Shown here one piece after another: positions 1-64,000 of a stretch of 64,000 nt of DNA. Both the position numbers and the translations under genes were made by a program. The notes beneath the pieces were generated by a model that worked only from the letters and a program-made list of their open reading frames with translations, was not told the DNA's origin and ran no database searches. How positions within the stretch are numbered: the stretch's first letter is position 1; each line of letters opens with the position of its first letter. The stretch comes from Patescibacteria group bacterium (GTDB lineage Bacteria > Patescibacteriota > Patescibacteriia > UBA9934): assembly GCA_041661425.1 (NCBI GenBank), contig JBAZUI010000003.1, positions 10,446-74,445 on the forward strand, in the 5' to 3' direction.

Positions 1-27
1 CTCTTTAGGCAGTTAGCCGTTCGGATT

Positions 28-786
28 ATGTCCAAATACTATACCCCTCAACGAAAGACAAAAATGTACACGCCCGGGGCAAAGAAGCCCTTTGCGCTTT
101 CGCGTTCGAAAATTGATTTATTTTTGGAATGTCCTCGTTGTTTTTATCTGGATCGTCGCCTGGGCATTGGGCGTCCAAAAGGATTTCCATTTAATTTAAA
201 CAAAGCCGTTGACGTGCTCTTGAAAAAAGAATTTGATATTCATCGTGCGAAAGGCGAGGCGCATCCACTCATCAAAAAATACGGCGTTGACGCGATTCCC
301 GTCGCGCATGCGGAGCTTGATATTTGGCGTGAGAATTTCAAAGGGGTACGATTTTTGCATGAGGAAACGAATTTTGAATTAACGGGCGCGATCGATGACC
401 TGTGGCAGAACTCGAGTGGCGAATACATCGTGGTTGATTATAAAGCAACGTCCAAGGATCAGAAGATCGAAACACTCGGTGAAGATCGGCAAATTGGGTA
501 TAAGCGACAGATGGAATTTTATCAGTGGCTTTTACGTCGTCGTGGGCTCACGGTTTCCGACACCGGTTATTTTGTGTACTGCAATGGTCGAAAGGATGCA
601 AAAGCGTTTGATGGCAAGCTGGAATTTGATATTGCACTCATTGCCTATCGGGGCGATGATTCATGGGTGGAAAAGACGATCAAAAAAGCGCATACCTGTT
701 TGAATGGGAAAAAGATTCCCGTTGCCAGCAAGGATTGTGATTATTGTCGTTATATTGAGGCGGTGAATGGAAAGACGAATCGGTAG
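28..786 (+). CDS. PD-(D/E)XK nuclease, RecB/Cas4-like, with four-Cys cluster (orphan; no CRISPR nearby)
   Basis: N-terminal LECPRCFYLDRR motif (Cas4-like CPR-x-y-L) with CxxC. D...EYIVVDYK reads as nuclease motifs II/III. C-terminal DCDYCRY CxxC. Confidence 0.5.
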   Translation: MSKYYTPQRKTKMYTPGAKKPFALSRSKIDLFLECPRCFYLDRRLGIGRPKGFPFNLNKAVDVLLKKEFDIHRAKGEAHPLIKKYGVDAIPVAHAELDIWRENFKGVRFLHEETNFELTGAIDDLWQNSSGEYIVVDYKATSKDQKIETLGEDRQIGYKRQMEFYQWLLRRRGLTVSDTGYFVYCNGRKDAKAFDGKLEFDIALIAYRGDDSWVEKTIKKAHTCLNGKKIPVASKDCDYCRYIEAVNGKTNR

Positions 787-826
787 GGGCGACCGGCCGC
801 CTGCCTGCCGGTAGGCAAGGTCGCCC
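786..826. terminator. GC-rich palindrome GGGGCGACCGG...GGTCGCCC after the nuclease gene
   Basis: Perfect 8-bp outer stem seen in sequence. Same motif family recurs at 48.85 kb and 54.30 kb. Confidence 0.4.
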
Positions 827-905
827 TTGCGAGAATGAATTTTTCGTCCACAGTCGCATAGCGAATCGCTATGCGATTTTGATATAATGATTGTCATAAC
901 GGTTA

Positions 906-2630
906 GTGCTTGTGTTACATCAAAAAGGAAGGAATCAAGCGGTTGTGAGGACAATTTTTGGCGGGTTGAGCGTCAGTCTGCTGGCGGCTCCTGTTTTTGT
1001 TTTCGCACAAGACAGTTTAACGACCGTTGGCGAAACCGCCGGGATGGGTGGCGCGGATCTCATGACGATCATCGGGCGAATTATTGGCGTTTTTCTTGCC
1101 ATGCTCGGCGTGATCTTTTTGGGGCTCGTTCTCTACGCGGGGTTCTTGTGGATGACTTCAAAGGGAGAAGAGCAACAAATTCTCAAAGCAAAAAAAATGC
1201 TCATCAATGCCGTGATCGGACTCATGATTACGCTTGGCGCATACGGCATCACGAGTTTTGTTTTTGGAATGCTCACGGGTCATGGACTGTGGAACACCGG
1301 TGATGGGACTGGAACGGAAGATGACGGCGGAGTGTCAACGGAACGTCTTTCCGGGTCATTGGGCTCTGGCGGGATTGTTGATCACTACCCCGAACGTGGA
1401 GCGACCGATGTGGCGCGCAATACAAAAATTTTTGTGACGTTTCGCAATGCTATCAATACGGACGGTATCATGGATGCTGATGGAAAGCTCAACGATGGGA
1501 ACGTCGATATTTATCCAACTGCCGATGGGGAAGGGAGCGCTTTTGCCGGGGAAGAGGTGAGCGTTTCCGTGACCGAAGATTTGAAAACATTTATTTTTAC
1601 TCCTCCCACACTTGGATCGCCAACGGACGATGTTAAATATACCGTGGCTCTTTCCGATAATATCAAAGATGTTGATGGCGATAAGGTTTTGAACTCCGGT
1701 GGGTATGAATGGTTTTTTACCACAGGGACGGTGCTTGATTTGGATCCGCCAACCATCACGTCGGTTCAACCGAAGGCCGGGAAGAGCTATGCGCGAAATA
1801 TTGTTGTGGAAGTTAATTTTGATGAACCGATCGACCCAACGTCTTCCACGGGAACCTATCTTGCGTCTGACGCAACCAAACAATTTTCATCCATTCATGT
1901 TGCCGGCACAACCGGTGATTGGGTCGAGGGAGAATATGTCATGAGCAACGGCTATCAGACCATTACATTTATTACGAATGAAGTCTGTGGCACGAATTCC
2001 TGCGGCGATACGCTTTATTGTCTTCCGGGTGGAGAATTAATCGCAACAACCGTTGTGGCGGCCACCCCTGGGGCATCAGCTCCGCAGGTGGATGTCTACC
2101 CGGCAAATGGAATCGTTGATGTGGCGGGGAATGCGCTTGATGGAAATAATGATGGCACGGCCGGTGATAACTATGATTGGAGTTTTAATACCACGAATGA
2201 CATCGAACTCACGGCTCCAACCGTTTCTTCCATCTCTCCAACGATTCTTGGGGAGAATGTGGCGCTTGATCAACCGGTAACAGTCACGTTCTCCGATCTC
2301 ATGATGACTTCCACGCTCATTTCCGGAAATCTTGCGATCACGCCAAATCCCACGCATGAACTTTGGTATACGGTTCGAAGCACAGAAAAAAATGTGAGTG
2401 GGGAAGATGTCACTGAGTCCACCATGAGCCACGGAGTGTTTTTGACTTCAACCGATACAACAACCTATGTGTATCAAACAGATATTTCCAGTGTGAAGAA
2501 TCAATATCAAAATTGCTTCAATCCGGCAGATGGCCCGGGAAAAGTATCTGCCATGTGCGGAACGTCCGCGGCTTTGCCGTATTGTTGCAATGGGGTCGCC
2601 TCGGCCGCAATTTGTAATTTCTTTCAATAA
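906..2630 (+). CDS. Secreted/membrane surface protein with N-terminal VirB2/TrbC-like (CPR T4SS-pilin-like) two-helix module and Ig-like C-terminal region
   Basis: Signal peptide ends ...VFVFAQ. Two long hydrophobic helices are separated by a KGEEQQILKAKKMLINA loop, as in the next gene. Rest is beta-rich Thr/Asp-rich with a Cys-rich C-terminus. Confidence 0.6.
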   Translation: MLVLHQKGRNQAVVRTIFGGLSVSLLAAPVFVFAQDSLTTVGETAGMGGADLMTIIGRIIGVFLAMLGVIFLGLVLYAGFLWMTSKGEEQQILKAKKMLINAVIGLMITLGAYGITSFVFGMLTGHGLWNTGDGTGTEDDGGVSTERLSGSLGSGGIVDHYPERGATDVARNTKIFVTFRNAINTDGIMDADGKLNDGNVDIYPTADGEGSAFAGEEVSVSVTEDLKTFIFTPPTLGSPTDDVKYTVALSDNIKDVDGDKVLNSGGYEWFFTTGTVLDLDPPTITSVQPKAGKSYARNIVVEVNFDEPIDPTSSTGTYLASDATKQFSSIHVAGTTGDWVEGEYVMSNGYQTITFITNEVCGTNSCGDTLYCLPGGELIATTVVAATPGASAPQVDVYPANGIVDVAGNALDGNNDGTAGDNYDWSFNTTNDIELTAPTVSSISPTILGENVALDQPVTVTFSDLMMTSTLISGNLAITPNPTHELWYTVRSTEKNVSGEDVTESTMSHGVFLTSTDTTTYVYQTDISSVKNQYQNCFNPADGPGKVSAMCGTSAALPYCCNGVASAAICNFFQ

Positions 2631-2631
2631 C

Positions 2632-5600
2632 ATGCAACGCTTTTTTCTTTCATTGTTCATGGCATTCACCTTGCTCACGGGCGCAGGGGTCTTTCAGGTT
2701 TCTCATGTGTACGCCCAGACCGAGAGTCTCGAGACCGTTGGGGAAACCGCCGGGTTGAGTGCTGAGGATCCGAAAGTAATTATCGGGCGCATTATTCGAA
2801 CTGGACTCGGGGTGTTGGGGATCATTGCCACCTTAATTGTGCTCTACGGTGGCTGGCGATACATGACAGCGGGTGGGGATGCCGACAAAGTCGATAAAGC
2901 GAAAAAAATTCTCATCAACGGGGGAATCGGGCTTGTGATCATTCTCGCCTCGTATGCGATTACATCATTTGTTATTTCATCGCTTCTTAATGCGAGCGAC
3001 GGCGGAGGTGGGGGTGGCGGAGGTGGAGGTGATGGGGGAGGAGGACTTGGTGGAGGAAATGTTGCCACGTTTACCGTGACGAGTATTCGACCAAGCGGCG
3101 AAGTCTCGATTCGAAATATCAAAGTGACGGCAACACTGAGTCGAACGCTTTCCGCAACGCTTCCGGCCGATGCCATCCTTATTGCCAATGAGTCTGGTGA
3201 TCTTGTAGAGGGAACCATTGTCGCCGAAGGAAATTCTCTGACGTTTACTCCGATTGAATTTTGCCCAACGCCAAATGACGATCTCTTTTGTTTTGAAGAA
3301 AATACCACCTATACCGTGACCATCTCGAGTGATCTTGAAAGTTCAACTGGCACGAGTATCACTTGCGGCACGAATTGTTCGGGGACATTTACTTCCGGGA
3401 GTCTTGTGGATACGGAAGATCCTTTTGTGAGCATCACCTACCCCGATGATGGTGCGCGCATTCCGTATAGTCTTGGAGCCTCTATGATTCAGGCGGAAGC
3501 AACAGATGATTCGGAAATCTCAACAATTAGCTTTTACGAAAATGATTCTTTGTATGATGTTGTCCCGGCAAGCGGGCTCGACCTTTCCGACGTCCTTCTT
3601 TCAATGAATTGGGAGTGGTCATCGAGTCTTGCGGAAAATGCGACCGTGGCACTTAAAGCAATCGCGACCGATCTCGCGGGAAACACGGATAGTGATCGCA
3701 TTTCCGTACGCTTGAACCCGGCACATTGTTATAACGATGTACTCGACGCTGATTCAGGAGAAACATCTGTGGATTGCGGTGGCGATTGCGGGACTTGTGA
3801 CGGCGATGCGTGTACCGCGAATCTTGATTGCGCGAGCGGGGTTTGCATAGAAGGATTTTGCGTGGTTCCCCCGGTTATTACTTCTTTTACACCAACTGAT
3901 GCTGGTTTCGGGAGTTTTGTGACCATCACAGGAACTGGATTTGGACGGTCGGGAACGGTTTCATTTACGGGAGCAGATGGATCTCTTTTGACAGCGCAAA
4001 TCGCTTCATGCAGTGATGGGTGGAGCAGTGAGGAATTGGTTGTCGTGGTTCCGGAAGGAGTGAGTGACGGGCCTCTCACGCTGGTGGTTGGTGGTCTCAC
4101 CGAGAAAACGGATGATGAAAACGGTCCTCTTCTCGCGGATTTTACGATTGATTCAGAACCAACCGTGAGTCTGTGTCGGTTGAGTCCATCAAGCGGATAC
4201 GCGGGATCGACATTGACCATTACCGGACAAAATTTCGGAACACAAATTGATACATCGAGCGTTTTATTTGATGGTGTCACTCCGGCCACGATCAAGAGTT
4301 GGAAAGCGGATTCGATTCAGGTGACCGTTCCTTCTCTTGCGGGTAAGTCTTATGCGGTGACCGTGGTGAACGCGAATCTTTCCAATGCGCTTTCATTCGA
4401 TTTAAAAGCGGCATCGAGTTGGGAATCAACAGAAGCCATGCCAGTCATGAGCGCGATCACGCCAACGAGTGGTGGAAAAAATCAGTACCTCACGATTTCA
4501 GGATCAAATTTTGGATCATCGATTGGTGTGGTGTGGTTTGAAAATCCGACAAGTGGATACACGGCCATGGGAAGTGCAGATTTTCCGGAAGCCTGCAGTA
4601 CGACGTTCTGGAGCGATGATGAAATTACGATCATGGTGCCGGAGAGCTACATCAATGATGAATCGATTGCGATATCGGAACATACGGTCTTTGTGGCACG
4701 CCAAGATGGAAAAGAATCAAATAGCATTGATTTTACGATCACAACCGCCAATCCAACGCCGGGAATTTGTGGAATCGTGCCGGAAGAGGGAGCTCCGGGG
4801 ACGAGTGTGGTGATTTACGGGGATGGGTTTGGTGCGGGTGAAGGAGATATCCGTTTTTACAATGAAGCGCGAGCGAATTTTTCATCGTGGAACGATTCGG
4901 AAATCGTCACCGCAACTCCCGCGGCCGCTAAAAGTGGACCGGTGACGGTGATTGATGAAAATAGCGTAAAAAGTAATGGCGCGAACTTTTTGATTACCGG
5001 TTCCTCAGATCTTGACCCGGTTATTCCATTTATTCCAAAATACAGTTGGATTTTTTCCACTGGAAATATTCCTTTAGCACCGGAACCGATATTCGCTTGT
5101 TCGGAAACGCAAATCAGTGGCGTGCCGAATAAAGATTTCTCAAGCAATATTTGTCTCAACGCGAGTCTCTATGTGGAATTCACCATGCCGATGTCGACGA
5201 TCACGACCGATGGGTTTGTGGTTGAGGCATGTGAAACGAGTACGTGTAAAAATACCACTGTCGTTGAGGGAATGATCAATCAAGTCTCCTCAACGTCCGT
5301 TTATTTCTATCCGGATGAATTGTTACCCTCAACAACGTATCGCGTCACGCTCACAACGGATTCGCAATCAACAGATGGGGTGCCGCTCGGAAATGACGTG
5401 AGCTGGACGTTTACGACCGGAACTTCTGGAACGCAATGCCTTGTTGAAAAGATGTATGTGAGTCCGGAAACAATCACGGTGAATGCAATTGGCTCGACCG
5501 GTCAATTTAATGGGGTACCGGCAACGGCGGATTGTGTGCCGCTTGACTCACCATCTTATCTTTACACCTGGACCATTAATGAATCCTATGCTTCGAAAGG

Positions 5601-8600
5601 AAGCTGTAGCCCGAGCGCAAGTTCCTGTATGAAAGCAACAGCTTTGGCGGAAGGAACTGCGGCGGTGACGGTTAAGGAATCAGCGTCCGGTGTGAGTGGT
5701 GCTGGGAGTTTTGTCATTGATTTTACCGATCCGGAAGTGACAGCGTATTGGCCAAATTGTACCGAGGCGTGCGTGAACAGTGCCATTGGCGCCCGTTTTA
5801 ATACATCCATGGATAATTCTCTCGAGGACGCGGGAATGGTGACGCTCTCGAAATGTGAAAATGAACTTTGTGCCAATCTTGATGCCGGTGATTTGGTTTC
5901 GGCGGGTGTCGTTTGTGTGGCTGGAGCTGATGGAACGCCCTGTGTGGAAATGGCGCTCTCGCCTCTCACGACACTTGCCGCGAACACCTATTATAAAGTG
6001 ATGATTTCAGGGGAGATTGCGTCTTTGAGCGGGGTGACGCTTACCAAAACAAATGACGGCGAGGACTTCTCGTGGATTTTCGCAACCAAGAATGATGGAA
6101 CGCTTTGCTCGATTGATCGTGCGAGCGTGGAACCAGCAGAGGCACTTCTCAATGCGGTCGGTGAACGTCAATCCTTCTCGGTTTCGGCCTATGGAGAACC
6201 GGATGAATGTTCTGTGGCCGGTCAGGAATTGGTGGCAAGTGATTATGCGTGGGTGTGGGAAAATCCAATCATCAACGATCTTGATGTGGCGGCGTGGAAG
6301 ACGGTTGGCGGAGCGCTCTTTGATGCGGATGCGAGCTCAGTCTCGGGATGCACGAGTTCTTGCATGGCCTCAGGAAGTGATTCTTATGACGCGGTCTGCG
6401 CGAATGGTGCGCTTGAAGTTGGAGAAGAATGCGAGGATGGAAATCTCACGGAAGGGGATGGATGCTCGGCTCATTGTTTGCGTGAAGGAAAAGGCGGGGG
6501 AGGATCGTGTGGGGACGGGACGCTCAATCGCAGTGCAAGCGGTGCCGGGGAAGATTGTGATGACGGCAATACGAAGAGTGGCGATGGATGTTCCTCAACC
6601 TGTCTCAATGAAGGAGCAAATGCCGTTGCAGGAACGTGTGGAAATACAAGTATCGCTTATGCGGAAAATCAGGGAGGAGAGGATTGTGATGACGGAAATA
6701 AAAAGAGCGGTGATGGATGTTCGTCGAATTGTGTCAACGAAGGCTCACGAAGTTATGCGGAACTTTTTGCGGTTTGCGGCGATGGCGCGGTGACGGTTCC
6801 GTATGAATCCTGTGACGATGGAAATGGGCTAAACGAGGATGGATGTTCTTCTTCCTGCGTACGTGAAGGAACAATTGTTGGAATGACGTGTGGCAATGGA
6901 GCCGTTGAGAGACTCTCTTCAAATGCCGGGGAAGATTGTGATGACGGCAATACCGTCGATGGCGATGGCTGTTCCTCGCAGTGTACGTTTGAAGGTTCCT
7001 CCTCTTCTTATGTGACTCCTTCTGTTTGCGGCGATGGGCATGCGGGAATTGGTGAGGATTTCAATTGTGAGTTATTGGCTTCAGGTGATGGCAATATTGA
7101 TCCGATCCAGGATGCAGAAATCATGAACACCGCGGTCGACTTGGTTGATACGGAAACGCAACGTGCAACCGCCACGATTCGTGTGAAGGAACTAACTTCG
7201 AGCGTTGGAAGCGCATCAACTCTTTCGCTTTCCTGCGTGGCAGAAACAGCCGAGGATTGCCCCAGTGCTTCGCTTTATGGCGTTTCAGAAAATGGATGTT
7301 GTCTTCCGCGACCAACCGCGACGCTCATGCCAAACAGCAATGACGTTTGTTTGAACGCGTCGGTCTATGCCATTTTCTCGCAAGAAATGGATTTGGCCTC
7401 ATTTACCGATCGTGTCTATCTTCAACTCGATACCACGGTGATTGGAACCTGTCCAACCTCAAGCGGATACGAAGTTTACACTCCATCCACCACAACCGCT
7501 TCGAGCTTCATTCAAAAAGTTTTTTCTTTTGTTGTCTCGTCCATGTTTGCCCAATCAACCGGACCCTGTATTCTCCCGATTGTCTCTTCTTCGCAGGAAG
7601 CATTGACCGACGGCTCCTACAAAGTGACATTCAGAGTTGAGCATCCTCTCTATCCGGAGACCCAACATATGCTCGTCATTTTTGGGGATCAGACGAGTCG
7701 CGATCTGTCATTGCTTGTTGGTGGGTTGTCATTATCAGGTTCAACCGATTCGACAAGTGAGTGGTTGGGTGTTGTAGATAGTCATGGGATTGGGCTCTAT
7801 CTTACGACCGTTCAAACATTTACCACGACTGATTCCATGTGTCGGCTCGATGAAGTGATTATCACAGACTCTGCTGATGCGCCGGGCATGTTTACCTCTG
7901 CCAATGAATCGCATGATTTTTCAGCCGATGCCTATTCGTATCAAACCGGTTCGCGTCAAGAAATCGCTTCATTGCCCGGTGTTTACGCCTGGAAGTGGGA
8001 TCCTTGGCAGAGTTCGGATTCAACGATCGCTGTTATTGATTCTTCGAGCGAGGATACAGCCGTGATTTCTTCTTTGGAAACAAGCGGATCGTCAACGATT
8101 ATCGCTTCGGCGGCCGTGACCGAAGATGCGGTGGGAACCGATGAAACCGATGCGCTCACACGCTCGGATGATTATCAGGTTGAAGTGAGCATCTGCAATA
8201 TGCCATGGCCGGATTATGCCAACTATCCATTTATCGACGATGCCACCGGGACCGTTGATGGGACAAAGAAAGGCATTGCTTGGATGAATTTCTCTACGCA
8301 TTATTGTCGCGATGCAGGACTCCCCAGCGTGAGCGTGATTGCCCCGCCTGAGACAAAATCAGAAAATGTCATCAAAGAGTATCTTTTGAAAGTCGATGAT
8401 GGATCAGGGGATGCCATTGGTCTTCGTATTGCAAGTAATGAGGATTATCTTCCACCGGAGTTGTGGTATCGCGCTCAAGGATTTGCCGGCAGTCCAAGCA
8501 ATGAAAACGTGGATGGATTTGAAGCGGTTCGTGATGGGCGCACGGTTTATATTTCCGCGCCAAACTATGTTGCGGCGCTCAGTGCAGATAAAAGGAAATC

Positions 8601-11600
8601 GACTGTCAGCGCTCTTTATCCGAATATCTACATTCTTTCTTACAATGAAGGGGCGAGTGATGATACCATTGAAATTTTTAATCAAATCGTTGCCAATCTT
8701 TCGCTCATGACCAATGTTTCTTCCGCGGGTTTCTGTACCATTGTCAATAACAAATGGACCATTGGGGGCGCCTATACCACAACCACCTGTTCCTCGGATT
8801 TTGATTGTGGCGTTGGTGAGACTTGTGGGGATGTGCGTTCAAAAATTCAACGTGATGCCGCGCGCCTTACGGATCTTCGCACAATTGAAAATGCCTTAGC
8901 CGTCTACGGGGCAAGCAACGGCACTTGCTCGGCCACGACTTCACAACGTTGTACCAAATCAAGCGATTGCCCGACCGATGAATCATGTACGCCGTCGTAT
9001 CCGCAACTTGAGAGCGGAACGTACGTTCGGAGCCTTGTTGTGAGTTCATGGTCATCGTGGAATGAAGCGTTTGGAAAAACATTAGGTACCACTCTTCCGC
9101 TCGATCCAATCAATGAAGCTCCGGCTTGCGGAGTGGCGGATTCTTCTTTTGAGTCCTATGAAGCCGATACGTGCGTGAACACGACGACTGGTGCGTATCT
9201 TTGTCCTCTCAATTCCTATGCGTATCACTATCGTTCACTCGGCCCAAATGATTTTGATCTTACGGCTGAACTTGAATATCGTCTGGCGGATTGGGTCTAT
9301 GATATTGATACCTCCACGACGTATGATTTGATCGTTGGCGGGAATACCAGCACAAAAGTGGAAGGGTTTACCGGTGGAACGGCTTATTGCGATTCCTCAA
9401 CGGTCTATGGAAGCTCTTCGAGTTGCGGAGACGGTATTGTTGGCTCTGGAGAGACGTGTGAACTCGGTGAGGTGGGTCCATTGGTGAGCTGCACGGATAG
9501 TGCCGGGTTCTCGGGAACTTCGACACAAGTGTGTAACGCAACCTGCAAGGGGTGGACCTTGCCGACCGGTGCCACGTGTACGGCGTATTCCTGTGGAAAT
9601 GGACTTGTGGAATCGGGAGAAATTTGCGATGACGGTTCGCTCAATGGCACGTATGGTTTTTGCGGGTACGATTGCACGTATGGTTCTGGATTCTCTTGCG
9701 GTGATGGTTCGCTCGCAAGCGGAGAATTCTGTGATTGTGGATCCGCGACATCAAGCGGACGCACATACGGCGGGGGATTGTGTACCACGTACGGCGTTTT
9801 GAATGGGTCGTACCAAACAAATCCGGCGAATTCTTGTTCTTGGGATTGTACGGGCCCGGCGAGTTATTGCGGTGACGGTGCGGTTGACTCTGGTGAGGAA
9901 TGCGATGGGAATGTTGAAACCTATTCCGGACTTCTTTGTCGGCAAGGAATAACAAATATTGGAAGGACACAATCATCGAATGTCGGGAAAACATGTTTAC
10001 AAGATTCTGATTGTGGCACATTGGGTCGGTGTGGTGGAGTGGGGTCAGAACCGGTTTATGATGCTTGCCCAAACACAACGGTGTGTCTTTTGGGAGACGT
10101 AAATCTTCTTGGCTCGGCCTGTACCGTTGATAGCGATTGCGACAGCGTCGAAGGGGATGATGGCGTGTGTTCCGATGACGCGTTCCAAACAACACGAACC
10201 CGTACGTGTGCGGATGATGGCGCGAGCGGTGATGCGTGCACATGGGAAAGTCAATGGATGGATTTGGGGTGCAAGGCAGAAGTTCTTTGTGGAAATGGAG
10301 TGGTCGATAGTGGCGAAGCGTGCGACGATGGCAATGATTCCAATACTGATGACTGCACCGTGCAATGTACAAACAATTATTGCGGCGATGGCTATCTTTA
10401 CGAAAGTGTAGAGGAGTGTGATGAAGGATCATTGAACGGTGTTTCTTGTTCCTCAGCCTATGAAGCCGGGTGTTCCTATTGTTCGGAATCTTGTCTTTCG
10501 GTTGCGGAGAGCGGAACGTTCTGTGGTGATGGTGTCCGAAACGGAGGAGAGTATTGTGATGCCGGCGATATGCCTTACCTTTATGTGAACAACGATGGAT
10601 CGTTTAACGGAACGTGTGAATCAAGTGAGAAGGGCGAGAGCACGAGTGATGGTACGAGCACGTATTATTGTGCAAATGTTGGGGTCTGCGACGGAGGATC
10701 AGAGCAGGGAGATGTCTGCATCGCCTTTAGCACCGTCGCCATAGACTCGCTTTCCGTAGTGCTCTCAGATCTTTCTTCCTGCCCTGGTGGCACCTGTGTT
10801 TATCCATCATGTTCTCCAACGTGTGAGAGCAGCTGTCCGTTTACCAATGAATCAACGTCCATTCTCATGACCACGAATACGGATCGGACTAATCCGGTCG
10901 AGGAGATCTCGCTCGAGACCTACGGCATGCTCTCGGTTGATCGTGATGCGGGAACCATCATTCCAACCGCAGGAACACTTATGATGCCGGCATGCTCGAG
11001 CGCGAACAGTTTGCGCGCCAAGGTTTCATTTGAAGATTTTACTCGTCCACAAAATTATCTTGTTTTCGTTACGGATCTCTCTGCCTCCATGGCAACGACA
11101 TTCGAGAGCGGCGAGACTCGGCTCGAGGTGACAGAAGAGAGTATTCTTACTGCCGGAAAATCCCTCTTTAATGCATTAGGAGAAATGATTCGCGTGAGCA
11201 CGGTTGGGTATCAAGGTGGGAATGTTTATCTTCCCGGCGATGTTATTTCTGGCTATTCCGCGGGTGATGGGTTTATCAGCTCAGAAGCCTACGATGATCT
11301 CGCAACTGTTATTGCCTCTTATAGTCCCGGGGGCGGAACAAATACCTTCGGTGGTCTAGAGGCGGCAAAGAATCTTCTCGATGGAATCTCCGATGAAAAT
11401 ACACGAAAGATGGTCGTGCTCATGACAGATGGAGATTACACGGAAATTTACGGAGATCCCATGTATATGGCGTGTGTTCTTAAGGACGATGGGATTGAGT
11501 TATTTACAGCAACATTAGCGTCGGGGACACAGAGTACACTCAGCTCCGATGGGAATGAATGCGAAAAATATAAGAATAGCGATGGGACGTATATGAGCTA

Positions 11601-12069
11601 TGAGGATTATCTCAGCATTGCGGATACGCGTGTATCGATGTTTGCAACACTCAGCCTTCGCATTCATCATTTTTTCCATAGTTTTATCTCAACAGTTTTG
11701 GCACGAGGTATGGGAACGCTCGGCTGTGATTCATCGGTTATCCCGTTTGTTATCAATAAAATGGCTTGTTATTCGAGCGGAAATCCAAATCCAGATACGG
11801 GAATCGATTATGCCTATAACGGATCCACAAAAGAAGAATTACAGACGATGTATGAAGAGATTCTCCAATCAATTCTCGGAGTTTCTCTCGGGTTTGTGGT
11901 AAACGGATCAATGGTCACCGGAGCCATACAAGAAGGTACGAGCGTTGAGCTTCCGTGGCCAACGGGCTTTGCCTGTACTGGCGAGGAACAAGAACTCCCA
12001 ATTCGTCTCTTTTTTGAAGGGGAAGGCACGGTGGATATTAGTGATGTCTCACTCAATTATTGTGATTGA
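2632..12069 (+). CDS. Giant (~3145 aa) cell-surface protein: VirB2-like pilin module, poly-Gly linker, Ig-like and IPT/TIG repeats, Cys-rich CxxCDDGN repeats, C-terminal vWA domain
   Basis: In-frame ATG at 2632 lies right after the stop of the upstream paralog, giving MQRFF...signal. N-terminal module is ~50% identical to the 906 gene. ITGTGFG/ITGQNFG/ISGSNFG/IYGDGFG are IPT/TIG motifs. More than 15 CGDG..GE.CDDGN..GDGCS..C repeats (Myxococcus-type cysteine-rich repeat). vWA MIDAS DLSASM...TDGDY near the C-terminus. Confidence 0.7.
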   Translation: MQRFFLSLFMAFTLLTGAGVFQVSHVYAQTESLETVGETAGLSAEDPKVIIGRIIRTGLGVLGIIATLIVLYGGWRYMTAGGDADKVDKAKKILINGGIGLVIILASYAITSFVISSLLNASDGGGGGGGGGGDGGGGLGGGNVATFTVTSIRPSGEVSIRNIKVTATLSRTLSATLPADAILIANESGDLVEGTIVAEGNSLTFTPIEFCPTPNDDLFCFEENTTYTVTISSDLESSTGTSITCGTNCSGTFTSGSLVDTEDPFVSITYPDDGARIPYSLGASMIQAEATDDSEISTISFYENDSLYDVVPASGLDLSDVLLSMNWEWSSSLAENATVALKAIATDLAGNTDSDRISVRLNPAHCYNDVLDADSGETSVDCGGDCGTCDGDACTANLDCASGVCIEGFCVVPPVITSFTPTDAGFGSFVTITGTGFGRSGTVSFTGADGSLLTAQIASCSDGWSSEELVVVVPEGVSDGPLTLVVGGLTEKTDDENGPLLADFTIDSEPTVSLCRLSPSSGYAGSTLTITGQNFGTQIDTSSVLFDGVTPATIKSWKADSIQVTVPSLAGKSYAVTVVNANLSNALSFDLKAASSWESTEAMPVMSAITPTSGGKNQYLTISGSNFGSSIGVVWFENPTSGYTAMGSADFPEACSTTFWSDDEITIMVPESYINDESIAISEHTVFVARQDGKESNSIDFTITTANPTPGICGIVPEEGAPGTSVVIYGDGFGAGEGDIRFYNEARANFSSWNDSEIVTATPAAAKSGPVTVIDENSVKSNGANFLITGSSDLDPVIPFIPKYSWIFSTGNIPLAPEPIFACSETQISGVPNKDFSSNICLNASLYVEFTMPMSTITTDGFVVEACETSTCKNTTVVEGMINQVSSTSVYFYPDELLPSTTYRVTLTTDSQSTDGVPLGNDVSWTFTTGTSGTQCLVEKMYVSPETITVNAIGSTGQFNGVPATADCVPLDSPSYLYTWTINESYASKGSCSPSASSCMKATALAEGTAAVTVKESASGVSGAGSFVIDFTDPEVTAYWPNCTEACVNSAIGARFNTSMDNSLEDAGMVTLSKCENELCANLDAGDLVSAGVVCVAGADGTPCVEMALSPLTTLAANTYYKVMISGEIASLSGVTLTKTNDGEDFSWIFATKNDGTLCSIDRASVEPAEALLNAVGERQSFSVSAYGEPDECSVAGQELVASDYAWVWENPIINDLDVAAWKTVGGALFDADASSVSGCTSSCMASGSDSYDAVCANGALEVGEECEDGNLTEGDGCSAHCLREGKGGGGSCGDGTLNRSASGAGEDCDDGNTKSGDGCSSTCLNEGANAVAGTCGNTSIAYAENQGGEDCDDGNKKSGDGCSSNCVNEGSRSYAELFAVCGDGAVTVPYESCDDGNGLNEDGCSSSCVREGTIVGMTCGNGAVERLSSNAGEDCDDGNTVDGDGCSSQCTFEGSSSSYVTPSVCGDGHAGIGEDFNCELLASGDGNIDPIQDAEIMNTAVDLVDTETQRATATIRVKELTSSVGSASTLSLSCVAETAEDCPSASLYGVSENGCCLPRPTATLMPNSNDVCLNASVYAIFSQEMDLASFTDRVYLQLDTTVIGTCPTSSGYEVYTPSTTTASSFIQKVFSFVVSSMFAQSTGPCILPIVSSSQEALTDGSYKVTFRVEHPLYPETQHMLVIFGDQTSRDLSLLVGGLSLSGSTDSTSEWLGVVDSHGIGLYLTTVQTFTTTDSMCRLDEVIITDSADAPGMFTSANESHDFSADAYSYQTGSRQEIASLPGVYAWKWDPWQSSDSTIAVIDSSSEDTAVISSLETSGSSTIIASAAVTEDAVGTDETDALTRSDDYQVEVSICNMPWPDYANYPFIDDATGTVDGTKKGIAWMNFSTHYCRDAGLPSVSVIAPPETKSENVIKEYLLKVDDGSGDAIGLRIASNEDYLPPELWYRAQGFAGSPSNENVDGFEAVRDGRTVYISAPNYVAALSADKRKSTVSALYPNIYILSYNEGASDDTIEIFNQIVANLSLMTNVSSAGFCTIVNNKWTIGGAYTTTTCSSDFDCGVGETCGDVRSKIQRDAARLTDLRTIENALAVYGASNGTCSATTSQRCTKSSDCPTDESCTPSYPQLESGTYVRSLVVSSWSSWNEAFGKTLGTTLPLDPINEAPACGVADSSFESYEADTCVNTTTGAYLCPLNSYAYHYRSLGPNDFDLTAELEYRLADWVYDIDTSTTYDLIVGGNTSTKVEGFTGGTAYCDSSTVYGSSSSCGDGIVGSGETCELGEVGPLVSCTDSAGFSGTSTQVCNATCKGWTLPTGATCTAYSCGNGLVESGEICDDGSLNGTYGFCGYDCTYGSGFSCGDGSLASGEFCDCGSATSSGRTYGGGLCTTYGVLNGSYQTNPANSCSWDCTGPASYCGDGAVDSGEECDGNVETYSGLLCRQGITNIGRTQSSNVGKTCLQDSDCGTLGRCGGVGSEPVYDACPNTTVCLLGDVNLLGSACTVDSDCDSVEGDDGVCSDDAFQTTRTRTCADDGASGDACTWESQWMDLGCKAEVLCGNGVVDSGEACDDGNDSNTDDCTVQCTNNYCGDGYLYESVEECDEGSLNGVSCSSAYEAGCSYCSESCLSVAESGTFCGDGVRNGGEYCDAGDMPYLYVNNDGSFNGTCESSEKGESTSDGTSTYYCANVGVCDGGSEQGDVCIAFSTVAIDSLSVVLSDLSSCPGGTCVYPSCSPTCESSCPFTNESTSILMTTNTDRTNPVEEISLETYGMLSVDRDAGTIIPTAGTLMMPACSSANSLRAKVSFEDFTRPQNYLVFVTDLSASMATTFESGETRLEVTEESILTAGKSLFNALGEMIRVSTVGYQGGNVYLPGDVISGYSAGDGFISSEAYDDLATVIASYSPGGGTNTFGGLEAAKNLLDGISDENTRKMVVLMTDGDYTEIYGDPMYMACVLKDDGIELFTATLASGTQSTLSSDGNECEKYKNSDGTYMSYEDYLSIADTRVSMFATLSLRIHHFFHSFISTVLARGMGTLGCDSSVIPFVINKMACYSSGNPNPDTGIDYAYNGSTKEELQTMYEEILQSILGVSLGFVVNGSMVTGAIQEGTSVELPWPTGFACTGEEQELPIRLFFEGEGTVDISDVSLNYCD

Positions 12070-12070
12070 T

Positions 12071-12799
12071 ATGGATTGGCAAGCGCAACAATTTTATTCG
12101 CTCACTCCAGAGGGGACCCCGGTTCTCCCCGAGCAAGAATCTCCAAAAAAATCAGGAAAGAAAATTTTGATTTTGACTGGAGTTTTTTTGGGGGTTGTTG
12201 TTCTTGGGCTTGGCATTTGGGGAGTCATTGGTCTTTTTTCCGGTGAAGAAGTTGCCACGGAAGAAGCGGAGGTCTGTACGTTGGGTGAAGCAGGATGTTC
12301 AACGATCGCGGCTTTAGAAACAAGTGACATTGATTCTTGTGCCTCGCTTTCCGGAGATGAAAAAATTAATTGTGAAGACTTGGCGTATCTCTCGAAATCA
12401 CAGGATGAGGATGATGAATCGTGGTGCAAAAAAATCAAAAGCGAAATTCTAGCGACTTCTTGCGAGGATAATTTTGCCGCACAGGAGTCACTTCTCCGCA
12501 TTGAAGATGCGTCGCTCACGGGCAACCCGCTTGATTGTGAGGCGCTTGAGAATACGGACGATCAAGTGAATTGCCTTGACGTGATCGCTTCCATTGACGA
12601 AGATGAAGATGGCCTCACACGACAGGATGAATATGCGGCAGGAACGCTCGATACGGATTGGGATGCGGATAACGATGGATTGAACGATGGGGAAGAAGTG
12701 AGTATCCATGGGACTGATCCCCGGGAGATCGATACCGACGGTGATGGGTTCTCGGATTTTGTGGAGGTCCAGTCTGGTTATGACCCACTTGTCCCTTAA
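12071..12799 (+). CDS. Single-pass membrane protein with acidic ectodomain and thrombospondin-type-3-like Ca-binding repeats
   Basis: ATG at 12071 two nt after the giant gene stop. TM helix ILILTGVFLGVVVLGLGIWGVIGLF. DTDWDADNDGLNDGEE and DTDGDGFSDFVE are DxDxDG motifs. Confidence 0.55.
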   Translation: MDWQAQQFYSLTPEGTPVLPEQESPKKSGKKILILTGVFLGVVVLGLGIWGVIGLFSGEEVATEEAEVCTLGEAGCSTIAALETSDIDSCASLSGDEKINCEDLAYLSKSQDEDDESWCKKIKSEILATSCEDNFAAQESLLRIEDASLTGNPLDCEALENTDDQVNCLDVIASIDEDEDGLTRQDEYAAGTLDTDWDADNDGLNDGEEVSIHGTDPREIDTDGDGFSDFVEVQSGYDPLVP

Positions 12800-13482
12800 T
12801 GAGCTATAATAGAATTACTATGTTTGACAATCAACCAACCCCAAGCCCTGTTTCAGCCCCTCCGATTCCACAAAAACCCGTGGAAGATATTTTTAGCGCT
12901 TCCGAACCCATGCAGGCCACTGTGCCCGCACCTCAACCAGTTGTTAATCCTCTGGCGCAAAAAACAGCAATGCCGAATCCTCAAATTCCTTCCTCGGCGC
13001 CTCGAGTATCGCTCCCTCCGGTCCCAAAAAAAGGAGGAACAGGAAAAATTATTTTAGTTATTATTGGCATGATTCTCATTCTTGCCATTGCCGGTGGACT
13101 CGCCGTCTTTTTGATGTCAGGCTCATCTCTCGGCCTCTCTGATATTTTGTCAGGGACAGATGAATCGACCGATGAAACTACCCAGGATGGAAAGGGTGAT
13201 CTTATCCTCGATGAGGACGAGCCTGTGGTCGAAGAGGTGGCAGAAGAGCCGGTTGATAGCGATGGTGATGGATTGATGGACAGCGAAGAAATCAATGCCG
13301 GCACCGATCCATATAGCACAGATTCTGATCGTGATGGCTTGGGTGATCGTGAAGAGGTAAAAGTTTATGGAACCGATCCGCTTGATCCTGATAGTGATGG
13401 CGATACGTATCTTGATGGGAAAGAAGTTGAATCAGGATACAACCCCAATGGTGCGGGAAAGCTTTATGAAATCCCTGAGTAA
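12799..13482 (+). CDS. Paralogous single-pass membrane protein with TSP3-like DxDxDG repeats
   Basis: Pro-rich cytoplasmic N-terminus, TM IILVIIGMILILAIAGGLAVFLM, DSDGDGLMDSEE / DSDRDGLGDREE / DSDGDTYLDGKE. Confidence 0.55.
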   Translation: MSYNRITMFDNQPTPSPVSAPPIPQKPVEDIFSASEPMQATVPAPQPVVNPLAQKTAMPNPQIPSSAPRVSLPPVPKKGGTGKIILVIIGMILILAIAGGLAVFLMSGSSLGLSDILSGTDESTDETTQDGKGDLILDEDEPVVEEVAEEPVDSDGDGLMDSEEINAGTDPYSTDSDRDGLGDREEVKVYGTDPLDPDSDGDTYLDGKEVESGYNPNGAGKLYEIPE

Positions 13483-13484
13483 TT

Positions 13485-14435
13485 ATGGGGGATGATCGTC
13501 AAACGATTGAGGCTCCAACGCAGACGTCTCCCAAGGACGATGAGTTTGTGATTCACGTCATGCCAAAGGAATTCTTGGGAAAACCTGCGGCCGTTGTGCA
13601 ACCCATTGTTGCGCAAGCTCCTGTCAAAAAAGCGCTTCCTCCTTCGCCGGTCGTTGCTCCGTCAACCGCTCCGATGGCTCTACTTCCAAAGGGGACAGTG
13701 CCCATGCCGGCAAAAAAGCGTCACCTTCCTTGGGCGCTCATTGTTCTTCTTTTTGGGCTTCTTGTCGTTGTTGGAGGAGGAATTGTTTATTATTATTTTT
13801 TCCTTGTGACACCGGAGCCGGAGGTCGTCCCCGAGGAGGAAACACCGATTGTTGAAGAACCGGTCGCGATTCAGCCGGGGCACGATACGGATTCCGATGG
13901 GCTTACCGATACGGAGGAACTTCTTTATGGCACGGATTATCGTAATCCCGATACGGATGGCGATACATTCTTGGATGGGAATGAAGTTTTCCACCGGTAT
14001 GATCCGTTGGGATTCGCTCCATCAACCTTGCTCGACACGGGCTCGGTTCTCGAATTCACAACGTATGAATTGCCGCTTGGGGGTTTTCGAATTTATTATC
14101 CGGCTTCTTGGTCCATCGTAAACTCAAGCCAGACCACAATCACCTTTCACACGGAAAAAACAGAAGTGGTGACTTTGGAGCGGTTTCCAAAAACTGAGGA
14201 TTCATTCGGCTCCTGGTACGCGAATCGACCTGTTGAAGCGGCGCCCTTCTCGAGTCTTATGGCTTTTACCACAAAAGAAGGATTGGACGGGTATATGCAA
14301 GGCGATGAACGCTTGGCCTATATCGATCTTTCCGACGCGGTGTGGAAATTCTCTTATGATCTTGGCGATGAGGTGACCATTGATTATCTCCAGACGTTTC
14401 AGATGATGATTAATAGTTTTATTCTCGTCAAATGA
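13485..14435 (+). CDS. Paralogous single-pass membrane protein with TSP3-like repeats and C-terminal globular domain
   Basis: TM LIVLLFGLLVVVGGGIVYYYFFL, DTDSDGLTDTEE, DTDGDTFLDGNE. Confidence 0.55.
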   Translation: MGDDRQTIEAPTQTSPKDDEFVIHVMPKEFLGKPAAVVQPIVAQAPVKKALPPSPVVAPSTAPMALLPKGTVPMPAKKRHLPWALIVLLFGLLVVVGGGIVYYYFFLVTPEPEVVPEEETPIVEEPVAIQPGHDTDSDGLTDTEELLYGTDYRNPDTDGDTFLDGNEVFHRYDPLGFAPSTLLDTGSVLEFTTYELPLGGFRIYYPASWSIVNSSQTTITFHTEKTEVVTLERFPKTEDSFGSWYANRPVEAAPFSSLMAFTTKEGLDGYMQGDERLAYIDLSDAVWKFSYDLGDEVTIDYLQTFQMMINSFILVK

Positions 14436-14866
14436 TAAAACTTATTCTTCAGCAGACCCTTCTTCCGGTTGGTGAACAGTTTTCAAAAGATGATCTTTTA
14501 TTTATCGCAAAAACCATTGGGAGTCTTGTTGCTCAAAAAAAAGAGGGGGAAATTGCGATCGCCATGATCGATGATCAAGAAATTCAGCGATTGAATCGGA
14601 TGTATCGTGGAATCGATAAGGAAACCGATGTGCTTTCCTTCGGGTATGCGGACGCTTCTCATGCGAAGAATTCGCTTGGTGACGTTGTGATTTCTTATCC
14701 CCAGGCCGTGCGACAAGCGATCGGAAATACGCGCGGCGAGCTCCTCCGTTTGATGATTCACGGGATTCTTCATGTGCTTGGCTTTGATCACGAACGTCCG
14801 GAAGACGCTCGTCAAATGTTTCCTCTTGAAGATCAATTATTTTCTCAATTATCCTCTCTTGTATGA
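14432..14866 (+). CDS. ybeY: rRNA maturation endoribonuclease YbeY
   Basis: HGILHVLGFDHE H-x3-H-x5-H metal site, ~144 aa. Confidence 0.85.
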   Translation: MIKLILQQTLLPVGEQFSKDDLLFIAKTIGSLVAQKKEGEIAIAMIDDQEIQRLNRMYRGIDKETDVLSFGYADASHAKNSLGDVVISYPQAVRQAIGNTRGELLRLMIHGILHVLGFDHERPEDARQMFPLEDQLFSQLSSLV

Positions 14867-15243
14867 GTCAAATTTTCCAACGATTTTCTCGAAGTTTTCG
14901 TCACGCCTTTCATGGGATTGGCCTGATTTTGCGTCGAGAGCGAAGTTTTCAGGTACAGGTTTTCGCCGCGATCGTTGTTCTTACACTCGTTATTGCGCTC
15001 CCGCTCGATACATGGGAACGCGTTTTGCTCATTCTTTTGACCGCAGCCGTTCTGGTGCTCGAAATCCTCAATAGTATCTTCGAGCGAATTTCCGATGCGC
15101 TTCGCCCCCGTCTTGACCCGGTTGTGAAGGATGTGAAAGATATGATGGCTGGTGCTGTTCTTCTCACCTCTATGACGGCGGCCGTGATTGCGGTTCTTAT
15201 TCTTTGGGATTATTTCGTCAATTTTGTCGCCTCACGCTTTTAG
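14863..15243 (+). CDS. dgkA: Diacylglycerol/undecaprenol kinase family
   Basis: 126 aa, three TM, EILNSIFE motif (DgkA E-x-NSAIE). Confidence 0.75.
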   Translation: MSQIFQRFSRSFRHAFHGIGLILRRERSFQVQVFAAIVVLTLVIALPLDTWERVLLILLTAAVLVLEILNSIFERISDALRPRLDPVVKDVKDMMAGAVLLTSMTAAVIAVLILWDYFVNFVASRF

Positions 15244-15249
15244 GGTATA

Positions 15250-16509
15250 ATGGATGCTATCGTTATGGCGGAACGTACGATTACAGGGTTAGATATCGGC
15301 TCTTCGCGTATTCGCGTTGTGGTTTCGCAAGCATTACCCGGAGAAGATTCAAAACCTTGCCTTCATGTCCTTGGCGCTGTGGAAGTTCCATCTATTGGAA
15401 TTCATCGTGGAAGCATCTCGAGTATCGAGGATGCTGTTTCTTCTATTTCAAAGGCTCTTGAAAAATCAGAACGCATGACCGGGAAGCCGGTGAATCACGC
15501 CTGGGTTTCGATTGCCGGTCAACAAATGCTTGTGCAGGAGAGTCGGGGAGTGATTGGCGTTTCCCGTCCATCCGGGGAGATCCAGGAGGAAGATGTTGAA
15601 CGCGTTATCGAGGCGGCTCGTACCGTGGCAACCCCATCGAATTACGAGATTTTGCACGTCATTCCCAAGAGTTTTACCGTGGATGGCCAGCGGGGTATTA
15701 AAGATCCGGTTGGCATGCATGGCATTCGGTTGGAAGTGGACGCGGTCATTATCCAGACGATTTCATCTCACATAAAAAATGTTACCAAGAGTGTTTATCG
15801 TACCGGGCTTGATATTGATGATTTGGTTTTTTCGCCTCTAGCCACGGCCGAAGCAGTGCTCACCCCGCGACAGAAGGAATTGGGTGTTTGCGTTGCCGAT
15901 ATTGGGGCGACGAGTACCACATTAGTGGTCTACGAGGAAGGAGATATGCTCCATACCGCGGTTTTACCAATCGGGGGTGATCACATTACCCATGATTTGG
16001 CGATTGTTCTTCGAACATCTATTGAGATTGCGGAGCAAGTGAAGAGAGGAATTGGATGTGCGGTTCCTGATCAGGCATTGAAGGAACCATGCAATCTTCG
16101 GGATTTCGGTTCTGGCGAGGATGAAGTTCTGAAACCTCGACTTGTTTCCGAGATCATTGAAGCACGAGCAGAAGAAATTTTTGAGGCAATTGATGATGAA
16201 CTTCGAAAAATCGATCGTTCCGGCATGCTTCCGGTTGGGGTAGTTTTGACGGGTGGGGCCGTGAAACTTCCAGGGATGGCCGATGTGGCAAAACGCGTTT
16301 TGCGTCTCCCGGTTTCCATCGGTTTTCCCTCGGGTGTCAGCAGTGCGATCGACGAAGTGCGCGATCCGGCTTATGCGACGGCCGTCGGATTGGCAATGTG
16401 GGGTTTTGCCATTGAATCAACCTCACATGGAAAGTTTAAATTCGCCATAAAAGGCATCCAGGATATTTCTGATACGGTTCGGAAATGGCTAAAAACATTG
16501 ATCCCATAA
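15250..16509 (+). CDS. ftsA: Cell division protein FtsA
   Basis: GLDIGSSRIRVVV actin-like phosphate-1 motif, ~419 aa, directly upstream of ftsZ. Confidence 0.85.
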   Translation: MDAIVMAERTITGLDIGSSRIRVVVSQALPGEDSKPCLHVLGAVEVPSIGIHRGSISSIEDAVSSISKALEKSERMTGKPVNHAWVSIAGQQMLVQESRGVIGVSRPSGEIQEEDVERVIEAARTVATPSNYEILHVIPKSFTVDGQRGIKDPVGMHGIRLEVDAVIIQTISSHIKNVTKSVYRTGLDIDDLVFSPLATAEAVLTPRQKELGVCVADIGATSTTLVVYEEGDMLHTAVLPIGGDHITHDLAIVLRTSIEIAEQVKRGIGCAVPDQALKEPCNLRDFGSGEDEVLKPRLVSEIIEARAEEIFEAIDDELRKIDRSGMLPVGVVLTGGAVKLPGMADVAKRVLRLPVSIGFPSGVSSAIDEVRDPAYATAVGLAMWGFAIESTSHGKFKFAIKGIQDISDTVRKWLKTLIP

Positions 16510-16554
16510 TTTGACGAATAAAGTGAGTCAAAGTGTGGCTCATTTTTTTGTTGT

Positions 16555-16620
16555 CTGGGGGTCAGGTCGTTACTTGTAGCGTTATTTTTAAGAAGTGCGA
16601 CAAGTAACGACCTGACCCTC
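16555..16620. terminator. Perfect ~20-bp stem hairpin between ftsA and ftsZ
   Basis: GGGGTCAGGTCGTTACTTGT ... ACAAGTAACGACCTGACCC. Could be a terminator/attenuator or processing site. Confidence 0.5.
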
Positions 16621-16806
16621 CAGCGCTCGGGTGAAGGTTGCGATGATAATTGTCCGAAAAGTTATACCGAGGTTATGCACAAGACCGTATATCGATTCAG
16701 AACCAAGTATGATAACTTTATGAGTACAAATTTTATCGAAGCTTAGCCAAGTTGGATAAATTTAGTGTTCAACTGAATAAGCATCTGAATCAATCATGTC
16801 GTCAAT

Positions 16807-18066
16807 ATGGCAGAAGTGAAACCAGAAATCGAGGCCTTTGCGAAAATTAAGGTTTTCGGCGTTGGCGGAGGCGGGGGATCTGCCATTAATCGAATGATTA
16901 AGGAAAAAATGAAGGGCGTTGATTTTGTTGCCGTGAACACAGATGTTCAGGCGTTACAGGCAAATTTAGCTCAGCATAAAATTCCAATTGGAAAGACCGT
17001 GACGCGTGGGTTGGGGGCTGGTATGAATCCGGATATGGGACGTCGCGCGGCCGAGGAAGGAGCGAATGATATCCGAAGTGCGATCAGTGGATCGGATATG
17101 GTCTTTTTGACCGGTGGACTCGGCGGTGGCACGGGGTCTGGTGCTCTTCCGGAGATTGCAAAAATCGCTCGGGAATCTGGTGCGCTCACCGTGGCGGTTG
17201 TCACAAAGCCATTCTCATTTGAAGGGGCGCAACGCAAGCGTATCGGTGATGATGCTTATGCAGAACTTTCTCAACAGGTCGATACGATCATCACGATTCC
17301 AAACGATCGTGTGCTTCAGATCATCGATAAAAAAACAACCTTGCTTGAAGCCTTCCAAATCGTCGACGACGTCTTGCGCCAGGGCGTTCAAGGAATTTCG
17401 GAAATCATTACGCTCCCGGCTCTCATTAACGTCGACTTCGCCGATGTAAAAACCATCATGCAAAATGCCGGGTCGGCGCTTATGGGCATCGGAACAGCGT
17501 CCGGAGAAAATCGTGCGGTCGAGGCGGCAAAAATGGCAATCGCGAGTCCGCTTCTTGAGGTCTCCATCGATGGAGCAAAAGGGATCCTTTTTACGATTAC
17601 TGGAAGTCCGGATCTTGCCATGTACGAGGTGGCGGAAGCGGCAAAAGTGATTACCGGTTCAGCGGACGACGACGCAAAGGTCATCTTTGGCGCAAACATC
17701 GATGAGTCGCTAAAAGATGAGGTGCGTATCACCGTGGTTGCAACCGGTTTTGATGCGCGTGATCGTCGCATGGCTCCTGGTCTTGGTGGGGATGTTGAAA
17801 TCGCTCCGCGTGGTACCTGGACGCCAAGCGCTCGGCCAGATAATTATCGGAATCAGCCAATGGCGTCTCAACCACGAGAATCAATCGTACGTGAATCACC
17901 GTTTAAGGAACATCGCGTTCCATCGTTCGATGAAGAGCCAGTGCGTCAGGAACGTGAGCCGATCCTTCGCGATGAGCCATTCGCGCCTCCAGCCCCTCAA
18001 CAAAAGCAAGAGACGCCGGATGCGGACTTTGATATCCCTCCATTCATCCGCCGGAAGAGAATGTAG
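16807..18066 (+). CDS. ftsZ: Cell division GTPase FtsZ
   Basis: GVGGGGGSAINRM and GGLGGGTGSG tubulin signature. C-terminal DIPPFIRRKR peptide. Confidence 0.95.
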   Translation: MAEVKPEIEAFAKIKVFGVGGGGGSAINRMIKEKMKGVDFVAVNTDVQALQANLAQHKIPIGKTVTRGLGAGMNPDMGRRAAEEGANDIRSAISGSDMVFLTGGLGGGTGSGALPEIAKIARESGALTVAVVTKPFSFEGAQRKRIGDDAYAELSQQVDTIITIPNDRVLQIIDKKTTLLEAFQIVDDVLRQGVQGISEIITLPALINVDFADVKTIMQNAGSALMGIGTASGENRAVEAAKMAIASPLLEVSIDGAKGILFTITGSPDLAMYEVAEAAKVITGSADDDAKVIFGANIDESLKDEVRITVVATGFDARDRRMAPGLGGDVEIAPRGTWTPSARPDNYRNQPMASQPRESIVRESPFKEHRVPSFDEEPVRQEREPILRDEPFAPPAPQQKQETPDADFDIPPFIRRKRM

Positions 18067-18075
18067 AAAATTCAT

Positions 18076-18564
18076 GTGCGTTGCCCGGTTTGTAATTTTC
18101 GTTCTACGCGCGTCGTGGACTCCCGTCTTTCCAAAGACGGAATGAGTGTTCGCCGTCGTCGTGAATGTGAGCGTCCACGATGTGGCTTTCGGTTTACGAC
18201 CATGGAAGAAGGTCAGCTTCTGGATGTCTCGGTTGTGAAACGCCATGGCGGGCATGAACCTTATCTTCGCGATAAACTCCTTTCCGGATTGAAAAAAGCG
18301 CTTGAAAAACGTTCGTATACGGATGATGATTTCCGCGGACTCATTCTCAGAATTGAGCGTGATATCCAAAAACGCCGCAGCGCGGAAATCACGAGTCTCC
18401 AGCTTGGCGAGATTGTCATGCGTCACCTTCGGCGCTTCGATAAAGTCGCCTATATTCGCTTTGCCTCGGTCTATTATTCATTTGAAGATTTGAAGACCTT
18501 TGAAGAGGAACTACGAAAGCTTGGGAAGAAGCGCGGCAAATCGTCCACAAATTTCGGAAAATAA
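18076..18564 (+). CDS. nrdR: Transcriptional repressor NrdR
   Basis: MRCPVCNF...C..C zinc ribbon followed by an ATP-cone. Confidence 0.9.
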   Translation: MRCPVCNFRSTRVVDSRLSKDGMSVRRRRECERPRCGFRFTTMEEGQLLDVSVVKRHGGHEPYLRDKLLSGLKKALEKRSYTDDDFRGLILRIERDIQKRRSAEITSLQLGEIVMRHLRRFDKVAYIRFASVYYSFEDLKTFEEELRKLGKKRGKSSTNFGK

Positions 18565-18590
18565 TCGGGCGTTCATGCTATACTAATGGC

Positions 18591-20003
18591 ATGGTGAAGA
18601 AGGAACGACGGACAAAAATTATTGCGACCATCGGCCCGGCCTCTTCTTCGATTTCCGTTCTTATTCGAATGGTGCGTGCGGGCATGTCGATGGCACGTTT
18701 GAATTTTTCGCACGGCAAGCACGAAGAGCATGCGCATCTTATCCGAACCATTCGTGCCGCGAGTAAGAAGGCCGACATTCCTGTCGGCATTCTTGGCGAT
18801 CTGCAGGGCCCGCGGATTCGCATTGGCGAGCTTCCGGATCATGGGATTGAACTTCGCCCGCGTCAGAGCGTGATCCTGGACGTTTCGGTCAAAGAGTATG
18901 AACCGGGAGGATCGCTCCCAATTACCTATGCCTTGCAAAAAGATGTGAAGGCGGGCGATCGCATTTTTATCGATGACGGGTTGATTGAAGTTGAGGTGAA
19001 ACGTGTCCAAAAAACCGCGGTGCATTGTTTGGTAAAAATGGGAGGGATTCTCACATCGCATAAGGGAATGAATCTTCCCGATACCCATGTCACGGCCGTG
19101 GCATTTACAAAAAAAGATCGTGAAGATCTTCTCTTTGGTCTCGAGCATGGCATTGATTGGGTGGCTCTGTCTTTTGTTGCGACTCCAGAAAGCGTCGCAT
19201 CTGTTCGCGAGATTGCCGCGGGATATTGTCGAGATATCGGCCGTGTGCCTCCAAAGATTATTGCCAAGATCGAACGGAAAGAAGCGGTTGATCATTTTCA
19301 CGATATTCTCGAGGTTGTCGACGGAGTGATGTTGGCGCGTGGGGATTTGGGAATCGAGGTTCCTTTTGAGGAAGTCCCGCTCATTCAAAAAGAGTTCACA
19401 GAAATTTGTCGTCAAGCCGGGAAGCCGATTGTGATTGCCACGCACATGCTCGATTCGATGTCCGAGCACCCGCGTGCCACGCGCGCGGAAGTTTCCGATG
19501 TAGCGAACGCCGTCATTGATCATGCCGATGCGGTGATGCTTTCGGCGGAAACCGCTATGGGGAAATATCCCGACATTGCTGTTCAAACCATGGCCTCCGT
19601 GATTACCGAAGTGGAAGCCTCGCGGTTTGATGATATTTCTTTTTATCAAATTCATTGTATTCCCGATATTGCCACGGCTTTCGCACAAGTCATGCACACG
19701 CTTGCGGAGCACGGTCAAATTCAGGCCATCGCCACCTCAGCTTCGTTTGGGGATCTGGCGCAAAAAATCAATATCTTCCGTCCGAATGTTCCAATTATTA
19801 TCGCTTGCGAATCGCAAGAACAGGCAAAGCAGTATTTGTTACGAGCTGGCTTTCAACCGGTCGTTCTCGATGATGAACCCGCGACATTCATCCATCGGAT
19901 GGAACGGCTTATTCACGATCAAAGGATCATTGATAAAAAATCCCGCGTCGCGTATGTGATCGAAACCGCGCGGGGAGATGTCCAATTGATTATTCGTGGA
20001 TGA
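18591..20003 (+). CDS. pyk: Pyruvate kinase
   Basis: RRTKIIATIGPAS N-terminus, full-length PK barrel plus C-terminal domain. Confidence 0.9.
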   Translation: MVKKERRTKIIATIGPASSSISVLIRMVRAGMSMARLNFSHGKHEEHAHLIRTIRAASKKADIPVGILGDLQGPRIRIGELPDHGIELRPRQSVILDVSVKEYEPGGSLPITYALQKDVKAGDRIFIDDGLIEVEVKRVQKTAVHCLVKMGGILTSHKGMNLPDTHVTAVAFTKKDREDLLFGLEHGIDWVALSFVATPESVASVREIAAGYCRDIGRVPPKIIAKIERKEAVDHFHDILEVVDGVMLARGDLGIEVPFEEVPLIQKEFTEICRQAGKPIVIATHMLDSMSEHPRATRAEVSDVANAVIDHADAVMLSAETAMGKYPDIAVQTMASVITEVEASRFDDISFYQIHCIPDIATAFAQVMHTLAEHGQIQAIATSASFGDLAQKINIFRPNVPIIIACESQEQAKQYLLRAGFQPVVLDDEPATFIHRMERLIHDQRIIDKKSRVAYVIETARGDVQLIIRG

Positions 20004-20280
20004 TCGTCTCGATGGATTGCGAAATGGTATCGCCAATCCACATTTTAAAATTGAAAGACTCAAACGTATTTCGAAGAAGGAGAAAAGCAATTCCAGCGAC
20101 AATCGTTGTTCCAATAATGAAACCGAATCCTTCAAAAATACCATGAATCGTTGAAAGAAATAATTGGTGAATCATTGACTTTGGTTTCATTTTCACGACA
20201 ACGTCACGAATCTCTTCAACATTTTTTTCAATTTCAAACACTTCAAATTTGAGTGGCTCTTGGATTCTTTTTTCCTCCAT
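19990..20280 (-). CDS. Small hypothetical membrane protein
   Basis: ORF with one C-terminal TM (FIIGTTIVAGIAFLLL). Start at MEEKR is chosen arbitrarily. Confidence 0.3.
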   Translation of the reverse strand: MEEKRIQEPLKFEVFEIEKNVEEIRDVVVKMKPKSMIHQLFLSTIHGIFEGFGFIIGTTIVAGIAFLLLRNTFESFNFKMWIGDTISQSIETIIHE

Positions 20281-21031
20281 ACTTTTTTTGAGTATAACAT
20301 ACGGCGCGCGGTTTGCGGAGTCCTTTTGCAACAAGTCTTTCTTTTGTGCTCCATTGTTCCGTTGCCGTGGTCCAGGCGATGCTTGAGAAATCGTTCATGT
20401 GCGTTTCAATAAATTTTTTTGTTTTTTCCGGGTAGAGAGTCCCGCATTCACGCAAGGTCCAACCAACGGCTCGTTGAACGTAAAAATGTTCATCGCGAAT
20501 TCGTGGTTCCACGAGCGCGATGATTTTTTGATAGGGAAGATGATGCGTGCGTGATCGTGCATAACAAATCATCGAGACCAGTGAGAGCCGACGCTCCCAT
20601 GGATTTTTTGAGGTGTTCCATTTGACGAGTGTGGGGTAGATCTTGTGCGGAAATTGATCAAGAAGCATGGCGAAGAGACTGCTCAAAGAATCGGAGTGAG
20701 CCCAATTATCGATTTTTTTACTCCAGGTTTTCAGGATGGTCCAATCGGAAAGATCAAGATCTTTTTTTCGCGATTCGACGATCAAGAGGAGCACGTAGAG
20801 CACGGCAAAATTATTTGAGGATTTCCAGATGCGATCGAGTGTCGCCCGATATTCTTTCCAGGTCACTTGCTTTTGTTGGGCGTTGATTTTTTTGACGATC
20901 GCACGCATGGCGGGAATTGGGCATCCCATATGCTCAAGGCCGGACGGGATATACCACATTTCCGCTGCCTTTCGTTTGGCTTGCGCACACGGTTTGAGAA
21001 GCAAAAGAATCTGCTGTTCGGTGAGGCTCAT
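20243..21031 (-). CDS. DNA alkylation repair (AlkD/HEAT-like) family protein
   Basis: Start taken at MSLTEQQ. All-helical with WAHSDSL / RAVGWTLRE motifs typical of the DNA_alkylation family. Confidence 0.5.
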   Translation of the reverse strand: MSLTEQQILLLLKPCAQAKRKAAEMWYIPSGLEHMGCPIPAMRAIVKKINAQQKQVTWKEYRATLDRIWKSSNNFAVLYVLLLIVESRKKDLDLSDWTILKTWSKKIDNWAHSDSLSSLFAMLLDQFPHKIYPTLVKWNTSKNPWERRLSLVSMICYARSRTHHLPYQKIIALVEPRIRDEHFYVQRAVGWTLRECGTLYPEKTKKFIETHMNDFSSIAWTTATEQWSTKERLVAKGLRKPRAVCYTQKKYGGKKNPRATQI

Positions 21032-21064
21032 ATATCCACATTCATACCTCAAAAATAGGCAAAC

Positions 21065-24000
21065 GTGAAGTATAATAAGGATCGTGTGATTTTGACATAT
21101 CAACGGAGATGTTCACGTGCTCTCACGTTCCTATTGTTTTGTTGTTTTTGGTTTTCTTGGTTTCCGATGTCTCCTGTTTTTGCAGCAACAAGCGTCACGT
21201 ATTCATCGCAGGCGGAATTGGAGAGCGCGATTTCTCAGACCGGTTCTGATTCAACGACCACCCCGGGAGCATTGACGCTTACTGCACTTGCAACCGATGC
21301 CAATCCAGTGGCGGAAACTCGTGATGTCGCTTTACTTGTCTCTGATGATGGCGTGGTGGATGCGGATATTGATTTTTATCTGAGTGCGTATTTTCCGAAT
21401 TTTGATTCTGATGGGGATGAAGCCGTTGATGATGTCTTGGAGTTTGCCGATGTTGATGAATTGAGTGATCTCTCAGGATATGAGATTGTCGTCACCGACA
21501 CTGAAACAACCACGCAAGCGGCAACGGTCCCGCAAGATGTCCTCGATGCGTTTGCAACGGCAGGCGGACTCGTTATTGAAAATATCATTGAATATAGCGT
21601 TCAACGTCAGGCCGATACGTATGAATCGGAAGTGAGTTTTGATTATACAACCGCGGCTATTCGCGATCTGGCTTCCGATGGAACGTATCTTTGGACGCTC
21701 GATGATACATCCCCTGAGCGAATTTTAAAAATTGATCCGGCCGATGGCTCAACAATTGCCACGTATTGCGCTCCAGATACAACGCCTCGCGGAATCGAAT
21801 ATGTCAATAATACGTTGTATATTGCCGATTCATTCGCAGATAAACTGTATGAACTTGATCCCGCAAGTTTGACGGTTTTTGATAGCGTTTGCGCCGCGCC
21901 CTATGAGGGTAATCATTATCATTTTTCCGATTTGAGTCCTGTGTCCGGAAGTCCGTGGGGACTTGCCTCAGATGGAGTGAATTTTTATCTTGTCGATTCA
22001 ACAACAGTGCGTCTTCATGCGTTTACCATTTCCGGCTCCTCTCTTGTTCAATCAAACTCTTGGCTTCTCACAAGCCTTACTCCACGCCCTGCCACTCTCC
22101 CTCGAGGGTTGGCGTATAACGGAGGGTATCTTTGGTACGCTGATTCCACGACCGGGCTCATTTATAAATTATCGCCGTCCGATCCGTCGGTCACGGTAAC
22201 GGCATACGATGCCTGGGATCAGTGGGGAAGCGATGAAGACCCGACGGGTCTTGCTTTCATTGATGGCGATCTTTGGGTGACTGATGACGATCCCACGGTC
22301 AAGAAACTTTATAATCATTCGAGTTTTTATCTCGATAAAGACAGCTACGAATATTTCAATAAAGGGAATACCTCATTTGAAACTCCGAGCGTTCAACCGA
22401 AAGGATTGGCATACGATGGAACGTATTTTTGGCTCGCGGATGATTATACAAATACCATTTATAAATTAAACGCTTCCACGGGCGCGGTTGTTTCTTCCTG
22501 TATTGCTCCGTATTCTCGACCAAGTGGGGTTGCCTATTATTCAGGGACACTCTGGGTTTCGGATTGGGGATCAGATCTGGTGTATCTTGTGAATCCAACA
22601 ACGTGTGCGGTCTCGAGTTCGTGGGCCGCGCCTAGCACGGGATCACATGGGATTGCGCATGATGGAACAAATCTCTGGCTGGCGGATTCCGATTCGGATT
22701 TGATTTATAAATTGAATCCAACAACCGGGGCTGTCACGTCTTCTTTTGCCGCACCCGGGCCGGCTTCGAGAGGTCTTGCCTATGAAGATGGTTCGTTGTG
22801 GGTCGCGGATGAAACCGATGAAACCTATTATAAACTCAATCCAACCGACGGGAGCACGCAACTCACAAGAACAGTTGTCGAACTCACAGTTGAGGGAATT
22901 GCCTTTGTTGACGGACGGCTCTGGTCTGTTGATGAAACGCAAGATCGTATCTATAACGTTGATAGCAATAATCTTGCCATGGGGCAATACGATGCCCCGG
23001 CAACCAATCCGCGCGGGTTTACCACAGACGGCACGAATATTTGGGCCGTGGATTCCACTTCCGATAAGCTGTATAAACTCGATGACGAAACATGGGCCGT
23101 GAGTGCGACCTATGATGCCCCGGCGCTCGATCCCATGGACATTACCTATGGAGGAGGATATCTCTGGATCACAACCGATGCTGATAATAAAATTTATAAA
23201 GTTGATCCCGCAACCGGTGGATCGGTTTCTTCATTTGCAACTCCGGATTCCGATCCGTACGGGTTGGTGTATGTGGATTCCTATCTCTATCTCACGGATA
23301 CCATCGAAAATTTATTTTATAAAATCGATCCGACTGATGGATCGAACGATCAAGAATGGGATGCGCCTGGGAGCTCGCCAGGGCCTCTTGCCTATGACGG
23401 AACTTCCATTTGGAACTTCGATACGGATGAGCGTATTTTGTTTGAATTGGAATTGGATGATGATGTGGGAGGGACGATTTCCGCTACGCAAGAGGTTACG
23501 ACCTCCGGGATTCAAGGAATCGAATTTATCGGAGGAGTCCTCTATACCGTTGATACGTATTTCGACATGTTCTTTGATGCCGATACGATTTCGGTCGAGC
23601 CGACCGCGATCATCGAAGTCGCAGACGATTATACGAGCCCGTATTCCGTGGATGACTCCTTTTACTACACAACGCGAAGCACAAGCGAAGGATTCTTTTT
23701 GCATCGCCGGTTAGGTGGGGTACCCGAGACAGCGAGCCGGCAAATTCTCGCTTCCTCAAGTCGAGGAGGCGCTGTTTATGTTCATGAAGATGTGGGTGCG
23801 GGAGATATTTTCGCTCTCGATCTTGTTCTCCTGGGAGATAATTACGAAGTGTCTCGTCAAACCGTTCCGGCCGTCACGCTCTTCTTCGATGCGCTGGGAA
23901 TAAAAATTCACAGTGAAGGCACGCAGGAAAATACGAAACCGACCTATGCTTCACCTTCCACGGATCTGAGTAATCTTATGACAAGTTGTAGTGCGGCATT

Positions 24001-26563
24001 CGTACGGACAACGATCGGCACTTCCAGCAATGGTCAGCCGATCTACGCCTATTCGTACGGAACCGATGGAAAACCGGTTGCCATCTATTTGTCGGGTGTT
24101 CACGGAAATGAAGAGCATGCCTACATTCCTGAGGTGCGCTGGATGCAAAATCTCTGCACGGATTATTTGGCAGGAACAGATCGTGCGCTGAATTTGTTCC
24201 AAAATTTTGAGGTTATTTTTGTTCCGCTTCTCAATCCATACGGGATCGCGAACGGCACTCGTTACAACGCGAATTATGTCGATCTTAACCGTAACTTTGA
24301 CTGGAATTGGTCAGCGTATGCGTCATCCTATAAAGGGGCTTCGGTTTTTTCCGAAGTGGAATCACAGGCATTCCGGGATTTGGTATTGGCGCATGAAGAC
24401 GATCTTGTCTTCTTCAACGATGCGCACGCCGCCATGGCCATCGCTCCGGGGATGACGTGGGCGTATCCCACCGGAGCGGTTGCACCGGCTATCATCGAAA
24501 ATGTTTACGATATCTTCAGAACGAAAAACGCCAATCGATGGTTTGAAGAAAAAGCAGGTCTTGGGCGATGGCTGACGTATGATCGTTATACGTTCCAATC
24601 CGATGTTCCGTATATTGAAAACTGGGTCGGATCGTTGGGAATTCCCACGAGCACGAATGAAGTGATGGGGAAAAAAGATGTGGGCACCGGGCGCATGATT
24701 CACACAAGCGATTGGTATTTCAAACATTACGACGCCTCATTCGACGCCCTCTCCTCTCAATACGGTCGTTCGGTTTACCGCATTGATGGAACGGTTGATT
24801 CTGTTTTTTCGGCCGCGGTTACTTCAAATGCCACAACCCCGGCGGGAACGAGCATTTTGTTCCGCTATGGTTCGAATGCAACAACCGCCGAACCGACCAC
24901 CTGGTACGACACCTATTCGAGCGTTCCGGCCGGACGATATCTTTTTGCGGAAGTGATTCTTCAACGTGACGCCTACGATGATTCCACGCCAACGCTTGCG
25001 GATTTTACCGTTTCCTATACAACGGCGAATACGGCTCCGACGGTCACAACACCAACGGCTGTCGTGGCCATGGATGGGAGTGGTGAGGTGACGGTTGCGA
25101 CGACGCTCGATGACGCCGATGACGATGATACACTCCAAGCGCTTGTTGAATACTCCCTAAACGGTGGTTCGAGTTATGCGAAAGCAACTATTTCCGAATT
25201 GCCGGCTGATATCACGGCAACCTATGGCACCCCGGACGTGGAAAATGACAATACGTATCAAATCGGGAATGCTGGCGGGTACATCACAAGTTCTTCTGGC
25301 GCGAATGCTTTGACGTTCGTTTGGGATGCCCATACCGATGCCCCAACCGCGGATATTTCAAACGCAAAAATTCGTGTGACTCCTTTTGATGGAACCGATA
25401 TCGGCACACCGGTCGCCTCATCAAATATCACGATCGATAATGCCCATCCTTCCGGTCTCGCGACGCTATCGCGAGGCGCGGTGACGTGGAATTCTCTCAC
25501 GCCAACCTGGGACATCGCCTCTGATTCGCATTTTGATCATTACGAAATCTGGTATGGATTCGTGCAAGCCGATGTGGATAATCGGACGGGGACCGCACAT
25601 GAATGGGATGATTCGGATGATGCCGATCTTCTCTTGGCGGCCACGAGTGCAACGACGATTCCCGGTCTTTCTCCTCTTACAAATTATTATGTGAAACTTT
25701 TTGCTGTCGATACGTACGGCAATGAATCGACCATCGCCTCTGTTGGTATGGGAACCATTAAGAAATCAGAGAGTACGGTGACGGCGAATGTTGGTGGCGG
25801 AGGATCAGGAGGTGGGGGATCGTCAAATCAGATTACATTTTTTGACATTATCCAACAACGTCTCCCAAGTATCGCGACGATCCAAAAAAATACCGCTTCA
25901 CAATTTTTATGGACGACGTCCGGAACGATTTCTTTTGTGAATATCTCTTATTCGCTCGATCAAGGAGCAACGTATGAAAAAATTATTGGTCCAACGCCCA
26001 ATACCGGTTCCTATGATTGGACAACCCCAAAGATTCTTTCGGGATCATCGGTCATGTTTAAAATCGAAGCAACGGATCTTGCTTTGATTATCGATTCAGA
26101 AATTTGCGAAAAAAATATCGCGTCAGGGCGACCGCTTTGGGCTCGTTCGCCCGTGACGGGTGAACTCGAAGAAGTCACCGAAGTTTTTCCCGGCGATTAT
26201 ATCAAGAGTCCATATTTTTCAACGGTCTATTACGTGACCGACGATTACGGGCGCCGACCGTTTATCGATGAAGAGACGTATTTTACCTGGCAAGAATCGT
26301 TTGCAACATTGAAATCAGTGACTGACGCAACGCTCACAACCTTAACGATCGCCGGTCCCATGTTGCCGAAACCCGGAGTCAAGTTGGTTAAAATCGAGAG
26401 TGACCCGCGTGTGTATGAAGTCTTGGAAAATGAAAAAGACCCGTACCGTCCATCGCTCCGCTGGATTTCTTCTGAAGCGGAAGCAACGGAACGATTCGGG
26501 TCGTGGTGGAAGTGGAATATCGTGGATGTACCGGTAACGACGTTTGCGCGATTTGATTTCTAG
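21065..26563 (+). CDS. Giant secreted protein: ~12 beta-propeller-type repeats + M14 zinc carboxypeptidase-like domain + FN3/Ig-like C-terminal region
   Basis: GTG start followed by a signal peptide ending ...SPVFA. Repeats of the form YLW.aD....IYKl.p.tG. M14 motifs GVHGNEEH (HxxE), NPYG, DLNRNF at ~24.0-24.4 kb. Confidence 0.7.
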   Translation: MKYNKDRVILTYQRRCSRALTFLLFCCFWFSWFPMSPVFAATSVTYSSQAELESAISQTGSDSTTTPGALTLTALATDANPVAETRDVALLVSDDGVVDADIDFYLSAYFPNFDSDGDEAVDDVLEFADVDELSDLSGYEIVVTDTETTTQAATVPQDVLDAFATAGGLVIENIIEYSVQRQADTYESEVSFDYTTAAIRDLASDGTYLWTLDDTSPERILKIDPADGSTIATYCAPDTTPRGIEYVNNTLYIADSFADKLYELDPASLTVFDSVCAAPYEGNHYHFSDLSPVSGSPWGLASDGVNFYLVDSTTVRLHAFTISGSSLVQSNSWLLTSLTPRPATLPRGLAYNGGYLWYADSTTGLIYKLSPSDPSVTVTAYDAWDQWGSDEDPTGLAFIDGDLWVTDDDPTVKKLYNHSSFYLDKDSYEYFNKGNTSFETPSVQPKGLAYDGTYFWLADDYTNTIYKLNASTGAVVSSCIAPYSRPSGVAYYSGTLWVSDWGSDLVYLVNPTTCAVSSSWAAPSTGSHGIAHDGTNLWLADSDSDLIYKLNPTTGAVTSSFAAPGPASRGLAYEDGSLWVADETDETYYKLNPTDGSTQLTRTVVELTVEGIAFVDGRLWSVDETQDRIYNVDSNNLAMGQYDAPATNPRGFTTDGTNIWAVDSTSDKLYKLDDETWAVSATYDAPALDPMDITYGGGYLWITTDADNKIYKVDPATGGSVSSFATPDSDPYGLVYVDSYLYLTDTIENLFYKIDPTDGSNDQEWDAPGSSPGPLAYDGTSIWNFDTDERILFELELDDDVGGTISATQEVTTSGIQGIEFIGGVLYTVDTYFDMFFDADTISVEPTAIIEVADDYTSPYSVDDSFYYTTRSTSEGFFLHRRLGGVPETASRQILASSSRGGAVYVHEDVGAGDIFALDLVLLGDNYEVSRQTVPAVTLFFDALGIKIHSEGTQENTKPTYASPSTDLSNLMTSCSAAFVRTTIGTSSNGQPIYAYSYGTDGKPVAIYLSGVHGNEEHAYIPEVRWMQNLCTDYLAGTDRALNLFQNFEVIFVPLLNPYGIANGTRYNANYVDLNRNFDWNWSAYASSYKGASVFSEVESQAFRDLVLAHEDDLVFFNDAHAAMAIAPGMTWAYPTGAVAPAIIENVYDIFRTKNANRWFEEKAGLGRWLTYDRYTFQSDVPYIENWVGSLGIPTSTNEVMGKKDVGTGRMIHTSDWYFKHYDASFDALSSQYGRSVYRIDGTVDSVFSAAVTSNATTPAGTSILFRYGSNATTAEPTTWYDTYSSVPAGRYLFAEVILQRDAYDDSTPTLADFTVSYTTANTAPTVTTPTAVVAMDGSGEVTVATTLDDADDDDTLQALVEYSLNGGSSYAKATISELPADITATYGTPDVENDNTYQIGNAGGYITSSSGANALTFVWDAHTDAPTADISNAKIRVTPFDGTDIGTPVASSNITIDNAHPSGLATLSRGAVTWNSLTPTWDIASDSHFDHYEIWYGFVQADVDNRTGTAHEWDDSDDADLLLAATSATTIPGLSPLTNYYVKLFAVDTYGNESTIASVGMGTIKKSESTVTANVGGGGSGGGGSSNQITFFDIIQQRLPSIATIQKNTASQFLWTTSGTISFVNISYSLDQGATYEKIIGPTPNTGSYDWTTPKILSGSSVMFKIEATDLALIIDSEICEKNIASGRPLWARSPVTGELEEVTEVFPGDYIKSPYFSTVYYVTDDYGRRPFIDEETYFTWQESFATLKSVTDATLTTLTIAGPMLPKPGVKLVKIESDPRVYEVLENEKDPYRPSLRWISSEAEATERFGSWWKWNIVDVPVTTFARFDF

Positions 26564-27027
26564 TTGAGGATTGTTACCGCATACGTCAAGAACGTGGCAA
26601 AACAGACCCAGAGAACATACGGGAAAAGGAGGGCACTGGCGAGTTTTGATGTTTTCCAAAGTGAGAGCGAAAGAAAGAGGACAGAGAGTCCAAGAAGAAG
26701 AGCTTCGATGATCGCAAGAGTAAAGGCATGGATCCCAAAGAAGAGGAGGCTCCAAAGGACGTTTAATGTTGCTTGAAGAAAAAAGAAAAACCAGATCCAT
26801 CTACTTGTCGGTGCCTCGATTTTTTTCTGCATGGCAAGAAGAAGGGAAACAATGGTCAGTACAAAAAGGACCGTCCAAACCGTGCCAATCACGGATCCGT
26901 CGGGCGTCCAAGGGGGAAGAATGAGCGTCTCGTACCAAACCATTCCCTGCGAGGTGATAAAACTCCCAACAACAGCGGTTGCAATGACGGTTAAAATAAT
27001 GACGAGAGACGATTGATAGTTTTTCAT
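26560..27027 (-). CDS. tspO: TspO/MBR tryptophan-rich sensory protein family
   Basis: 155 aa, 5 TM, WYETLILPPWTPDGSVIGTVWTVLF matches the TspO signature. Confidence 0.75.
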   Translation of the reverse strand: MKNYQSSLVIILTVIATAVVGSFITSQGMVWYETLILPPWTPDGSVIGTVWTVLFVLTIVSLLLAMQKKIEAPTSRWIWFFFFLQATLNVLWSLLFFGIHAFTLAIIEALLLGLSVLFLSLSLWKTSKLASALLFPYVLWVCFATFLTYAVTILN

Positions 27028-27821
27028 AGCATGGTTAATGATTCGTGAATAGTTTCTTCAAGCGCGCTTTGTCCGGAAAGAGCGGCAATTCCGACAATCA
27101 TCATCACGCCAAGGAGGGCGGCAAGAAGATAGCGCAGATATTTTTTTTCTTCTCGAGAAACGCGAATGGATCGCGGGACAAGATCCATAAAAATCATATA
27201 CAAGAAAAGACCGGCGGCAATACCCAAAAGCGGAGTCAGGAACGAGACCGCCTGGGAAAGAATAATACCAAGCCCAGCCCCAATGAAGACCGTGGTATTG
27301 GCAAGGCAATTTCTCCACAAGGCTTGCGAGGTTGAGTATCCCGATTCCTTCAGGACGAAGAATTCCGAAATTCCTTGCACGAATTCGTGAATAAAGATGC
27401 TCGCGGCAGTAAAAATTCCAAGACGAAAATCAAGAAAGAAGGCCGGCGCAAGCAAAAATCCATCCGCGATATTGTGAAGCGCATCTCCCAAAAGCACTCG
27501 GTAGGCAGTGGCGTGCGAATGATGCTCATGACATTCATCATGGTGGTGATAGCAATCCGGCACAAAGGATTCAATCGCATAGGCGATGAGTACCCCAAAA
27601 AGAACCGAGCCAATTCCCAGGAGAATTGAGCCATCGGAAAATGTTTCAAGTGCGATGTTTATGGCGATAATAAAAAAAACACCCGCAGAAAAACTCACCA
27701 AGTAATTCATGGAGCGGTGCATCCAGGCCATGAGATGTTTCTGCATGAACAAGATTCCGCCGAGCGAAGCGCCAAGAATGCAAAGACAGGAAAGGATGAT
27801 GGCAAGAATGGGAAGCGTCAT
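27024..27821 (-). CDS. ZIP family metal (zinc) transporter
   Basis: HNIADGF and HEFVQGISEF motifs. His-rich loop DCYHHHDECHEHHSH. Confidence 0.8.
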   Translation of the reverse strand: MTLPILAIILSCLCILGASLGGILFMQKHLMAWMHRSMNYLVSFSAGVFFIIAINIALETFSDGSILLGIGSVLFGVLIAYAIESFVPDCYHHHDECHEHHSHATAYRVLLGDALHNIADGFLLAPAFFLDFRLGIFTAASIFIHEFVQGISEFFVLKESGYSTSQALWRNCLANTTVFIGAGLGIILSQAVSFLTPLLGIAAGLFLYMIFMDLVPRSIRVSREEKKYLRYLLAALLGVMMIVGIAALSGQSALEETIHESLTML

Positions 27822-27883
27822 ATGTGTATGAGAATCTTGGAATATTTCTTAGCCTAGGATACAATAACATTAATCATTTTGCT

Positions 27884-28252
27884 ATGCCAACACCTAAAAA
27901 AATACTTGTTGTGGAGGATGAAAAATCCATGGCGAAAGCCTTGGAGCTCAAACTCACAAAAGAAGGTTTTGTCGTGGAGATTGCGGTGGATGGGGAAGGT
28001 GCTTTGGCAAAACTTCGGAAAGAAAAATACCAACTCGTTCTTTTGGATCTTGTCTTGCCAAAGCTTGATGGATTTGGAGTTCTTGAAGCAATGAAAAAAG
28101 AGGGCATCAAAACTCCCGCGATCGTTTCGACCAACTTGAGTCAGGAAGAAGATGAGGCTCGAACGCGGGCTCTCGGCGCGAAAGATTTTTTCGTCAAATC
28201 CGATACGTCTATTACTGATGTTGTGAAACACATTAAACAATTAATCGGCTAG
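27884..28252 (+). CDS. Stand-alone CheY-like response regulator receiver (PilH/PilG-like) heading the pilus locus
   Basis: KILVVEDE...LVLLDLVLPKLDG...K REC motifs, no output domain. Confidence 0.8.
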   Translation: MPTPKKILVVEDEKSMAKALELKLTKEGFVVEIAVDGEGALAKLRKEKYQLVLLDLVLPKLDGFGVLEAMKKEGIKTPAIVSTNLSQEEDEARTRALGAKDFFVKSDTSITDVVKHIKQLIG

Positions 28253-28257
28253 GAGGT

Positions 28258-29940
28258 ATGGCATTGGAGGAGAAGCAAATTCTTGATTTGCTTCTATCAC
28301 AACAGTACGTTTCAAGCGCTGATCTTGCGCGCGTGGAAAAACTCTCTAAACAAGGGGCGGGAACCCCACTTGATCTTTTGCTTTCCGGTGGATTTCTGTC
28401 GAAAGATCTTCTTGGGCAGGCGCTCGCGGAATTTTATAAAGTTCCGTATGCGGACTTGAATACAAAAATGCCGTCACGCGAACAGATTCTTCTTATTCCG
28501 GAAGGAGTTGCCAAGCAATTCCGTGCGGTTCTTTTTACGGATGCGCCAAAGAAGTTTGTGATTGCCACGGATTTGCCGCAGACGAGCGGACTTTCCACGG
28601 CAGTTAAGGAATCGGCAAAAGGGCGGACAGTAAGTGTGGTGTATGCTCTTTCCGAAGATATCGATCGGGCGCTTCAGACGTATTGGAAACCGCTCGAGAC
28701 CGAGCTTTCGGAAATTCTTTCAAATACAAAACGAGCCGCGCCAGAACTCGTCGAGGAGATTTTGCATCAAGCCATTGGTCTTCGCGCTTCGGATATCCAT
28801 TTCGAGCCGCAGGAGAAAGAAGTGGTGATTCGTTTTCGTATTGATGGAGTGATGCAGAGAGTCGCGTCACTCAAAAGAGAAACGTATGAGAATGTTTTGA
28901 ATCGGTTGAAAGTGATGTCGCATCTGCGTACGGATCAGCATGATAAAGCGCTTGATGGCTCCATCCGGTATCGATACGAAGGAGACGCGGTGGATATCCG
29001 TGTGTCCATCGTTCCGATTTTTGACGGAGAAAAAGTCGTCCTGCGTTTATTATCCTCGTATACGCGTGGGCTTTCCCTCGAGAGTTTGGGGCTCTCCAGT
29101 CCTGATCAAGAAAAACTCATTACCGCTTCCAATAAGCCGTTTGGGATGATTCTTGTGGCAGGGCCAACCGGATCAGGGAAAACAACAACGCTCTACGGCG
29201 TTATGAAAATTTTGAACACGGTTGAGGTAAATATTGCCACCATTGAGGATCCGGTGGAATATAAAATTCCGAATGTGAATCACATGCAAGTCAATTCCGA
29301 AACAGGATTGACGTTTGCGCGTGGACTGCGTTCTATTGTTCGTCAGGATCCGGATATTATCCTTGTGGGAGAAATTCGTGACGAAGAAACCGCGGATATT
29401 GCGACGAATGCGGCACTTACCGGCCATCTTTTGCTCTCGACATTTCATGCAAACGATGCCGCGACCGCCATTCCGCGTTTGCTTGATATGGGAGTGGAAC
29501 CGTTTCTTCTCGCTTCGACCTTGGAGCTGGTGATTGCCCAGCGACTTGTTCGGAAGATTTGCGATCAGTGTCGATACAGTCTCATAAAAACCGAAAAACA
29601 AATCAAAAAGGAGGCGCCTGATCTTTATTATTTCTCGCCAAAAAAATCCTATACTCTCTATGCAGGAAAAGGATGTCATGCTTGCGCGGGAACGGGTTTT
29701 TCCGGACGGACAGCTATTCTTGAAATTATCGAAATAAGTTCCGCCCTTCAGTCTCTTATTATGACGCGTCCGTCCACACAAGATATTTGGAAATTGGCGC
29801 GTGCGGAAGGGGCGACATCCATGTTTGAGGATGGGCTTCAAAAAGTTCTTCAAGGATTAACCACGCTCGAAGAATTACATCGCATTGCTTCGCCGTCGCG
29901 TGAAGATTTGGTTGCCATGCAAAAACGTGGGTTTGTATGA
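28258..29940 (+). CDS. pilB: Type IV pilus assembly ATPase PilB/GspE
   Basis: Walker A GPTGSGKTT, GspE N-domain, C-terminal tetracysteine CDQC...CHAC. Confidence 0.9.
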   Translation: MALEEKQILDLLLSQQYVSSADLARVEKLSKQGAGTPLDLLLSGGFLSKDLLGQALAEFYKVPYADLNTKMPSREQILLIPEGVAKQFRAVLFTDAPKKFVIATDLPQTSGLSTAVKESAKGRTVSVVYALSEDIDRALQTYWKPLETELSEILSNTKRAAPELVEEILHQAIGLRASDIHFEPQEKEVVIRFRIDGVMQRVASLKRETYENVLNRLKVMSHLRTDQHDKALDGSIRYRYEGDAVDIRVSIVPIFDGEKVVLRLLSSYTRGLSLESLGLSSPDQEKLITASNKPFGMILVAGPTGSGKTTTLYGVMKILNTVEVNIATIEDPVEYKIPNVNHMQVNSETGLTFARGLRSIVRQDPDIILVGEIRDEETADIATNAALTGHLLLSTFHANDAATAIPRLLDMGVEPFLLASTLELVIAQRLVRKICDQCRYSLIKTEKQIKKEAPDLYYFSPKKSYTLYAGKGCHACAGTGFSGRTAILEIIEISSALQSLIMTRPSTQDIWKLARAEGATSMFEDGLQKVLQGLTTLEELHRIASPSREDLVAMQKRGFV

Positions 29941-31628
29941 AAACAACCCCAAAAAAACAAACAGAGATTCTTGCGGAGAGCAGGGAAGAAACACAGCTAA
30001 AAGCGCGTGAGAAGACCCTTGCGAAAAAATCATCGAAGAAATTGAACACAAAAAAAACGAAGATCGAAAAATCTCCCGTCGCTTCTGCGGTGGTTCCATT
30101 AAAGAAATCACAGTGGAATCCGTTTCTTGCGCTTGTGCGTCTGGTGCGCAATAGTCTCAAGCGTCTTGATCGGATGACCATCGGAGGGAAGAAAGAGAAA
30201 GCATATTTTTTGGAATATCTTGCCGTGCTTATCACTTCGGGAATGGATCCCGCGAGCGCCATGCAATCGATTGGGAAGGATCTGCGCACGCGCTGGATTC
30301 GACAGCTTGTGGTTGAGGCGGAGGAGCGGATTCAGAGTGGAAGCAGTGTTTGGCAAACGCTCCAAGAAGCACATTTTTTGCCGAGTCATGTTATTTCACT
30401 TCTTCGCATCGGAGAAGAGTCAGGTCGTCTTTCGGACAATCTCAAAGCGGTCGTCCTCCAACAGCAAAAGGATGCGGAATTCAAATCAAAAGTTCAATCC
30501 GCCATGATGTATCCGGTATTTGTGATGTCCATCACCTTGATTGTCGGAACAGGGATTGCGTGGTTCATTTTGCCGCAACTCGCCTTGGTTTTTTCTTCGC
30601 TCGAAATGGACCTTCCATTCATCACGCGTCTCCTGATTATCGTTGGCGATTACTTGCGTTTGCATGGCACGGTTGCGGTTCCCGTATTCTTTGCGGTTTT
30701 TTTAACGTTGATTTACGTCATTTTTGGGATGCCGAAGACGAAAGTTATTGGACAGTGGTTCCTCCTCCATCTTCCGGGAGTGAAAATGGTGGTGCAACAA
30801 GTGGAGCTTTCGCGCACGGGGTTTATTCTTGGCACGTTATTGCAAGCTGGGCTCCCCATTATTGAAGCGGTTGAATCACTGCGTCAGGCAACGGTCATGT
30901 ATCACTATCGCCGATTTTATCGCGTATTGGGTGTCGCGCTCGAAGGAGGAGATTCATTTGCGCAAGTATTTTCATCATTTCGGCGCATGGGACGATTGAT
31001 TCCGAACCCGATTCAACAAATGATTGAAACCGCTGAGCGAAGTGGAACCCTTCCGGAAACGCTTATGCAAATCGGCACCATCTACGGCGAGAAGACGGAT
31101 AATTCAACAAAAAATCTTTCAGTTATTCTGGAACCGATTCTTCTTTTGATTGTTTGGCTTGGTGTGGTGGGAGTGGCCCTTGCCGTGATTCTCCCAATTT
31201 ACAGCTTGATCGGCAATCTCACCACAGCGACATCGGGCGGAGGAGCGACAACGGAGACAGAGACGTCTTCCCCGTTGAATACAGCACTCCAAGGGGATCA
31301 GGCTGTAGAGGGATTTGTTGGAAAAGTAACCGGAGGCATTCAAGACATCGTGCAATCCGCCGGAGAATATCTGGGAATCTATTCGGTGGAGAAACCCATG
31401 GCCGAAGAAGGATTGGTCGTGCATCGTCTTCGCATTTTATCGCCAATCGGCTATGTGAATGTTCGATCATCTCCATCAACCGCCGCAATGCTTCTTACGC
31501 AAGCGCTTGATGCCTCGGATTATGAATGGACCGTTCATGAAAATGGTTGGTATCAGATTATTCTATCCGATGGCAGTTTTGGCTGGATTGCGGATACGTA
31601 TGCGGAGGAAATAATCCCCGTGCCATGA
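29937..31628 (+). CDS. pilC: Type IV pilus platform protein PilC/GspF with Lys-rich N-terminal extension and C-terminal SH3b-like domain
   Basis: Two GspF repeats and 3 TM blocks. First ~100 aa are K/T-rich. Last ~90 aa (YVNVRSSPS...WYQIILSDGSFGWIADTY) read as SH3b. Confidence 0.8.
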   Translation: MKTTPKKQTEILAESREETQLKAREKTLAKKSSKKLNTKKTKIEKSPVASAVVPLKKSQWNPFLALVRLVRNSLKRLDRMTIGGKKEKAYFLEYLAVLITSGMDPASAMQSIGKDLRTRWIRQLVVEAEERIQSGSSVWQTLQEAHFLPSHVISLLRIGEESGRLSDNLKAVVLQQQKDAEFKSKVQSAMMYPVFVMSITLIVGTGIAWFILPQLALVFSSLEMDLPFITRLLIIVGDYLRLHGTVAVPVFFAVFLTLIYVIFGMPKTKVIGQWFLLHLPGVKMVVQQVELSRTGFILGTLLQAGLPIIEAVESLRQATVMYHYRRFYRVLGVALEGGDSFAQVFSSFRRMGRLIPNPIQQMIETAERSGTLPETLMQIGTIYGEKTDNSTKNLSVILEPILLLIVWLGVVGVALAVILPIYSLIGNLTTATSGGGATTETETSSPLNTALQGDQAVEGFVGKVTGGIQDIVQSAGEYLGIYSVEKPMAEEGLVVHRLRILSPIGYVNVRSSPSTAAMLLTQALDASDYEWTVHENGWYQIILSDGSFGWIADTYAEEIIPVP

Positions 31629-32083
31629 ATTGGATCGCCACACGGGTTCATCTCCCCGGCTTTTCGATGCTCGAAATGCTTCTTGTGGTGGCAACCATTG
31701 GGATTCTTGCCACCATTTCTATCCCGATCTATCGCTCAATCCTCACGGGGAATGAAATGCAAGTCGCGCGTGAAATTCTTGTGCGTGGCCTTCGTGTTGC
31801 AGAGCTTCGCACCCAATCAGGAGCTGAGGATGCATCTTGGGGAGTATTTGCACAAAGCGGTTCCGTGACGATTTTTTCCGGAGCGAACTATGTTGAGCGC
31901 GATCCAACCCTTGATGATATTTATGTCGTCTCCCAAGAACTCAATTTTTCCGGAGATACGGAAGTGACGTTCACCGCCCCGTTCGGTCAGCTTCTCACGG
32001 AAAAAACACTCATCCTCTCTCAAACTGGACATGACTCCATTTCAATTACCATTAATCTTGAAGGAGCAATCGCCTATGAATAG
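31625..32083 (+). CDS. Pseudopilin (GspH/FimT-like) with prepilin cleavage motif
   Basis: ATGA overlap with pilC. PGFSMLEMLLVVATIGILA matches G|F..LE at +5. Confidence 0.7.
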   Translation: MNWIATRVHLPGFSMLEMLLVVATIGILATISIPIYRSILTGNEMQVAREILVRGLRVAELRTQSGAEDASWGVFAQSGSVTIFSGANYVERDPTLDDIYVVSQELNFSGDTEVTFTAPFGQLLTEKTLILSQTGHDSISITINLEGAIAYE

Positions 32084-35000
32084 GCGAGGGTTCGTTGAAG
32101 CGGAAGTGCTATTGGCCGTGACAATTTTTGCGCTTCTTGTCACCACGGTCGGTGGAGTGCTTTATTCGTTACGTCAAAGTGAATATCTTTCTGGGATGAT
32201 GTCGCGTGCAACCTTTCTTGCCGAGGGGGGATTGGAAGCGGTACGAAGTCTTCGTGATCGTGCCATCAATGAAATGATTTACAATCAGAGTGCCGTGGAG
32301 ATAACAGGAAATGCCTGGAGTTTTGTTGGCGAAGGAACAGAAGAAGCGCTCGGTGATTTTACGAGGACGATTACTCTTGAGCCGGTATGTCGAAACGCAG
32401 CTGAGGAAATCACGACGTGCCCTGGAAACCGGACGGACATCTCCATGAAAAAAGTCACGTCAACGATTGATTGGACAACCATTCTTGGAGTTCATCAGTC
32501 TCTTTCCCTCACAAATTTATTATCAAATTGGGGGTCAATGAATTGGATTCAGACAGATTGGTCTGGTGGTTCGGGTCAGACTCTTTGGTCTGATGCAACA
32601 AAATATGCGACCGACGATGGCAATATCGATCCGACGATTTCCGGGGAGGTGAAGCTCGCCATGTCAACGGGAGGTGTTTCCTGTTCATCGAAAGTTTGGG
32701 ATTTTTCCACATCAAGTGAGTATACATTTGACCCGGCGCTTATTGAGGTGACGGGTGGAATGGCGCAACTTAAAAATATCGGTGGCATCTCCATGACAAC
32801 ACTCACGTCTGTTGATTCGTATGCAACTGGCGTCAATGCTTCGCATCCAAATATGGTACACGTTTCTGGAAATGTCTATGCCTATGCCTTTAGCGGTTCG
32901 GGAAATGATGGGTTTATTTCAACGGTGACGATTTCTCCAACAGGAGCCATCACAAAAAGTATTATTGATACATTTGAATACGATACTGTTGATGGGTACG
33001 ACCCTGATCTCATGTATATCTCCGGAAACATCTATGCGGTTGCCTATCGTGGGTCCGGAAATGATGGCTGGGTTGCAACGGTGACGATTTCAACCGCCGG
33101 GGTGATTACAAAAACGGTGATCGATACTTTGGAATGGGATACGGCCAATGGATACGAACCTGATATTTTTCTTGTGTCCGGAAATGTGTATGGGGTTGCG
33201 TATCGGGGAACGGGAAGTGCGGGAATTGTAAAAACGTTTACCATCGATACAGCTGGAAATATCGGAGCAGCGGTGATTGATACTCTCACGTTTGACGCCA
33301 CAGGAAATACACCGTTTGTTCTATCGGTCGGTGCAGGTTATTGGGCAATTGTTTACTCGGGGCCGGGAAATGATGGCTGGATGGCGACCGTCAATATTAC
33401 TTCCGCGGGGATTATTCCCGCAACCATTACGGATAGCTACGAATTTGATCCCTCCAATGGTCAGTATCCATCAATTGGGAGTCTTGGAGGAGATAAATAC
33501 CTGGTGGCCTATACCGGTGCAGCGGGCGACGGGTGGCTTGCAACCTTTGCGGTGAGTTCCACAGGTGTCATTACAAAATCACTTATTGATACCTTGGAAT
33601 TTGACGCAAGTGATGGAACTTATCCTGTCCTTAAAAAGGTCACAGGAACGTTTTGGACGGTTTCTTATACCGGATCTGGGAATGACGGTTTTGTTGTGTT
33701 GGTGAATGCGGCGGCGGATGGAATATTACCCGCGGCAGTCACAGCAAGTCTTGAATATGATCCCACGTATAGTCTTTCGCCATCTGTCGTCTATTTGAGC
33801 GATTATTACTTTGGCATTGCGTATATCGGGAGCGCAAATAATGTGAAGCTCGCAACTTTTTCTGTAACGGGTTCAGCAACGACCTTGTACTCAACAACGA
33901 ATCCCTCGATTTTTCCGACGAGTTCGCAAACCGCGACCAGTTTTGATGAGTGGACATCATTTACCGAAGTCGCCACAAAAGGGACAGGTGAAATTTATTA
34001 TCAACTTTCCGATGATAATGGTGTGACGTGGTATTGGTGGAATGGCACGACCTGGGCCGTGGCAGGAACTGGAAATTATAATTCTGCGACCGTGGTGAAT
34101 TCAAAGATTTATGCTTTTCCGGTTGCCTCTGGGCAAATTAAATTCCGTGCATTTCTTTCGAGCAGCGGAACACAGCAAGTCCAATTAGATTCTGTCACGA
34201 TTGGGTGTAGCGCCATGCAATTCGAAATTGGATCGATCAACGCAAATAATACGTGGCAGACCGTCACAATGCTTCAAAATTATAGTGATCCCATTGTGGT
34301 GGGATCGTATCAAGAAATTGCAAATACCGCGGATATTTCTGTGCGGATTCGAAATGTCACCACCACCACTTTCGACGTCCGTCTCGAGAGTGCAAGCGGA
34401 GCGAGCATCTCAGCTGATCCCGTGACGTATTTTGTGATGGAGCGTGGCGTCTGGACCATTGGGGGATTTAATTTTGAGGCGCAAAAACAAACAGTCGCGA
34501 CCGTTGCCACGGCCTCGAGTTGGGTGGCCGATCAAGTGACATTTCACCGAGGATTTGGGATAGCACCGTTTGTCATGCATCAAGTGATGTCGCAAAGTGA
34601 CTCAAAATGGATCACCACTTGGGTGAGCCAATACGGGACTCGAACAAATCCACCCATTTCAACAGGATTTGGATTGGGGCTCAATGCGGCTGAAGTTGCG
34701 GCAAGTGCAACGCATGGCGCGGAAACCGTGGGTTGGATTGCAACCGACGCAAATGTCGGTGGAACCCTTGGCGGTGTCTTATTCGAAACTCATCTTACCG
34801 GATCAACCGTGCAAGGTCACGATAACGGGTGTTATACAACCCCGTATTCCTATACCTATACCGCAGCTCCAAAGGTGTTGGGTTTTCAACAAACCATGAA
34901 TGATCCCAACGGTGGATGGGCGGTGGTTTGTAGCAATAGTACGGCACAACCAGGATTTCATATCGAGGAAGATTCGGTTCTTGATGCGGAACGGAGTCAC

Positions 35001-35402
35001 GGAACGGAACAAATTGGATTCCTTGCATTTTCAACAGGCACGCGGTATTCCTCCGTTGGCGGTAGTTTGTACCCTCTGTACGGAGAATTGACATCATCAG
35101 CTTTCAATCTAACCGATGTGTCACCGGTGCAAATATTGGAGTGGGATGAAGAGACGACGTCTTGCACGCCGGCATGTACAATAAAAATTCAGGTTCGCAC
35201 CGCACCTGATGTTGCGGGCGCTCCAGGGATTTTTACCTCGTGGTATGGAGCAGGTGGGGTTGGAACGTATTTTACAGATCCTGCCGGATCACTTATTCCA
35301 AAGGATTTGAATTGGAATCAGTGGGTTGAATATCGGGTGGAATTGGCAGGAGATGGAATACAAACCCCGGTTCTCCAAGAAGTTCGTCTCAATTATCGAT
35401 GA
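32076..35402 (+). CDS. Pseudopilin-fused giant repeat protein (1108 aa), candidate pilus-tip adhesin
   Basis: N-terminus MNRRGFVEAEVLLAVTIFALL is a prepilin leader with G-F-x-x-x-E. Then about eight ~45-aa repeats G.vYavaY.G.GNDGw.aTv.I...G.It...IDtlefD. Sits in the minor-pilin gene block. Confidence 0.6.
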   Translation: MNRRGFVEAEVLLAVTIFALLVTTVGGVLYSLRQSEYLSGMMSRATFLAEGGLEAVRSLRDRAINEMIYNQSAVEITGNAWSFVGEGTEEALGDFTRTITLEPVCRNAAEEITTCPGNRTDISMKKVTSTIDWTTILGVHQSLSLTNLLSNWGSMNWIQTDWSGGSGQTLWSDATKYATDDGNIDPTISGEVKLAMSTGGVSCSSKVWDFSTSSEYTFDPALIEVTGGMAQLKNIGGISMTTLTSVDSYATGVNASHPNMVHVSGNVYAYAFSGSGNDGFISTVTISPTGAITKSIIDTFEYDTVDGYDPDLMYISGNIYAVAYRGSGNDGWVATVTISTAGVITKTVIDTLEWDTANGYEPDIFLVSGNVYGVAYRGTGSAGIVKTFTIDTAGNIGAAVIDTLTFDATGNTPFVLSVGAGYWAIVYSGPGNDGWMATVNITSAGIIPATITDSYEFDPSNGQYPSIGSLGGDKYLVAYTGAAGDGWLATFAVSSTGVITKSLIDTLEFDASDGTYPVLKKVTGTFWTVSYTGSGNDGFVVLVNAAADGILPAAVTASLEYDPTYSLSPSVVYLSDYYFGIAYIGSANNVKLATFSVTGSATTLYSTTNPSIFPTSSQTATSFDEWTSFTEVATKGTGEIYYQLSDDNGVTWYWWNGTTWAVAGTGNYNSATVVNSKIYAFPVASGQIKFRAFLSSSGTQQVQLDSVTIGCSAMQFEIGSINANNTWQTVTMLQNYSDPIVVGSYQEIANTADISVRIRNVTTTTFDVRLESASGASISADPVTYFVMERGVWTIGGFNFEAQKQTVATVATASSWVADQVTFHRGFGIAPFVMHQVMSQSDSKWITTWVSQYGTRTNPPISTGFGLGLNAAEVAASATHGAETVGWIATDANVGGTLGGVLFETHLTGSTVQGHDNGCYTTPYSYTYTAAPKVLGFQQTMNDPNGGWAVVCSNSTAQPGFHIEEDSVLDAERSHGTEQIGFLAFSTGTRYSSVGGSLYPLYGELTSSAFNLTDVSPVQILEWDEETTSCTPACTIKIQVRTAPDVAGAPGIFTSWYGAGGVGTYFTDPAGSLIPKDLNWNQWVEYRVELAGDGIQTPVLQEVRLNYR

Positions 35403-35403
35403 T

Positions 35404-35904
35404 ATGGAATATCGTGCAAAAGGATTTACTCTCATTGAACTCCTCCTCTATATTGCCTGTGCATCAGTCATTCTTTTACTGGGAGGATCATTTTTGCACA
35501 TGGTGCTCGAAACGCGTGTGCGTCAGGAAGTGATGTCAACGGTCGAAGAAGAAGGACGATTTGCCATGAATACAATCATTGCAGAGATTCGCACAGCGTC
35601 ACATGTCGCCGCTCCTCTGCCTGCAATAACAAGCACGTCACTTCTATTGGATATGCCAGGGGGAACACAGGAGACGTTTGTTTTATCCGGAACCGTACTT
35701 GTATTTACGCGTGGCGTTAATCCATCTCTATCTCTCACATCAAATCTTGTTGAAATAAGCAATCTTCAATTTCAAAATGTGAGTGCGGAAAATGCGGGGG
35801 ATAGTATCAAAATCACCTTCACACTTTCACATGTCAACTCTTCGAATAAATCCGAGTATACCTATGTCCAAACGTTCACAAGCGCGACAACAATCCGGCC
35901 ATAA
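35404..35904 (+). CDS. Minor pseudopilin (PilW/GspJ-like)
   Basis: AKGFTLIELLLYIA prepilin motif. Confidence 0.65.
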   Translation: MEYRAKGFTLIELLLYIACASVILLLGGSFLHMVLETRVRQEVMSTVEEEGRFAMNTIIAEIRTASHVAAPLPAITSTSLLLDMPGGTQETFVLSGTVLVFTRGVNPSLSLTSNLVEISNLQFQNVSAENAGDSIKITFTLSHVNSSNKSEYTYVQTFTSATTIRP

Positions 35905-36286
35905 GGGATTTATCACCCTCACGGGTATTTTGATTATTGCCGCGGTCTCGGTGACAATCGTCATTGCATTTTTTGGATTAGCCGTTGGTGGCATGAATGT
36001 GGCAACAGTTTTTAAACACGGGGAGCAGGCGCGTGCCCTTGCGGAAAGTTGTGCAGAGGAGGCATTAGGACAACTGCGACTTTCCGATGCGTATGCGGCT
36101 GGGAAAATCATTACATTTACTCATGGCTCTTGTCAGATCGTTGCCATCGCCGGTTCGGGAAATACGAATCGCACTCTTCAGGTCATTGGAGTTGTTGAGG
36201 GAACGACGCGACGCTTAGAAATAGAAATCGCACAAATTTCCCCTATCATACAAATTATTTCGTGGACGGAGGTCGCCATATTTTAA
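35864..36286 (+). CDS. Minor pilin-like protein lacking Glu5 (PilX/GspK-like)
   Basis: HKGFITLTGILIIAAVSV hydrophobic N-terminus. Overlaps the upstream gene by 41 nt. Confidence 0.45.
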   Translation: MSKRSQARQQSGHKGFITLTGILIIAAVSVTIVIAFFGLAVGGMNVATVFKHGEQARALAESCAEEALGQLRLSDAYAAGKIITFTHGSCQIVAIAGSGNTNRTLQVIGVVEGTTRRLEIEIAQISPIIQIISWTEVAIF

Positions 36287-36324
36287 ACAATCAAGTATAA
36301 TCAAATAAACATTTAACAATAGAT

Positions 36325-36786
36325 ATGAAATACTCATTTCAAAAAGGATTTACTTTATTGGAAATCCTCCTCGTGGTTGCGGCGATTGCGATCTTGGCTG
36401 GGATCGTGATTATCGCTATCAACCCTGCAAAACAATTGGCCGAAGTCCGCAATGCGCAACGAGCTATTGATGTGAATACGATTCTCAATGGCGTCTATCA
36501 ATATTCCATCGATAATAACGGAGATCTGCCCGCTTCTGTTAATGGCGGAACGAGCTGTGGAACTGTTGAGGAAGATGAAATTTGTACAACCGGTGGAACT
36601 TGTACGGATCTTACTGATTTGGGCGTGATTACAGCGGATCAAACGTATCTCGTCAGTATGCCGGAAGATCCGCAAGATGCAACCGCAAATGGAACAGGGT
36701 ATTTTATTATTCAAAGTACGAACGGCCGTGTGACCGTTTGCGCTCCCGGAGCAGAATTAGATGCAACGATTACCGTTACTCGATAA
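36325..36786 (+). CDS. pilA: Type IV major pilin (PilA-like) copy 1
   Basis: QKGFTLLEILLVVAAIAILAGIVI prepilin leader, 153 aa, C-terminal Cys pair. Confidence 0.8.
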   Translation: MKYSFQKGFTLLEILLVVAAIAILAGIVIIAINPAKQLAEVRNAQRAIDVNTILNGVYQYSIDNNGDLPASVNGGTSCGTVEEDEICTTGGTCTDLTDLGVITADQTYLVSMPEDPQDATANGTGYFIIQSTNGRVTVCAPGAELDATITVTR

Positions 36787-36787
36787 T

Positions 36788-37234
36788 ATGAAAAAGGGGT
36801 TTACGCTTATAGAAATTCTTCTCGTGGTGGCGGCTATTGCGATTCTTGCCGGGATTGTGATCATTGCCATTAACCCCGCCAAACAATTAGCCGAAGTTCG
36901 AAACGCACAGCGTTGGGAAAATGTGAATACGATTTTGAATGGCGTCTATCAGTATTCCATCGATCACAATGGTGATCTCCCAACCACGATCAATGAAAAT
37001 TCAAGTTGTGCGGGGTATGCCGTGAATGAAATTTGTTATGGGTCTTCGTGTGCAAGTTATACGAATTTAAGTGCACTCACAACAGAAGAAGTCTATTTAG
37101 TTGGTATGCCACGCGATCCCTCAATTTCTTCAGGAAGTGGGTCTGGATATTTTATTCACAAAACCGAATATGATCGTGTTGAGGTCTGCGCTCCCGAAGC
37201 TGAACTAGAAGAGACGATTAGTGTAAAACGATAA
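36788..37234 (+). CDS. pilA: Type IV major pilin (PilA-like) copy 2
   Basis: MKKGFTLIEILLVVAAIAILAGIVIIAINPAKQLAEVRNAQR is near-identical to copy 1 over the first ~45 aa. C-terminal half diverges. Confidence 0.8.
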   Translation: MKKGFTLIEILLVVAAIAILAGIVIIAINPAKQLAEVRNAQRWENVNTILNGVYQYSIDHNGDLPTTINENSSCAGYAVNEICYGSSCASYTNLSALTTEEVYLVGMPRDPSISSGSGSGYFIHKTEYDRVEVCAPEAELEETISVKR

Positions 37235-37283
37235 GGGGATGTCGAGGCAGGTCTGTGACCTGCCTTTGTGATTTTCGTTATTT

Positions 37284-38039
37284 ATGGTCATCGAGATCGT
37301 GATTGGAGGTATTTTTGGAAGCATCATCGCGAGTGCGATTGGATGTGCAGCCATGCGAGCGGGTGATGGTCGATCATTTTTTTATGGTCGATCGCTTTGT
37401 GATGGATGTCAAAAAATATTGCATCCTCTTGCTCTGATTCCAATTTTAAGTTTTTGTTTTCAAAAAGGACGTGCGCGATGTTGCGGGGTGCGACTTTCGC
37501 GAATTTATTTGCTTCTTGAAATGGTTGGGGCCATCCTTGGAGGATATATAGGATACGAGATTTGGCAGGGGGTGAGTACATGGGGAGTGATTCGATGGAT
37601 TTTGGTGATTGGATTTATTCTTTGGACTATCGCAACCGATGGACATAAGATGCTAGTTTCTCTTCCGGTCACTTTAGGATTTTCTGTCATCATGATGATT
37701 CTTCCTTTTGAATACGGGACTATCTTTAATCGTTTATTCATGGCCGGATGTTTTGTCATATTTTTTGGTGTGCAGTATTTATTCACAAAAGGAAAGGGGA
37801 TTGGGACAGGTGATTTTGCACTCGGGATTGCTCTTGGAACGAGTTTGGGATTTCCGTTAGCAATTATCGCTGCAATGGTTGGCTATGTGATTGGCGCCTT
37901 TCACGCGATGTATTTGCTGATGATAAAAAAAGCGGATCGAAGAACTCCCTTGCCATTGGGGGTGTATTTAATGTTGGGTCTCGCGATTACTTTTATGGGA
38001 TCTTCTTTTATTTTTTCTTGGTTAGGGATTGTACAATAA
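37284..38039 (+). CDS. pilD: Prepilin peptidase PilD (A24 family)
   Basis: 8 TM, N-terminal Cys pairs CDGC / CCG, catalytic Asp-containing loops. Confidence 0.8.
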
Positions 38040-38086
38040 TAGGGATCTTGCAGAAAAATAAAAGATTTGGTACGATTTTGCCGCTC

Positions 38087-38163
38087 GGGTCGGTAGTTCA
38101 ATTGGTTAGAGCACCGCCCTGTCACGGCGGAAGTTGCGGGTTCGAGCCCCGTCCGACCCGCCA
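38087..38163 (+). tRNA. tRNA-Asp (GTC)
   Basis: GGGTCGG acceptor stem, anticodon loop CTGTCAC, TTCGAGC T-loop, encoded CCA. Confidence 0.9.
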
Positions 38164-38164
38164 A

Positions 38165-38197
38165 AAGATCTCCAGTTCATCTGGAGATCTTTTATTT
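38165..38197 (+). terminator. Rho-independent terminator after tRNA-Asp
   Basis: AGATCTCCAG-ttcat-CTGGAGATCT hairpin followed by TTTTATTT. Confidence 0.75.
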
Positions 38198-38214
38198 CGA
38201 AGAACCACCCCTTA

Positions 38215-38270
38215 CCCCTCCTTTGAAAGGAGGGGTAATTACGTAGGGACAGGTCGCGACCTGTCCCTAC
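38215..38270. repeat. Two palindromic units: CCCCTCCTTTGAAAGGAGGGG and GTAGGGACAGGTCGCGACCTGTCCCTAC
   Basis: Both belong to families that recur elsewhere in the window (48.77 kb, 54.38 kb; 37.25, 42.03, 49.05, 52.3 kb). Confidence 0.7.
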
Positions 38271-38429
38271 AGAATGATGCAGGTGGATAAAATTTCAATA
38301 GGTAGAATGACAGATAGAACGAAGAAAGCCGAGACAGGGGTTAGGGGCTGGAACCCCCTTAAAAACAATTCGAGTCCCGTTTCGCGAGACGAGTAGTCTC
38401 AAGCGATACGGGACTCAGAGAGGTGTGCG

Positions 38430-40082
38430 CTAGTAGTTGGACTTCGTGACCCGCACGGCCGGACATCCACCCGAAGGTGTGTGGCCGGGTCGGGGCACGC
38501 AGTCCTCGAGGAGGGGCGAGCCGTCGACGAGGATCGTGCGATCGCTCACCGTGGCGCCAGCCACCTCGATACGGTAGCGCACTCCATCGATTTTTCCGCA
38601 CCCCACCACCACGCCGGAGTCGTTCCGGTAGGCAATGTAGGTGTGGAAGATCTCCGGCGCCGGAGTTTCTGCCGCGCTGACCTCGGCCACGGTCGTGATG
38701 GCTGGCTCTGATTTCCACTCGGGGAGCTTGGGCCAGCCAACCTCGGGGATCGCGACATCCGGCATGCTCGGACGCCAGGTAGGCATGGCCGGCAGGCTGA
38801 TGGTCGGCGCCTTCGGCCAGGTGATGGCCGGAGCCTTGGGCAGATTCGGGATGGAGATGCGGGGCATCTCCACCTTGGGCCAAGTCCAGGGCTCATTGGG
38901 CGGCGGAGATTCTTCCTCCTCGAGTGCGGTGAGGAGCGCGGGGTCGGGCTTTGCCTCGACCATCACGAGCTTCTCCTGGGGCGCATCAACGAGGATCAAC
39001 CCGTCGAGCTGACCCACGAGCACGAGGACGAGAACGGTGAGTGTGACACCCACTATGAACTCGAACCCCATCGCGACCGCTCCCCACGTCGCGATGCGTT
39101 TGACGAGCGAAGGCTGTCTTGGCCTTGCTTCGCGTGGAGTTGCCGGTGGCGGAGCATAGCGACGCTCCTGTGCCGGGGTCGTACTCCAGGCGAGTAGTTC
39201 CTCGTCTTCCCAGACGTCCCCGTCGGACGCGTTCCTCTCAGGCGCAGGCCTCACGGTCACAACATCATTGGGGTCGATGTCGATCACGATCGGCCGTGGA
39301 ACCCGTGGGGCGTGCTGGGGAGCTGGCGTCCGTTGCTCGGCGAGGACCGGGAGCTGATCCTCCTCCCACTCGACCATCACAGGCCTTGGGCCTGGGGCGC
39401 GGTAGAATTGCCCGAGGTCCGGCATCATCTTCTTGGTCGATCCGATGACTGCTGGGAGCAGCCGCGCATCGCCCGTATCTTCGTCCAGTATGAAGATCGG
39501 GGCTTCTTCGTCGATTTCGATCACCGCCCCATCGGTCGGGTCGGCGTCGGGATCGATGAACTCGAGGTTGCTGAAGTCATCGAGAACAGTTTCCGCCCGG
39601 GACCAGGTACCCTTGGGAGCTGTCCAGATCCCCAGCTCATCCGCGAGAGCCTGGATGTGCCTCTCGAACTCCCTCGAGATCTTCAAGAGGGAGGTCGCGA
39701 TCACTGCGACAGCCTCGGGAATCGGGAAGTCGGAGAGAACATCAGTCTGTTCTTTTTTCATCTTCTCGATGTCGCCCATGGTCGGACGACGGGGAAGGCT
39801 CGCAATGAGCATCCTGTGGTGTGCGAGCATGGTTTCCACGCTCTGCACACCTTCGAGAACTTCGTCGGCACCCACTGCCTTCTTGCAGAATGCAGCGAGT
39901 TCGACTCGAAGGGGCTCGAAGAAGTCGCTGACATCCTTTGGCGGGATTTCCACCTCAATCAGCAGGGATGTCGCGAGCTCCTTGAACACGATGCCTACCG
40001 AGAAGAACGGTGCATCGTCTTTCTGAATGTTCTCGAGACAGGCAACAGCATAACGGACAGAAGCCTTGAAAGTGTCGAGCAT
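38430..40082 (-). CDS. Hypothetical membrane protein of high-GC island 1 (cytoplasmic N-domain, TM, Pro-rich ectodomain with WPK repeats and Cys-containing C-terminal module)
   Basis: GC3 near 90%, unlike host genes. Opposite-strand ORFs are low-complexity mirrors. Confidence 0.5.
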   Translation of the reverse strand: MLDTFKASVRYAVACLENIQKDDAPFFSVGIVFKELATSLLIEVEIPPKDVSDFFEPLRVELAAFCKKAVGADEVLEGVQSVETMLAHHRMLIASLPRRPTMGDIEKMKKEQTDVLSDFPIPEAVAVIATSLLKISREFERHIQALADELGIWTAPKGTWSRAETVLDDFSNLEFIDPDADPTDGAVIEIDEEAPIFILDEDTGDARLLPAVIGSTKKMMPDLGQFYRAPGPRPVMVEWEEDQLPVLAEQRTPAPQHAPRVPRPIVIDIDPNDVVTVRPAPERNASDGDVWEDEELLAWSTTPAQERRYAPPPATPREARPRQPSLVKRIATWGAVAMGFEFIVGVTLTVLVLVLVGQLDGLILVDAPQEKLVMVEAKPDPALLTALEEEESPPPNEPWTWPKVEMPRISIPNLPKAPAITWPKAPTISLPAMPTWRPSMPDVAIPEVGWPKLPEWKSEPAITTVAEVSAAETPAPEIFHTYIAYRNDSGVVVGCGKIDGVRYRIEVAGATVSDRTILVDGSPLLEDCVPRPGHTPSGGCPAVRVTKSNY

Positions 40083-40255
40083 TCTCCCCTCCCGGGGTTT
40101 GCGGTTTTTGTGGTTGGATAACAGAAAGTTTGAAAAGAACAGAGGGGAACATTAACAAAAAAAATGCGTCTTGTCAACGCATGATCTTAAACGAAAATGC
40201 CCCCCGACCGAAGTTAGACTTCAATCGGGGAGCAGGGGCCTGACAGACGGGAGCG

Positions 40256-41782
40256 CTAGTTGATGCGCTCGACCGTTGGGCAGGCCCGGCTGGCGGGGGT
40301 CGTCTCGCCAGGATTGCCGGTGAGGCAATCCCAGGCCACGGGCTTGCCGCGGTAGCGGCAGGCACCGTCCTCGGCGGGCTTCACATTGAGCCCGTTGAGG
40401 AAGTACTGCCCGCCCGTGGTGGGGCGGACCACGACCGCGCCGTGTCCGGCGACCTGGCGGCCACACGGCACGAAAGCCGTGGGCACCGGCGGGGCCGCGG
40501 GCTGCTCGAGGGCGCTGAGGCGCGCCTCGAGGTCGGCCAGGGCCTCGTCCGTGTCGGACGAGGCGACTGGGACGGGGGTGACCACCACCGGGATCGTCTC
40601 GACGACGGCCGGGGTGCTCACCCACCACCAGCCGCCGATTCCGGTGGTCCCCACGAGGCCGGCGCACAGGGCGCAGGCCAGGAGGAGGGCGAGCAGGGCA
40701 ACGAGGCCCAGACACCCGCCCTTCCACCATCCCCACCAGCCGTTGCCCTTGGCGGGCGGGTCGGCGGGGGGATCGGCCACCGCCACCTTCTTGGTGGGCG
40801 GCTCGTCCGGCGGGCCACCGGCCATGGCCGCGAGGCCGATGACCGGGACCACGGGGATGAACGGTGGCGGGGCCACGGCGCGGGGCGCCGGGGCCGGGTC
40901 GGTGTCGGCCGCCGCCTTGTCCACGGCCGCGCTGAGCGCGGCGTCGTGGTTGGGGCCGGCGGGCGGGTCGGCCACGGTCGCCTTGGGGGCGATCTTGGCC
41001 GTGGCATCCCCGGGGTCGGGCACCACGGCCGCGAGGACCGTGGGGACCGGGCGCGGCGGGAGGCTCGGGCCCTTGGGGGGCTCGGGCTCGGCCGGGGCCG
41101 GGGTGGCGGCGGGCGGGTCGGTGGGCGAGGAGGCGATCACCTCCTCATCCTCATCCTCGTCCTCGTCGTCCGCGTCGGTGTCGGTCGGGTCGGGCTCGAC
41201 CGGGGCAGCCTCGGTAGCCGCCTTGGCCGCCTCGACGGCCTGCTCGGCCCGGTGGGCCGCGGCGCGGGCCGCCTCGGCCGTGGCCTCGGCGGTATCGGCC
41301 TCGGCCTTGCGGCCGTCGGCGATCGCCTCGGCCGAGCCGGCCTTGTCGGCGGCCTCGTCCGCCTTTCGGCCGAGGTCGTCGTCGTCGGGGCTGGCCTCGG
41401 CCACGGCGTCGGCCTTCTTGGCGATCTTCCGGAGCCGTTCGGCCTCGATCACGGCGGCCTCGGCCAGCGACTTTTTGCCGCCGGCGATGGCCGCAAGCAC
41501 CATGAGCTCGTCGGCCTTGAGCCGCTCCCAGAAGGCCACGACCTCGGGGTCGATTGACGACTCGTCGGTTTTGGCGAAGGCGTCGAGCGCCTCGGTCGCG
41601 GCGACGATCTGCTCGCGCAGCTCGCCGAGCTCGAGGTTGAGCTCTTCGGCCTCATCGGTCTTGGCCTCGGCCTCGAGCTTGGCCTTGGTGGCCAGGAACT
41701 CGGCGACCGACTCCGCCATGAGCTGGCGGAGGGCCGCGAGGGTCGCGGCGGAGGCGGGGGTGACGGCGGGGGTCTGGGTCAT
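40256..41782 (-). CDS. Hypothetical membrane protein of high-GC island 1 (Ala/Glu-rich coiled-coil N-terminus, poly-acidic tract, TM, Trp cluster, Cys-containing C-terminal module)
   Basis: Same architecture as the 38430 gene, so probably a paralog. Very high GC3. Confidence 0.5.
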   Translation of the reverse strand: MTQTPAVTPASAATLAALRQLMAESVAEFLATKAKLEAEAKTDEAEELNLELGELREQIVAATEALDAFAKTDESSIDPEVVAFWERLKADELMVLAAIAGGKKSLAEAAVIEAERLRKIAKKADAVAEASPDDDDLGRKADEAADKAGSAEAIADGRKAEADTAEATAEAARAAAHRAEQAVEAAKAATEAAPVEPDPTDTDADDEDEDEDEEVIASSPTDPPAATPAPAEPEPPKGPSLPPRPVPTVLAAVVPDPGDATAKIAPKATVADPPAGPNHDAALSAAVDKAAADTDPAPAPRAVAPPPFIPVVPVIGLAAMAGGPPDEPPTKKVAVADPPADPPAKGNGWWGWWKGGCLGLVALLALLLACALCAGLVGTTGIGGWWWVSTPAVVETIPVVVTPVPVASSDTDEALADLEARLSALEQPAAPPVPTAFVPCGRQVAGHGAVVVRPTTGGQYFLNGLNVKPAEDGACRYRGKPVAWDCLTGNPGETTPASRACPTVERIN

Positions 41783-42070
41783 CGGAAACTCCTTGCCCTC
41801 TTGGAGGGCAATGGGGGTGGTGGATATTTGCCAGGGGGTCAGCTTCTCGGTCGACCCCTGGCGGGTTCTTCAGATGTAAATGAAGGAGATCGCCCCTTTT
41901 TGAGGTTTTAAGGCCTCTTAAAGGGACGATTCCAGGCTTGAACTGGACCGGGTATTATAGCAGAAAAACAGCGATTTGTCAATGATTCAAATGAAAAAAT
42001 CGCCTTATCTTGGCGAAATTCATGGGCAGGTCACAGACCTGCCCGTACGCAAATCAATCAAAACAAAAAG

Positions 42071-42098
42071 GGCGGCCACCTGGGGCCGCCCCTACCGA
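42071..42098 (-). terminator. Rho-independent terminator of rplT
   Basis: GGCGGCC-acctgg-GGCCGCC followed by a T-run on the minus strand. Confidence 0.7.
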
Positions 42099-42104
42099 TA
42101 TCAA

Positions 42105-42452
42105 TTATTTCTGTACCTCGGCAATAATCTTCTTAAAAATCTCTGGGTATTTTTCTGCCATGGTTGCGAGGATCTTACGATCCAATCGGCTTCCTGCCAA
42201 TTTCAATCCATTGATCAACTTGGAATAGGTGGTGCCATTGGCGCGTGCGCCGGCATTGATCTTTACCGTCCAAAGTGAACGGAAATCACGCTTACGGGCT
42301 CGGCGATCGCGGAAGGCATAACGCCCGGCCTTAAGCATGGCCGTGCGGGCCAAGCGGATTTTGCTCTCACGTCCCCATCCATAGCCTTTAACGGCCTTCA
42401 TGAGATTGGCGCGACGTTTTGTATGTTGGACTCCTCGTTTAACGCGTGGCAT
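42105..42452 (-). CDS. rplT: 50S ribosomal protein L20
   Basis: MPRVKRGVQHTKRR... Confidence 0.95.
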   Translation of the reverse strand: MPRVKRGVQHTKRRANLMKAVKGYGWGRESKIRLARTAMLKAGRYAFRDRRARKRDFRSLWTVKINAGARANGTTYSKLINGLKLAGSRLDRKILATMAEKYPEIFKKIIAEVQK

Positions 42453-42455
42453 AAC

Positions 42456-42656
42456 TTATTCGTGATTCGATAAAAGCGAAAGAATCGTTTTTTTCAACGT
42501 ATTCGGCATGGTGATATCGCGTCGCTTATTGCGGCGGGTATTGCCTGTTTCGCGGGAATTAAAATGATCCTGTCCGCATTTACGCTTGAGGATTTTTCCG
42601 TTTTTGGTGATTTTCACTCGCTTAGCAAGTGCTTTGTAAGTCTTGAGCGCTGGCAT
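42456..42656 (-). CDS. rpmI: 50S ribosomal protein L35
   Basis: 66 aa basic protein between infC and rplT. Confidence 0.9.
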   Translation of the reverse strand: MPALKTYKALAKRVKITKNGKILKRKCGQDHFNSRETGNTRRNKRRDITMPNTLKKTILSLLSNHE

Positions 42657-42697
42657 AATGTGGCAGTATAGTAGGAGAAACTTTAATTTTCGTCAAG

Positions 42698-42808
42698 TTT
42701 TTTGGATCAAGGATAAACTCGATGAGATGTTGGCGCGTGGGGAAGCAAGCCTCCGAGACGTACACATTGTACGAAGAGGAGGTTGCGGGGCCCCACAAAC
42801 CAACAGAT
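42698..42808 (-). ncRNA. Copy A of a ~106-nt structured intergenic element (infC-rpmI spacer)
   Basis: Reverse complement aligns with copies at 53364 and 62466. Ends are conserved and internal helices carry compensatory changes. Confidence 0.55.
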
Positions 42809-42827
42809 CGCGAGTTTATCATTGATC

Positions 42828-43379
42828 TTATGAATTTTTAGCAACGATCATATTCATACGCCCTTCCATCTTCGAAATCGGCGATTCAATGCGAACGTCC
42901 ATTTCTTCACGGATGGAATCAAGGAAGGTGTGCATAATATCCTCGGCACGTTCGGCATAGGCCTTTTCACGGCCTCGTAAAATTAACTCAATACGAATTT
43001 TATCACCTTGCTCCAAGAATTTGACTGCTTGATTTTTGCGAATTTCCAAATCACCCTGACCAATGCGTAGCGAAAGCCGAATCCCTTTCACATCAACTTC
43101 CTTACTCTGGGCGCGCTGTTTGCGCATTTCTTTTTCCTTTTGATATTTAAACGCGCCATAATCCATCAATCGGCAAACTGGTGGCACGGCTTTTGGCGAG
43201 ACTTCAATCAAATCAAGTCCAGCTTCCTCGGCGCGAGCCAAAGCCGCAGGGACGGTAAGAACTTCATTTGCTCCGGCATCATCAATTAATCGTATTTCCG
43301 GTGCAATAATTTTTTCATTCACCCGATACTGGGGAATGTTGAACTTTGGTTTAAAATGGCGGTGTCTGTGAATGCGCAT
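42828..43379 (-). CDS. infC: Translation initiation factor IF-3
   Basis: Classic IF3 N- and C-domains. Probable non-ATG start as usual for infC. Confidence 0.9.
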   Translation of the reverse strand: MRIHRHRHFKPKFNIPQYRVNEKIIAPEIRLIDDAGANEVLTVPAALARAEEAGLDLIEVSPKAVPPVCRLMDYGAFKYQKEKEMRKQRAQSKEVDVKGIRLSLRIGQGDLEIRKNQAVKFLEQGDKIRIELILRGREKAYAERAEDIMHTFLDSIREEMDVRIESPISKMEGRMNMIVAKNS

Positions 43380-43637
43380 GGGTGATGGATATTTGTTTCA
43401 AAATTTGTGGCAAATTTTCGTCATTCTGAGGCCAACCTGTCCTTCGAAGCCCAAAGGGCGAAGGAGGAAGGCCGAATGAATCTCTTGAGCGATTATTAAG
43501 AGATCCTTCGCTTTGCTCAGGATGACGGCGGGGGACTGAGTCCTCCTACGCTCCTCGGCATCGCTTCGGAGCTTCGGAGGACAACCTTCGCTTCAGCTGG
43601 CAGGGTGGCCTGCCAACCGTAGCTTCAGCGAAGCTGA
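43380..43637 (-). promoter_or_regulatory. Highly structured leader upstream of infC-rpmI-rplT (candidate L20-type autoregulatory leader and/or repeat-derived)
   Basis: CGTCATTCTGAGG pairs with CTCAGGATGACGG ~130 nt away with a G-U. Several nested hairpins. Shares the CGTCATTGCGAG motif family. Confidence 0.35.
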
Positions 43638-44039
43638 AGCGAAGGTTGGTGGACCTGGGGAGAATTGAACTCCCGTCTGGTCAGTAAATCCTTCACAATT
43701 GTTTTACAAGTTTTGCTCTACTTAATTTGCGTCCAGGGGATCGAAGCAGAGCGAAAATCCCAAGGAACGTTCTGATGGGCCATAGAATGCTTTTCGTCCA
43801 TCAGGAAGCGAAGGCATCCACCTTTGGTTATGACACTCGATCTGATTCTTAAGGTTCAAATCAGGGAGCGGGCGGTCACCTAATTAGGCGACGGCCATGG
43901 CAAGGGAAGGCATGCGGAACATGTCTTTCACCTTTGTGACAACATTGGCATGTGTCGATTGCGCATAGCTATGACGGGAGATGCGCCTCCCGACTTGATT
44001 GGGAAGGGTTAAACTCTGCCATCGATTCCTGGCAGGCCC
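43638..44039 (-). ncRNA. ssrA: tmRNA (ssrA)
   Basis: Minus-strand 5' end GGGCCUGCCAGGAAUCGAUGGCAG matches tmRNA 5' consensus GGGGCUGAUUCUGGAUUCGACGGG. 3' end GGACGGGAGUUCAAUUCUCCCCAGGUCCACCA is a tRNA-Ala-like T-arm/acceptor/CCA. G3:U70 pair. Just downstream of smpB. Confidence 0.75.
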
Positions 44040-44060
44040 ACGTTAGGACTTCCGCCTTTA

Positions 44061-44175
44061 GCGCATAGCTTTGTCAAAAACCTCCGCACTTCGTCACCGT
44101 ACGCATTGGTACGGCTCCTCGTTGCTCGGTTTTTTCCTCGCTCTGCATCTAAAGGCGAAAGTCCTAAAAGTTCTC
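44061..44175 (+). repeat. Copy 1 of a ~115-bp conserved intergenic element (second copy at 46938-47043)
   Basis: Shared ends GCGCATARCTTTGTCRAAA ... CTCGYTCTGCATCYAAA..CTAAAAGTTCT. Internal hairpin covaries (CCGTAC/GTACGG vs CGGAC/GTCCG). Confidence 0.5.
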
Positions 44176-44178
44176 ATT

Positions 44179-44658
44179 TTATTTAAAGCGCGTTTTTTTG
44201 AGCTCCTCGCGCATCTGCTTTTCAATTGAGCGTTTCTTGAGGCTTTCGCGTTTTTCGTACTTCTTTTTTCCACGTCCAACGCCAAACTCAAGTTTCACTA
44301 AATCGCCCTTAGTATAGACAGAAATTGGGAGAATCGTCAACCCATCAGCCTGTTTTTTTCCAATGAGGGTATTGATTTCATTGCGGTGCACCAGCACCTT
44401 GCGATCGTGCGTGGGATCATAATCTTTTTGCTCACCCGCTGGCGCGTATTTTCCAATGTGCATGTTCTTGAGAAAGAGCTGATTATTTTGGATCGTTAAA
44501 AATGCTCCTTTCAGATTGATGCTCCCGCGTTTTGCCGCTTTTACTTCCGCACCACTCAAAACCAGTCCGCCCTCGTATTTTGAGAGGATGTCATAATCGA
44601 ATCTGGCACGTTTGTTGACAGCGAGTGTTGGCACAAGAATTTTATGATACAATAACAT
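44179..44658 (-). CDS. smpB: SsrA-binding protein SmpB
   Basis: RARFDYDILSKYEGGLVLSGAEVK... Confidence 0.9.
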   Translation of the reverse strand: MLLYHKILVPTLAVNKRARFDYDILSKYEGGLVLSGAEVKAAKRGSINLKGAFLTIQNNQLFLKNMHIGKYAPAGEQKDYDPTHDRKVLVHRNEINTLIGKKQADGLTILPISVYTKGDLVKLEFGVGRGKKKYEKRESLKKRSIEKQMREELKKTRFK

Positions 44659-44663
44659 AAACT

Positions 44664-45746
44664 ATGACCGTTAAAAAGGAGGACGCGTCCGTGAAGCGCG
44701 CAATAAGCGTTTCCATTACCCCGGGAACGATTCTGACGATTTTTGCGATTGGGTGTTTGGCAGCGCTTGTCTTTTATTTGCGGAATTTGATTCCGGTTTT
44801 TTTGGCAGCGCTTTATATTGCCGCGCTTGTGAACCCGTATGCAAATTGGGGCGCGCGTCTTCATTTACCAAAAGGAGTTTCGGTTGGGATTCTCTACATT
44901 GTGGGACTGCTTTTTATTTGCGGAGTCCTGATTCTTATTCTTCCAACGCTTGTGGGGCAGGTTCAAGAAGCATTTACAAATTACCCCGGGATCATTACGG
45001 GTTTCTTTGGGAATGATCCATTGGTACGCGCCATGATCAATGGCACATGGTTCGATCTCAATCTTGAACAAATGATTATCTCCGTCCAACATTCCGGCGT
45101 GCAAGAAAGCCTGCCACAGATTGTGACCGCGATCACCAATGCATTTTCGGGAATTGTGACGGGGTTGCTTGTTTTGATTCTTGCGTTTTATCTTGTGGTC
45201 GATGGATCGTCCATTCGCGGAAGTCTCCATCTTATTATGCCGTCGTCTGCAAAACGTTTTGTGCTCGAAGTGCTTCCGATTGTCAAAACGAAAATCAGTT
45301 TGTGGTTGCGCGGTCAGCTGATCATCATGATCACGATGTTTACGATTACCTATATTTCTCTTTCGATTCTTGGGGTGCCGTATGCCTTACTCCTCGCTCT
45401 TCTCACCGGGCTTTTGGAAATCATTCCATTTCTTGGACCGATTATTGCGGCGGTTCCATCCATTATTCTCGCTTTTACGGTCTCGCCTGTCATGGCAGTG
45501 CTCGTGGCTATTCTCTATTTTGTGATGGAACAACTTGAAGGTGATTTACTCACACCAAAGATCATGCAACAGACGATCGGCTTGCATCCGATTGTCACGA
45601 TTGGCTCTTTGCTTGTAGGGTATGAAATAGGGGGTGTTGTGGGAGCGCTCTTGGCCGTGCCAACCGCAATGGTCGTGAGTGTTTCCTTGCACGAGTGGCA
45701 TCACTTAACATCAAAAAAGAAAACGTATGCACGAACAACATCTTAG
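44664..45746 (+). CDS. AI-2E family transporter (PerM/YhhT-like)
   Basis: 8 TM, LLTGLLEIIPFLGPIIAAVP signature. Confidence 0.75.
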   Translation: MTVKKEDASVKRAISVSITPGTILTIFAIGCLAALVFYLRNLIPVFLAALYIAALVNPYANWGARLHLPKGVSVGILYIVGLLFICGVLILILPTLVGQVQEAFTNYPGIITGFFGNDPLVRAMINGTWFDLNLEQMIISVQHSGVQESLPQIVTAITNAFSGIVTGLLVLILAFYLVVDGSSIRGSLHLIMPSSAKRFVLEVLPIVKTKISLWLRGQLIIMITMFTITYISLSILGVPYALLLALLTGLLEIIPFLGPIIAAVPSIILAFTVSPVMAVLVAILYFVMEQLEGDLLTPKIMQQTIGLHPIVTIGSLLVGYEIGGVVGALLAVPTAMVVSVSLHEWHHLTSKKKTYARTTS

Positions 45747-46113
45747 AGTCTGGCTGCCGTTTTTGGGCATTGGATTGATTCTGGGCGCCACGGTTATTGT
45801 CGCCAGTTGGATGATGCTTGCGGAAGGCGGAAAAGCACAAGATTCGCCGATCGCGCAAGTGGAAACTAGCGAAGCGCCATCGCCCGAAGTTTACGAGAAG
45901 CAAATACATGACATGATCGGCATGGTTGATGTTTGGAGTGCGAATGAGATGTATGGAATTTTATTGAGTATGCGCGTGCCGTCAGATTATCGCGAGTTCC
46001 ACTTCGCGCTCGTGCAAGCGCTTGAAGATTTACGCGACGGGAAAGTCGAAGAAGGGAAGTCGGCGATCGAAGCGTTAAAAGTCGTCTATCCTTGGCTTGC
46101 GAATCTTCCGTAA
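45727..46113 (+). CDS. Hypothetical membrane-anchored protein
   Basis: ORF with N-terminal TM, in operon position. Confidence 0.4.
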   Translation: MHEQHLRVWLPFLGIGLILGATVIVASWMMLAEGGKAQDSPIAQVETSEAPSPEVYEKQIHDMIGMVDVWSANEMYGILLSMRVPSDYREFHFALVQALEDLRDGKVEEGKSAIEALKVVYPWLANLP

Positions 46114-46916
46114 TGTCACTTCCCATGATTTTACTTCACCGTATCACGTCATTCTTCGTTTCGGCTCTGGCGGCCGGGGGATATTATTTTTTGATTTTTC
46201 ATCCGTTCGTCGAGGGATCCTCTATCGATCGCGTGACCGCATTGATCGCCATGGGAAGTGTCGCACTTCTTTCAGCTTTGCTCCTTTCGCGATTGCTCAA
46301 ATGGGAAGTCACCTCATTTTCTTTTTGGATTTTTTTGAGCGTTCCCATGTTTGTGATCATTTCGTCATTTTGCCTTTATCTTTTTCTTGAGATTCTTGCA
46401 CTGAAGATTATTCTTGCGCTCATGGTGAGTCTAGCGCTCTGGCTGTATACGGAAAATCTTTTTGCGTTTTATCATCTGCCCGCCGCCTATCAAGCCTATG
46501 CCTTGGAATATCTTTCCGTGATTCTTTATTTGCTTTCTTGTTTTTTCTTTGCGAGCAGTGCGTATGGCGCGCAAATGTTTTTGCAATATCCCATTTGGAT
46601 GCTCTCCATTGCGATGTTCTGGGTGGTTATTCTTGCGACGGCGGGAGTCTTTTGGGTGAGCAAAGTCGATTCCGAAACGAGTATGCTCTATGCCATTGTT
46701 GGTGCCATTATGCTCACGGAAGGGTATGTCGTCATCGGGTTGCTTCCAACAAGTTTTCTTACGAACGGAGCGGCGTTTACGGTGCTTCTGTATTTATTCT
46801 TCGGACTTTCGCGTGCGCATGTGCTCGAAAAGCTCACGCGTCCGGTGGCCTCACGCTATCTTGGGATCGCCGGAGCGTTTATGGTATTGGTTTTTTTAAC
46901 CGCAAGATGGTTTTAA
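46092..46916 (+). CDS. Hypothetical polytopic membrane protein (8 TM)
   Basis: Continuous hydrophobic ORF. Confidence 0.45.
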   Translation: MACESSVMSLPMILLHRITSFFVSALAAGGYYFLIFHPFVEGSSIDRVTALIAMGSVALLSALLLSRLLKWEVTSFSFWIFLSVPMFVIISSFCLYLFLEILALKIILALMVSLALWLYTENLFAFYHLPAAYQAYALEYLSVILYLLSCFFFASSAYGAQMFLQYPIWMLSIAMFWVVILATAGVFWVSKVDSETSMLYAIVGAIMLTEGYVVIGLLPTSFLTNGAAFTVLLYLFFGLSRAHVLEKLTRPVASRYLGIAGAFMVLVFLTARWF

Positions 46917-46937
46917 TATGCAGGACTTTTGTCTTTG

Positions 46938-47043
46938 GCGCATAACTTTGTCGAAACCTTCGTTTTTCGTTCAACGGACATCTGGGTCCGTCTCACGAAA
47001 AGCCTTTGTTTCTCCTCGTTCTGCATCCAAATCTAAAAGTTCT
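46938..47043 (+). repeat. Copy 2 of the ~115-bp conserved intergenic element
   Basis: See copy 1 at 44061-44175. Confidence 0.5.
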
Positions 47044-47059
47044 TTTTCACATAAGTATG

Positions 47060-48157
47060 TTTGAACATCGAAAAAAAGAATTCTTCTGGCAAGTTGCTTT
47101 CACGGCTTTTATTTTTTCCGTGATTGCCGGAGCGGCCTCGGGATTGATTGCCGCGGTGCTCGCAAATCAATCTCTTGATCATTATTATCAAACCTTGCTC
47201 GAGGAACAAGAATTCGCCGCCATCTCACAGGTGCGACCCGAAGCCATCCCGGGAACCTATGAAGAGGCACTCTCTGTGGTACATACAAATCTCTCCAAAA
47301 CAATTGGATTCGTTCATGCAAAATCAACGGATGCTTCGACTGTTTCCGGTTTGCAAATTGCCGATGGATATACCGGAGCCTGTGCGATTATTACAAACGA
47401 TGGATGGATGGCCTGCTACGAAGATGTTTTTGAGAATTTTTATACACCGATTTCTCAAGCGGAAATGTGGATTGAGGGAAGTCGTTATGCCATCACGTCT
47501 ATGGTTGCGGATTCGCTTTCCGATTTGGTGATGGTGAAAATCGAGGCAACCAATCTTTCCTCGGTCGCATTTGGTGATGCCGCGGGAACGAACGAGGGGA
47601 CCATGCTTTTTGCCGCCACGCAACCGGAGGAGATTTTTGTAACAAGTTTTTCCGGGAACCCCATGATCGCATCCAAGGTTGCTCTGCCTGATGTTCAATT
47701 TGTAAATGGCTGGTCGCTTTCCACCGGGCTTCCTGCAAGCGCACCGCTTTTTAATTCCTCTGGCAAACTCGTGGCATTGGGAAGTGGCAGTGAAGCCATT
47801 TCCTTAACCGTGGCTTGGTCGGCCATCGAATCAACCATTGCCAAAGGTGAGATTTCACATGCGTCCATGGGGGTGACTGTCATTTCTATCCCGGATATGC
47901 TCAATGCTTCTGCAACGGCATTTCCGGAACAGGGAGCGTTGATTACCGCGATTGCCGTGGATTCTCCGGCTGAGCTTTCCGGATTTTTGGTGGGGGACGT
48001 GATTCTTTCCATTGGAGGAACATCAATTGAAAAAACAAATCTTGCCGAGGTTCTTGCGGGTTATGAAGTGGGAGATGTCGCGAATGTTGAATTCTCCCGC
48101 GAGGGGGAGATTCAAAAAGTGGATGTGGCATTCGGTTCCTCTGAAATGATTTTCTAG
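47060..48157 (+). CDS. HtrA-like trypsin-fold protein with C-terminal PDZ domain, probable pseudoprotease
   Basis: Trypsin-fold layout with DLVMVKIE. Expected GNSGGPL is replaced by LPASAPL (Ser to Ala) and the His region is altered. PDZ GALITAIAVDSPAE...GDVILSIGG. Confidence 0.5.
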   Translation, partial: FEHRKKEFFWQVAFTAFIFSVIAGAASGLIAAVLANQSLDHYYQTLLEEQEFAAISQVRPEAIPGTYEEALSVVHTNLSKTIGFVHAKSTDASTVSGLQIADGYTGACAIITNDGWMACYEDVFENFYTPISQAEMWIEGSRYAITSMVADSLSDLVMVKIEATNLSSVAFGDAAGTNEGTMLFAATQPEEIFVTSFSGNPMIASKVALPDVQFVNGWSLSTGLPASAPLFNSSGKLVALGSGSEAISLTVAWSAIESTIAKGEISHASMGVTVISIPDMLNASATAFPEQGALITAIAVDSPAELSGFLVGDVILSIGGTSIEKTNLAEVLAGYEVGDVANVEFSREGEIQKVDVAFGSSEMIF

Positions 48158-48158
48158 T

Positions 48159-48755
48159 ATGCCGAATTGGGGGAAGATCATCCGTTCATGGCCGAGCGAA
48201 CGGATGCTTGTTTTTACAACAGTGATTGGCGCGCTTTTTTGCCTCGGTCTTTTTTTCTTGCATGACCATGAATCTGCCTCGAAACTCACCATCCGTTTCT
48301 CGAGAGATGTGGGAAGTGAAGATGTATTTGGAAATCGATTGGATTTTTTATCCATGATCAATGAGATGGATGGGGTGATAGGGAACGAAGATTTTTTTGA
48401 TGAGATGGTGAGGCAGTATCCGGATATCGATGAGAATTATTTTTTAACGCAGGATTGGGAGCGGACAATCGTCTGGCGTATCTCTCCAGGGAAGAATGAT
48501 TTACATCTCACGATTTATCACGAGGATCAAACACAAGGTGCGTTGATAGCGAATGCGGTTGCGATGTTAGTAAAAGATCAGATGGATGAAGGATGGATCG
48601 TGACTGTTTCCGAGGAAGTTGAAACAAGCATCATGAGTGCGCGACCGAATGTATTGGTTTTTGTTTTTTGTGGGGCGATGTATGGATTTTTATTTGGGGT
48701 GAGTTTTGTGGTGATTGAGAAAGGAACAAAAAAACGCCGACATGAGATTACGTGA
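48159..48755 (+). CDS. Hypothetical bitopic protein (TM at both ends; Wzz/PCP-like topology)
   Basis: ORF overlaps the previous stop. Topology only. Confidence 0.35.
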   Translation: MPNWGKIIRSWPSERMLVFTTVIGALFCLGLFFLHDHESASKLTIRFSRDVGSEDVFGNRLDFLSMINEMDGVIGNEDFFDEMVRQYPDIDENYFLTQDWERTIVWRISPGKNDLHLTIYHEDQTQGALIANAVAMLVKDQMDEGWIVTVSEEVETSIMSARPNVLVFVFCGAMYGFLFGVSFVVIEKGTKKRRHEIT

Positions 48756-48759
48756 CGAA

Positions 48760-49140
48760 TCGCGACCACCCCTCACCCCTCCTTTGAAAGGAGGGGTCTC
48801 CTTCTGGAGCCTCCCCCTTAAGCAAGGGGGAGTAAAGAGGGGGTTATGAAAACCGTGGGGCGACCGGCCGGTCGCCCATAGTAAGCGAAGTGTATGGGGG
48901 TGTAAATTCGATTTTCTTGACACCGGTTTTCTCCTCTGTTAGGTTTGAACCATGAAGCCCCTTGGAAGGGCTCGGTGGAACGGTCGTGACGCCTCCTCCT
49001 CGTCGCGATTCGTCCCCGCCGAGCCTTTCGAGGGGGTTTTTGTTTTTGGGCAGGTCGCAGACCCGCCCGTACGGCGTGATGTAGGGGCATGGCATGCCAT
49101 GCCCATACGCCAAAGCGCGTTTTTTTGCTCATTTTACCCA
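48760..49140. repeat. BIME-like cluster of GC-rich palindromic units
   Basis: CCCCTCCTTTGAAAGGAGGGG, CTCCCCCTTAAGCAAGGGGGAG, GGGCGACCGGCCGGTCGCCC, GGGCAGGTCGCAGACCCGCCC, GGCATGGCATGCCATGCC in series. Confidence 0.6.
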
Positions 49141-49415
49141 TAAAACCCACCAAACCCCTTGACAATCAGCTGGTTTTTTGATATTGTTACGGGTCCGTAA
49201 AAACGGGCGTGACCTTTAAAAAGGCTGGTTTCTGGCCTTCTCTGATTCGGTGTCCGACAACCTACCCTCCTAGGATGTTGTTGACGCCGGGTCATAGAAG
49301 GCTCAGAAGTCAGAAAATGAGCCCCCGCACCCCCGTGCGGGGGGCATAAGCCACAAAACCCCGCCCGTCCTCCCCAGAAAGGAGGCTCCGGGCAAAAACC
49401 AAAAGGAGGGTCACC

Positions 49416-50396
49416 ATGACCCTGTCCCTCGCTCTGTCCCTCGCCCTGTCCCTCGCCACCCCGGCCCTGGCCCAGGACCTCCCGTCCTGCCCGGCTGGCC
49501 ACCACCTCAAGCCCGCCGACGCCGAGTGTGTCGACGATGTGGTGGCGGCCCTGCCGCCGACGGCCGAGTCGGCACAGGCCGCGGCCGATGAGGCCAAGGC
49601 CCTGATCGCGGACCTGCAGCAGCAGGTCCGCGCCTACCGCATCACCCAGGCCACGGCCAACGCCCAGGCCAAGGCCGACCTCGAGCTCGTGATTGCGGGA
49701 CTCAAGTCCCGCATCGAAGAGCTTCAGGCCTTGGTGGCCCGGGGCAAGGCCGACCAGGCCGTGGTCGACGCCCGTCAGGATGACGTCACGGCCCAGGCCC
49801 AGGTCACGGCCAACGAGGCCAAGGCCGACGCGGCCAAGGCCAACAAGGCCGTGGGCGACGCCCGGTACGACATCGCCCAGCTCGGCATCCAGGCCGAGCT
49901 GCAGGAGGTGCGCCTCGGCCACGAAGAGGACGAGGAGGGCAGGATCGGCGCCCACGCGGGCGTCTGGGTCCAGTCCCACGGCGCAATCCCCGGGGTCGGC
50001 GACGAGCTGTCCGCGGGCGTGGTGGGAGGTCTCTCCTGGCGCGAGCGGACCTCTGCCGGCGAGACCTACGCCGACATCGGAGCCGTGCTCGGCTCCGACA
50101 ACATCCTCGGCGGTGCCGTGGAGCTTGGGCGGGTGTGGAACCTGCCCGTGGTCCCGATCGCCATCGGCATCGTGGCCGGGGCCGACGTCGTGGGCTACGA
50201 AGCCTACGATAGCAAGACCTCGTCCTCGTCACTGGGGATCGACGGCCTGGCCGGACCCGCCGTCACCGTCGATCTGGGCGGGGCGGAAGTCGATGTAGTA
50301 CCGGCGTTTTACGTCGGTACCATCCACAACCGGTTTGCCGTCCCGGACAACACGCTCCGGTCCGGCTTCGTCGGCTCGGTGAAGGTGCGGTTCTAG
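49416..50396 (+). CDS. High-GC island 2 secreted protein: signal peptide, Ala-rich coiled coil, beta-rich C-terminus ending in Phe (OMP-like)
   Basis: MTLSLALSLALSLATPALAQ signal. GC3 >85%. Terminal ...VKVRF. Confidence 0.55.
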   Translation: MTLSLALSLALSLATPALAQDLPSCPAGHHLKPADAECVDDVVAALPPTAESAQAAADEAKALIADLQQQVRAYRITQATANAQAKADLELVIAGLKSRIEELQALVARGKADQAVVDARQDDVTAQAQVTANEAKADAAKANKAVGDARYDIAQLGIQAELQEVRLGHEEDEEGRIGAHAGVWVQSHGAIPGVGDELSAGVVGGLSWRERTSAGETYADIGAVLGSDNILGGAVELGRVWNLPVVPIAIGIVAGADVVGYEAYDSKTSSSSLGIDGLAGPAVTVDLGGAEVDVVPAFYVGTIHNRFAVPDNTLRSGFVGSVKVRF

Positions 50397-50810
50397 AGCG
50401 CAACGCTCGAACCGCCGCCCTCACCAACTACGTGTTCGCGGGGATTAATCAAGTGCACTGCACAAGATTCTTCCCCGCGGATGCAACTTATCAAGAATTG
50501 TTACGGATGCTCTTCTAGTGTGAAGAACAGCCATAAGACTTCTTGAAAATTGAGGAAGTCAAGAACATTCAAATCGAAAATACAACGAACATCTGCGATG
50601 GTGCCGTCCACATGAGTGCTGATTAGCACTGAAGGATTGCCGACTAGACTAAATGGTTCCAAAGAAATTTTTGGCACTCATGAGTCGTCGCCATGGCAGA
50701 TGTTCGAAAGCTGCCTCCGCCCGCCCTTGGGGCGGCGGCAAAGTTTCCGCTCGCGACCCATCCCGGGTCTACGAGCAAGTGTCTAAACCTAGAAGTCCTT
50801 GGAGGACACC

Positions 50811-52016
50811 ATGATCCGATTCGCCCTGCTCCTCGCCGCCCTCGCCCTCTCCGCCTGCACCGGGGACCTTTTTGTCCCCGACAAGGCCGACGACGACGGC
50901 GACACCGACACCCCCACCGACGTCGACACCGACGGCGACGGGTACGACACCGACGTCGACTGCAACGACCACTCGGCCAGCGTCCACCCGGGCGCCACCG
51001 AGCTCTGCAACAACGTCGACGATGACTGCGACGGGTACGTCGACGAGGGCCTGGACTGCAACGACGCCGTCGACGCCGCCGGCGATGGCTATGCCTACGC
51101 CGACGACTGCGACGACTCCGACGTTTCCGTCCACCCCGGCGCCACCGAGACCTGCAACGGCATCGACGACGACTGCGACGACGACGTCGACGAAGGCATC
51201 GATTGCGATGCCGACGACGATGACGACGGCTACAGCGCCGCCGACGACTGCGACGACACCGACGCCTCCGTCCACCCCGGCGCGACCGAGACCTGCAACG
51301 AGGTCGACGACGACTGCGACAACGAGGTCGACGAGGACGTGACCGATACCTACTACCTCGACGACGACGGCGACGAGTACGGCGACCCCGACCACTCGGT
51401 CGAGGCCTGCGACGCGCCCGCCGGCTACGTCGACAACGACGACGACTGCGACGATGACGACGACGACGTCTACCCCGCCGCCGACGAGGACTGCAACGAC
51501 GGCGTCGACAACGACTGCGACGGCGACGAGGACGACGACGATGATGACTGCGATAGCGGCATCGTCTGCGATCCGGACGACAGCGACGACGTGGCCGACG
51601 GCTGCGTCGAAGTCTGCTGGTACCCCGACCCGGGGTCCGGCGCTGGCAACGACGTCGACGCCACGGTCTACGACCTGTGGTTCGGCGTCGAGACCATCGC
51701 CTCCGACGACACCATCGACCTCGTCGTGGTCGACTCCGGTTCGGCGTCGGGCATCTGCGTCGGCCTCTATGAGGACGACCTGGACGAGCTCCGCGTGAAC
51801 GTGGGGTTCGAGTTCGACGACGACGACTGGTCGGTCGACGGGGCATGGGACTCCGATTCCGATGATTTGGACGAGTGGTGGGCCTGCTCCACCTACTCGA
51901 CCGAAAACGGCGGGTTCTGGGGCCAGTTCACGGTCGACGGCGACACTGCCGACGACGTGGACGCCATCGACAACCCGGAGGAATCCGGGTACGACTGCCA
52001 GCTGAACAGCTGGTAG
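50811..52016 (+). CDS. High-GC island 2 lipoprotein with tandem MopE-type putative metal-binding repeats
   Basis: RBS GGAGGA precedes the ATG. Lipobox LALSAC. Four or more repeats DCDD.D.SVHPGATE.CNG.DDDCDG.VDEG. Asp-rich. Confidence 0.65.
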   Translation: MIRFALLLAALALSACTGDLFVPDKADDDGDTDTPTDVDTDGDGYDTDVDCNDHSASVHPGATELCNNVDDDCDGYVDEGLDCNDAVDAAGDGYAYADDCDDSDVSVHPGATETCNGIDDDCDDDVDEGIDCDADDDDDGYSAADDCDDTDASVHPGATETCNEVDDDCDNEVDEDVTDTYYLDDDGDEYGDPDHSVEACDAPAGYVDNDDDCDDDDDDVYPAADEDCNDGVDNDCDGDEDDDDDDCDSGIVCDPDDSDDVADGCVEVCWYPDPGSGAGNDVDATVYDLWFGVETIASDDTIDLVVVDSGSASGICVGLYEDDLDELRVNVGFEFDDDDWSVDGAWDSDSDDLDEWWACSTYSTENGGFWGQFTVDGDTADDVDAIDNPEESGYDCQLNSW

Positions 52017-52191
52017 AGTCCCACCCTCCGCCCTCTCTCTCAACTCCCGGCCGAGAACTACATGCGTCTGCGTGTGGTGCTCGTGTCCGGGGGTTTTTCG
52101 TTTTCACGTCATTGCAGGAGGCCTCATGGCCGACGCCTGCCCGTCCGAAGCTCCGATTATCCATCGTAGCTTTAGCGAAGACGGAAGGAGC

Positions 52192-52287
52192 GAAGGCGGG
52201 AAGCAATCTATCCGAACAGTTTGCTTCGTCCTCCCCTTGGTCGTCCTTCCGCCTTCGTCTTCTTCGGCGGACAGGCGCAATGACGGC
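52192..52287. repeat. Left arm of ~100-bp inverted repeat flanking rpsB-tsf
   Basis: Reverse complement matches 54104-54229 apart from a 33-bp insertion in the right arm. Contains GAAGCAATCT...AGATTGCTTC hairpin and GCGCAATGACGGC end. Confidence 0.7.
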
Positions 52288-52292
52288 AGAAG

Positions 52293-52354
52293 GGCGGGTC
52301 ACAGACCCGCCCGTACGTAAATCAATTCTGTAGGGGCAGGTCTGTGACCTGCCC
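52293..52354. repeat. Two head-to-head REP-like palindromes GGGC(G/A)GGTCACAGACC(C/T)GCCC
   Basis: Separated by GTACGTAAATCAATTCTGTA. Same family at 37246, 38243, 42024, 49048, 54261. Confidence 0.7.
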
Positions 52355-52510
52355 TTTTGGCGAATCCTTGACGAATCCCCATGTTTCCCCTACAATTCCC
52401 ACCAATCGCAACTGTCCTTCTAATCAATCAGGTTTGGGCGATATCCACTGGTTTCCTCCCAATTTATTGGGTCCAATGGATTCAAACCGCAGTCTAAAAG
52501 GAAAATTTCT

Positions 52511-53350
52511 ATGACCCACATCCCATCCATGCTCGATATGCTCAAGGCCGGCGTCCACTTTGGACATCGCACCAGCCGTTGGCATCCTAAAATGAAGTCC
52601 TATATTTTCGGCGCTCGCGGAGGCGTTCACGTCATTGACATCGAACAGACCCGCGCTCGTTTGGAAAAAATTCTGACGGATATTGAAAAGATGATTGCCG
52701 ACGGTGGCGTGATCATGTTCATTGGCACCAAAAAGCAAGTGCAGGATTTGGTCGCAAAGTACGCCAATGAATGCAATATGCCTTATGTCAACACGCGTTG
52801 GCTTGGAGGAACATTCACGAATTTTCCGGAAATCCATAAGCTTATTAAAAAGTATTTGGACCTCAAGGATAAACGTGTAAAAGGGGAACTCAAAAAATAT
52901 ACCAAGCTCGAACAATTGCAGTTTGATCGCAAAATTGAAGATCTTGATGGCCAAATCGGCGGAATCTCCATTCTCAAAGATTTACCAGATGCGGTATTCG
53001 TGCTTGATATGCGTCACGATAAAACAGCAGTGACCGAAGCGCGTTTGCGTGGCATCAAGGTGATTGGAATCTGCGACACCAATGTCAATCCGGAAATGGC
53101 CGATGAAGTTATTCCAGCCAATGATGATTCTGTTGCTTCTGTCACGATGATCACAAAATTGATTACCGAAGCCGTTCACGGCGGAAAGAGCAATGCCAAA
53201 AAAGCGATTGAACGTCGCGAGGCAGAACGCAAGGCCCGTGAAGAAGAATTGGCCGTGACCGCGGCTTCAAAAGCAACGGTCGAAGTGCTCGATGATGAAA
53301 TCAAAGAGAAACTCGCAAACGAAAAAATCGCTCAATTAAAAACGAAATAA
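52511..53350 (+). CDS. rpsB: 30S ribosomal protein S2
   Basis: LKAGVHFGHRTSRWHPKM... Confidence 0.95.
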   Translation: MTHIPSMLDMLKAGVHFGHRTSRWHPKMKSYIFGARGGVHVIDIEQTRARLEKILTDIEKMIADGGVIMFIGTKKQVQDLVAKYANECNMPYVNTRWLGGTFTNFPEIHKLIKKYLDLKDKRVKGELKKYTKLEQLQFDRKIEDLDGQIGGISILKDLPDAVFVLDMRHDKTAVTEARLRGIKVIGICDTNVNPEMADEVIPANDDSVASVTMITKLITEAVHGGKSNAKKAIERREAERKAREEELAVTAASKATVEVLDDEIKEKLANEKIAQLKTK

Positions 53351-53363
53351 TTAGAGACCTTGC

Positions 53364-53469
53364 AAAACTCGCGATCTGTTGGCTTGCGGGGCCCTGCCAT
53401 CTCCTCAACGTACACTCTGGTACGTCTCGGAGACTGGCTGTCCCGCGCACCAACATCTCATCGAGTTTT
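53364..53469 (+). ncRNA. Copy B of the ~106-nt structured intergenic element (rpsB-tsf spacer)
   Basis: AAACTCGCGATCTGTTGG...CCAACATCTCATCGAGTTT outer helix plus three inner helices. Confidence 0.55.
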
Positions 53470-53499
53470 GCGAAGGTCCAAGTATAATTCTATTTTTCT

Positions 53500-54099
53500 A
53501 TGGACATAAAAGCAGGGGATGTCCTTCAATTGCGACAAAAAACCGGCGTCGGCATGATGGAGGCAAAAAAAGCTCTTACCGAGGCCGAGGGTAATATCGA
53601 AAAAGCCATTGAATGTCTCAGAAAATCCGGAGCCGCAAAAGCTCAAAAACGTGCAGAACGCACAACCGCGCAAGGACGTGTGGAATGTTATTCCCATGCC
53701 GGCGGAAAAATTGGTGTGCTCGTGGAAGTGCAATGCGAAACGGATTTTGTGGCACTCAATGATCAATTCATTGAATTTTGTCATGATCTTGCTTTGCACG
53801 TTGCCGCTTCCAGTCCACTTTATGTAAACCGTGAAGATGTGCCGGAAGAGATGATCGCAAAGGAAAAGGAAATCATTCGTGAGCAAATTGCTGCTGAGGG
53901 TGGCAATAAGCCGGCAGAAATTGTTGAAAAGATTGTGGAAGGAAAGATCGCCAAGTATTTGCAAGATATTGTGTTGATGGACCAGACATTTATCAAAGAT
54001 GAGGATGTGACCATTCGAGCCTTGCTCGAATCGAAGATTCTCTCCATCGGGGAAAATATTCGCATCGCCCGCATTGCGCGATTACAAATTGGGGAATAG
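53500..54099 (+). CDS. tsf: Elongation factor Ts
   Basis: LRQKTGVGMMEAKKALTEAEGNIEKAIE UBA-like N-terminus. Confidence 0.9.
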   Translation: MDIKAGDVLQLRQKTGVGMMEAKKALTEAEGNIEKAIECLRKSGAAKAQKRAERTTAQGRVECYSHAGGKIGVLVEVQCETDFVALNDQFIEFCHDLALHVAASSPLYVNREDVPEEMIAKEKEIIREQIAAEGGNKPAEIVEKIVEGKIAKYLQDIVLMDQTFIKDEDVTIRALLESKILSIGENIRIARIARLQIGE

Positions 54100-54103
54100 C
54101 GGC

Positions 54104-54229
54104 GCCGTCATTGCGCCTGTCCGCCGAAGAAGACGAAGGCGGAAGGACGACCAACCTATTTTCCCTGCCGTCATTGCGAGGACGACCAAAGGGAGGACGA
54201 AGCAATCTGTTCGAATAGATTGCTTCGTC
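54104..54229. repeat. Right arm of inverted repeat flanking rpsB-tsf
   Basis: See 52192-52287. Carries two CGTCATTGCG(C/A) units. Confidence 0.7.
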
Positions 54230-54289
54230 GGCCATGAGGCCTTCTCGCAATGACGTGAGAGGGCGGGTCAAAAGACCTGCTCTTTTCGA

Positions 54290-54410
54290 TTTGTCATAGG
54301 GGCGACCGTTTGTTCATGCTATTCATAACCCCCTCTTTACTCCCCCTTGTTTAAGGGGGAGGCTCATAGAGTTCCCCCTCCTTTCAAAGGAGGGGGAAGG
54401 GGTGGTTCCC
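54290..54410. repeat. BIME-like palindrome cluster, inverted relative to 48760-49140
   Basis: CTCCCCCTTGTTTAAGGGGGAG and CCCCCTCCTTTCAAAGGAGGGGG. Confidence 0.6.
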
Positions 54411-54451
54411 GAATGCGATATGATATAATCATCTATATCGTTCGGAGGAAT

Positions 54452-55453
54452 ATGGTACGTATTGCCATCAATGGGTTTGGCCGGATTGGACGCCAGGCGT
54501 TCAAGGCGGGTTTTGGGCGTGAAGACGTCCAATTTGTCGCGATCAATGATTTGGGTGCGCCGGAAATCCTCGCCCATCTTTTGAAATACGATACGCAGTA
54601 CGGCGTTTGGGATGTGCCCATTGAGGCCAAGAAAAATCTCCTCAAGGTTGATGGAAAAAAGATTCAAGTCTTTTCGGAAAAAGATCCGGCAAATCTCCCG
54701 TGGAAAAAATTGAACGTCGATATTGTGATTGAATCAACCGGCGTTTTTCTCACAGAAGATGATTGTTTGCCGCATCTTGTGGCCGGCGCAAAACGTGTGA
54801 TCATCTCTGCGCCAGCCAAGGGCGGGCATGTGCCGACTTATCTCGTTGGCGTCAATACCGAAAAGCTCGAAAATGATTTTTCACGCATCATTAATTGCGC
54901 CTCGTGCACCACGAATTGTGTGGCCCCGATGCTTGCCGTTCTCGATGAAGCGTTTGGGATTAAGAAAGCCATGATGACCACTATCCACAGCTATACCTCA
55001 AATCAAAATCTCGTGGACGGTCCGCACAAGGATCCTCGCCGGGCTCGTGCCGCTGCCATGAATATGATTCCAACGAGCACGGGAGCGTCGGAAGCGACCG
55101 CGGATATTTTTCCAAATCTTACGGATCGTTTTGACGGTCTTTCCATTCGTATTCCGCTTCCGGTTGTTTCGTTAACGGATCTTACGGTTGTTCTTAAGAA
55201 ACGAACGACTGTCGAGAAGGTCAATACCGTTTTTAAAAAAGCCTCTCGTACTCATCGTTGGGAGGGAATTCTCGGCGCAACCGAGGAACCTTTGGTTTCC
55301 TCGGATTATATCGGCGATGCGCATTCGGCTGTGGTCGATTTGCCGCTCACGCGTTTGGTGGATGGTGATCTTCTCAAGGTGACGGCGTGGTACGATAATG
55401 AATGGGGATATGCAAATCGTCTGATTGACTTGGCGGTTCTTGCTTCCAACTAG
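54452..55453 (+). CDS. gap: Glyceraldehyde-3-phosphate dehydrogenase
   Basis: RBS GGAGG then ATG at 54452. INGFGRIGR, ASCTTNCVAP active-site Cys. Confidence 0.9.
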   Translation: MVRIAINGFGRIGRQAFKAGFGREDVQFVAINDLGAPEILAHLLKYDTQYGVWDVPIEAKKNLLKVDGKKIQVFSEKDPANLPWKKLNVDIVIESTGVFLTEDDCLPHLVAGAKRVIISAPAKGGHVPTYLVGVNTEKLENDFSRIINCASCTTNCVAPMLAVLDEAFGIKKAMMTTIHSYTSNQNLVDGPHKDPRRARAAAMNMIPTSTGASEATADIFPNLTDRFDGLSIRIPLPVVSLTDLTVVLKKRTTVEKVNTVFKKASRTHRWEGILGATEEPLVSSDYIGDAHSAVVDLPLTRLVDGDLLKVTAWYDNEWGYANRLIDLAVLASN

Positions 55454-55456
55454 CGC

Positions 55457-56617
55457 ATGAATCTATCGCACCTCCCACTTTCTTCCATTAAAAAAGGCAC
55501 CCGCATTTTAATGCGGGTTGATTTTAATGTCCCGCTCAAAAATGGGAAAGTCCCGGAAGCTTCTCTTCCTCGATTGCGCGCCGTCGCCCCGGAGATTGTT
55601 GAATATACAAAGCGTGGCGCTCGCGTGATTCTTGCAACGCATCTTGGTCGACCTGATGGCCATCGCAAAACATCACTTTCAACGCATGCGCTTGTACGGC
55701 CACTCGGCACGTGTGTGGGGCAGGGGATCGAAACCGCAAGTGATATTGCGGGATCGTCCGCAAGAAAGATGGTTGAGCATTTACAGCCAGGCCGGATTGT
55801 GATGCTTGAGAATTTGCGTTTTGATGAACGCGAGGAAAAAAATAAACGCTCCTTTGCAAAAGAACTGGCGCAACTTGGGGATGTGTACGTCAACGATGCC
55901 TTTAGTGTGAGCCATCGGCCTCATGCATCTGTTTCGGCAATCACAAAGTATCTTCCGAGCTTTGCCGGGGATTTACTCACAAAGGAAGTGACGGAACTTT
56001 CAAAACCCCTCAAAGAACCGTTTGTGCTTGTGCTCGGTGGCGTGAAACTTGAAACAAAATTAGGACTCTTACTCGCTCTCGGGTCAAAGGCCGATGCGAT
56101 TCTCATGGGTGGGGGAGCTGCGGTTGTTCTTGAATCCATTCGATCAGATCGTCCGTCGCTTGCCACACATCTTTCGCCATCTTCGCATGAGATTCGCATT
56201 GGAAAGAAGATTCTTCGACGATTTCAAGATCGGTTGATACTCCCAAGCGATGCGATTCTCAAATCAACAGGAAAAAGCGAGTCTATTCACCAATTAGGGA
56301 TTGATGATTTGATGATTGATATTGGACCCAAAACGCAAAAGGCATTTGAGAAGATTATGGAAGATGCAAAAACAATCGTGTGGAATGGACCCATGGGGAT
56401 GATTGAAGATTCGCGCGCTTGTGGAGGAACAACCGCGGTATTGCGCTCCATGGTGCATTCGGAAGCACGAACCATTGCCGGCGGTGGAGATACACTCGGA
56501 TTTCTGGATGGAACAACCCTCACAAAAAAACTCTCTTTTGTTTCAACCGGCGGAGGAGCGATGCTTGCTTTTTTGGCAGGCGAACCCATGCCGGGTCTTA
56601 AACCGTTATTTGTATGA
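55457..56617 (+). CDS. pgk: Phosphoglycerate kinase
   Basis: RVDFNVPLKNGKV N-terminal motif. Confidence 0.9.
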   Translation: MNLSHLPLSSIKKGTRILMRVDFNVPLKNGKVPEASLPRLRAVAPEIVEYTKRGARVILATHLGRPDGHRKTSLSTHALVRPLGTCVGQGIETASDIAGSSARKMVEHLQPGRIVMLENLRFDEREEKNKRSFAKELAQLGDVYVNDAFSVSHRPHASVSAITKYLPSFAGDLLTKEVTELSKPLKEPFVLVLGGVKLETKLGLLLALGSKADAILMGGGAAVVLESIRSDRPSLATHLSPSSHEIRIGKKILRRFQDRLILPSDAILKSTGKSESIHQLGIDDLMIDIGPKTQKAFEKIMEDAKTIVWNGPMGMIEDSRACGGTTAVLRSMVHSEARTIAGGGDTLGFLDGTTLTKKLSFVSTGGGAMLAFLAGEPMPGLKPLFV

Positions 56618-57882
56618 AAGATCGAATCGCAAGCATTCATGCGCAAGAAATTTTGGACTCGCGTGGAAATCCAACGGTTTATGTGACCGTGGAATTGCGT
56701 GGAGGCGTGCATGGCCATGCATCGGTTCCCTCTGGTGCTTCGACTGGAATTCATGAAGCACTTGAGCTTCGCGATGGCGACTCAAAGCGCTATCGGGGTA
56801 AAGGCGTACAAAAAGCTGTCCATCACGTGAATACGAAAATCGCGAAAGCGCTTGAGGGGAAAATCATTTTTGATCTCCCGGGCATTGATACGACAATGCG
56901 TTTACTCGATGGCACTGCTAATAAACATATCCTTGGCGCCAATGCCATTCTTGGCGTTTCCATGGCTTGCGCTCATGCGGGGGCCCGGCGCGCAAAACGT
57001 CCGCTTTATGCGTATCTTCGGGCCATCTATGGCATTGGATATAAAAAGTACACGCTCCCAACTCCGTTCTTGAATGTGTTTAATGGCGGAGCACATGCGG
57101 ATACTAATCTCGACATGCAGGAATTTATTATTATCCCGCATGCCATGAAAACATTTTCGAAAAAGTTGCAAGCCGGATCGGAGATCTATCATGCGCTTGG
57201 CGATATCCTAAAAAAAGATCATCTTGATACAGATAAGGGCGATGAAGGAGGGTATGCGCCTCATGTGGGAAAAACAGAATCTGCGCTTGAATATCTATCG
57301 AAAGCAACAAAGAAAGCTGGATATCGACTCGGAAAAGATATTGGATTTGGCATTGATATTGCGGCCAGTGAGTTTTTTGATCACAAGACTGAAAAATATA
57401 TTCTCAAAACCGATCATCGACGTTTGAGCGCCAAGGATATGATGGAATTGCTTGCAAGTTGGCAGAAGAAGTATCCATTGATGTCGATTGAAGATCCGCT
57501 CGATCAGGATGCCTGGGAAGATTGGGCTATCATCACAAAACAATTAGGAAAGAAGATGCTGATTGTGGGAGATGATTTTTTTGTGACAAATCCAGAACGC
57601 ATTCAAGAAGGAATTACAAAAAAATGCGCCAATGCGGTACTTGTGAAAATGAATCAAATCGGAACGCTCTCGGAAACAATGGAAGCGATTGATTTAGCGC
57701 AAAAACATGGATACAAAGTTGTGATCTCGCATCGATCTGGAGAAACATCAGATACCACGATTGCGGATTTGGCCGTTGCTGTGAATGCTGAATATCTTAA
57801 ATCCGGCGCCCCTTCACGATCAGAGCGTTTGGCAAAATACAATCGAGTTCTCGAAATCGAAGAAGAGTTACTTGGCCTCTAG
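56614..57882 (+). CDS. eno: Enolase
   Basis: IHAQEILDSRGNPTV... Overlaps the pgk stop. Confidence 0.95.
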   Translation: MKDRIASIHAQEILDSRGNPTVYVTVELRGGVHGHASVPSGASTGIHEALELRDGDSKRYRGKGVQKAVHHVNTKIAKALEGKIIFDLPGIDTTMRLLDGTANKHILGANAILGVSMACAHAGARRAKRPLYAYLRAIYGIGYKKYTLPTPFLNVFNGGAHADTNLDMQEFIIIPHAMKTFSKKLQAGSEIYHALGDILKKDHLDTDKGDEGGYAPHVGKTESALEYLSKATKKAGYRLGKDIGFGIDIAASEFFDHKTEKYILKTDHRRLSAKDMMELLASWQKKYPLMSIEDPLDQDAWEDWAIITKQLGKKMLIVGDDFFVTNPERIQEGITKKCANAVLVKMNQIGTLSETMEAIDLAQKHGYKVVISHRSGETSDTTIADLAVAVNAEYLKSGAPSRSERLAKYNRVLEIEEELLGL

Positions 57883-59145
57883 AAGTTCGTGATCATAATG
57901 CCAACCGCTCACGCGCTCGGCCATAAAGGTACCGAGGGCATTGGCGCGTTGCCAAATATGTCCGCCATAACGCTCTTGTAGACGATCGAGGGCTTGAATG
58001 GTTGCCAGTATTTTTTGGTCTTTCTTGAAAAGGGAAGTGGGGATTGGGATGTGCTCAAGTCCGGAAATTGAAACACCAAGAAGACGCACGGAACAATGTG
58101 GATCACGAATATCCTCAAGAATTTGCCAAGCGCATTTATAGATATCAAGGCCATTCCAGAGTGGGATATGAAGACGACGAATCGTCGAAACGCCGGTAAA
58201 ATCCGCATAACGCGCAAAAACAGCAATGGTCCCGCCAACGGCTTTGGCACGCCGAAGACGCCAGGAAACCTTATCGCAAAGGGCGAGAAGATTGGTTTGT
58301 AATTCAATTTCCGTGTCAAGATTTTCCGGGAAGGTATAGGAGTGACCAATTGATTTTTCCGGTTGCGGTTCTGCAAGAATCGCATTCGATCCTTTGCCTC
58401 GTGCGGCATCGTAGAGGAAATTTCCATACGATTTGAAATGCATGAGAAGGATCGGTTTTGGTGTGGCGCGCAAATCCGCAATAGATTCAATACTCAGATT
58501 TTTAAGGCGTTTTGCAATGCGATGACCAATGCCGCAAATATCCTCGAGTTTCCTTGTGAGGACGAAATCCTCGACTTCGTGTGGCTGAACAACAGTGAGT
58601 CCATTTGGTTTTACCGATTCGCCTGCGAGTTTTGCAATGAGTTTATTGGGCCCGATCCCAATCGAAGCCGTGCAATATTCCCCGCAGATTTTTTTGATAT
58701 CGTCACGGATCACTTGAGCGAGCATAATCGCTCCAAAATAATCTTTTGCTGAGACGGTGATATCAGCAAAAGCTTCATCGGCACTAAATTGTTCTACCGC
58801 ATCGGTATGCTCGCGAAGAATGGCGAGAAAACGTTTTGTGATTTCCGCGTATTTGCGAGGATCGCCTGGAATAATTTGAAGATCGGGAACTATTTGTTTT
58901 GCCTCAAATGTTGACATGGCGGTTTTGACGCCAAGTTTTTTTGCTTCGCGTGAGGCCGTGGTGATGACGGATCGTTCAAACCGAAATTGCGAAACATCAT
59001 GAGCGCGACCGTCCATGGAAGCACGACCTTTGCCCGCGATGCCAATCGCCTTGCCACGCAAAAATGGATTCGCTTGTTGTTCAACAGAGGCAAAGAAAGA
59101 ATTGAAATCAACGTGAAGAATAATTGGCATATTTTCTGACGTCAT
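57868..59145 (-). CDS. dinB: Y-family DNA polymerase IV
   Basis: ILHVDFNSFFASVEQ catalytic motif. Confidence 0.85.
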   Translation of the reverse strand: MTSENMPIILHVDFNSFFASVEQQANPFLRGKAIGIAGKGRASMDGRAHDVSQFRFERSVITTASREAKKLGVKTAMSTFEAKQIVPDLQIIPGDPRKYAEITKRFLAILREHTDAVEQFSADEAFADITVSAKDYFGAIMLAQVIRDDIKKICGEYCTASIGIGPNKLIAKLAGESVKPNGLTVVQPHEVEDFVLTRKLEDICGIGHRIAKRLKNLSIESIADLRATPKPILLMHFKSYGNFLYDAARGKGSNAILAEPQPEKSIGHSYTFPENLDTEIELQTNLLALCDKVSWRLRRAKAVGGTIAVFARYADFTGVSTIRRLHIPLWNGLDIYKCAWQILEDIRDPHCSVRLLGVSISGLEHIPIPTSLFKKDQKILATIQALDRLQERYGGHIWQRANALGTFMAERVSGWHYDHELLEAK

Positions 59146-59172
59146 TGCGAGCCTAAAAGGCGAAGCAATCTA

Positions 59173-60063
59173 TTGATGAATTATTTTTATTCACAAGGGA
59201 CTCTTGGAATCGATGCTAAATTGTGTAATATGAGTTCATACACTCCCCATAATTTTTTTATGCTTACCAAAAATGATATAAAATTATTTCGTGGGGTGAT
59301 TCGCGAAGAGTTTCAAGCTGATACATTCAAGGATGGTGTGCGTGAGGTTCTTCATGATGAAATCCGTGGAGAATTTCAGGGTGATGCGTTTAAAGATGGC
59401 GTGCGAGAGATTCTCCATAACGAGATTGGCGAGGAATTTCAGGGTGAAACATTTAAGGACAGTATCCGTGAGGTTGTGAATCATGAAATTTGCGAAGAAT
59501 TTCAAGGTGAGACGTTCAAAAATAGCATCCGGGACGTCATCGACCATGAGATTCGTGGAGAGCTTCAGGGCGAAGCATTCAAGAACAGTATGCGGGAGGT
59601 TGTGAATAACGAGCTCCGTGGAGAACTCGGAGGTGAGACCTTTAAGGATAGTATTCGTGAGGCTGTGAATCATGAGATTCGTGGAGAGCTTCAGGGCGAA
59701 GCATTCAAGAACAGTATGCGGGGGGTTGTGAATAACGAGATTCACGAGGAGCTTCAGGCTGATTCGTTTAAGAATAGTGTGCGCGAAATTGTTAACGATG
59801 AGGTTGGTGAAGTTCTTGAGAATATCGTTGTCCCACAATTTGATGGCATCTATCGTGAAATGGACGAAATAAAGAGCAAAATAAGTGTTTTAGAGGACAC
59901 GGTGGTCACAAAAGACTATTTGGATGAAAGACTTATAAATTTTAAGGAAGAATTGAACCTCCCGGCGGTATGGGTCGCGAAGCAAGTCGAGCGACTTTCA
60001 CATATGCTCTATAAAGGAGGAATTTTAACTGCTGAACAGGTCGTAGAGATCAGGACGGAATAA
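59173..60063 (+). CDS. Hypothetical protein made of ten tandem 20-residue repeats (consensus IRGELQGEAFKNSMREVVNHE)
   Basis: 60-bp DNA periodicity from 59290 to 59830. Two 68-bp stretches are near-identical. Start codon choice is uncertain. Confidence 0.5.
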   Translation: MMNYFYSQGTLGIDAKLCNMSSYTPHNFFMLTKNDIKLFRGVIREEFQADTFKDGVREVLHDEIRGEFQGDAFKDGVREILHNEIGEEFQGETFKDSIREVVNHEICEEFQGETFKNSIRDVIDHEIRGELQGEAFKNSMREVVNNELRGELGGETFKDSIREAVNHEIRGELQGEAFKNSMRGVVNNEIHEELQADSFKNSVREIVNDEVGEVLENIVVPQFDGIYREMDEIKSKISVLEDTVVTKDYLDERLINFKEELNLPAVWVAKQVERLSHMLYKGGILTAEQVVEIRTE

Positions 60064-60509
60064 GGATCTCTCTTTTTGCACAAATCAATCGCTATACAAC
60101 TCGACCAGACGCCATTCAAGAGTCTCGGAATCCAGTCGGAGTTTCATGAAATTGGTGTTATCGGAGACAGAAAAATAGAAAATTCTCTTTTGACCTTCGC
60201 GTGTGCTGTGAACGAGATTGAGCTGTTGGAGTGCATAGGTGTGCTGGCCCCAACGGACATGCGTTGGGCGCACGCGATTTTGTGCAAATTGAACGAGGAC
60301 GTCCACAGGGTCATTGAGAATTTCATGCATATTAAGAAAGGTGAAGGGTGTGGAGCAGGCGATGAATTTGTTGCTTAAAACGACGACGACTCACACGAAC
60401 CCGAAGGTGTTTTTGCCAATTGCGAAGAGTACGATCTTCGGCAAGTGTGTAGCCGAGTGTAATTTTGTAGTATCGAAGTGCTGTTTCTGACATAAAAAAA
60501 TTATTTAGG

Positions 60510-60550
60510 AATAAAAAGCGACGCTGGAGGAGGAGACCAGCGTCGCGTTA
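60510..60550 (-). terminator. Rho-independent terminator downstream of lexA
   Basis: GCGACGCTGG-n-CCAGCGTCGC 10-bp stem followed by a T-run on the minus strand. Confidence 0.6.
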
Positions 60551-60672
60551 TGTTCTAGATATAATCCAGAACACTGACTATGGAGGCCGGATCCCTTCGG
60601 CTTCCTCGCCAGAGCAAATGCTAGGATCGTATGCATTTTGCTCTAACGAAGAGTGATTTGGGATCCGGACAA

Positions 60673-61299
60673 TTATGAATGAAATTTTCTAATCACGGCT
60701 CGAACGACTCCTTGGATATTGATGTCGCCTTTGATGATAATCGGTTGCATGGTGCTATTGGCCGGTTGTAAACGAATGTGTTTTCCTTCTCGATAGAAGC
60801 GTTTGAGTGTGGCATAGGCATTGTCGAGCAGGGCCACGACGATATCACCATTTTTTGGTGAAGGATTTCTTTCGATGACCACATAGTCTCCATCAAAGAT
60901 GCCATCTTCGATCATGGACCGACCCTTTACGCGAAGCACATAGGAGTTTCCTGGATTCACGACGAAATCCGTTGGGACGGCGATGGCTTCATTTTCTTCA
61001 ACGGCTTCGATTGGTTCGCCAGCTGTGATGAGTCCGGCAAGTGGAAGAATGATACTCATGGACGAAAGTTCTGTAACCTCGGTGAGTTCAATGGATCGTG
61101 CCGCGCCATCTTCGCCTGTATTGATGACGCCCTTTTCGCAAAGCGCTTGAACATGTTCGTGCACGGTCGACGGAGAGGCGAGCCCCATGGATTTTGCGAT
61201 CTCGCGATAAGAGGGGGTATAGCCATGTTCGCGAATGAATTGCTCGATGCAATTCAGAACTTCGCGTTGCTTTTTTGTAAGAGGCGGGAGTGATGTCAT
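60673..61299 (-). CDS. lexA: LexA repressor (S24 peptidase)
   Basis: Start at MTSLPPLTKKQREVL. wHTH. Cleavage/catalytic motifs GRSM and KRF. Confidence 0.85.
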   Translation of the reverse strand: MTSLPPLTKKQREVLNCIEQFIREHGYTPSYREIAKSMGLASPSTVHEHVQALCEKGVINTGEDGAARSIELTEVTELSSMSIILPLAGLITAGEPIEAVEENEAIAVPTDFVVNPGNSYVLRVKGRSMIEDGIFDGDYVVIERNPSPKNGDIVVALLDNAYATLKRFYREGKHIRLQPANSTMQPIIIKGDINIQGVVRAVIRKFHS

Positions 61300-61301
61300 A
61301 T

Positions 61302-61345
61302 CGTTCGCTTTCTGTTCCCATTTTGACCCGAACAGAAAACGAACG
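61302..61345. promoter_or_regulatory. Candidate LexA operator: inverted pair of GTTC-N7-GTTC / GAAC-N7-GAAC boxes between lexA and the divergent gene
   Basis: CGTTCGCTTTCTGTTC-12 bp-GAACAGAAAACGAACG. 16-bp arms are reverse complements except one base. Confidence 0.5.
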
Positions 61346-61419
61346 CAAGAGCGGGTGTGGATATCTTTTCTTTTTTGCGTGAATGTCATTATTATGTTAA
61401 TTTGTGTCCTCGATCGCCT

Positions 61420-62457
61420 ATGAAAAAAACCGTTGAAATTCCACTGCCAGGGCATCCCGATAAGGTCTGCGATCTTATTGTTGATTCGATTTTGGATGAA
61501 TATCTTCGCCGTGATGCAAAAAGTCTTGTTGATATCCAGGCTTTGGGGTCGCATGGCATGCTCATGATTGGCGGCACGGTTGAATCTCAAGCGGATTTTG
61601 ATTGCGGAGAATTGGCAAAATCAGTGTATGCGCGCCTTGGGTATGAGGATCAAATTGAACCATTCGTGAACATCAAAAGCACAGGACATCCGGAAGAAAA
61701 AAACGATGCTCACAGCGTAAGTCACGGCACCTCGATTGTGCATGGGTATGCCAGCCGTGAGACGCGTGAAATGCTTCCGCGCGTATTGGTTTACGCAAAT
61801 GCTTTAGCGCAACGCATTGATGATTTACGTCGAACCTCAGAACATTTCCATTGGATGAATCCGGACGGCAAAGTCCAGCTCACGATGGACGGTCATAAAT
61901 TTACGAGTGTGGTCGCCCATGTCCAGCATAAAAAAGAAATGGATGTCGCCCGCGTTCAGCAAGCCCTTCTGGAGCAGGTGATTATTCCCGTCTTGGGAAC
62001 GGACGAAGGAGTAAAAATTTTTGTGAATACGGCCGGGAAATTTTTCGTGGGTGGATTTGAAGGGAGCTCCGGCGCTTCGGGACGCCGATTACTTTCCGAT
62101 ACCTATGGAAGCCTTCTTCCAAGTGGCGGCGCTTATATGGCGGGTCGTGATCCGAGCCATCCCAGCCGTGCCGGAGCCTATATGGCTCGATATGTTGCAA
62201 AGAATTTGGTTCACGAAGGAGTGGCGGGAAATATTTTTCTCACGGTTGCTTACACCATTGGACAGGCAGAACCGATTTACATTGAGGCGCGATCTGGCGA
62301 TGGCAAAGATCTTTCCGAGATAGTGAAAAAACGATTTGATTTTCGTCCGGATGCGATTGTCGAGCGCTTGCATTTGCGTGAACCGTTGTATGCGCGCGTG
62401 GTGGCGTTTGGCCAGTTTGGGCGAGTTGGAATGCCGTGGGAAGCACTTGAGGAATAG
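61420..62457 (+). CDS. metK: S-adenosylmethionine synthetase-like protein (divergent MetK)
   Basis: GHPDKVCD N-terminal motif is conserved. The GGGAFSGKD loop is degenerate (GGAYMAGRD). Confidence 0.5.
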   Translation: MKKTVEIPLPGHPDKVCDLIVDSILDEYLRRDAKSLVDIQALGSHGMLMIGGTVESQADFDCGELAKSVYARLGYEDQIEPFVNIKSTGHPEEKNDAHSVSHGTSIVHGYASRETREMLPRVLVYANALAQRIDDLRRTSEHFHWMNPDGKVQLTMDGHKFTSVVAHVQHKKEMDVARVQQALLEQVIIPVLGTDEGVKIFVNTAGKFFVGGFEGSSGASGRRLLSDTYGSLLPSGGAYMAGRDPSHPSRAGAYMARYVAKNLVHEGVAGNIFLTVAYTIGQAEPIYIEARSGDGKDLSEIVKKRFDFRPDAIVERLHLREPLYARVVAFGQFGRVGMPWEALEE

Positions 62458-62465
62458 ACTGCTCC

Positions 62466-62583
62466 AAAACTCGCGATCTGTTGGCTTGCGGGGCCCTGCC
62501 ATCTCCTCATCGTACCTATCCGGTACGTCTCGGAGACTGGCTGTCCCGCGCACCAACATCTCATCGAGTTTTGAAGCAGTCCA
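62466..62583 (+). ncRNA. Copy C of the ~106-nt structured intergenic element
   Basis: Identical to copy B except the apical hairpin (CGTACC-tatcc-GGTACG vs ACGTAC-actctg-GTACGT). Confidence 0.55.
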
Positions 62584-62619
62584 AAGCGAGGCTGTCCTGA
62601 ATCCTGCTATAATAATCCC

Positions 62620-63366
62620 ATGCACGTACGATTTTTCTTTGCCGGAGCGTTTTTGATGATTGCCGGATTGTCGGGGTATCTTTTGATTCATCCTCAACCG
62701 GAATTTTTTGCATTTGCGGATGAGCGTAGATTTGCAACTCTCGAGGGTTCTCGGGGAGTGACGCAAACGGTCTTGCTCGAGGAGCAAGAACCGGCTGGCG
62801 GTTCCATTTTATTGGGTCCGGTGTATGCTTTTACGTCTTCGGAAATAAATGCTCGTCATCCTTTTGTTCTTTCTTTTGATTTAGGAGTTGCTCCATTCAC
62901 CATCCCAGAAGGAAAGAATCTTACGCTCTTTCACTATCTCGACGGTGCCATGATGTGGGAAGCAGTTGCATCATCGGAAGATCCTTTTACAAAGATTTTG
63001 TCAGCGGAAATCACCGAGAGCGGATATTATTCTCTCGGACTTCTTTTGGACATCTTCGCTCCAACCTATATTGATACACTCAATTCATTGCGCGCTTTAT
63101 CGCCGGAAGGGACCGTGGGATATCGCGTGAGCCAAGGTTATTCTTTGGATGGTGGGCCAATGATCACGTTTGGGGACCCCATGATCGGGGGATGTGACGG
63201 CACCTTTGATGTGGGATCGCGTTTGGAACGTTCCATGCGCTCCATCGAAACAGAAATTCTTCTCAATGACCTTTGGCAATCCGCGGAACTCTCCTATGTT
63301 GCCGAATGGTTTTTGGACGATAAATCCTGTCCCACAGAGTCCCTCGCCGAGATAAAAAGCCCGTGA
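62620..63366 (+). CDS. Hypothetical secreted/membrane-anchored protein
   Basis: N-terminal signal anchor, 248 aa. Confidence 0.45.
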   Translation: MHVRFFFAGAFLMIAGLSGYLLIHPQPEFFAFADERRFATLEGSRGVTQTVLLEEQEPAGGSILLGPVYAFTSSEINARHPFVLSFDLGVAPFTIPEGKNLTLFHYLDGAMMWEAVASSEDPFTKILSAEITESGYYSLGLLLDIFAPTYIDTLNSLRALSPEGTVGYRVSQGYSLDGGPMITFGDPMIGGCDGTFDVGSRLERSMRSIETEILLNDLWQSAELSYVAEWFLDDKSCPTESLAEIKSP

Positions 63367-63399
63367 TATACTTTTTTTGTTAATTTTAACGGAGGAGAT

Positions 63400-63687
63400 A
63401 TGCCTAAGCGTTCGGTTAAAAAAGCTCCAAAGGGGAGTGCGACCTGTTGCAAGCCCTTAAAAGAAGATATTCATCACTATTCCGTGAAGGACATGGAGCG
63501 GGTGATGGAATCAACGGTTCCTTGCCAGCACTGTGCTCATTTTCCCATTGGAGCCACGGATCTTTTGCACCTTCTTTTAGTCTTAATCTTTACGCTCTCA
63601 GCTGTTCTCATGACCTCGGTCTATGCGCTCAATTTAGAGCAGGCAAAGGTCATTGATTTGCAAGCGGAGATCCAGGAATCTCTATGA
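63400..63687 (+). CDS. Hypothetical small membrane protein
   Basis: C-terminal TM. ORF only. Confidence 0.35.
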   Translation: MPKRSVKKAPKGSATCCKPLKEDIHHYSVKDMERVMESTVPCQHCAHFPIGATDLLHLLLVLIFTLSAVLMTSVYALNLEQAKVIDLQAEIQESL

Positions 63688-64000
63688 TAAATCGGTATTT
63701 TGTGGGGGGACTTTGTTTCTGTGCATTGATTTTGGGAGGGGCAGGTTGCCAAGGAGAAGAAGCATCTCTCCAAGGCATTGAAACCACGGGTGATACCGTG
63801 GCGACAGTGGAAACCGAAACTTCCGTTTTTACTTATTCAGGGATTCTTGATTCAAATCAACTTATGGATAAACAAGTTCGCATTGCAACCGCCAAAGGAG
63901 ATATTGTGATTCAGCTTTTCCCTGATACGGCGCCAAAAGCGGTCTCGAATTTCATCTCACTCACGCAAAATGGTTTTTATAATAATTTAACCTTCCATCG
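63684..64000 (+). CDS. Cyclophilin-type peptidyl-prolyl isomerase lipoprotein (5' partial in window)
   Basis: ATGA overlap. Lipobox LGGAGC. NFISLTQNGFYNNLTFH cyclophilin motif. Confidence 0.7.
   Translation, partial: MINRYFVGGLCFCALILGGAGCQGEEASLQGIETTGDTVATVETETSVFTYSGILDSNQLMDKQVRIATAKGDIVIQLFPDTAPKAVSNFISLTQNGFYNNLTFH

Follow-up and report, generated by a model that had tools for sequence, protein, structure and literature searches.

The VirB2-like pilins of Patescibacteria (PF18895), such as the array of essential pilins that Southlakia epibionticum encodes in its T4SS locus, have been treated as small proteins. They lie near virB4 in 1,135 of 1,948 assemblies, and their tandem paralogues are typically 25-54% identical (PMC12102498). 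In conjugative systems, VirB2 of the Agrobacterium T-pilus (PDB 8cue/8exh), TrbC of RP4 and TraA of F are encoded with virB3-virB11; once mature (~70-120 aa), they polymerise with lipid into the pilus, and cyclisation or C-terminal trimming is frequent. A monoderm conjugation component of ~80 aa, carried within a mobile element (Mycoplasma ICE), is described by the NCBIfam model NF045849 (Mbov_0395 family pilin-like conjugal transfer protein).

Fusion of a pilin to an adhesive module is found in the modular type IV pilins of Streptococcus sanguinis, where PilB carries a vWA module, with its MIDAS, and PilC a lectin module. Giant fibrillar adhesins, such as the RTX adhesins LapA and SiiE or the LPXTG-anchored fibrils of Gram-positive bacteria, combine a long stalk of Ig repeats with distal ligand-binding domains and depend on divalent cations; they are held by a T1SS retention module or by sortase linkage to the cell wall.

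Here we analysed a 64-kb stretch of DNA (the window) from an uncultivated, ultra-small bacterium of the Patescibacteria (CPR), in which two adjacent genes encode surface proteins starting with a pilin-type hairpin. The family and the layout of this module are those of the Patescibacteria pilins, and the identity of the two modules (49%) falls within the range of the tandem paralogues. However, the hairpin accounts for only the N-terminal 4% of the gene 2 product (3145 aa) and 20% of the gene 1 product (561 aa), and the gene pair is fixed beside genes for TSP3-repeat proteins, with no T4SS gene found nearby. The topology and a basic residue in the inter-helix loop are shared with VirB2, TrbC and TraA, whose profile similarity to the module is weak and whose loop is 8 residues shorter. 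The same hairpin is matched by NF045849, although neither the size nor the mobile context of the ICE protein applies. The design resembles that of PilB and PilC, which belong to another pilin superfamily (type IV pilus, class III signal peptide) and whose modules span a few hundred residues against ~3000 in gene 2. Finally, the stalk, the distal domain and the expected dependence on divalent cations of gene 2 recall the giant adhesins, whereas gene 2 is predicted to be anchored in the membrane by its N-terminal pilin hairpin of two helices.

RESULTS

Two paralogous genes separated by one nucleotide

The gene pair and a candidate upstream element are as follows.

880..888, + strand: TGATATAAT, candidate extended -10-like element 5' of gene 1 (direct sequence reading)
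945..2630, + strand: gene 1, stop codon included (ORF 906-2630; 561-aa product)
2632..12069, + strand: gene 2, stop codon included (ORF; 3145-aa product)

The coordinates and gene structure of the initial annotation were correct, but its description of both products as giant holds for gene 2 and not for gene 1. The most likely start of gene 1 is GTG 945, downstream of AAAGGAAGG at 924-932, and its product is 100% identical to NCBI MFA6130857.1 ('Ig-like domain-containing protein'). Gene 2 opens with ATG 2632, one nucleotide after the stop codon of gene 1 (2628-2630). The consensus scanner flagged no full -35/-10 pair at TGATATAAT, and promoter-like sites in the region are no more frequent than expected by chance, so that this element is a candidate. 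BLASTP detects homology between the two products up to about residue 280 (33% identity, E 5e-23), and the N-terminal modules, previously estimated as ~50% identical, align with 57 identities over 117 columns (48.7%). The two genes are paralogues and, given the 1-nt gap, are predicted to be co-transcribed and probably translationally coupled.

The N-termini match the T4SS pilin family

Both proteins start with a predicted signal peptide followed by a hairpin of two transmembrane (TM) helices.

945..1007, + strand: gene 1 signal peptide (aa 1-21; predicted cleavage VFA|QD; hydrophobic segment 2-22)
1008..1280, + strand: gene 1 VirB2-like pilin hairpin (aa 22-112; TM at ~36-72 and 85-110)
2632..2718, + strand: gene 2 signal peptide (aa 1-29; predicted cleavage VYA|QT; hydrophobic segment 3-23)
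2719..2997, + strand: gene 2 VirB2-like pilin hairpin (aa 30-122; basic loop MTAGGDADKVDKAKK)

The succession of signal peptide, helix, KAKK loop and helix that had been proposed for both genes is borne out by a hydropathy scan, which detects a signal-peptide helix and two transmembrane helices in each protein with KAKK between both transmembrane segments. It also agrees with the AlphaFold model of gene 2, which has the signal peptide as helix 2-19 and the hairpin as helices 47-78 and 84-122 (pLDDT 88-97). The A-Q pair at the predicted cleavage site of gene 1 is nearly invariant in homologues and is conserved for gene 2 too.

The proposed comparison with T4SS_pilin and TrbC models gave a match to the former and weaker similarity to the latter. 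PF18895 (T4SS_pilin; curated cut-off 26.6 bits) matches gene 2 at 59-114 with 37.5 bits for the module alone and 31.6 bits for the whole protein, and 34 of 34 orthologous modules (best 1.9e-13), almost all of the orthologues passing the curated threshold; gene 1 scores just below it (23.5 bits, E 6e-5). PF04956 (TrbC/VirB2) matches 6 of the 34 modules (best 4e-5). NF045849 gives E 1.7e-8 for gene 1 and 3.4e-8 for gene 2, scores of 33-34 bits being below its equivalog cut-off of 40. With hhalign, the mature Agrobacterium VirB2 pilin aligns in register (E 1.3e-3, probability 18%). A phmmer search with the gene 2 module recovered 26,322 cluster representatives at E <= 1e-3, and a tandem-module relative, P0002, reaches 54.9 bits with TrbC, over the cut-off of that family.

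These data could also be read as convergence in composition, the module being no more than a generic signal-anchor or a membrane hairpin of two helices with a resemblance to VirB2. A fold search with the hairpin indeed returned generic hairpins alone (ATP synthase subunit c, CHMP and SipB fragments), no pilin was recovered when PDB sequences were searched with a profile, and both the score of gene 1 under the Pfam cut-off and the low hhalign probability go in the same direction. Nevertheless, such convergence is very unlikely given the scores of gene 2 and the orthologues against the curated PF18895 threshold, the agreement of two independent models (PF04956 and NF045849) on the same stretch, the TrbC score of P0002 and the existence of conserved sequence motifs beyond mere hydrophobicity. 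Loss of the loop in homologues would have spoken for a generic anchor; instead, 'WMTAGGxxxKVxKAKK' is kept as a strong majority consensus in the giant and short families alike, with invariant or near-invariant positions in or beside the loop (M78, T79, G82, A90 and K91). Membership of both N-termini in the VirB2/TrbC-related T4SS_pilin hairpin family is thus supported at the sequence level.

Among gene 1 orthologues, mean pairwise identity is 63% for TM1, the best-conserved part of these proteins, and 56% for both the loop and TM2, compared with 32% for the signal peptide, 35% for the linker and 47-58% for the folded ectodomains. Moreover, several glycines within the hairpin helices are invariant. 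This indicates that the hairpin does more than provide a hydrophobic anchor; its conservation would be equally expected if an assembly machine recognised it.

The ectodomains

Pfam was run on the whole gene 2 protein and on segments, and NCBIfam was also used. The following features lie beyond the hairpin of gene 2.

2998..3069, + strand: Gly-rich linker (aa 123-146; GGGGGGGGGGDGGGGLGGG in translation)
3070..6087, + strand: Ig-like stalk (aa 147-1152; Big_5, Big_7, four TIG and two Big_5; Pfam)
6379..7071, + strand: cysteine-rich acidic repeat block 1 (aa 1250-1480; 5-6 units)
8194..9417, + strand: two-domain unit without Pfam match (aa 1855-2262)
9424..10611, + strand: cysteine-rich repeat block 2 (aa 2265-2660; ~6 more degenerate units; PF13948 in two stretches)
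11059..11541, + strand: vWA domain with complete MIDAS (aa 2810-2970; PF00092)

The initial annotation of this region was largely confirmed. The poly-Gly linker corresponds to the Gly-rich stretch in the translation, and the Ig-like and at least four IPT/TIG domains to Big_5 (147-243, 834-929 and 1032-1152), Big_7 (264-310) and four TIG matches (roughly 420-790). The cysteine-rich repeats belong to DUF4215/TIGR02232 and do form two blocks, the first matching TIGR02232 (164.9 bits) and PF13948, but the previous count of more than 15 units was too high: motifs indicate ~11-12 (12 'CG[DN][GT]' and 11 'ExC[DE]xG') and HMMs 6-7. The whole protein contains 136 Cys residues. Between the blocks, the two-domain unit consists of a PsbP/Mog1/LpqN-like domain and an alpha/beta domain weakly resembling type IV pilin heads. 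The C-terminal vWA domain with an intact MIDAS was recovered above the PF00092 cut-off (29.7-34.6 bits versus 23.8), and all MIDAS residues can be read in the sequence (D2815-x-S-x-S2819, T2903 and D2933).

Gene 1 contains Big_5 in three stretches (1.1e-18) and a conserved Cys-rich C-terminus with eight invariant Cys in homologues. A total of 327 homologues were found; those listed measure ~517-640 aa, and most of them have both PF18895 and PF13205. Homologues of gene 2 are collinear and ~3000-3500 aa long (95 compared proteins). The distal binding module is not shared by all family members, as alignments extend over the vWA part for only ~45% of the giant homologues; DxSxS is retained in most of the 37 homologues having the domain.

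A cassette conserved in hundreds of species

The cassette consists of a pilin-Ig protein of ~600 aa, a giant of ~3100 aa and TSP3 membrane proteins, in this order. It occurs as a single copy, in collinear order and with vertical conservation, in at least 579 species-level genomes. Its informatively named carriers are Uhrbacteria or Parcubacteria, and three carriers in a published dataset belong to the class ABY1. In 76 of 80 fetched species-level loci, the gene 1 orthologue is followed by an ORF with the module, and in nearly all of these the two are immediate neighbours; the recurrence of two genes with the same module is far from chance. At five loci, an extra small pilin-only gene lies between them.

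Three genes for single-pass membrane proteins follow gene 2.

12071..12799, + strand: TSP3-repeat single-pass membrane protein 1 (PF18884 8.2e-12, 45.2 bits; one transmembrane helix)
12799..13482, + strand: TSP3-repeat single-pass membrane protein 2 (PF18884 2.7e-13, 49.9 bits; translation)
13485..14435, + strand: single-pass membrane protein 3 (weak PF18884 match, E 0.0046, 17.2 bits; translation)

The first starts at ATG 12071, 2 nt past the gene 2 stop. All three had been described as TSP3-repeat proteins; the first two are above the TSP3_bac PF18884 cut-off (25 bits), but the third is a weak match below it. The suggested link with the gene pair is supported by synteny, since the motif occurs in the next ORF at 18 of 18 loci with a complete downstream ORF and an unsplit giant.

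In the window, the cassette lies in front of ybeY, dgkA, ftsA and ftsZ, with no terminators detected in between. At several other loci the succession of ORF sizes 3' of the cassette is similar, and at several loci LytR_cpsA_psr genes lie upstream. This packing, together with single-copy, vertical and collinear conservation, would suit a structural role in the envelope, in which the pair forms a membrane-rooted canopy, S-layer-like scaffold or cell-wall spacer rather than an adhesin and is needed for envelope architecture or division in the lineage. Moreover, Big_5, matched here by Pfam, is an Ig-like domain typical of S-layer proteins. However, the distal vWA with its intact MIDAS is a ligand-binding device, and a single chain of ~3100 aa with a flexible Gly linker would be an unusual lattice former; we thus regard this explanation as rather unlikely.

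T4SS genes and the possibility of a pilus

No virB4, virB6, virD4 or any other T4SS gene, and no shaft pilin gene, was found in the window. No T4SS gene turned up within +/-10 kb at three annotated homologous loci either, nor in a sample of ten large ORFs that flank eight further loci. VirB4 is present in many Uhrbacteria assemblies and scored negative in two of the three cassette-bearing assemblies of the published dataset, which are incomplete MAGs. For Uhrbacteria GW2011_GWC2_40_450, the published table reports VirB3, VirB4 and TrsD; its only VirB2-type hit is distant from virB4, so that a connection with a T4SS is conceivable.

A chromosomal VirB3-VirB4-TrsD machine might extract the hairpins of genes 1 and 2 and build them into a VirB2-type pilus as first (tip) or occasional subunits, the giant ectodomain being displayed at the pilus end as in type IV pilins bearing a functional module. 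The homology of the module to T4SS pilins, its strong conservation including the pre-TM1 segment and the basic loop, and the small pilin-only gene at five loci are in accordance with this. In the F- and T-pilus structures the basic loop contacts lipid, and a C-terminal fusion would fit sterically on the outer face of a pilus, because both hairpin ends face outward. Patescibacterial T4SSs are, moreover, exceptional among monoderm systems in that pilins are essential (PMC10633639, PMC12857230). Set against this are the missing T4SS and shaft pilin genes at the loci covered above, the VirB4-negative assemblies, a fold search that cannot separate this hairpin from other helical hairpins, and the lack of any precedent found for a large C-terminal domain on a pilin of the VirB2 family. 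Assembly into a pilus therefore appears improbable, and it is not plausible that a pilus shaft would be built by repetition of a protein carrying a 3000-aa appendage.

DISCUSSION

The sequences and the model contain a Sec signal peptide, two hydrophobic helices, a basic loop and extracellular-type domains beyond helix 2. We propose, with a probability of roughly 55%, that genes 1 and 2 encode a fibrillar surface or adhesion complex that is exported by Sec and held by its hairpins, the hairpin being an oligomerising membrane anchor and not a pilus shaft subunit. The signal peptide would be cut at the conserved A|Q site, leaving the hairpin embedded in the cytoplasmic membrane, its Lys-rich loop on the inner side and helix 2 directing the whole C-terminal part outward. 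Gene 2 would then form a long disulfide-stabilised fibril, from the Gly linker through the Ig/TIG domains and cysteine-rich acidic repeats to the distal vWA-MIDAS, which may bind its ligand via a metal ion. Gene 1, with its hairpin and three Ig domains, might pair with gene 2 via the unusually conserved hairpins, and the Ca-binding TSP3 membrane proteins encoded downstream may be members of the same envelope complex.

Judged by domain types, the likeliest role would be to attach to another cell or surface or to make contact with it. The link with host dependence drawn in the initial annotation is, like adhesion, an interpretation. The family is more conservative than typical host-specific adhesins, so that this single-copy, collinear family, ~50% identical across hundreds of species, could have a structural role in the envelope. 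Surface proteins built on a VirB2-like hairpin have been kept by hundreds of related species, and our literature search found no description of such a fusion.

A gene pair with a common N-terminal module

The two genes under study lie on one strand in immediate succession:

945-2630, forward strand: gene 1, product of 561 aa
2632-12069, forward strand: gene 2, product of 3145 aa (the giant)

The open reading frame of gene 1 spans 906-2630, and the GTG at 945 is its most plausible start, with AAAGGAAGG upstream at 924-932 and TGATATAAT farther upstream at 880-888. The gene 1 product is identical to NCBI MFA6130857.1, encoded on a 77.6-kb contig of a Patescibacteria MAG. The stop codon of gene 1 (2628-2630) is followed 1 nt later by the ATG of gene 2. 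The gene 2 frame is also open from an ATG at 2530 (2530-2631), overlapping the 3' end of gene 1, and automatic gene callers may thus give a product of 3179 aa.

The initial annotation had described a signal peptide, a helix, a basic loop and a second helix at the N-terminus of both products, with about 50% identity between the paralogues. Hydropathy scans and AlphaFold bore this out, and 57 of 117 aligned module positions are identical (48.7%). In both proteins, a signal-peptide-like helix ending in VFA/Q or VYA/Q is followed by a short polar segment (LxTVGETAG), a hydrophobic helix, a Gly/Asp/Lys-rich loop containing MTAGGDADKVDKAKK and a second hydrophobic helix. This is the layout of the Pfam family PF18895 (T4SS_pilin), in which a signal peptide precedes a pair of hydrophobic helices with a short polar or basic loop between them. 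The AlphaFold model of the gene 2 module is a hairpin with helices at 47-78 and 84-122 (pLDDT 88-97). Beyond the module, homology between the two proteins is weaker (33%, E 5e-23) and reaches the first Ig-like domain.

The loop turned out to be conserved in homologues, with WMTAGGxxxKVxKAKK as a strong majority consensus in the giant and short families alike. In the module alignment, positions M78, T79, G82, A90 and K91 in or beside the loop are invariant or nearly so, the A-Q cleavage pair is nearly invariant, and G63, G74, G82 and G100 are invariant. Within the gene 1 family, identity amounts to 63% in the first transmembrane helix, 56% in the loop and 56% in the second helix, against 32% in the signal peptide and 35% in the linker. 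This puts the hairpin on a par with the folded domains of that family (47-58%) and argues that it is more than a passive anchor. Such conservation would fit specific helix-helix contacts, for which the other paralogue or an assembly machine could be the partner.

Assignment of the hairpin to the T4SS pilin family

Gene 2 passed the PF18895 gathering threshold of 26.6 bits, both as the isolated module (37.5 bits) and as the whole protein (31.6 bits). Gene 1 stayed under it (23.5 bits, E 6e-5), and a precomputed PF18895 match is present in nearly all of its orthologues among those listed. All 34 aligned modules from giant and short homologues matched PF18895 (E <= 0.01; best 1.9e-13), as expected from the earlier prediction that the N-terminus would match pilin models. 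PF04956 (TrbC/VirB2) was matched by six of the 34 (best 4e-5); genes 1 and 2 themselves gave no match to it. Moreover, the NCBIfam model NF045849 ('Mbov_0395 family pilin-like conjugal transfer protein', from Mycoplasma ICEs) covers the same stretch in both genes with E ~1e-8, at scores under its equivalog cut-off. We also compared the module profile by hhalign with Agrobacterium VirB2, whose sequence was checked against PDB 8cue; residues 43-105 aligned with 52-107 of the mature pilin (E 1.3e-3, probability 18%).

Other searches returned no pilin. The module alignment, used as a profile against PDB sequences, found none, and tblastn of the module against 72,556 plasmids gave no match. Foldseek of the module model against the PDB retrieved generic helical hairpins, with nothing at E <= 1e-3; for a two-helix unit, such a comparison cannot settle homology. 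Three independent profile matches and the conserved motifs make it unlikely that a generic hairpin came to resemble pilins by mere convergence. With pilin models matched and the loop and helices conserved, the module is neither without relatives among such models nor a plain signal anchor lacking the loop. Its sequence places the hairpin in the T4SS_pilin family, and homology to pilins is supported at that level. In size, at 561 and 3145 aa, both proteins depart from a VirB2/TrbC pilin, which has little beyond the hairpin.

Domain architecture of the ectodomains

In gene 1, the module is followed by three Big_5 Ig-like domains (Pfam), and the C-terminus bears a motif of conserved cysteines; across 32 orthologues, eight cysteines are invariant. 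For gene 2, Pfam was run on the whole protein and on ten segments, together with NCBIfam.

Regions of the gene 2 product beyond the module (aa positions)
123-146: Gly-rich linker
147-243: Big_5 (Pfam)
264-310: Big_7 (Pfam)
~420-790: four TIG domains (Pfam)
834-929 and 1032-1152: two further Big_5 domains (Pfam)
1250-1480: cysteine-rich acidic repeats, block 1 (TIGR02232/PF13948)
~1530-2270: stretch without Pfam match
2265-2660: cysteine-rich repeats, block 2, more degenerate
2810-2970: vWA domain (D2815xSxS, T2903, D2933)
2971-3145: tail without assigned domain

As an observation, the initial annotation stood, apart from its count of cysteine-rich units. The poly-Gly linker, the Ig-like domains and the four TIG domains were recovered from the translation and Pfam. 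The vWA domain exceeds the PF00092 cut-off of 23.8 bits (29.7 and 34.6 bits), and its MIDAS is intact, with D2815, S2817, S2819, T2903 and D2933 all present. The cysteine-rich repeats match TIGR02232 (myxo_disulf) at 164.9 bits against a cut-off of 20.8 in six stretches, and PF13948 at 84.5 bits in seven. Where more than 15 units had been claimed, we count ~11-12 by motif and 6-7 by HMM. Everything beyond the second helix is of extracellular type and disulfide-rich, and all elements of the topology are present.

Residues 1836-2262 of gene 2, which hold a PsbP/Mog1/LpqN-like domain followed by an alpha/beta domain, were modelled with pLDDT 85 and pTM 0.86. The second domain (aa ~2048-2262; motif RD..RL.DL..I...L..Y ... 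P.DP.N) was considered as a type IV pilin head, and hhalign placed it in register, weakly, with the window's own pilin. Pfam, PDB sequence searches and Foldseek were all negative, and a class III leader with its N-methylation motif and hydrophobic alpha1-N is absent at this domain. Stand-alone homologues of the two-domain unit carry ordinary Sec signal peptides, not pilin leaders. We regard the likeness as a resemblance only. The homologue search with the internal segment returned only three matches and missed known close relatives, so it has no bearing on how closely anchor and ectodomain go together.

Distribution and conservation of the cassette

A phmmer search with the gene 2 module over 1.84 billion cluster representatives matched 26,322 of them (E <= 1e-3). 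Among the best 150, 46 exceed 2000 aa and carry the module at the extreme N-terminus with 48-69% identity to gene 2, ~27 measure 400-700 aa, ~19 are under 200 aa, and ~40 repeat the module 2-8 times in tandem within one chain. For gene 1, 327 homologues were detected; those listed measure ~517-640 aa, and nearly all combine PF18895 with Big_5. Relatives of gene 1 occur in at least 579 GTDB species-representative genomes. Where the genome names are informative, they read Ca. Uhrbacteria, Parcubacteria or 'Patescibacteria group', and the three cassette-bearing assemblies that we located in Table S1 of PMC12102498 all belong to class ABY1.

The gene pair is a stable unit. In 76 of the 80 fetched loci, the gene 1 orthologue is followed by a second ORF with the module, nearly always directly, and three of the other four loci run into a contig edge. 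The median length of complete giants is 3140 aa (range 1550-3450), and they are collinear with gene 2 over most of the latter's length; only ~45% of them align over the vWA part. In all 18 loci where the giant is unsplit and the next ORF complete, that ORF contains TSP3 motifs. The genes upstream of the cassette vary among the annotated homologous loci.

Two variants of the module were seen elsewhere. In five of the 80 loci (L061, L069, L075, L077 and L080), a small pilin-only ORF of 136-202 aa (stop-to-stop), absent from the window, lies between the two orthologues; it is possibly a shaft-type or adaptor pilin. The tandem chains, which we call poly-pilins, place 2-8 T4SS_pilin hairpins in one polypeptide (P0002, P0010 and ~40 others; also 9005-14262 of locus L085). 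P0002, with 606 aa and seven hairpin copies, exceeds the TrbC cut-off (54.9 bits) and lies in an eight-gene pilin array that has no virB4 within 10 kb. Pilins linked covalently in one chain do not fit easily with the idea of a classical pilus subunit.

Genomic neighbourhood

Three genes for single-pass membrane proteins lie directly 3' of gene 2:

12071-12799: membrane protein with clear thrombospondin type 3 (TSP3) repeats
12799-13482: membrane protein with clear thrombospondin type 3 repeats
13485-14435: membrane protein with a weak TSP3_bac match (E 0.0046; 17.2 bits vs a 25-bit cut-off)

They are followed by ybeY, dgkA, ftsA, ftsZ and the pyruvate kinase gene. From 945 to the end of ftsA (16509), intergenic gaps range from -4 to +6 nt. 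The sole good terminator-like hairpin is at 16520-16546, in a type of scan that performs at background level, and the promoter and terminator scan of the region gave nothing exceeding shuffled background, so that operon limits follow from gene spacing only. These gaps, with no convincing terminator before 16520-16546, suggest that gene 1, gene 2, the three TSP3-type genes, ybeY, dgkA and ftsA form one long operon, which would link a surface complex with genes for housekeeping and division. In four further loci (L056, L059, L068 and L072), the sizes of the ORFs that follow the cassette suggest the same gene order.

The presence of division and envelope genes nearby, the strict vertical conservation of the cassette and the Big_5 domains would all suit a structural envelope or S-layer-like role of the gene pair. 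The distal MIDAS domain speaks against such a role, which we consider doubtful.

Other surface systems are encoded in the window. A complete type IV pilus operon (28258-38039) comprises PilB, PilC with a C-terminal SH3 domain, PilD, at least three N_methyl pilins and a protein of 1123 aa that no Pfam model matches. Another large protein of surface type (21065-26563, 1832 aa) combines DUF6923 beta-propeller-like repeats, an M14 carboxypeptidase domain and fn3. Several envelope appendage systems are thus concentrated at this locus. Two islands (38400-42000 and 48800-52400) have a GC content of 0.56-0.69, compared with ~0.48 for the genome. The first, starting right after tRNA-Asp (38087-38163), encodes on the minus strand two Ala/Pro/Asp/Glu-rich single-TM proteins without Pfam match; in the second lie the genes of a protein with a signal peptide and of a lipoprotein-like protein (50799-52016) with four MopE 'Cu-binding' Cys/Asp repeats (E 3.4e-31). 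The islands may have come from a high-GC donor as foreign DNA or may reflect a chimeric assembly. MopE-repeat proteins also adjoin the cassette elsewhere, in an ORF cluster from five loci of which one representative was scanned (L017, 2955-5108).

Relation to type IV secretion systems

A synteny check for VirB4, VirB6 and VirD4 had been proposed with the initial annotation, and in the stretches covered it came out negative. None of the three genes, nor virB3, was found in the 64-kb window, and T4SS genes are absent within +/-10 kb of the cassette in three annotated homologous loci and among ten large flanking ORFs taken from eight further loci. The window holds no further copy of the hairpin module and no shaft pilin. 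Among the three cassette-bearing assemblies in the published table, all of them incomplete MAGs, one is scored positive for VirB4 and two negative.

These observations bear on the idea that the hairpins of genes 1 and 2 form a pilus tip, or 'modular pilin', of a T4SS. Patescibacterial T4SSs stand out among those of monoderms by their essential VirB2-like pilins (PMC10633639, PMC12102498, PMC12857230), VirB4 is present in many Uhrbacteria assemblies, and one VirB4-bearing Uhrbacteria assembly has its only listed VirB2-type match far from virB4. Against these points stand the lack of T4SS genes near the cassette in all loci covered, the absence of a shaft pilin from the window and the two VirB4-negative, if incomplete, assemblies, and we judge a pilus tip unlikely. 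A specific form of it appears unlikely as well: the ABY1 T4SS, which lacks a relaxase, would extract the hairpins and build a short pilin stem, not a plain conjugative pilus, with a ~100-nm vWA-tipped adhesin covalently at its tip. Were this true, the T4SS would be a deployment machine for host attachment, and the fusion of a functional module to a T4SS pilin would be without precedent and a direct clue to what the essential patescibacterial T4SS does.

The most likely reading, plausible and of moderate confidence, is a membrane-anchored surface complex. The proteins would be exported by Sec and cleaved at A/Q, and the hairpin would then sit in the membrane with its basic loop on the inside. 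The ectodomain would reach out from the cell as a long fibril whose far end carries a metal-dependent binding domain, and the short paralogue and the TSP3 proteins may join the same complex.

VirB2-like pilins are known from Patescibacteria, some of them in tandem arrays of 2-11 genes that share 25-54% identity (PMC12102498). That study treats them as small proteins and did not detect adhesin homologues such as PrgB. Our literature search found no paper on this hairpin fused to large ectodomains, nor on the conserved cassette; in public databases, the genes are labelled 'Ig-like domain-containing protein', 'pilin' or 'hypothetical protein'. The Pam pili (bioRxiv 10.64898/2026.03.03.709456), considered as a relative, are an Ig-fold donor-strand system unrelated to the hairpin.

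This locus may bear on how Patescibacteria (CPR) contact and hold their hosts, and on what their T4SS does. The patescibacterial T4SS is unusual in that it encodes pilins and generally lacks a relaxase; in the only species tested, it was essential. Here, a conserved pair of surface proteins in one large lineage has the VirB2-type hairpin as its N-terminal module, and one of the two is predicted to be a ~3100-residue fibril ending in a metal-dependent binding domain. This extends the architectures of the T4SS pilin family past small stand-alone pilins and poses an either/or question, membrane anchor or pilus tip. The cassette is a concrete and widespread candidate for an attachment or envelope structure.

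Follow-up and report, generated by a model that had tools for sequence, protein, structure and literature searches.

The gene block and its coding layout

Downstream of a gene for a giant surface protein, three tightly packed open reading frames on the + strand, here called P1, P2 and P3, occupy positions 12071-14435 of the window, meaning the whole 64-kb stretch of DNA that was analysed (Table 1). The downstream context, YbeY-DgkA-FtsA-FtsZ, spans 14432..18066 on the same strand. Three consecutive membrane-protein genes following a giant adhesin were what the original prediction had described, and the reading frames are indeed present and closely spaced. The stop codon of the giant gene is at 12067-12069, and the list of open reading frames places the ATG of P1 at 12071; the NCBI annotation starts P1 at ATG 12044 instead. 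The P1 stop (TAA, 12797-12799) has one base in common with ATG 12799, where the mechanical frame of P2 begins, and the family consensus together with the NCBI call sets the P2 start at ATG 12820 ('MFDN...'). The P2 stop (13480-13482) is followed by the P3 ATG at 13485, and the stop of P3 and the start of YbeY share 4 nt (ATGA, 14432-14435). The proposed start/stop coupling to the giant gene therefore holds, but the equally tight coupling to ybeY-dgkA-ftsA-ftsZ had not been weighed. Scans for promoters and terminators across the block gave counts equal to those of shuffled sequence, and the giant gene is presumably co-transcribed with the P1-P2-P3 genes.

Table 1. Features of the gene block, in positions of the 64-kb window
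Feature	Position	Strand	Details
574-aa protein, N-terminal VirB2-like two-helix anchor and Big_5 Ig-like domains	906..2630	+	
Giant surface protein	2530..12069	+	3179-aa ORF; Pfam, NCBIfam, sequence
P1, family A	12071..12799	+	242 aa; 251 aa from NCBI start 12044
P1 transmembrane core, residues 32-52	12164..12226	+	mean Kyte-Doolittle 2.51; KKSGKK just before; AF2 helix 30-57
P1 Cys-pair helical-repeat (possibly TPR-like) domain	12275..12595	+	eight Cys invariant across family
P1 TSP3 module, loops DEDEDGLTRQDE, DADNDGLNDGEE, DTDGDGFSDFVE	12596..12796	+	
P2, family B	12820..13482	+	220 aa from ATG 12820; mechanical ORF from 12799
P2 cytosolic N-terminal motifs	12820..12891	+	MFD at start; P..EDIF at residues 19-24
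P2 transmembrane core	13048..13110	+	mean Kyte-Doolittle 3.05; PKKGGTGK before
P2 TSP3 module DSDGDGLMDSEE, DSDRDGLGDREE, DSDGDTYLDGKE, then GYNPNGAGKL	13255..13464	+	TSP3_bac 49.9 bits
P3, family C	13485..14435	+	316 aa
P3 cytosolic motif VIHVMPKEF, residues 22-30	13548..13574	+	
P3 transmembrane helix	13725..13808	+	Kyte-Doolittle 2.54; PAKKRH before; AF2 helix 83-108
P3 TSP3 module (DTDSDGLTDTEE ... DTDGDTFLDGNE ... YDPLG)	13884..14012	+	17.2 bits Pfam
P3 C-terminal PsbP/Mog1/LpqN-like alpha/beta domain	14022..14432	+	
YbeY	14432-14866	+	Pfam
DgkA	14863-15243	+	Pfam
FtsA	15250-16509	+	Pfam
FtsZ	16807-18066	+	Pfam

The giant protein, whose real start is probably an internal Met near nt 2632, ahead of the signal peptide, is composed of a VirB2-like anchor, Ig-like domains of the TIG, Big_5 and Big_7 types, Cys-rich acidic repeats and a C-terminal VWA domain. 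T4SS_pilin (PF18895) is matched with 31.6 bits (cut-off 26.6), and the other Pfam matches are TIG, Big_5, DUF4215 and VWA. The anchor of the 574-aa protein is paralogous to that of the giant, with similar N-terminal sequences; its Big_5 domains score 68.3 bits and its T4SS_pilin match 21.4 bits, below the same cut-off, while the NCBIfam pilin-like model NF045849 gives 33-34 bits on both proteins, below its cut-off of 40. In the loci L084, L088, L123 and L127 the 574-aa gene also precedes the giant. No VirB4 or VirB6 gene was seen near the block among the window ORFs scanned. Both proteins thus carry the PF18895-type domain of the Patescibacteria VirB2-like pilins, which one preprint describes as widespread in CPR and often found in arrays; the passages on the subject consulted there name neither TSP3 membrane proteins nor giant fusions as neighbours of VirB2-like genes (bioRxiv 10.1101/2025.01.22.634366). 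Since a VirB2-like anchor at its own N-terminus already ties the giant to the membrane, there is no obvious need for the 'anchoring set' that P1-P3 had been proposed to form.

Membrane topology and the TSP3 module

Each of the three proteins has one strongly hydrophobic segment (mean Kyte-Doolittle 2.5-3.1) with 4 K/R within the 15 residues preceding it, and a very acidic C-terminal part (38-53 D+E against 6-11 K+R). By the positive-inside rule this charge distribution fits an N-in/C-out topology, and P1, P2 and P3 are, as judged from their sequences, type-II single-pass membrane proteins, whose ectodomains would be exposed at the cell surface. The hydropathy values bear out the single transmembrane helix expected of each protein, and the charge counts show that the ectodomain is acidic. 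The expected short cytoplasmic N-terminus applies to P1 (about 31 residues) but not to P2 (76) or P3 (80), and the supposedly uniform layout of helix, linker and repeats, correct as regards helix and repeats, overlooked the extra C-terminal domain of about 135 residues in P3.

The module itself consists of two or three DxDxDG loops with a short helix after each one, and is placed just outside the membrane. Pfam TSP3_bac (PF18884) is matched well above its gathering cut-off of 25 by P1 (46.2 bits) as well as by P2, so that the TSP3 assignment passed the Pfam check set for it, and the loop counts (3, 3 and 2) agree with the two or three repeats foreseen. The P3 score is under that cut-off, and the P3 module is 58-59% identical to those of P1 and P2 (BLASTP E 5e-10 and 6e-13). 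In the six-frame translation of the window the strict motif D.D.DG..D..E occurs five times, always within the P1-P3 genes. The Asp and Gly positions of the loops show no variation in family C and are conserved in the other two families as well; to judge from the DxDxDG motif, the modules would be expected to bind Ca2+.

The likeness among P1, P2 and P3 is restricted to this 44-62-residue module (52-59% identity), so they are not simple paralogs. Moreover, module identity across genomes within a family (0.57, 0.70 and 0.78, the last in family C) equals or exceeds that between families, which in turn does not differ between modules taken from a single genome and modules taken from different ones. 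Recent paralogy and gene conversion could consequently be ruled out: these are three different families of ancient divergence, A, B and C, each under purifying selection, with a common TSP3 module. The term 'paralogous' therefore suits the Ca-binding module, whose copies show no concerted evolution, and not the remainder of the proteins.

Neither the eight TSP3 loops nor their flanks contain Cys; the P2 and P3 ectodomains have none at all, and the eight Cys of P1 all lie upstream of its module. Pfam searches at E<=1 found neither PF00691 (OmpA_C) nor PF13505 in the three proteins, so the repeats are not 'OmpA-like' in the sense of a peptidoglycan-binding protein, as had been suggested. Dockerin gave no Pfam match in P1-P3, and EF-hand_6 only E 0.16 (12.3 bits against a cut-off of 25). 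OmpA-like peptidoglycan binders, dockerins and classical EF-hands were thereby ruled out.

The three families

P1, of family A, combines a short cytosolic tail, a transmembrane helix, an eight-Cys helical domain, whose cysteines are presumably paired as disulfides, and three DxDxDG loops. The AF2 model of P1, which is of very high confidence (pLDDT 85.9), shows a helical solenoid and the TSP3 module, the latter resembling the Ca-binding region of Bap.

In P2, of family B, a Pro-rich cytosolic tail leads into the transmembrane helix; outside the membrane come an acidic linker, the three TSP3 loops and, last, GYNPNGAGKL. Beyond the module, essentially only the GYNPNGxGKL tail and the cytosolic MFD...EDIF peptide are conserved. 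The peptide is kept in 57 family-B sequences as well as in distant members of other lineages, and in the fetched loci it is almost confined to TSP3 proteins (53 against 2). A PDB sequence search with the P2 module gave weak matches, to lanmodulin and an EF-hand protein (E 0.017) and to Bap (E 0.12). The name 'Gram positive anchor' carried by one family-B member was dismissed, as that protein has no LPXTG motif.

P3, of family C, consists of the cytosolic tail and the transmembrane helix, then a linker rich in Pro and Glu, the two TSP3 loops and a C-terminal domain whose predicted fold is structurally similar to PsbP/Mog1/LpqN domains. No sequence-level match of this domain to the PsbP, Mog1, LpqN or DcrB-type families was found in Pfam, and no described case was found of such a domain fused with a TSP3 module, a membrane anchor and a conserved cytosolic motif. 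The VIHVMPKEF motif recurs in 30 diverse members (P27 invariant, M26 and F30 at least 90% conserved) and in the distant members L082_345 and L088_348. The TSP3 module is the most conserved stretch of the family, with a run of invariant columns from D134 to P174.

Gene neighbourhood in related genomes

Among the related loci, 61 had 3 kb or more of sequence upstream, and 56 of these show the order giant-A-B-C. The co-conservation with a giant bearing a T4SS_pilin domain that had been proposed is thus confirmed, and the link persists where the downstream genes differ. Most loci belong to one broad CPR clade, Uhrbacteria and relatives, within which a shared gene order could simply reflect common descent, with no link in function. 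Nevertheless, four independent arrangements keep TSP3 genes beside VirB2-like genes. In Falkowbacteria-type loci, the B and C genes remain with giant proteins, ybeY and dgkA are absent, and clpP, secDF, a Wzy_C gene and a prepilin peptidase gene separate the B and C genes from ftsA-ftsZ. In L084 unrelated genes come after a giant and a B-like gene; in L087 and L135 small VirB2-like pilins, without VWA and with no giant, adjoin a B-like TSP3 gene; and in L113 a TSP3 gene lies beside an array of five pilins. In the metagenome sample, where 28 loci had both flanks readable, a giant or pilin gene lay upstream in 19: 14 of these also had ybeY downstream, 5 did not, and the other 9 loci had neither neighbour. 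A search through 589 kb of flanking sequence on the downstream side found no VirB2-like gene.

The other side of the block raises the alternative that P1-P3 are proteins of cell division or envelope growth, whose cytosolic peptides would engage FtsA, FtsZ or some other component of the divisome and whose Ca-loaded ectodomains would touch the wall, the adjacency to the giant being a historical accident. In 78-80 of 81 loci the genes after the P3 homolog are those for YbeY, DgkA and FtsA, the order through FtsZ is as here in nearly all related loci, the 4-nt P3/YbeY overlap is found here and in most of them, and the B-like genes of L087 and L135 directly precede ybeY-dgkA-ftsA-ftsZ with no giant nearby. 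In addition, the strongly conserved cytosolic motifs of families B and C need a cytosolic partner. Nevertheless, the B and C genes of the Falkowbacteria-type loci stay with giants away from the division genes, the B-like gene of L084 follows a giant and precedes unrelated genes, and none of the 28 metagenome loci has ybeY downstream without a giant or VirB2-like gene upstream. The notion that EDIF mimics the C-terminal peptide of FtsZ was not supported either, as the FtsZ of this genome ends DFDIPPFIRR. A division role is therefore considered unlikely. We know of no tie of YbeY (rRNA maturation) or of DgkA to surface proteins, which also counts against it.

The breadth of the module family points to another alternative, in which TSP3 is a general Ca2+-dependent spacer or wall-association module and P1-P3 are generic wall or surface-layer tethers acting independently of the giant, for instance by binding wall polymers or buffering surface Ca2+. 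A profile search matched 25,095 cluster representatives at E<=1e-3; among the distant matches of a search with P1, the same module is fused to OmpA_C (PF00691), YkuD (PF03734), sortase (PF04203) and LTD domains, and L126 and L141-type CPR-like loci hold TSP3 membrane proteins in unrelated contexts. Occurring in thousands of unrelated envelope proteins, the module alone implies no specific partner, and its position close to the membrane anchor would suit a tether. On the other hand, each module has its own strongly conserved family-specific surface, reaching 78% identity across genomes in family C against about 40% for the whole protein, which speaks for specific partners and against a generic spacer. 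Furthermore, the association with VirB2-like proteins recurs in independent arrangements, and Pfam found none of the wall-binding domains OmpA_C, LysM, SLH or SH3 in P1-P3. This explanation is judged improbable, to about the same degree as a role in division.

Comparison with known systems

Bacterial TSP3 proteins (PF18884), such as those of the OmpA family, share with P1-P3 the tandem DxDxDG loops, the acidic, extracytoplasmic character and the expected Ca2+ binding. P1-P3 differ from the OmpA family in being monoderm-type, N-terminally anchored single-pass proteins with no beta-barrel or OmpA_C, in their conserved cytosolic motifs and family-specific extra domains, and in repeats that lack cysteine, unlike the disulfide-bonded repeats of eukaryotic and OmpA-type TSP3. 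Dai and co-workers reportedly concluded in 2017 that the TSP3 structure of OmpA depends on an intra-repeat disulfide. Thrombospondin and COMP type-3 repeats are tandem DxDxDG Ca-binding loops and extracellular partners of VWA/integrin-type adhesion proteins; they contain about 13 loops against 2-3 here, and P1-P3 have neither the repeat disulfides nor the C-terminal lectin-like domain, so that kinship with eukaryotic TSP3 is at the level of the motif or repeat only. Staphylococcus Bap, whose region B is a Ca-binding EF-hand-like tandem, is matched weakly; it is a giant protein attached to the wall through LPXTG, and P1-P3 show no evident amyloid-prone region.

A functional parallel is offered by Myxococcus xanthus CglD, in which a DxDxDG domain of the COMP/TSP3-like type is joined to Cys-rich repeats and a VWA domain, and which acts together with CglB, a VWA adhesin, in the Ca2+-dependent adhesion of an integrin-like gliding system (bioRxiv 10.1101/2023.10.19.562135). 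CglD (NF033765) is the top NCBIfam match of P1, P2 and P3, with 24, 31.9 and 21.7 bits; against a cut-off of 400, such scores mean that P1-P3 are not CglD orthologs. CglD unites the TSP3-like region, an EGF-like stalk and the VWA in a single lipoprotein; the match covers the repeat region only, and P1-P3 have neither VWA nor lipobox. TSP3-like, Cys-rich and VWA modules are common to CglD and to this block, here on separate polypeptides and in a monoderm-like CPR bacterium without Glt machinery. Moreover, CglD is anchored by lipid, while P1-P3 and the giant are anchored by a transmembrane helix and a VirB2-like hairpin, respectively, and conservation of the VWA does not extend to distant relatives of the block.

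That set of modules suggests docking of the integrin/COMP type, in which the Ca2+-loaded TSP3 modules would bind the MIDAS of the giant's C-terminal VWA, tying its far end to the membrane or gating its exposure. The giant's VWA carries a DLSAS MIDAS motif, and in 60 related loci the VWA region lies at the extreme C-terminus of the giant ortholog, DxSxS being kept in 30 of them where the position aligned. Distant giants with B/C-type TSP3 genes downstream end instead in fn3, Big, He_PIG or Fib_succ_major domains, with no VWA detected in their last 600 residues, and the small VirB2-like proteins adjoining TSP3 genes also lack it. Docking is therefore unlikely to be general; it was downgraded as a general mechanism, and overall we regard it as very unlikely.

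Proposed role

What stands of the original prediction is the TSP3 match of the repeats and the co-conservation with the giant; full paralogy and the OmpA-like label do not, and a need for anchoring is not obvious. The P1-P3 genes lie in a conserved block between the giant and the cell-division genes, which suggests that they probably encode accessory parts of a surface structure. More specifically, P1-P3 may be Ca2+-loaded, membrane-proximal accessory subunits of one or more VirB2-like-anchored surface proteins, a tentative reading, held with slightly less than even confidence, which draws on the gene neighbourhood and on analogy with Myxococcus CglD/CglB and COMP-integrin. The giant would be held in the membrane by its VirB2-like ('T4SS_pilin') hairpin and translated from one coupled gene string with P1-P3. 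The TSP3 modules would fold around Ca2+, stiffening P1-P3 near the membrane, and the three proteins would co-assemble with the VirB2-like-anchored protein or proteins, organising or bracing the base of the structure at the cell surface, which implies a presumed physical contact with the giant. Their conserved cytosolic peptides could link the structure to a partner inside the cell, and each family would contribute its own extra part: A the possibly TPR-like eight-Cys domain, B the GYNPNGxGKL tail and the MFD...EDIF peptide, and C a PsbP/Mog1-like binding domain together with VIHVMPKEF.

Attachment to other cells is the presumed way of life of Patescibacteria (CPR). To our knowledge, no molecules of the contact surface have been described for most CPR lineages, nor have partners been assigned to their many VirB2-like 'pilin' and giant surface proteins. 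A bolder extension is that families A-C, the giant and its 574-aa paralog form an undescribed CPR-specific, Ca2+-dependent host-attachment apparatus, with the TSP3 proteins as its transmembrane base and their cytosolic peptides signalling to, or positioned by, FtsA/FtsZ, so coupling attachment to division in these episymbionts; this we consider more doubtful than either the division or the tether alternative. No description of the block was found in the literature on TSP3 in Patescibacteria/CPR, on PF18884 or on PF18895.

Three conserved families currently annotated as hypothetical have thus been defined, with the architectures TM + Cys-TPR-like + TSP3, TM + TSP3, and TM + TSP3 + PsbP-like. 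They travel with VirB2-like-anchored proteins in hundreds of genomes, in a block running into ftsA-ftsZ, and provide a concrete, testable set of candidates for a calcium-dependent CPR surface complex, which would bring an adhesion theme of the integrin/COMP type, known in Myxococcus, into an ultra-small, monoderm-like bacterium. Should the surface-complex reading be wrong, they would be abundant Ca-binding envelope proteins, still useful for annotation. Family C has at least 609 close relatives, and a profile search retrieved 1138 cluster representatives at E<=1e-30, some of which are large multi-repeat proteins.

Membrane topology and the TSP3 module

P1, P2 and P3, encoded by three genes directly downstream of the giant VirB2-like-anchored surface protein and all "hypothetical" in the public annotation, each have one strongly hydrophobic segment with a Lys/Arg cluster just ahead and a very acidic C-terminal part (38-53 Asp+Glu versus 6-11 Lys+Arg), pointing to an N-in/C-out topology. 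Their TSP3 (bacterial thrombospondin type-3) module is membrane-proximal. In the Pfam search that had been proposed for these repeats, TSP3_bac scored well over the cut-off of 25 bits in P1 (46.2) and P2 (49.9) and under it in P3 (17.2 bits), whose module aligns with those of P1 and P2 at 58-59% identity. The strict pattern D.D.DG..D..E has five matches in the six frames of the 64-kb window, all within the P1-P3 genes. The original prediction of three single-pass membrane proteins with TSP3 repeats was thus borne out, except that the cytoplasmic N-termini, described as short, comprise 76 residues in P2 and 80 in P3. Moreover, since BLASTP finds no match outside the module of 44-62 residues, the term "paralogous" applies to the module and not to the rest of the proteins. 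Going by what is established for DxDxDG motifs and for thrombospondin/COMP type-3 repeats, the module would be expected to fold around Ca2+. It belongs to a known Pfam family and, in contrast to eukaryotic repeats, has no Cys; the TSP3 repeat of OmpA is reportedly disulfide-dependent, also unlike those of P1-P3.

Families A, B and C

Within each family, module identity across genomes (0.57 in A, to which P1 belongs, 0.70 in B, that of P2, and 0.78 in C, that of P3) equals or exceeds the identity between families, which does not depend on whether the two genes come from one genome or from different ones. Therefore, the three modules split long ago and each has been kept by selection.

A search with P3 gave at least 609 relatives of family C, around 40% identical over their full length, and a profile search 1138 cluster representatives at E<=1e-30, including a minority of giant multi-repeat proteins. 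The family C alignment comprises the conserved cytosolic motif VIHVMPKEF, a Pro-rich tail, the TM helix, a Pro/Glu linker and a nearly invariant module (DTDSDGLTDxEExLYGTDxRNPDTDGDTFLDGNEVFHRYDPLGxAPSTLLDTG), C-terminal to which lies a domain of around 135 residues that is a PsbP-like binding domain. Family B consists of hardly more than tail, TM helix, linker and module, and its signatures, an N-terminal MFD...(E/D)DIF and a GYNPNGxGKL end, are both also present in distant lineages. The eight invariant cysteines of family A are arranged in repeated C-x(6-12)-C units. The structure model of P1, a prediction of the single chain without ions, is very confident (mean pLDDT 85.9). It is helical throughout; its TPR-type matches are weak, and its TSP3 part resembles the Ca-binding B region of Staphylococcus Bap. 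At one locus of a distant lineage (L088, 9173-11182), a family-A member has the Cys-pair repeats without the TSP3 module, and a family-B member carries an extra C-terminal domain, PsbP-like in appearance, which points to an origin of B and C by duplication, with differential domain loss.

Organization of the gene string

On the + strand of the window, a gene string runs without a break from a nuclease gene through the giant, P1-P3 and ftsA-ftsZ to the pyruvate kinase gene. The giant's stop (12067-12069) is followed by the P1 ATG at 12071, an ATG at 12799 shares one base with the P1 stop, the P2 stop and the P3 ATG lie two bases apart, and P3 and YbeY share an ATGA in which the stop of the one overlaps the start of the other; the P1-P3 junctions are of the translational-coupling type. 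The P2 start is most likely 12820 (MFDN...), on which family consensus and public annotation agree, rather than the ORF's first ATG at 12799. As regards P1, the public annotation places the start at 12044 (251 aa, overlapping the giant's end), and the family consensus "MD" fits 12071. The giant ORF and the gene upstream overlap by 100 nt and have a closely similar VirB2-like N-terminal anchor in common; the true start of the giant is probably an internal Met near nt 2632, ahead of the signal-peptide-like MQRFFLSLFMAF.... A promoter-like site just upstream of ftsA and a hairpin just downstream of it may subdivide the long string, in a scan whose overall promoter and terminator counts were no higher than in shuffled sequence.

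Features of the window
Feature	Position (nt)	Strand	Remarks
PD-(D/E)XK nuclease	28-786	+	
574-aa protein	906-2630	+	VirB2-like N-terminus, Big_5 domains
Giant, 3179-aa ORF	2530-12069	+	T4SS_pilin, TIG, Big_5, Big_7, DUF4215/Cys-rich acidic repeats, C-terminal VWA
P1	12071-12799	+	family A
P2	12820-13482	+	family B
P3	13485-14435	+	family C
YbeY, DgkA, FtsA, FtsZ, NrdR, pyruvate kinase	after P1-P3	+	
Promoter-like site	15224-15251		
Hairpin, 11 bp, with T-run	16520-16546		
Second very large ORF, 1832 aa	21065-26563		DUF6923/beta-propeller-like repeats, Peptidase_M14 carboxypeptidase domain, fn3
PilB (T2SSE)	28258-29940		type IV pilus
PilC (T2SSF with SH3_3 tail)	29937-31628		type IV pilus
1123-aa ORF after PilB/PilC	32031-35402		no Pfam match
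tRNA-Asp	38087-38163		
First GC-rich island	38200-41800		GC 0.57-0.79
First-island ORF	38430-40082	-	no Pfam match
First-island ORF	40256-41782	-	no Pfam match
tmRNA gene	43647-44039	-	Rfam, 80.4 bits
Second GC-rich island	49000-52200		GC 0.55-0.73
Second-island ORF	49416-50396	+	no Pfam match
Second-island ORF	50644-51846	-	no Pfam match

Conservation of the neighbourhood

Scanning a single genome from each species yielded P3 relatives in 379 stretches; of the 80 loci retrieved, most are labelled Uhrbacteria or Patescibacteria and one Magasanikbacteria. Genes were called as longest ORFs, and BLASTP against the window sequences served to identify VirB2-like and giant homologs, an approach that misses divergent ones; the 10-kb upstream flanks usually cut off the giant's N-terminus. 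The order giant-A-B-C-YbeY-DgkA-FtsA-FtsZ was kept in 56 of the 61 loci whose upstream sequence extends for 3 kb or more, most loci coming from one broad clade, so that such counts are without phylogenetic independence. The 4-nt P3/YbeY overlap is also kept in most loci of that order. The TSP3 genes are therefore co-conserved with the giant, and the contrary case, in which they would not be, fails.

The giant and the ybeY-ftsAZ neighbourhoods could be separated using distant members and 80 metagenome loci retrieved with the family-B alignment. Falkowbacteria-type loci keep giant(s)-B-C and lack ybeY and dgkA, with clpP, secDF, a Wzy_C gene and a prepilin peptidase gene lying before ftsA-ftsZ. 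Two loci (L084/L085) have a VirB2-like+Big_5 gene, an inserted restriction-modification pair, a 2020-aa giant, a B-like gene and then unrelated genes; the insert (888-3816) is of type I (N6_Mtase, Methylase_S), the remaining block being kept. Two others (L087/L135), without a giant, show a 135-aa VirB2-like gene, rpsU, a B-like gene and then ybeY-dgkA-ftsA-ftsZ, and in L113 a tandem array of five small VirB2-like genes adjoins three TSP3 membrane proteins. Both flanks could be read in 28 metagenome loci, of which 14 had a giant/VirB2-like gene upstream and ybeY downstream, five the giant/VirB2-like gene only, none ybeY only, and nine neither, these nine being other TSP3 families. Since the downstream flanks hold no VirB2-like gene across 589 kb, the adjacency is more than a simple density effect. 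Taken with the arrangements, these counts make a VirB2-like-domain protein the most constant neighbour and the ybeY-ftsAZ link the second.

A role of P1-P3 in the divisome or in envelope growth, tied to ftsA/ftsZ, is supported by the P3 overlap with ybeY, by the cytosolic motifs and by loci of the L087 type, but is considered unlikely, given the arrangements in which the TSP3 genes stay with the giant and away from ybeY. That they are generic wall or surface tethers is considered equally unlikely: in favour is the wide distribution of the module, which is also found fused to OmpA_C, YkuD and sortase, and against it are the family-specific conservation and the recurrence of VirB2-like neighbours.

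Another recurrent TSP3 context, near position 10000 of six loci (L141, L142, L143, L157, L165 and L168), comprises a TSP3 membrane protein of ~320-390 aa followed by 1-TM (~340-700 aa) and 7-10-TM (~690-880 aa) proteins. A further locus (L148) has three adjacent ORFs of 1458-1787 aa, each with 22-34 TSP3-type loops, and such multi-repeat proteins are also among the best profile matches.

Proposed role and known systems

The reading tentatively preferred, with somewhat less than even confidence, casts A, B and C as Ca2+-stiffened transmembrane accessory subunits of VirB2-like-anchored surface protein(s), with which they would assemble near the membrane while connecting to a cytosolic partner. 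The established parts are the topology and membrane-proximal module position, a module surface conserved in a family-specific way, the helical domain with its eight invariant cysteines in A, the PsbP-like binding domain in C, the conserved cytosolic peptides of B and C, the junctions of translational-coupling type, and the conserved neighbourhood. Judged from sequence, A, B and C together with the giant represent a specific candidate for a CPR surface complex dependent on Ca2+.

Myxococcus CglD, the best NCBIfam match of P1, P2 and P3 although far under threshold, offers a precedent. It unites a DxDxDG region of COMP/TSP3-like type with Cys-rich repeats and a VWA/MIDAS domain, and together with CglB, a VWA adhesin, it takes part in adhesion that depends on Ca2+ (bioRxiv 10.1101/2023.10.19.562135). 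CglD carries these module types on one protein, whereas the CPR block distributes the same types over separate polypeptides. As a special case of the accessory-subunit model, specific TSP3-VWA docking could be envisaged, and the giant carries Cys-rich acidic repeats and a C-terminal VWA with DLSAS that is conserved in close orthologs. Nevertheless, in distant giants with B/C genes downstream the C-terminus is formed by fn3, Big, He_PIG or Fib_succ_major domains, and VWA is entirely missing from small VirB2-like proteins; a TSP3-MIDAS contact therefore cannot be the general mechanism, and such docking is considered very improbable.

In the literature on TSP3 in CPR, PF18884 and PF18895, no description was found of families A, B and C, of the TM + TSP3 + PsbP-like architecture, of the conserved cytosolic motifs, or of the conserved block with VirB2-like giants ahead of ybeY-dgkA-ftsA-ftsZ. 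TSP3 neighbours go unmentioned in the available part of a recent survey of patescibacterial VirB2-like pilins (bioRxiv 10.1101/2025.01.22.634366).

GC-rich islands

Two islands of the window are GC-rich in a genome of ~0.48 GC, the first beginning directly after tRNA-Asp and containing two long minus-strand ORFs for Ala/Pro-rich single-TM proteins. These islands might represent foreign or integrated DNA or else result from a chimeric assembly.

Follow-up and report, generated by a model that had tools for sequence, protein, structure and literature searches.

A patescibacterial secretin-less type IV pilus gene cluster encodes a giant modular pilin with a predicted seven-bladed propeller

A cluster of pilus genes occupies positions 27884-38039 on the plus strand of the analysed window, a 64-kb stretch (64,000 nucleotides) from a Patescibacteria group bacterium. 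Pfam and NCBIfam scans, together with inspection of the letters themselves, bore out the gene content, order and placement given in an earlier sequence-only reading, and all genes described there were found where they had been located (Table 1). REC comes first, then PilB, PilC with an SH3b-like domain, the four minor prepilins, both PilA paralogues and PilD, with tRNA-Asp behind it. The core type IVa set of PilB, PilC, PilD and major and minor pilins is present. We read the cluster as a single operon encoding a monoderm-type, secretin-less type IV pilus; its source is a Patescibacteria/CPR MAG. An assembly chimera as the source of the GC-rich islands was judged unlikely, given the normal-GC housekeeping genes between the islands and the hairpin repeats shared at their borders.

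Table 1. Pilus genes and giant-pilin domains, in window coordinates; a slash marks the end of a leader.
Feature	Size or residues	Position	Strand	Characteristics
REC, stand-alone response-regulator receiver, first operon gene	122 aa	27884-28252	+	Pfam Response_reg E 2.6e-21
PilB/GspE-type assembly ATPase	560 aa	28258-29940	+	Pfam T2SSE E 2.2e-121, MshEN E 1.3e-6
PilC/GspF platform protein	563 aa	29937-31628	+	T2SSF E 1.3e-38
Minor prepilin 1	152 aa	31625-32083	+	Leader MNWIATRVHLPG/FSMLE; N_methyl match, weak GspH match
Giant modular pilin (second minor prepilin)	1108 aa	32076-35402	+	Leader MNRRG/FVEAE
Giant pilin: pilin module	aa 1-165	32076-32570	+	Class III signal peptide, alpha1 helix, beta-sheet head with C105 and C115
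Giant pilin: linker domain, small beta	aa 166-245	32571-32810	+	Follows conserved WxQTDWSGG motif (aa 157-165)
Giant pilin: propeller	aa 246-610	32811-33905	+	Seven repeats of 51-52 aa; seven-bladed beta-propeller (AlphaFold2)
Giant pilin: beta-sandwich domain with one helix	aa 611-715	33906-34220	+	AlphaFold2; motif EIYYQLSDDxGxTWYWWNG
Giant pilin: two tandem beta domains	aa 716-995	34221-35060	+	Weakly like H-type lectins and pyocin-fibre receptor-binding domains
Giant pilin: C-terminal beta-sandwich	aa 996-1108 + stop codon	35061-35402	+	Motif QxRTAPDxxGxPGxWxxWYG...QYRxxLxGDGxxTPxLxEVRxNY
Minor prepilin 3	166 aa	35404-35904	+	Leader MEYRAKG/FTLIE; N_methyl E 3e-5
Minor pilin 4	~140 aa	~35864-36286	+	Leader ...GHKG/FITLT, start codon inferred; read from sequence
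PilA-like pilin 1	153 aa	36325-36786	+	G/FTLLE; N_methyl E 6.8e-6; TIGR02532 28 bits, above cut-off
PilA-like pilin 2	148 aa	36788-37234	+	MKKG/FTLIE; N_methyl E 4e-5; TIGR02532 29 bits
PilD prepilin peptidase	251 aa	37284-38039	+	A24_N_bact E 6.9e-17, Peptidase_A24 E 2.1e-6
tRNA-Asp		38087-38163	+	3' of PilD

The assembly ATPase matched the NCBIfam GspE and PilB models at E values of 1e-140 to 1e-143, yet stayed under their equivalog cut-offs. Two peculiarities that had been ascribed to the platform protein proved real, namely a Lys-rich N-terminal extension (15 Lys among the first 60 aa) and a C-terminal SH3b-like domain at aa 506-553 (SH3_3, E 9.3e-6; its 26.2 bits fall just short of the cut-off, 27); the SH3_3 domain recurs on PilC of a related locus, L001. 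REC stands at the equal position in L001, L003, L006 and L007, and a gene is found at the PilD position in L001 and L002.

No secretin, PilM/N/O, PilP or PilT turned up in a scan of window ORFs of 150 aa or more (the 3179-aa ORF at 2530-12069 excepted), in agreement with the sequence-only reading; this statement applies to the 64-kb window and not to the whole genome. The sole actin-like ATPase in the window (15250-16509) was considered as a PilM candidate and dropped, as it is FtsA, with full FtsA/SHS2 domains and FtsZ as its neighbour. The locus had been called complete, and its missing PilM and related components had been taken to fit a CPR-type pilus. Neither view is supported: PilM lies within the homologous operons of two related CPR loci (L003 and L007), and the one CPR pilus system studied by experiment possesses PilM/N/O and PilT (PMC11623550). 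For the same reasons, the absence of PilM/N/O and PilT is no hallmark of 'CPR-type' pili, nor is it to be judged from one window. As these components did not turn up in the 64 kb, assembly and retraction by the locus alone are putative.

Sequence searches of the PDB with the three small minor pilins gave nothing informative beyond helix matches. The start of minor prepilin 1 overlaps the pilC stop codon, and its N-terminal helix matches PilA chains (8tum, E 2e-5). This protein had been described as a GspH-like pseudopilin; it is a prepilin with a GspH match, but the match is far below the cut-off (E 3.5e-4, 20.6 bits against 80). Its slot holds a gene of ~140-170 aa in five of five related loci. 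Minor prepilin 3 is weakly GspJ/ComGF/PpdC-like (NCBIfam ComGF, PRK10557 and HpsC at E 2e-4 to 5e-3, below cut-off). Minor pilin 4 overlaps it, is devoid of Glu+5 like GspK, PilX and ComGG, and had no match in Pfam and NCBIfam scans; a PDB match to a 'Pizza' designer propeller, with no significant stretch, was ignored. L001 and L002 likewise have pairs of overlapping genes that match minor pilins 3 and 4 in size. The tandem PilA-like pair reported earlier is present and consists of paralogues that are 63% identical (BLASTP E 1e-65); the major-pilin role attributed to the pair is a candidate assignment, with PilA-like pilin 1 as the candidate major pilin.

The product of the giant gene is identical to the NCBI entry 'hypothetical protein WC730_01275 [Patescibacteria group bacterium]'. 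An AAGGAG ribosome-binding site lies 9-14 nt upstream of its start; this site and the NCBI call favour position 32076, and an alternative ATG at 32031, which would give a 20-residue leader, was therefore dropped. With either start the prepilin motif is kept. The N-terminus, MNRRG/FVEAEVLLAVTIFALLVTTVGG, combines a short basic leader, Gly-1, a hydrophobic stretch and Glu+5. In an alignment of 21 homologous sequences Gly-1 (G5) was invariant, and Glu+5 (E10) and two Cys residues were each kept in at least 90%; the earlier claim of a bona fide prepilin leader, which homologues devoid of Gly-1 or Glu+5 could have overturned, thus stands. Pfam PF07963 (N_methyl) and TIGR02532 did not match the giant protein at E values up to 0.01, whereas N-terminal methylation models do match genes 4, 6, 8 and 9 (minor prepilins 1 and 3 and both PilA-like pilins). 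The miss is probably due to the residues V-E-A at +2 to +4, which are unusual for a prepilin; many homologues have a more canonical GxSLxE leader.

Profile searches of the PDB with the pilin module retrieved the generic pilin helix only (Geopilin, E 0.019; PilA, E 0.2) and gave no support for assigning the head domain to PilV, PilX or GspI/K. A weak and fragmented match to Aureispira GhpA, again with no significant stretch, was taken as spurious. AlphaFold2 prediction, with an alignment input of 54 sequences, yielded a model of the whole protein with a mean pLDDT of 91.1, in which the N-terminus adopts the pilin 'lollipop': a helix of 59 residues (4-62) and strands within residues 74-159, with pLDDT mostly 78-96 past the first 10 residues. 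Judged by its sequence, the 1108-aa protein is a true prepilin.

The remainder of the model is a series of beta domains, beginning with the linker, its lowest-confidence part (pLDDT 61-81). The repeats that follow had been counted as about eight of ~45 residues; there are in fact seven, of the length given in Table 1, with an average pairwise identity of 35%, and most propeller homologues have 7 or 14. A beta-propeller or beta-sandwich array had been forecast for this region, and structure prediction settled with high confidence on the former, with pLDDT values of 95-98 for the blades. With the prepilin motif conserved and the propeller modelled, the description of the protein as a pseudopilin fused to a repeat protein is upheld. 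No Pfam or NCBIfam model matched the propeller repeats when the whole protein and six sub-regions were scanned up to E=10; matches of the giant protein to CBM53, BNR and DUF6373 in these scans were noise, and RCC1 models did not match the repeat region even at E up to 10. The nearest solved structures of the propeller are the PLL/PHL/BP39L bacterial lectins, narrowly ahead of generic propellers.

Of the two single beta-sandwiches, that at aa 611-715 gave no significant Pfam or PDB match and is kept in most CPR homologues. The C-terminal one, with no database match, is the most widely kept cargo domain among these homologues; its pLDDT is mostly 89-96, with a single dip to 63 near aa 995. For the tandem domains in between, the Pfam H_lectin family (PF09458) was matched below threshold and over 32 residues only (E 7e-4, 20.1 bits against 24), and three homologues (P0003, P0005 and P0009) carry precomputed PF09458 annotations. 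Foldseek aligned aa 716-995, locally only and always at E >0.1, with 6ct8 (probability 1.0), SLL-2 (3wmp, 0.98) and HPA (2ce6, 0.96), and the C-terminal half modelled separately had no match at E <=0.001. We regard the likeness of this half to H-type lectins and pyocin fibres as a resemblance only and a weak lead. LamG lectin domains co-occur with the propeller in many homologues. As modelled, the giant protein is a modular pilin in the sense of Raynaud et al. (2021), that is, a pilin module with extra independent modules, because a pilin at aa 1-165 is joined to the propeller and further beta domains and the propeller is also found in non-pilin proteins.

The gene order REC-PilB-PilC-small-giant-small-small-(PilM)-PilA is kept in five other CPR loci, and in six loci the giant gene has the same place, flanked by other minor-pilin genes. 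The motif WxQTDWSGG is conserved across the homologue alignments and served as the pattern for a genome scan, built from 7 close sequences, which detected the carrier pilin module in 169 or more species genomes, where it usually bears other cargo. In the best 80 of these 169 loci the ORFs ranged from ~330 to 1900 aa (the shorter ones being truncated by contig ends), and any match to the propeller repeat was present in 6 of the 80. The corresponding 80 genomes appear to belong to CPR lineages: many titles name such a lineage, others are generic, and ~23 read 'uncultured Gammaproteobacteria', which we take to be mislabels.

The propeller repeat family itself comprises ~1,565 clusters at 50% identity. 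Its members include an archaeal pilin adjoining PilB/PilC homologues and a prepilin with the GFTLIE motif whose pilus locus contains a secretin; the propeller is therefore a repeatedly used pilin cargo. From this distribution we tentatively suggest, with rather less than even confidence, that the 52-aa repeat defines an uncatalogued family of lectin-like seven-bladed propellers that serve as exchangeable tip-subunit cargo across domains of life (on CPR, Thermoplasmatota archaeal and secretin-pilus prepilins), and that the second minor-pilin slot of CPR is a cargo-swapping cassette setting host or partner specificity.

Outside pilins, the same propeller is found on proteins that have an ordinary signal peptide, and it also makes up ~380-aa proteins in which neither an N-terminal leader nor a hydrophobic segment can be recognised. 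These occurrences, like the N_methyl miss, would suit a giant protein that acts outside the pilus, either as a lectin/adhesin (membrane-anchored or released, at the surface or secreted) whose gene simply shares a transcript with the pilus genes, or as a substrate of a T2SS-like pseudopilus. We consider this unlikely, as the protein carries the conserved prepilin residues and a full pilin head with its Cys pair, is predicted to fold as a lollipop, and is encoded at a fixed position among minor pilins.

A second rival reading, in which the operon makes a competence (Com-like) pilus that takes up DNA and the giant pilin captures DNA or merely primes assembly as a structural subunit, is likewise improbable. 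Partial NCBIfam matches to ComGA (E 1e-74), ComGB, ComGC and ComGF point in this direction, as do the absence of PilT from the locus, a trait of Com pili, and the fact that CPR bacteria are naturally competent and devoid of nucleotide synthesis (PMC11623550). However, all the Com matches are below cut-off (ComGA, 250.8 bits against 300) and weaker than those to GspE/PilB, comEA and comEC were not found in the 64-kb window, and no DNA-binding module can be recognised in the cargo, which is made up of a propeller and of lectin-like beta domains. Moreover, competence was not impaired in TM7x mutants of a pilus with a propeller pilin (PMC11623550). DNA capture, one of the functions proposed in the sequence-only reading, found no specific support. 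That the propeller is a pilus-displayed enzyme (a sialidase-like glycosidase, lyase or lactonase) degrading host envelope polymers is very unlikely, since its matches to enzymes, at 8-12% identity, reflect a shared fold, the giant protein matches no Pfam or NCBIfam model of a catalytic family, and globally the propeller superposes best on non-enzymatic lectins (TM 0.74-0.78 across the full target).

The interpretation we prefer, with a probability of roughly 65%, is that of a secretin-less CPR pilus operon whose second minor pilin is a tip-displayed modular pilin, with a cargo that most likely binds glycans on the surface of a partner or host cell. PilD would remove the short basic leaders from six prepilins, and the fibre would be polymerized by PilB and PilC from either one PilA paralogue or both. 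The four minor pilins (small, giant, J-like and K-like without Glu+5) may form a priming complex that ends up at the pilus tip, the giant pilin docking into the fibre through its ordinary N-terminal 165-residue pilin module. Its cargo of ~940 residues, predicted to comprise the linker, the seven-bladed lectin-like propeller, a beta-sandwich, two weakly H-type-lectin-like domains and the terminal beta-sandwich, would be too bulky for the fibre body and hence be displayed at the tip. There it would most likely bind surface glycans and so confer attachment specificity on the pilus. A constant carrier module and operon slot with cargo swapped across CPR lineages would be expected of a host-recognition determinant. 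By analogy with known systems, the giant pilin is most likely a pilus-tip adhesin; this role, as put forward earlier, is plausible and has published precedent, while resting on inference.

CPR bacteria (Patescibacteria) are mostly uncultivated episymbionts, and host recognition is a central open question in their biology. The closest precedent is PilX2 of TM7x (Nanosynbacter lyticus, Saccharibacteria), a minor pilin of the T4P-2 system with a heptabladed propeller, which was proposed to be a tip adhesin and whose deletion halves host binding without abolishing the fibre (PMC11623550). Like the giant pilin, PilX2 is a minor pilin of a CPR bacterium, bears a large seven-bladed propeller on its C-terminal side and is encoded among other minor pilins. 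They differ in that the PilX2 propeller, compared here by its description, is of the RCC1 type, whereas the giant pilin has a distinct 52-aa repeat with no RCC1 or other Pfam match; in that PilX2 has no predicted PilD signal while the giant pilin has the canonical Gly-1/Glu+5; and in the ~500 further residues of beta domains on the giant pilin. The locus follows the same design as PilX2, in another CPR lineage and with a different, unannotated propeller family.

Modular pilins, e.g. PilB with a vWA and PilC with a ConA-like lectin module in S. sanguinis, are reported to be widespread and probably tip-exposed, and the published survey of them already covered cases from CPR (Falkowbacteria, Magasanikbacteria) as well as cargos of the LamG/lectin type (Raynaud et al., 2021; PMC8179133). 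Since modular pilins are already in the literature, as is a CPR pilin that bears a propeller and binds the host, the giant pilin is no new kind of machine. It differs from the surveyed proteins in that its cargo is a chain of several domains, ~940 aa in all. The main module lacks any database signature, and signature-based surveys would therefore miss it. Comparison of the loci suggests that, over many CPR classes, the carrier pilin stays constant while its cargo can be exchanged. The result is a concrete list of candidate host-specificity determinants that can be mined from metagenomes, and the propeller deserves a family definition.

With the PLL/PHL/BP39L lectins of Photorhabdus, Burkholderia and Chromobacterium, the cargo has the predicted seven-bladed propeller fold in common. 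The minor-pilin genes recall the core GspH-I-J-K and FimU-PilV-W-X sets of T2SS and T4aP, being four in a row with the last devoid of Glu+5 as in GspK, although the first and third are only weakly GspH-like and GspJ/ComGF-like, all far below family cut-offs; on gene order alone, the giant pilin would occupy the GspI/PilV slot. A four-minor-pilin complex, a large propeller adhesin and variable modules on a constant carrier are also features of the PilY1/PilC tip adhesin of T4aP in Pseudomonas, Neisseria and Myxococcus, whose PilY1-family models in Pfam and NCBIfam did not match the giant protein. PilY1 is a non-pilin that docks non-covalently on minor pilins, whereas the propeller of the giant protein is covalently fused to its pilin.

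The pilus genes form an unbroken row on the plus strand at 27884-38039 (ORF map and Pfam/NCBIfam scans; see table), encoding PilB and PilC, PilD, a pair of candidate major pilins and a set of four minor pilins whose order is conserved, with ~940 residues of beta-rich cargo on one of the minor pilins. Neighbouring genes abut or overlap along the whole row, consistent with a single operon. All genes that the sequence-only reading had assigned to the locus were found where it placed them, but its description of the locus as complete went too far: the scanned ORFs of the 64-kb window (those of at least 150 aa, except the one at 2530-12069) include none for a secretin, PilM/N/O, PilP or PilT. An actin-like gene at 15250-16509 was considered as PilM and rejected, being FtsA next to FtsZ. 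The Gly(-1)/Phe(+1)/Glu(+5) signature is present in five of the six pilin-like products, and minor pilin 4 is without Glu+5, as are GspK, PilX and ComGG. PilC also has the K-rich N-terminus and SH3b-like C-terminus ascribed to it earlier, i.e. 15 Lys among the first 60 residues and an SH3_3 match (E 9e-6; 26.2 bits, below the cut-off of 27) that recurs in one homologous locus.

Genes of the pilus row, with GC-rich islands of the window and an archaeal pilus locus
Feature	Position	Strand	Basis or remark
REC, stand-alone receiver protein	27884-28252	+	ORF map, Pfam/NCBIfam
PilB/GspE ATPase	28258-29940	+	T2SSE, E 2e-121
PilC/GspF platform	29937-31628	+	ORF map, Pfam/NCBIfam
Minor pilin-like gene 1	31625-32083	+	first of four consecutive
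Minor pilin-like gene 2 (giant, 1108 aa)	32076-35402	+	second of four consecutive
Minor pilin-like gene 3	35404-35904	+	third of four consecutive
Minor pilin-like gene 4	about 35864-36286	+	fourth of four consecutive; G|FITLT
PilA-like gene 1, candidate major pilin	36325-36786	+	63% identical to PilA-like gene 2
PilA-like gene 2, candidate major pilin	36788-37234	+	63% identical to PilA-like gene 1
PilD prepilin peptidase	37284-38039	+	Pfam/NCBIfam
tRNA-Asp	38087-38163		closes pilus gene row
GC-rich island 1	38204-42050		up to 82% GC vs about 47% background
GC-rich island 2	48765-52360		up to 73% GC vs about 47% background
Archaeal pilus locus L004	Thermoplasmatales CP070724.1 755-12468		gene content and repeat count

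The giant pilin starts at ATG 32076, with AAGGAG 9-14 nt upstream; GenBank uses the same start and lists the identical protein as 'hypothetical protein WC730_01275 [Patescibacteria group bacterium]'. In the Pfam/NCBIfam scans the N_methyl models did not match the protein itself, probably owing to V-E-A at +2 to +4. When the first 165-180 residues of 21 homologues were aligned, Gly-1 was invariant, Glu+5 was present in at least 90% (one has Asp), and the cysteines C105 and C115 were each at least 90% conserved; most homologues have a leader of the form G(Q/F/A)S(L/I)(L/I/V)E, more canonical than that of the giant pilin. The earlier reading would have given up the pilin assignment had Gly-1 and Glu+5 varied among homologues; instead, its pilin-repeat fusion is borne out by the conserved prepilin motif together with a predicted pilin lollipop. 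In the AlphaFold2 model of the whole protein (54-sequence alignment; mean pLDDT 91.1), a 59-residue N-terminal helix (4-62) packs against a beta-sheet (74-159). That the giant protein stays outside the fibre, merely anchored or secreted, is unlikely, since the protein has a pilin head and a class III motif conserved among homologues, and sits in a fixed slot of the operon.

Beyond the pilin module, the model predicts a linker domain of lower confidence (aa 166-245), a propeller of seven four-stranded blades (28 strands, aa 238-601, pLDDT 95-98) and four more beta domains (aa 611-1108). The repeat array is thus predicted to take the first of the two folds previously offered for it, although the earlier count of eight repeats of ~45 aa has to be revised: the array (aa 246-610) consists of seven repeats, each 51-52 aa long (anchors at aa 268, 320, 372, 423, 475, 527 and 579), with pairwise identities of 17-58% (mean 35%). 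Even when hits up to E 10 are allowed, the propeller is not covered by any Pfam or NCBIfam model. It differs from the RCC1 propeller, and the giant pilin is no PilY1 homologue; its sequence does not demonstrably belong to the PLL or H-lectin families. The C-terminal half, modelled alone (pLDDT 89.8), had no Foldseek match among solved structures at E ≤ 0.001; its high-probability alignments, to receptor-binding domains of pyocin tail fibres and to the H-type lectins SLL-2 and HPA, were all local. The likeness to SLL-2 and HPA agrees with a sub-threshold Pfam H_lectin match in the giant pilin (E 7e-4) and with the PF09458 annotation of three of its homologues.

Five loci with homologues, L001/L002 (P0008), L003 (P0015), L006 (P0019) and L007 (P0004), share the gene order REC, PilB, PilC, a ~140-170-aa gene, the giant gene, two further genes and PilA-like genes. 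The two genes after the giant are both small in four loci, and in L006 the first encodes 931 aa; in L001/L002, PilD follows the PilA genes as in the window. L003 (12270-14411) and L007 (14884-16356) have a PilM-like gene inside the operon, placed after the minor pilins and before PilA. The PilM-like gene of L003 bears the SH3_3 domain, whereas in the window and in L001 the domain is fused to PilC, which argues that the SH3b module moves between machinery components. Scanning one genome per GTDB species with the motifs WxQ[TS]DW..GG and GE[GS]T..., we found relatives of the carrier module, the N-terminal pilin part, in at least 169 species genomes. The best 80 of these appear to be CPR lineages: many of their record titles name Magasanik-, Uhr-, Falkow-, Buchanan-, Dojka-, Berkel-, Ryan-, Vogel- and Sungbacteria, Microgenomates, Parcubacteria/Paceibacteria and MAGs labelled Saccharibacteria, other titles are generic ('Patescibacteria group bacterium', 'bacterium'), and ~23 TPA records labelled 'uncultured Gammaproteobacteria' are taken to be mislabels. 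Carrier ORFs in these 80 loci range from about 330 to about 1900 aa, the shorter ones being truncated by contig ends, and only six loci have a propeller-repeat match, which argues for a constant pilin module and operon slot with variable cargo.

The propeller also occurs in other settings. Searched exhaustively with phmmer, with only the propeller as query, 1.84 billion cluster representatives yielded 1,565 proteins at E ≤ 0.001 (594 at E ≤ 1e-30). Among 102 homologues whose settings were compared, CPR prepilins have 7 or 14 blades, often with LamG; Thermoplasmatota type IV pilins combine AVSE(I/V)(L/M)G leaders and Pfam Pilin_N with 14 blades and LamG; and GFTLIE prepilins and proteins with ordinary signal peptides bear the propeller as well. 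In a complete Thermoplasmatales genome, the gene for archaeal P0035 immediately follows a pair of PilB-like and a pair of PilC-like genes. The two PilB-like ATPases of the archaeal pilus locus L004 are very large (846 and 915 aa), its two PilC-like genes are split, and its 1185-aa pilin has LamG and 14 copies of the giant pilin's propeller repeat. The GFTLIE prepilin P0048 is encoded beside T2SSF, MshE-type T2SSE, AAA/PG-binding, TPR and secretin genes, and we read this as a probable MSHA-like diderm pilus locus. The best 150 hits of the phmmer search included 121 newly retrieved sequences, of which 25 were ≤ 420 aa. Most of these 25 are proteins of ~380 aa made up of the seven-blade propeller alone; they start 'MAEGDIGAVIDTLEFD', and neither a leader nor a hydrophobic segment can be recognised at the N-terminus. 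Examples are P0125, P0146, P0179-P0182 and P0188-P0191. These are close in size to soluble PLL lectins.

[quoted passage not shown] Bulky modular pilins have been argued to fit only at the pilus tip (PMC8179133). We propose that the giant pilin docks by its pilin module and would present its propeller and lectin-like domains distally, where they may bind a glycan on a partner cell; the SH3b-like domain of PilC (PilM in L003) might, more speculatively, link the platform with the wall of a cell that has no outer membrane or secretin. Such a system would work like a modular-pilin tip adhesin, and like the minor pilin PilX2 of Nanosynbacter lyticus TM7x, which carries a heptabladed propeller; its deletion and the loss of the major pilin or of PilB2 lower host binding equally, yet without PilX2 fibres still form (PMC11623550). 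The tip adhesin suggested from sequence holds up as a candidate whose function is inferred. A competence pilus is improbable, as all Com matches were sub-threshold and the giant pilin has no recognisable DNA-binding module. An enzymatic propeller, for which fold-level matches at 8-12% identity could be cited, is less probable still. Earlier publications already describe type IV pili of CPR bacteria, architectures without a secretin, modular pilins, some of them from CPR bacteria, and a CPR pilin that has a propeller and takes part in host binding. To these, our comparisons would add an unannotated family of 52-aa-repeat propellers, its repeated use as cargo on pilins of CPR bacteria, of archaea and of one secretin-containing pilus locus, and a conserved CPR carrier-pilin slot with seemingly swappable cargo.

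Island 1 starts right after tRNA-Asp, and short repeats common to both GC-rich islands lie at their bounds: a 33-nt hairpin-containing repeat, ACCACCCCT[T/C]ACCCCTCCTTTGAAAGGAGGGGT, at 38204 and 48765, and a 26-nt palindromic hairpin, GGGCAGGTCACAGACCTGCCCGTACG, at 42024, 49048, 52292 and 52334. The islands resemble cassettes of foreign or unusual DNA; an assembly chimera is disfavoured by the intervening housekeeping genes, whose GC content is normal (IF3, AI-2E transporter, PDZ protein). A 550-aa ORF in island 1 (38430-40082, minus strand) matched only itself among 5.8 billion proteins. The ORF at 50799-52016 (+) in island 2 has Asp/Cys-rich tandem repeats and matches Pfam Cu-binding_MopE ('putative metal-binding motif'; E 3.4e-31, four stretches), a repeat that would be less unusual in a high-GC, Myxococcota-like genome than in a CPR one. 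A predicted surface protein of 1832 aa is encoded at 21065-26563 (+), 1.3 kb upstream of the pilus operon; it combines propeller repeats of NHL/DUF6923/PQQ type with M14 zinc carboxypeptidase and fn3 domains, and is a further large candidate for a role at the surface or in host interaction. Further large surface-protein genes cluster at 906-14435 (+), among them the 3179-aa ORF at 2530-12069, a protein of 574 aa that has Big_5 and weakly matches the CPR-typical T4SS_pilin, and two proteins with bacterial TSP3 repeats.
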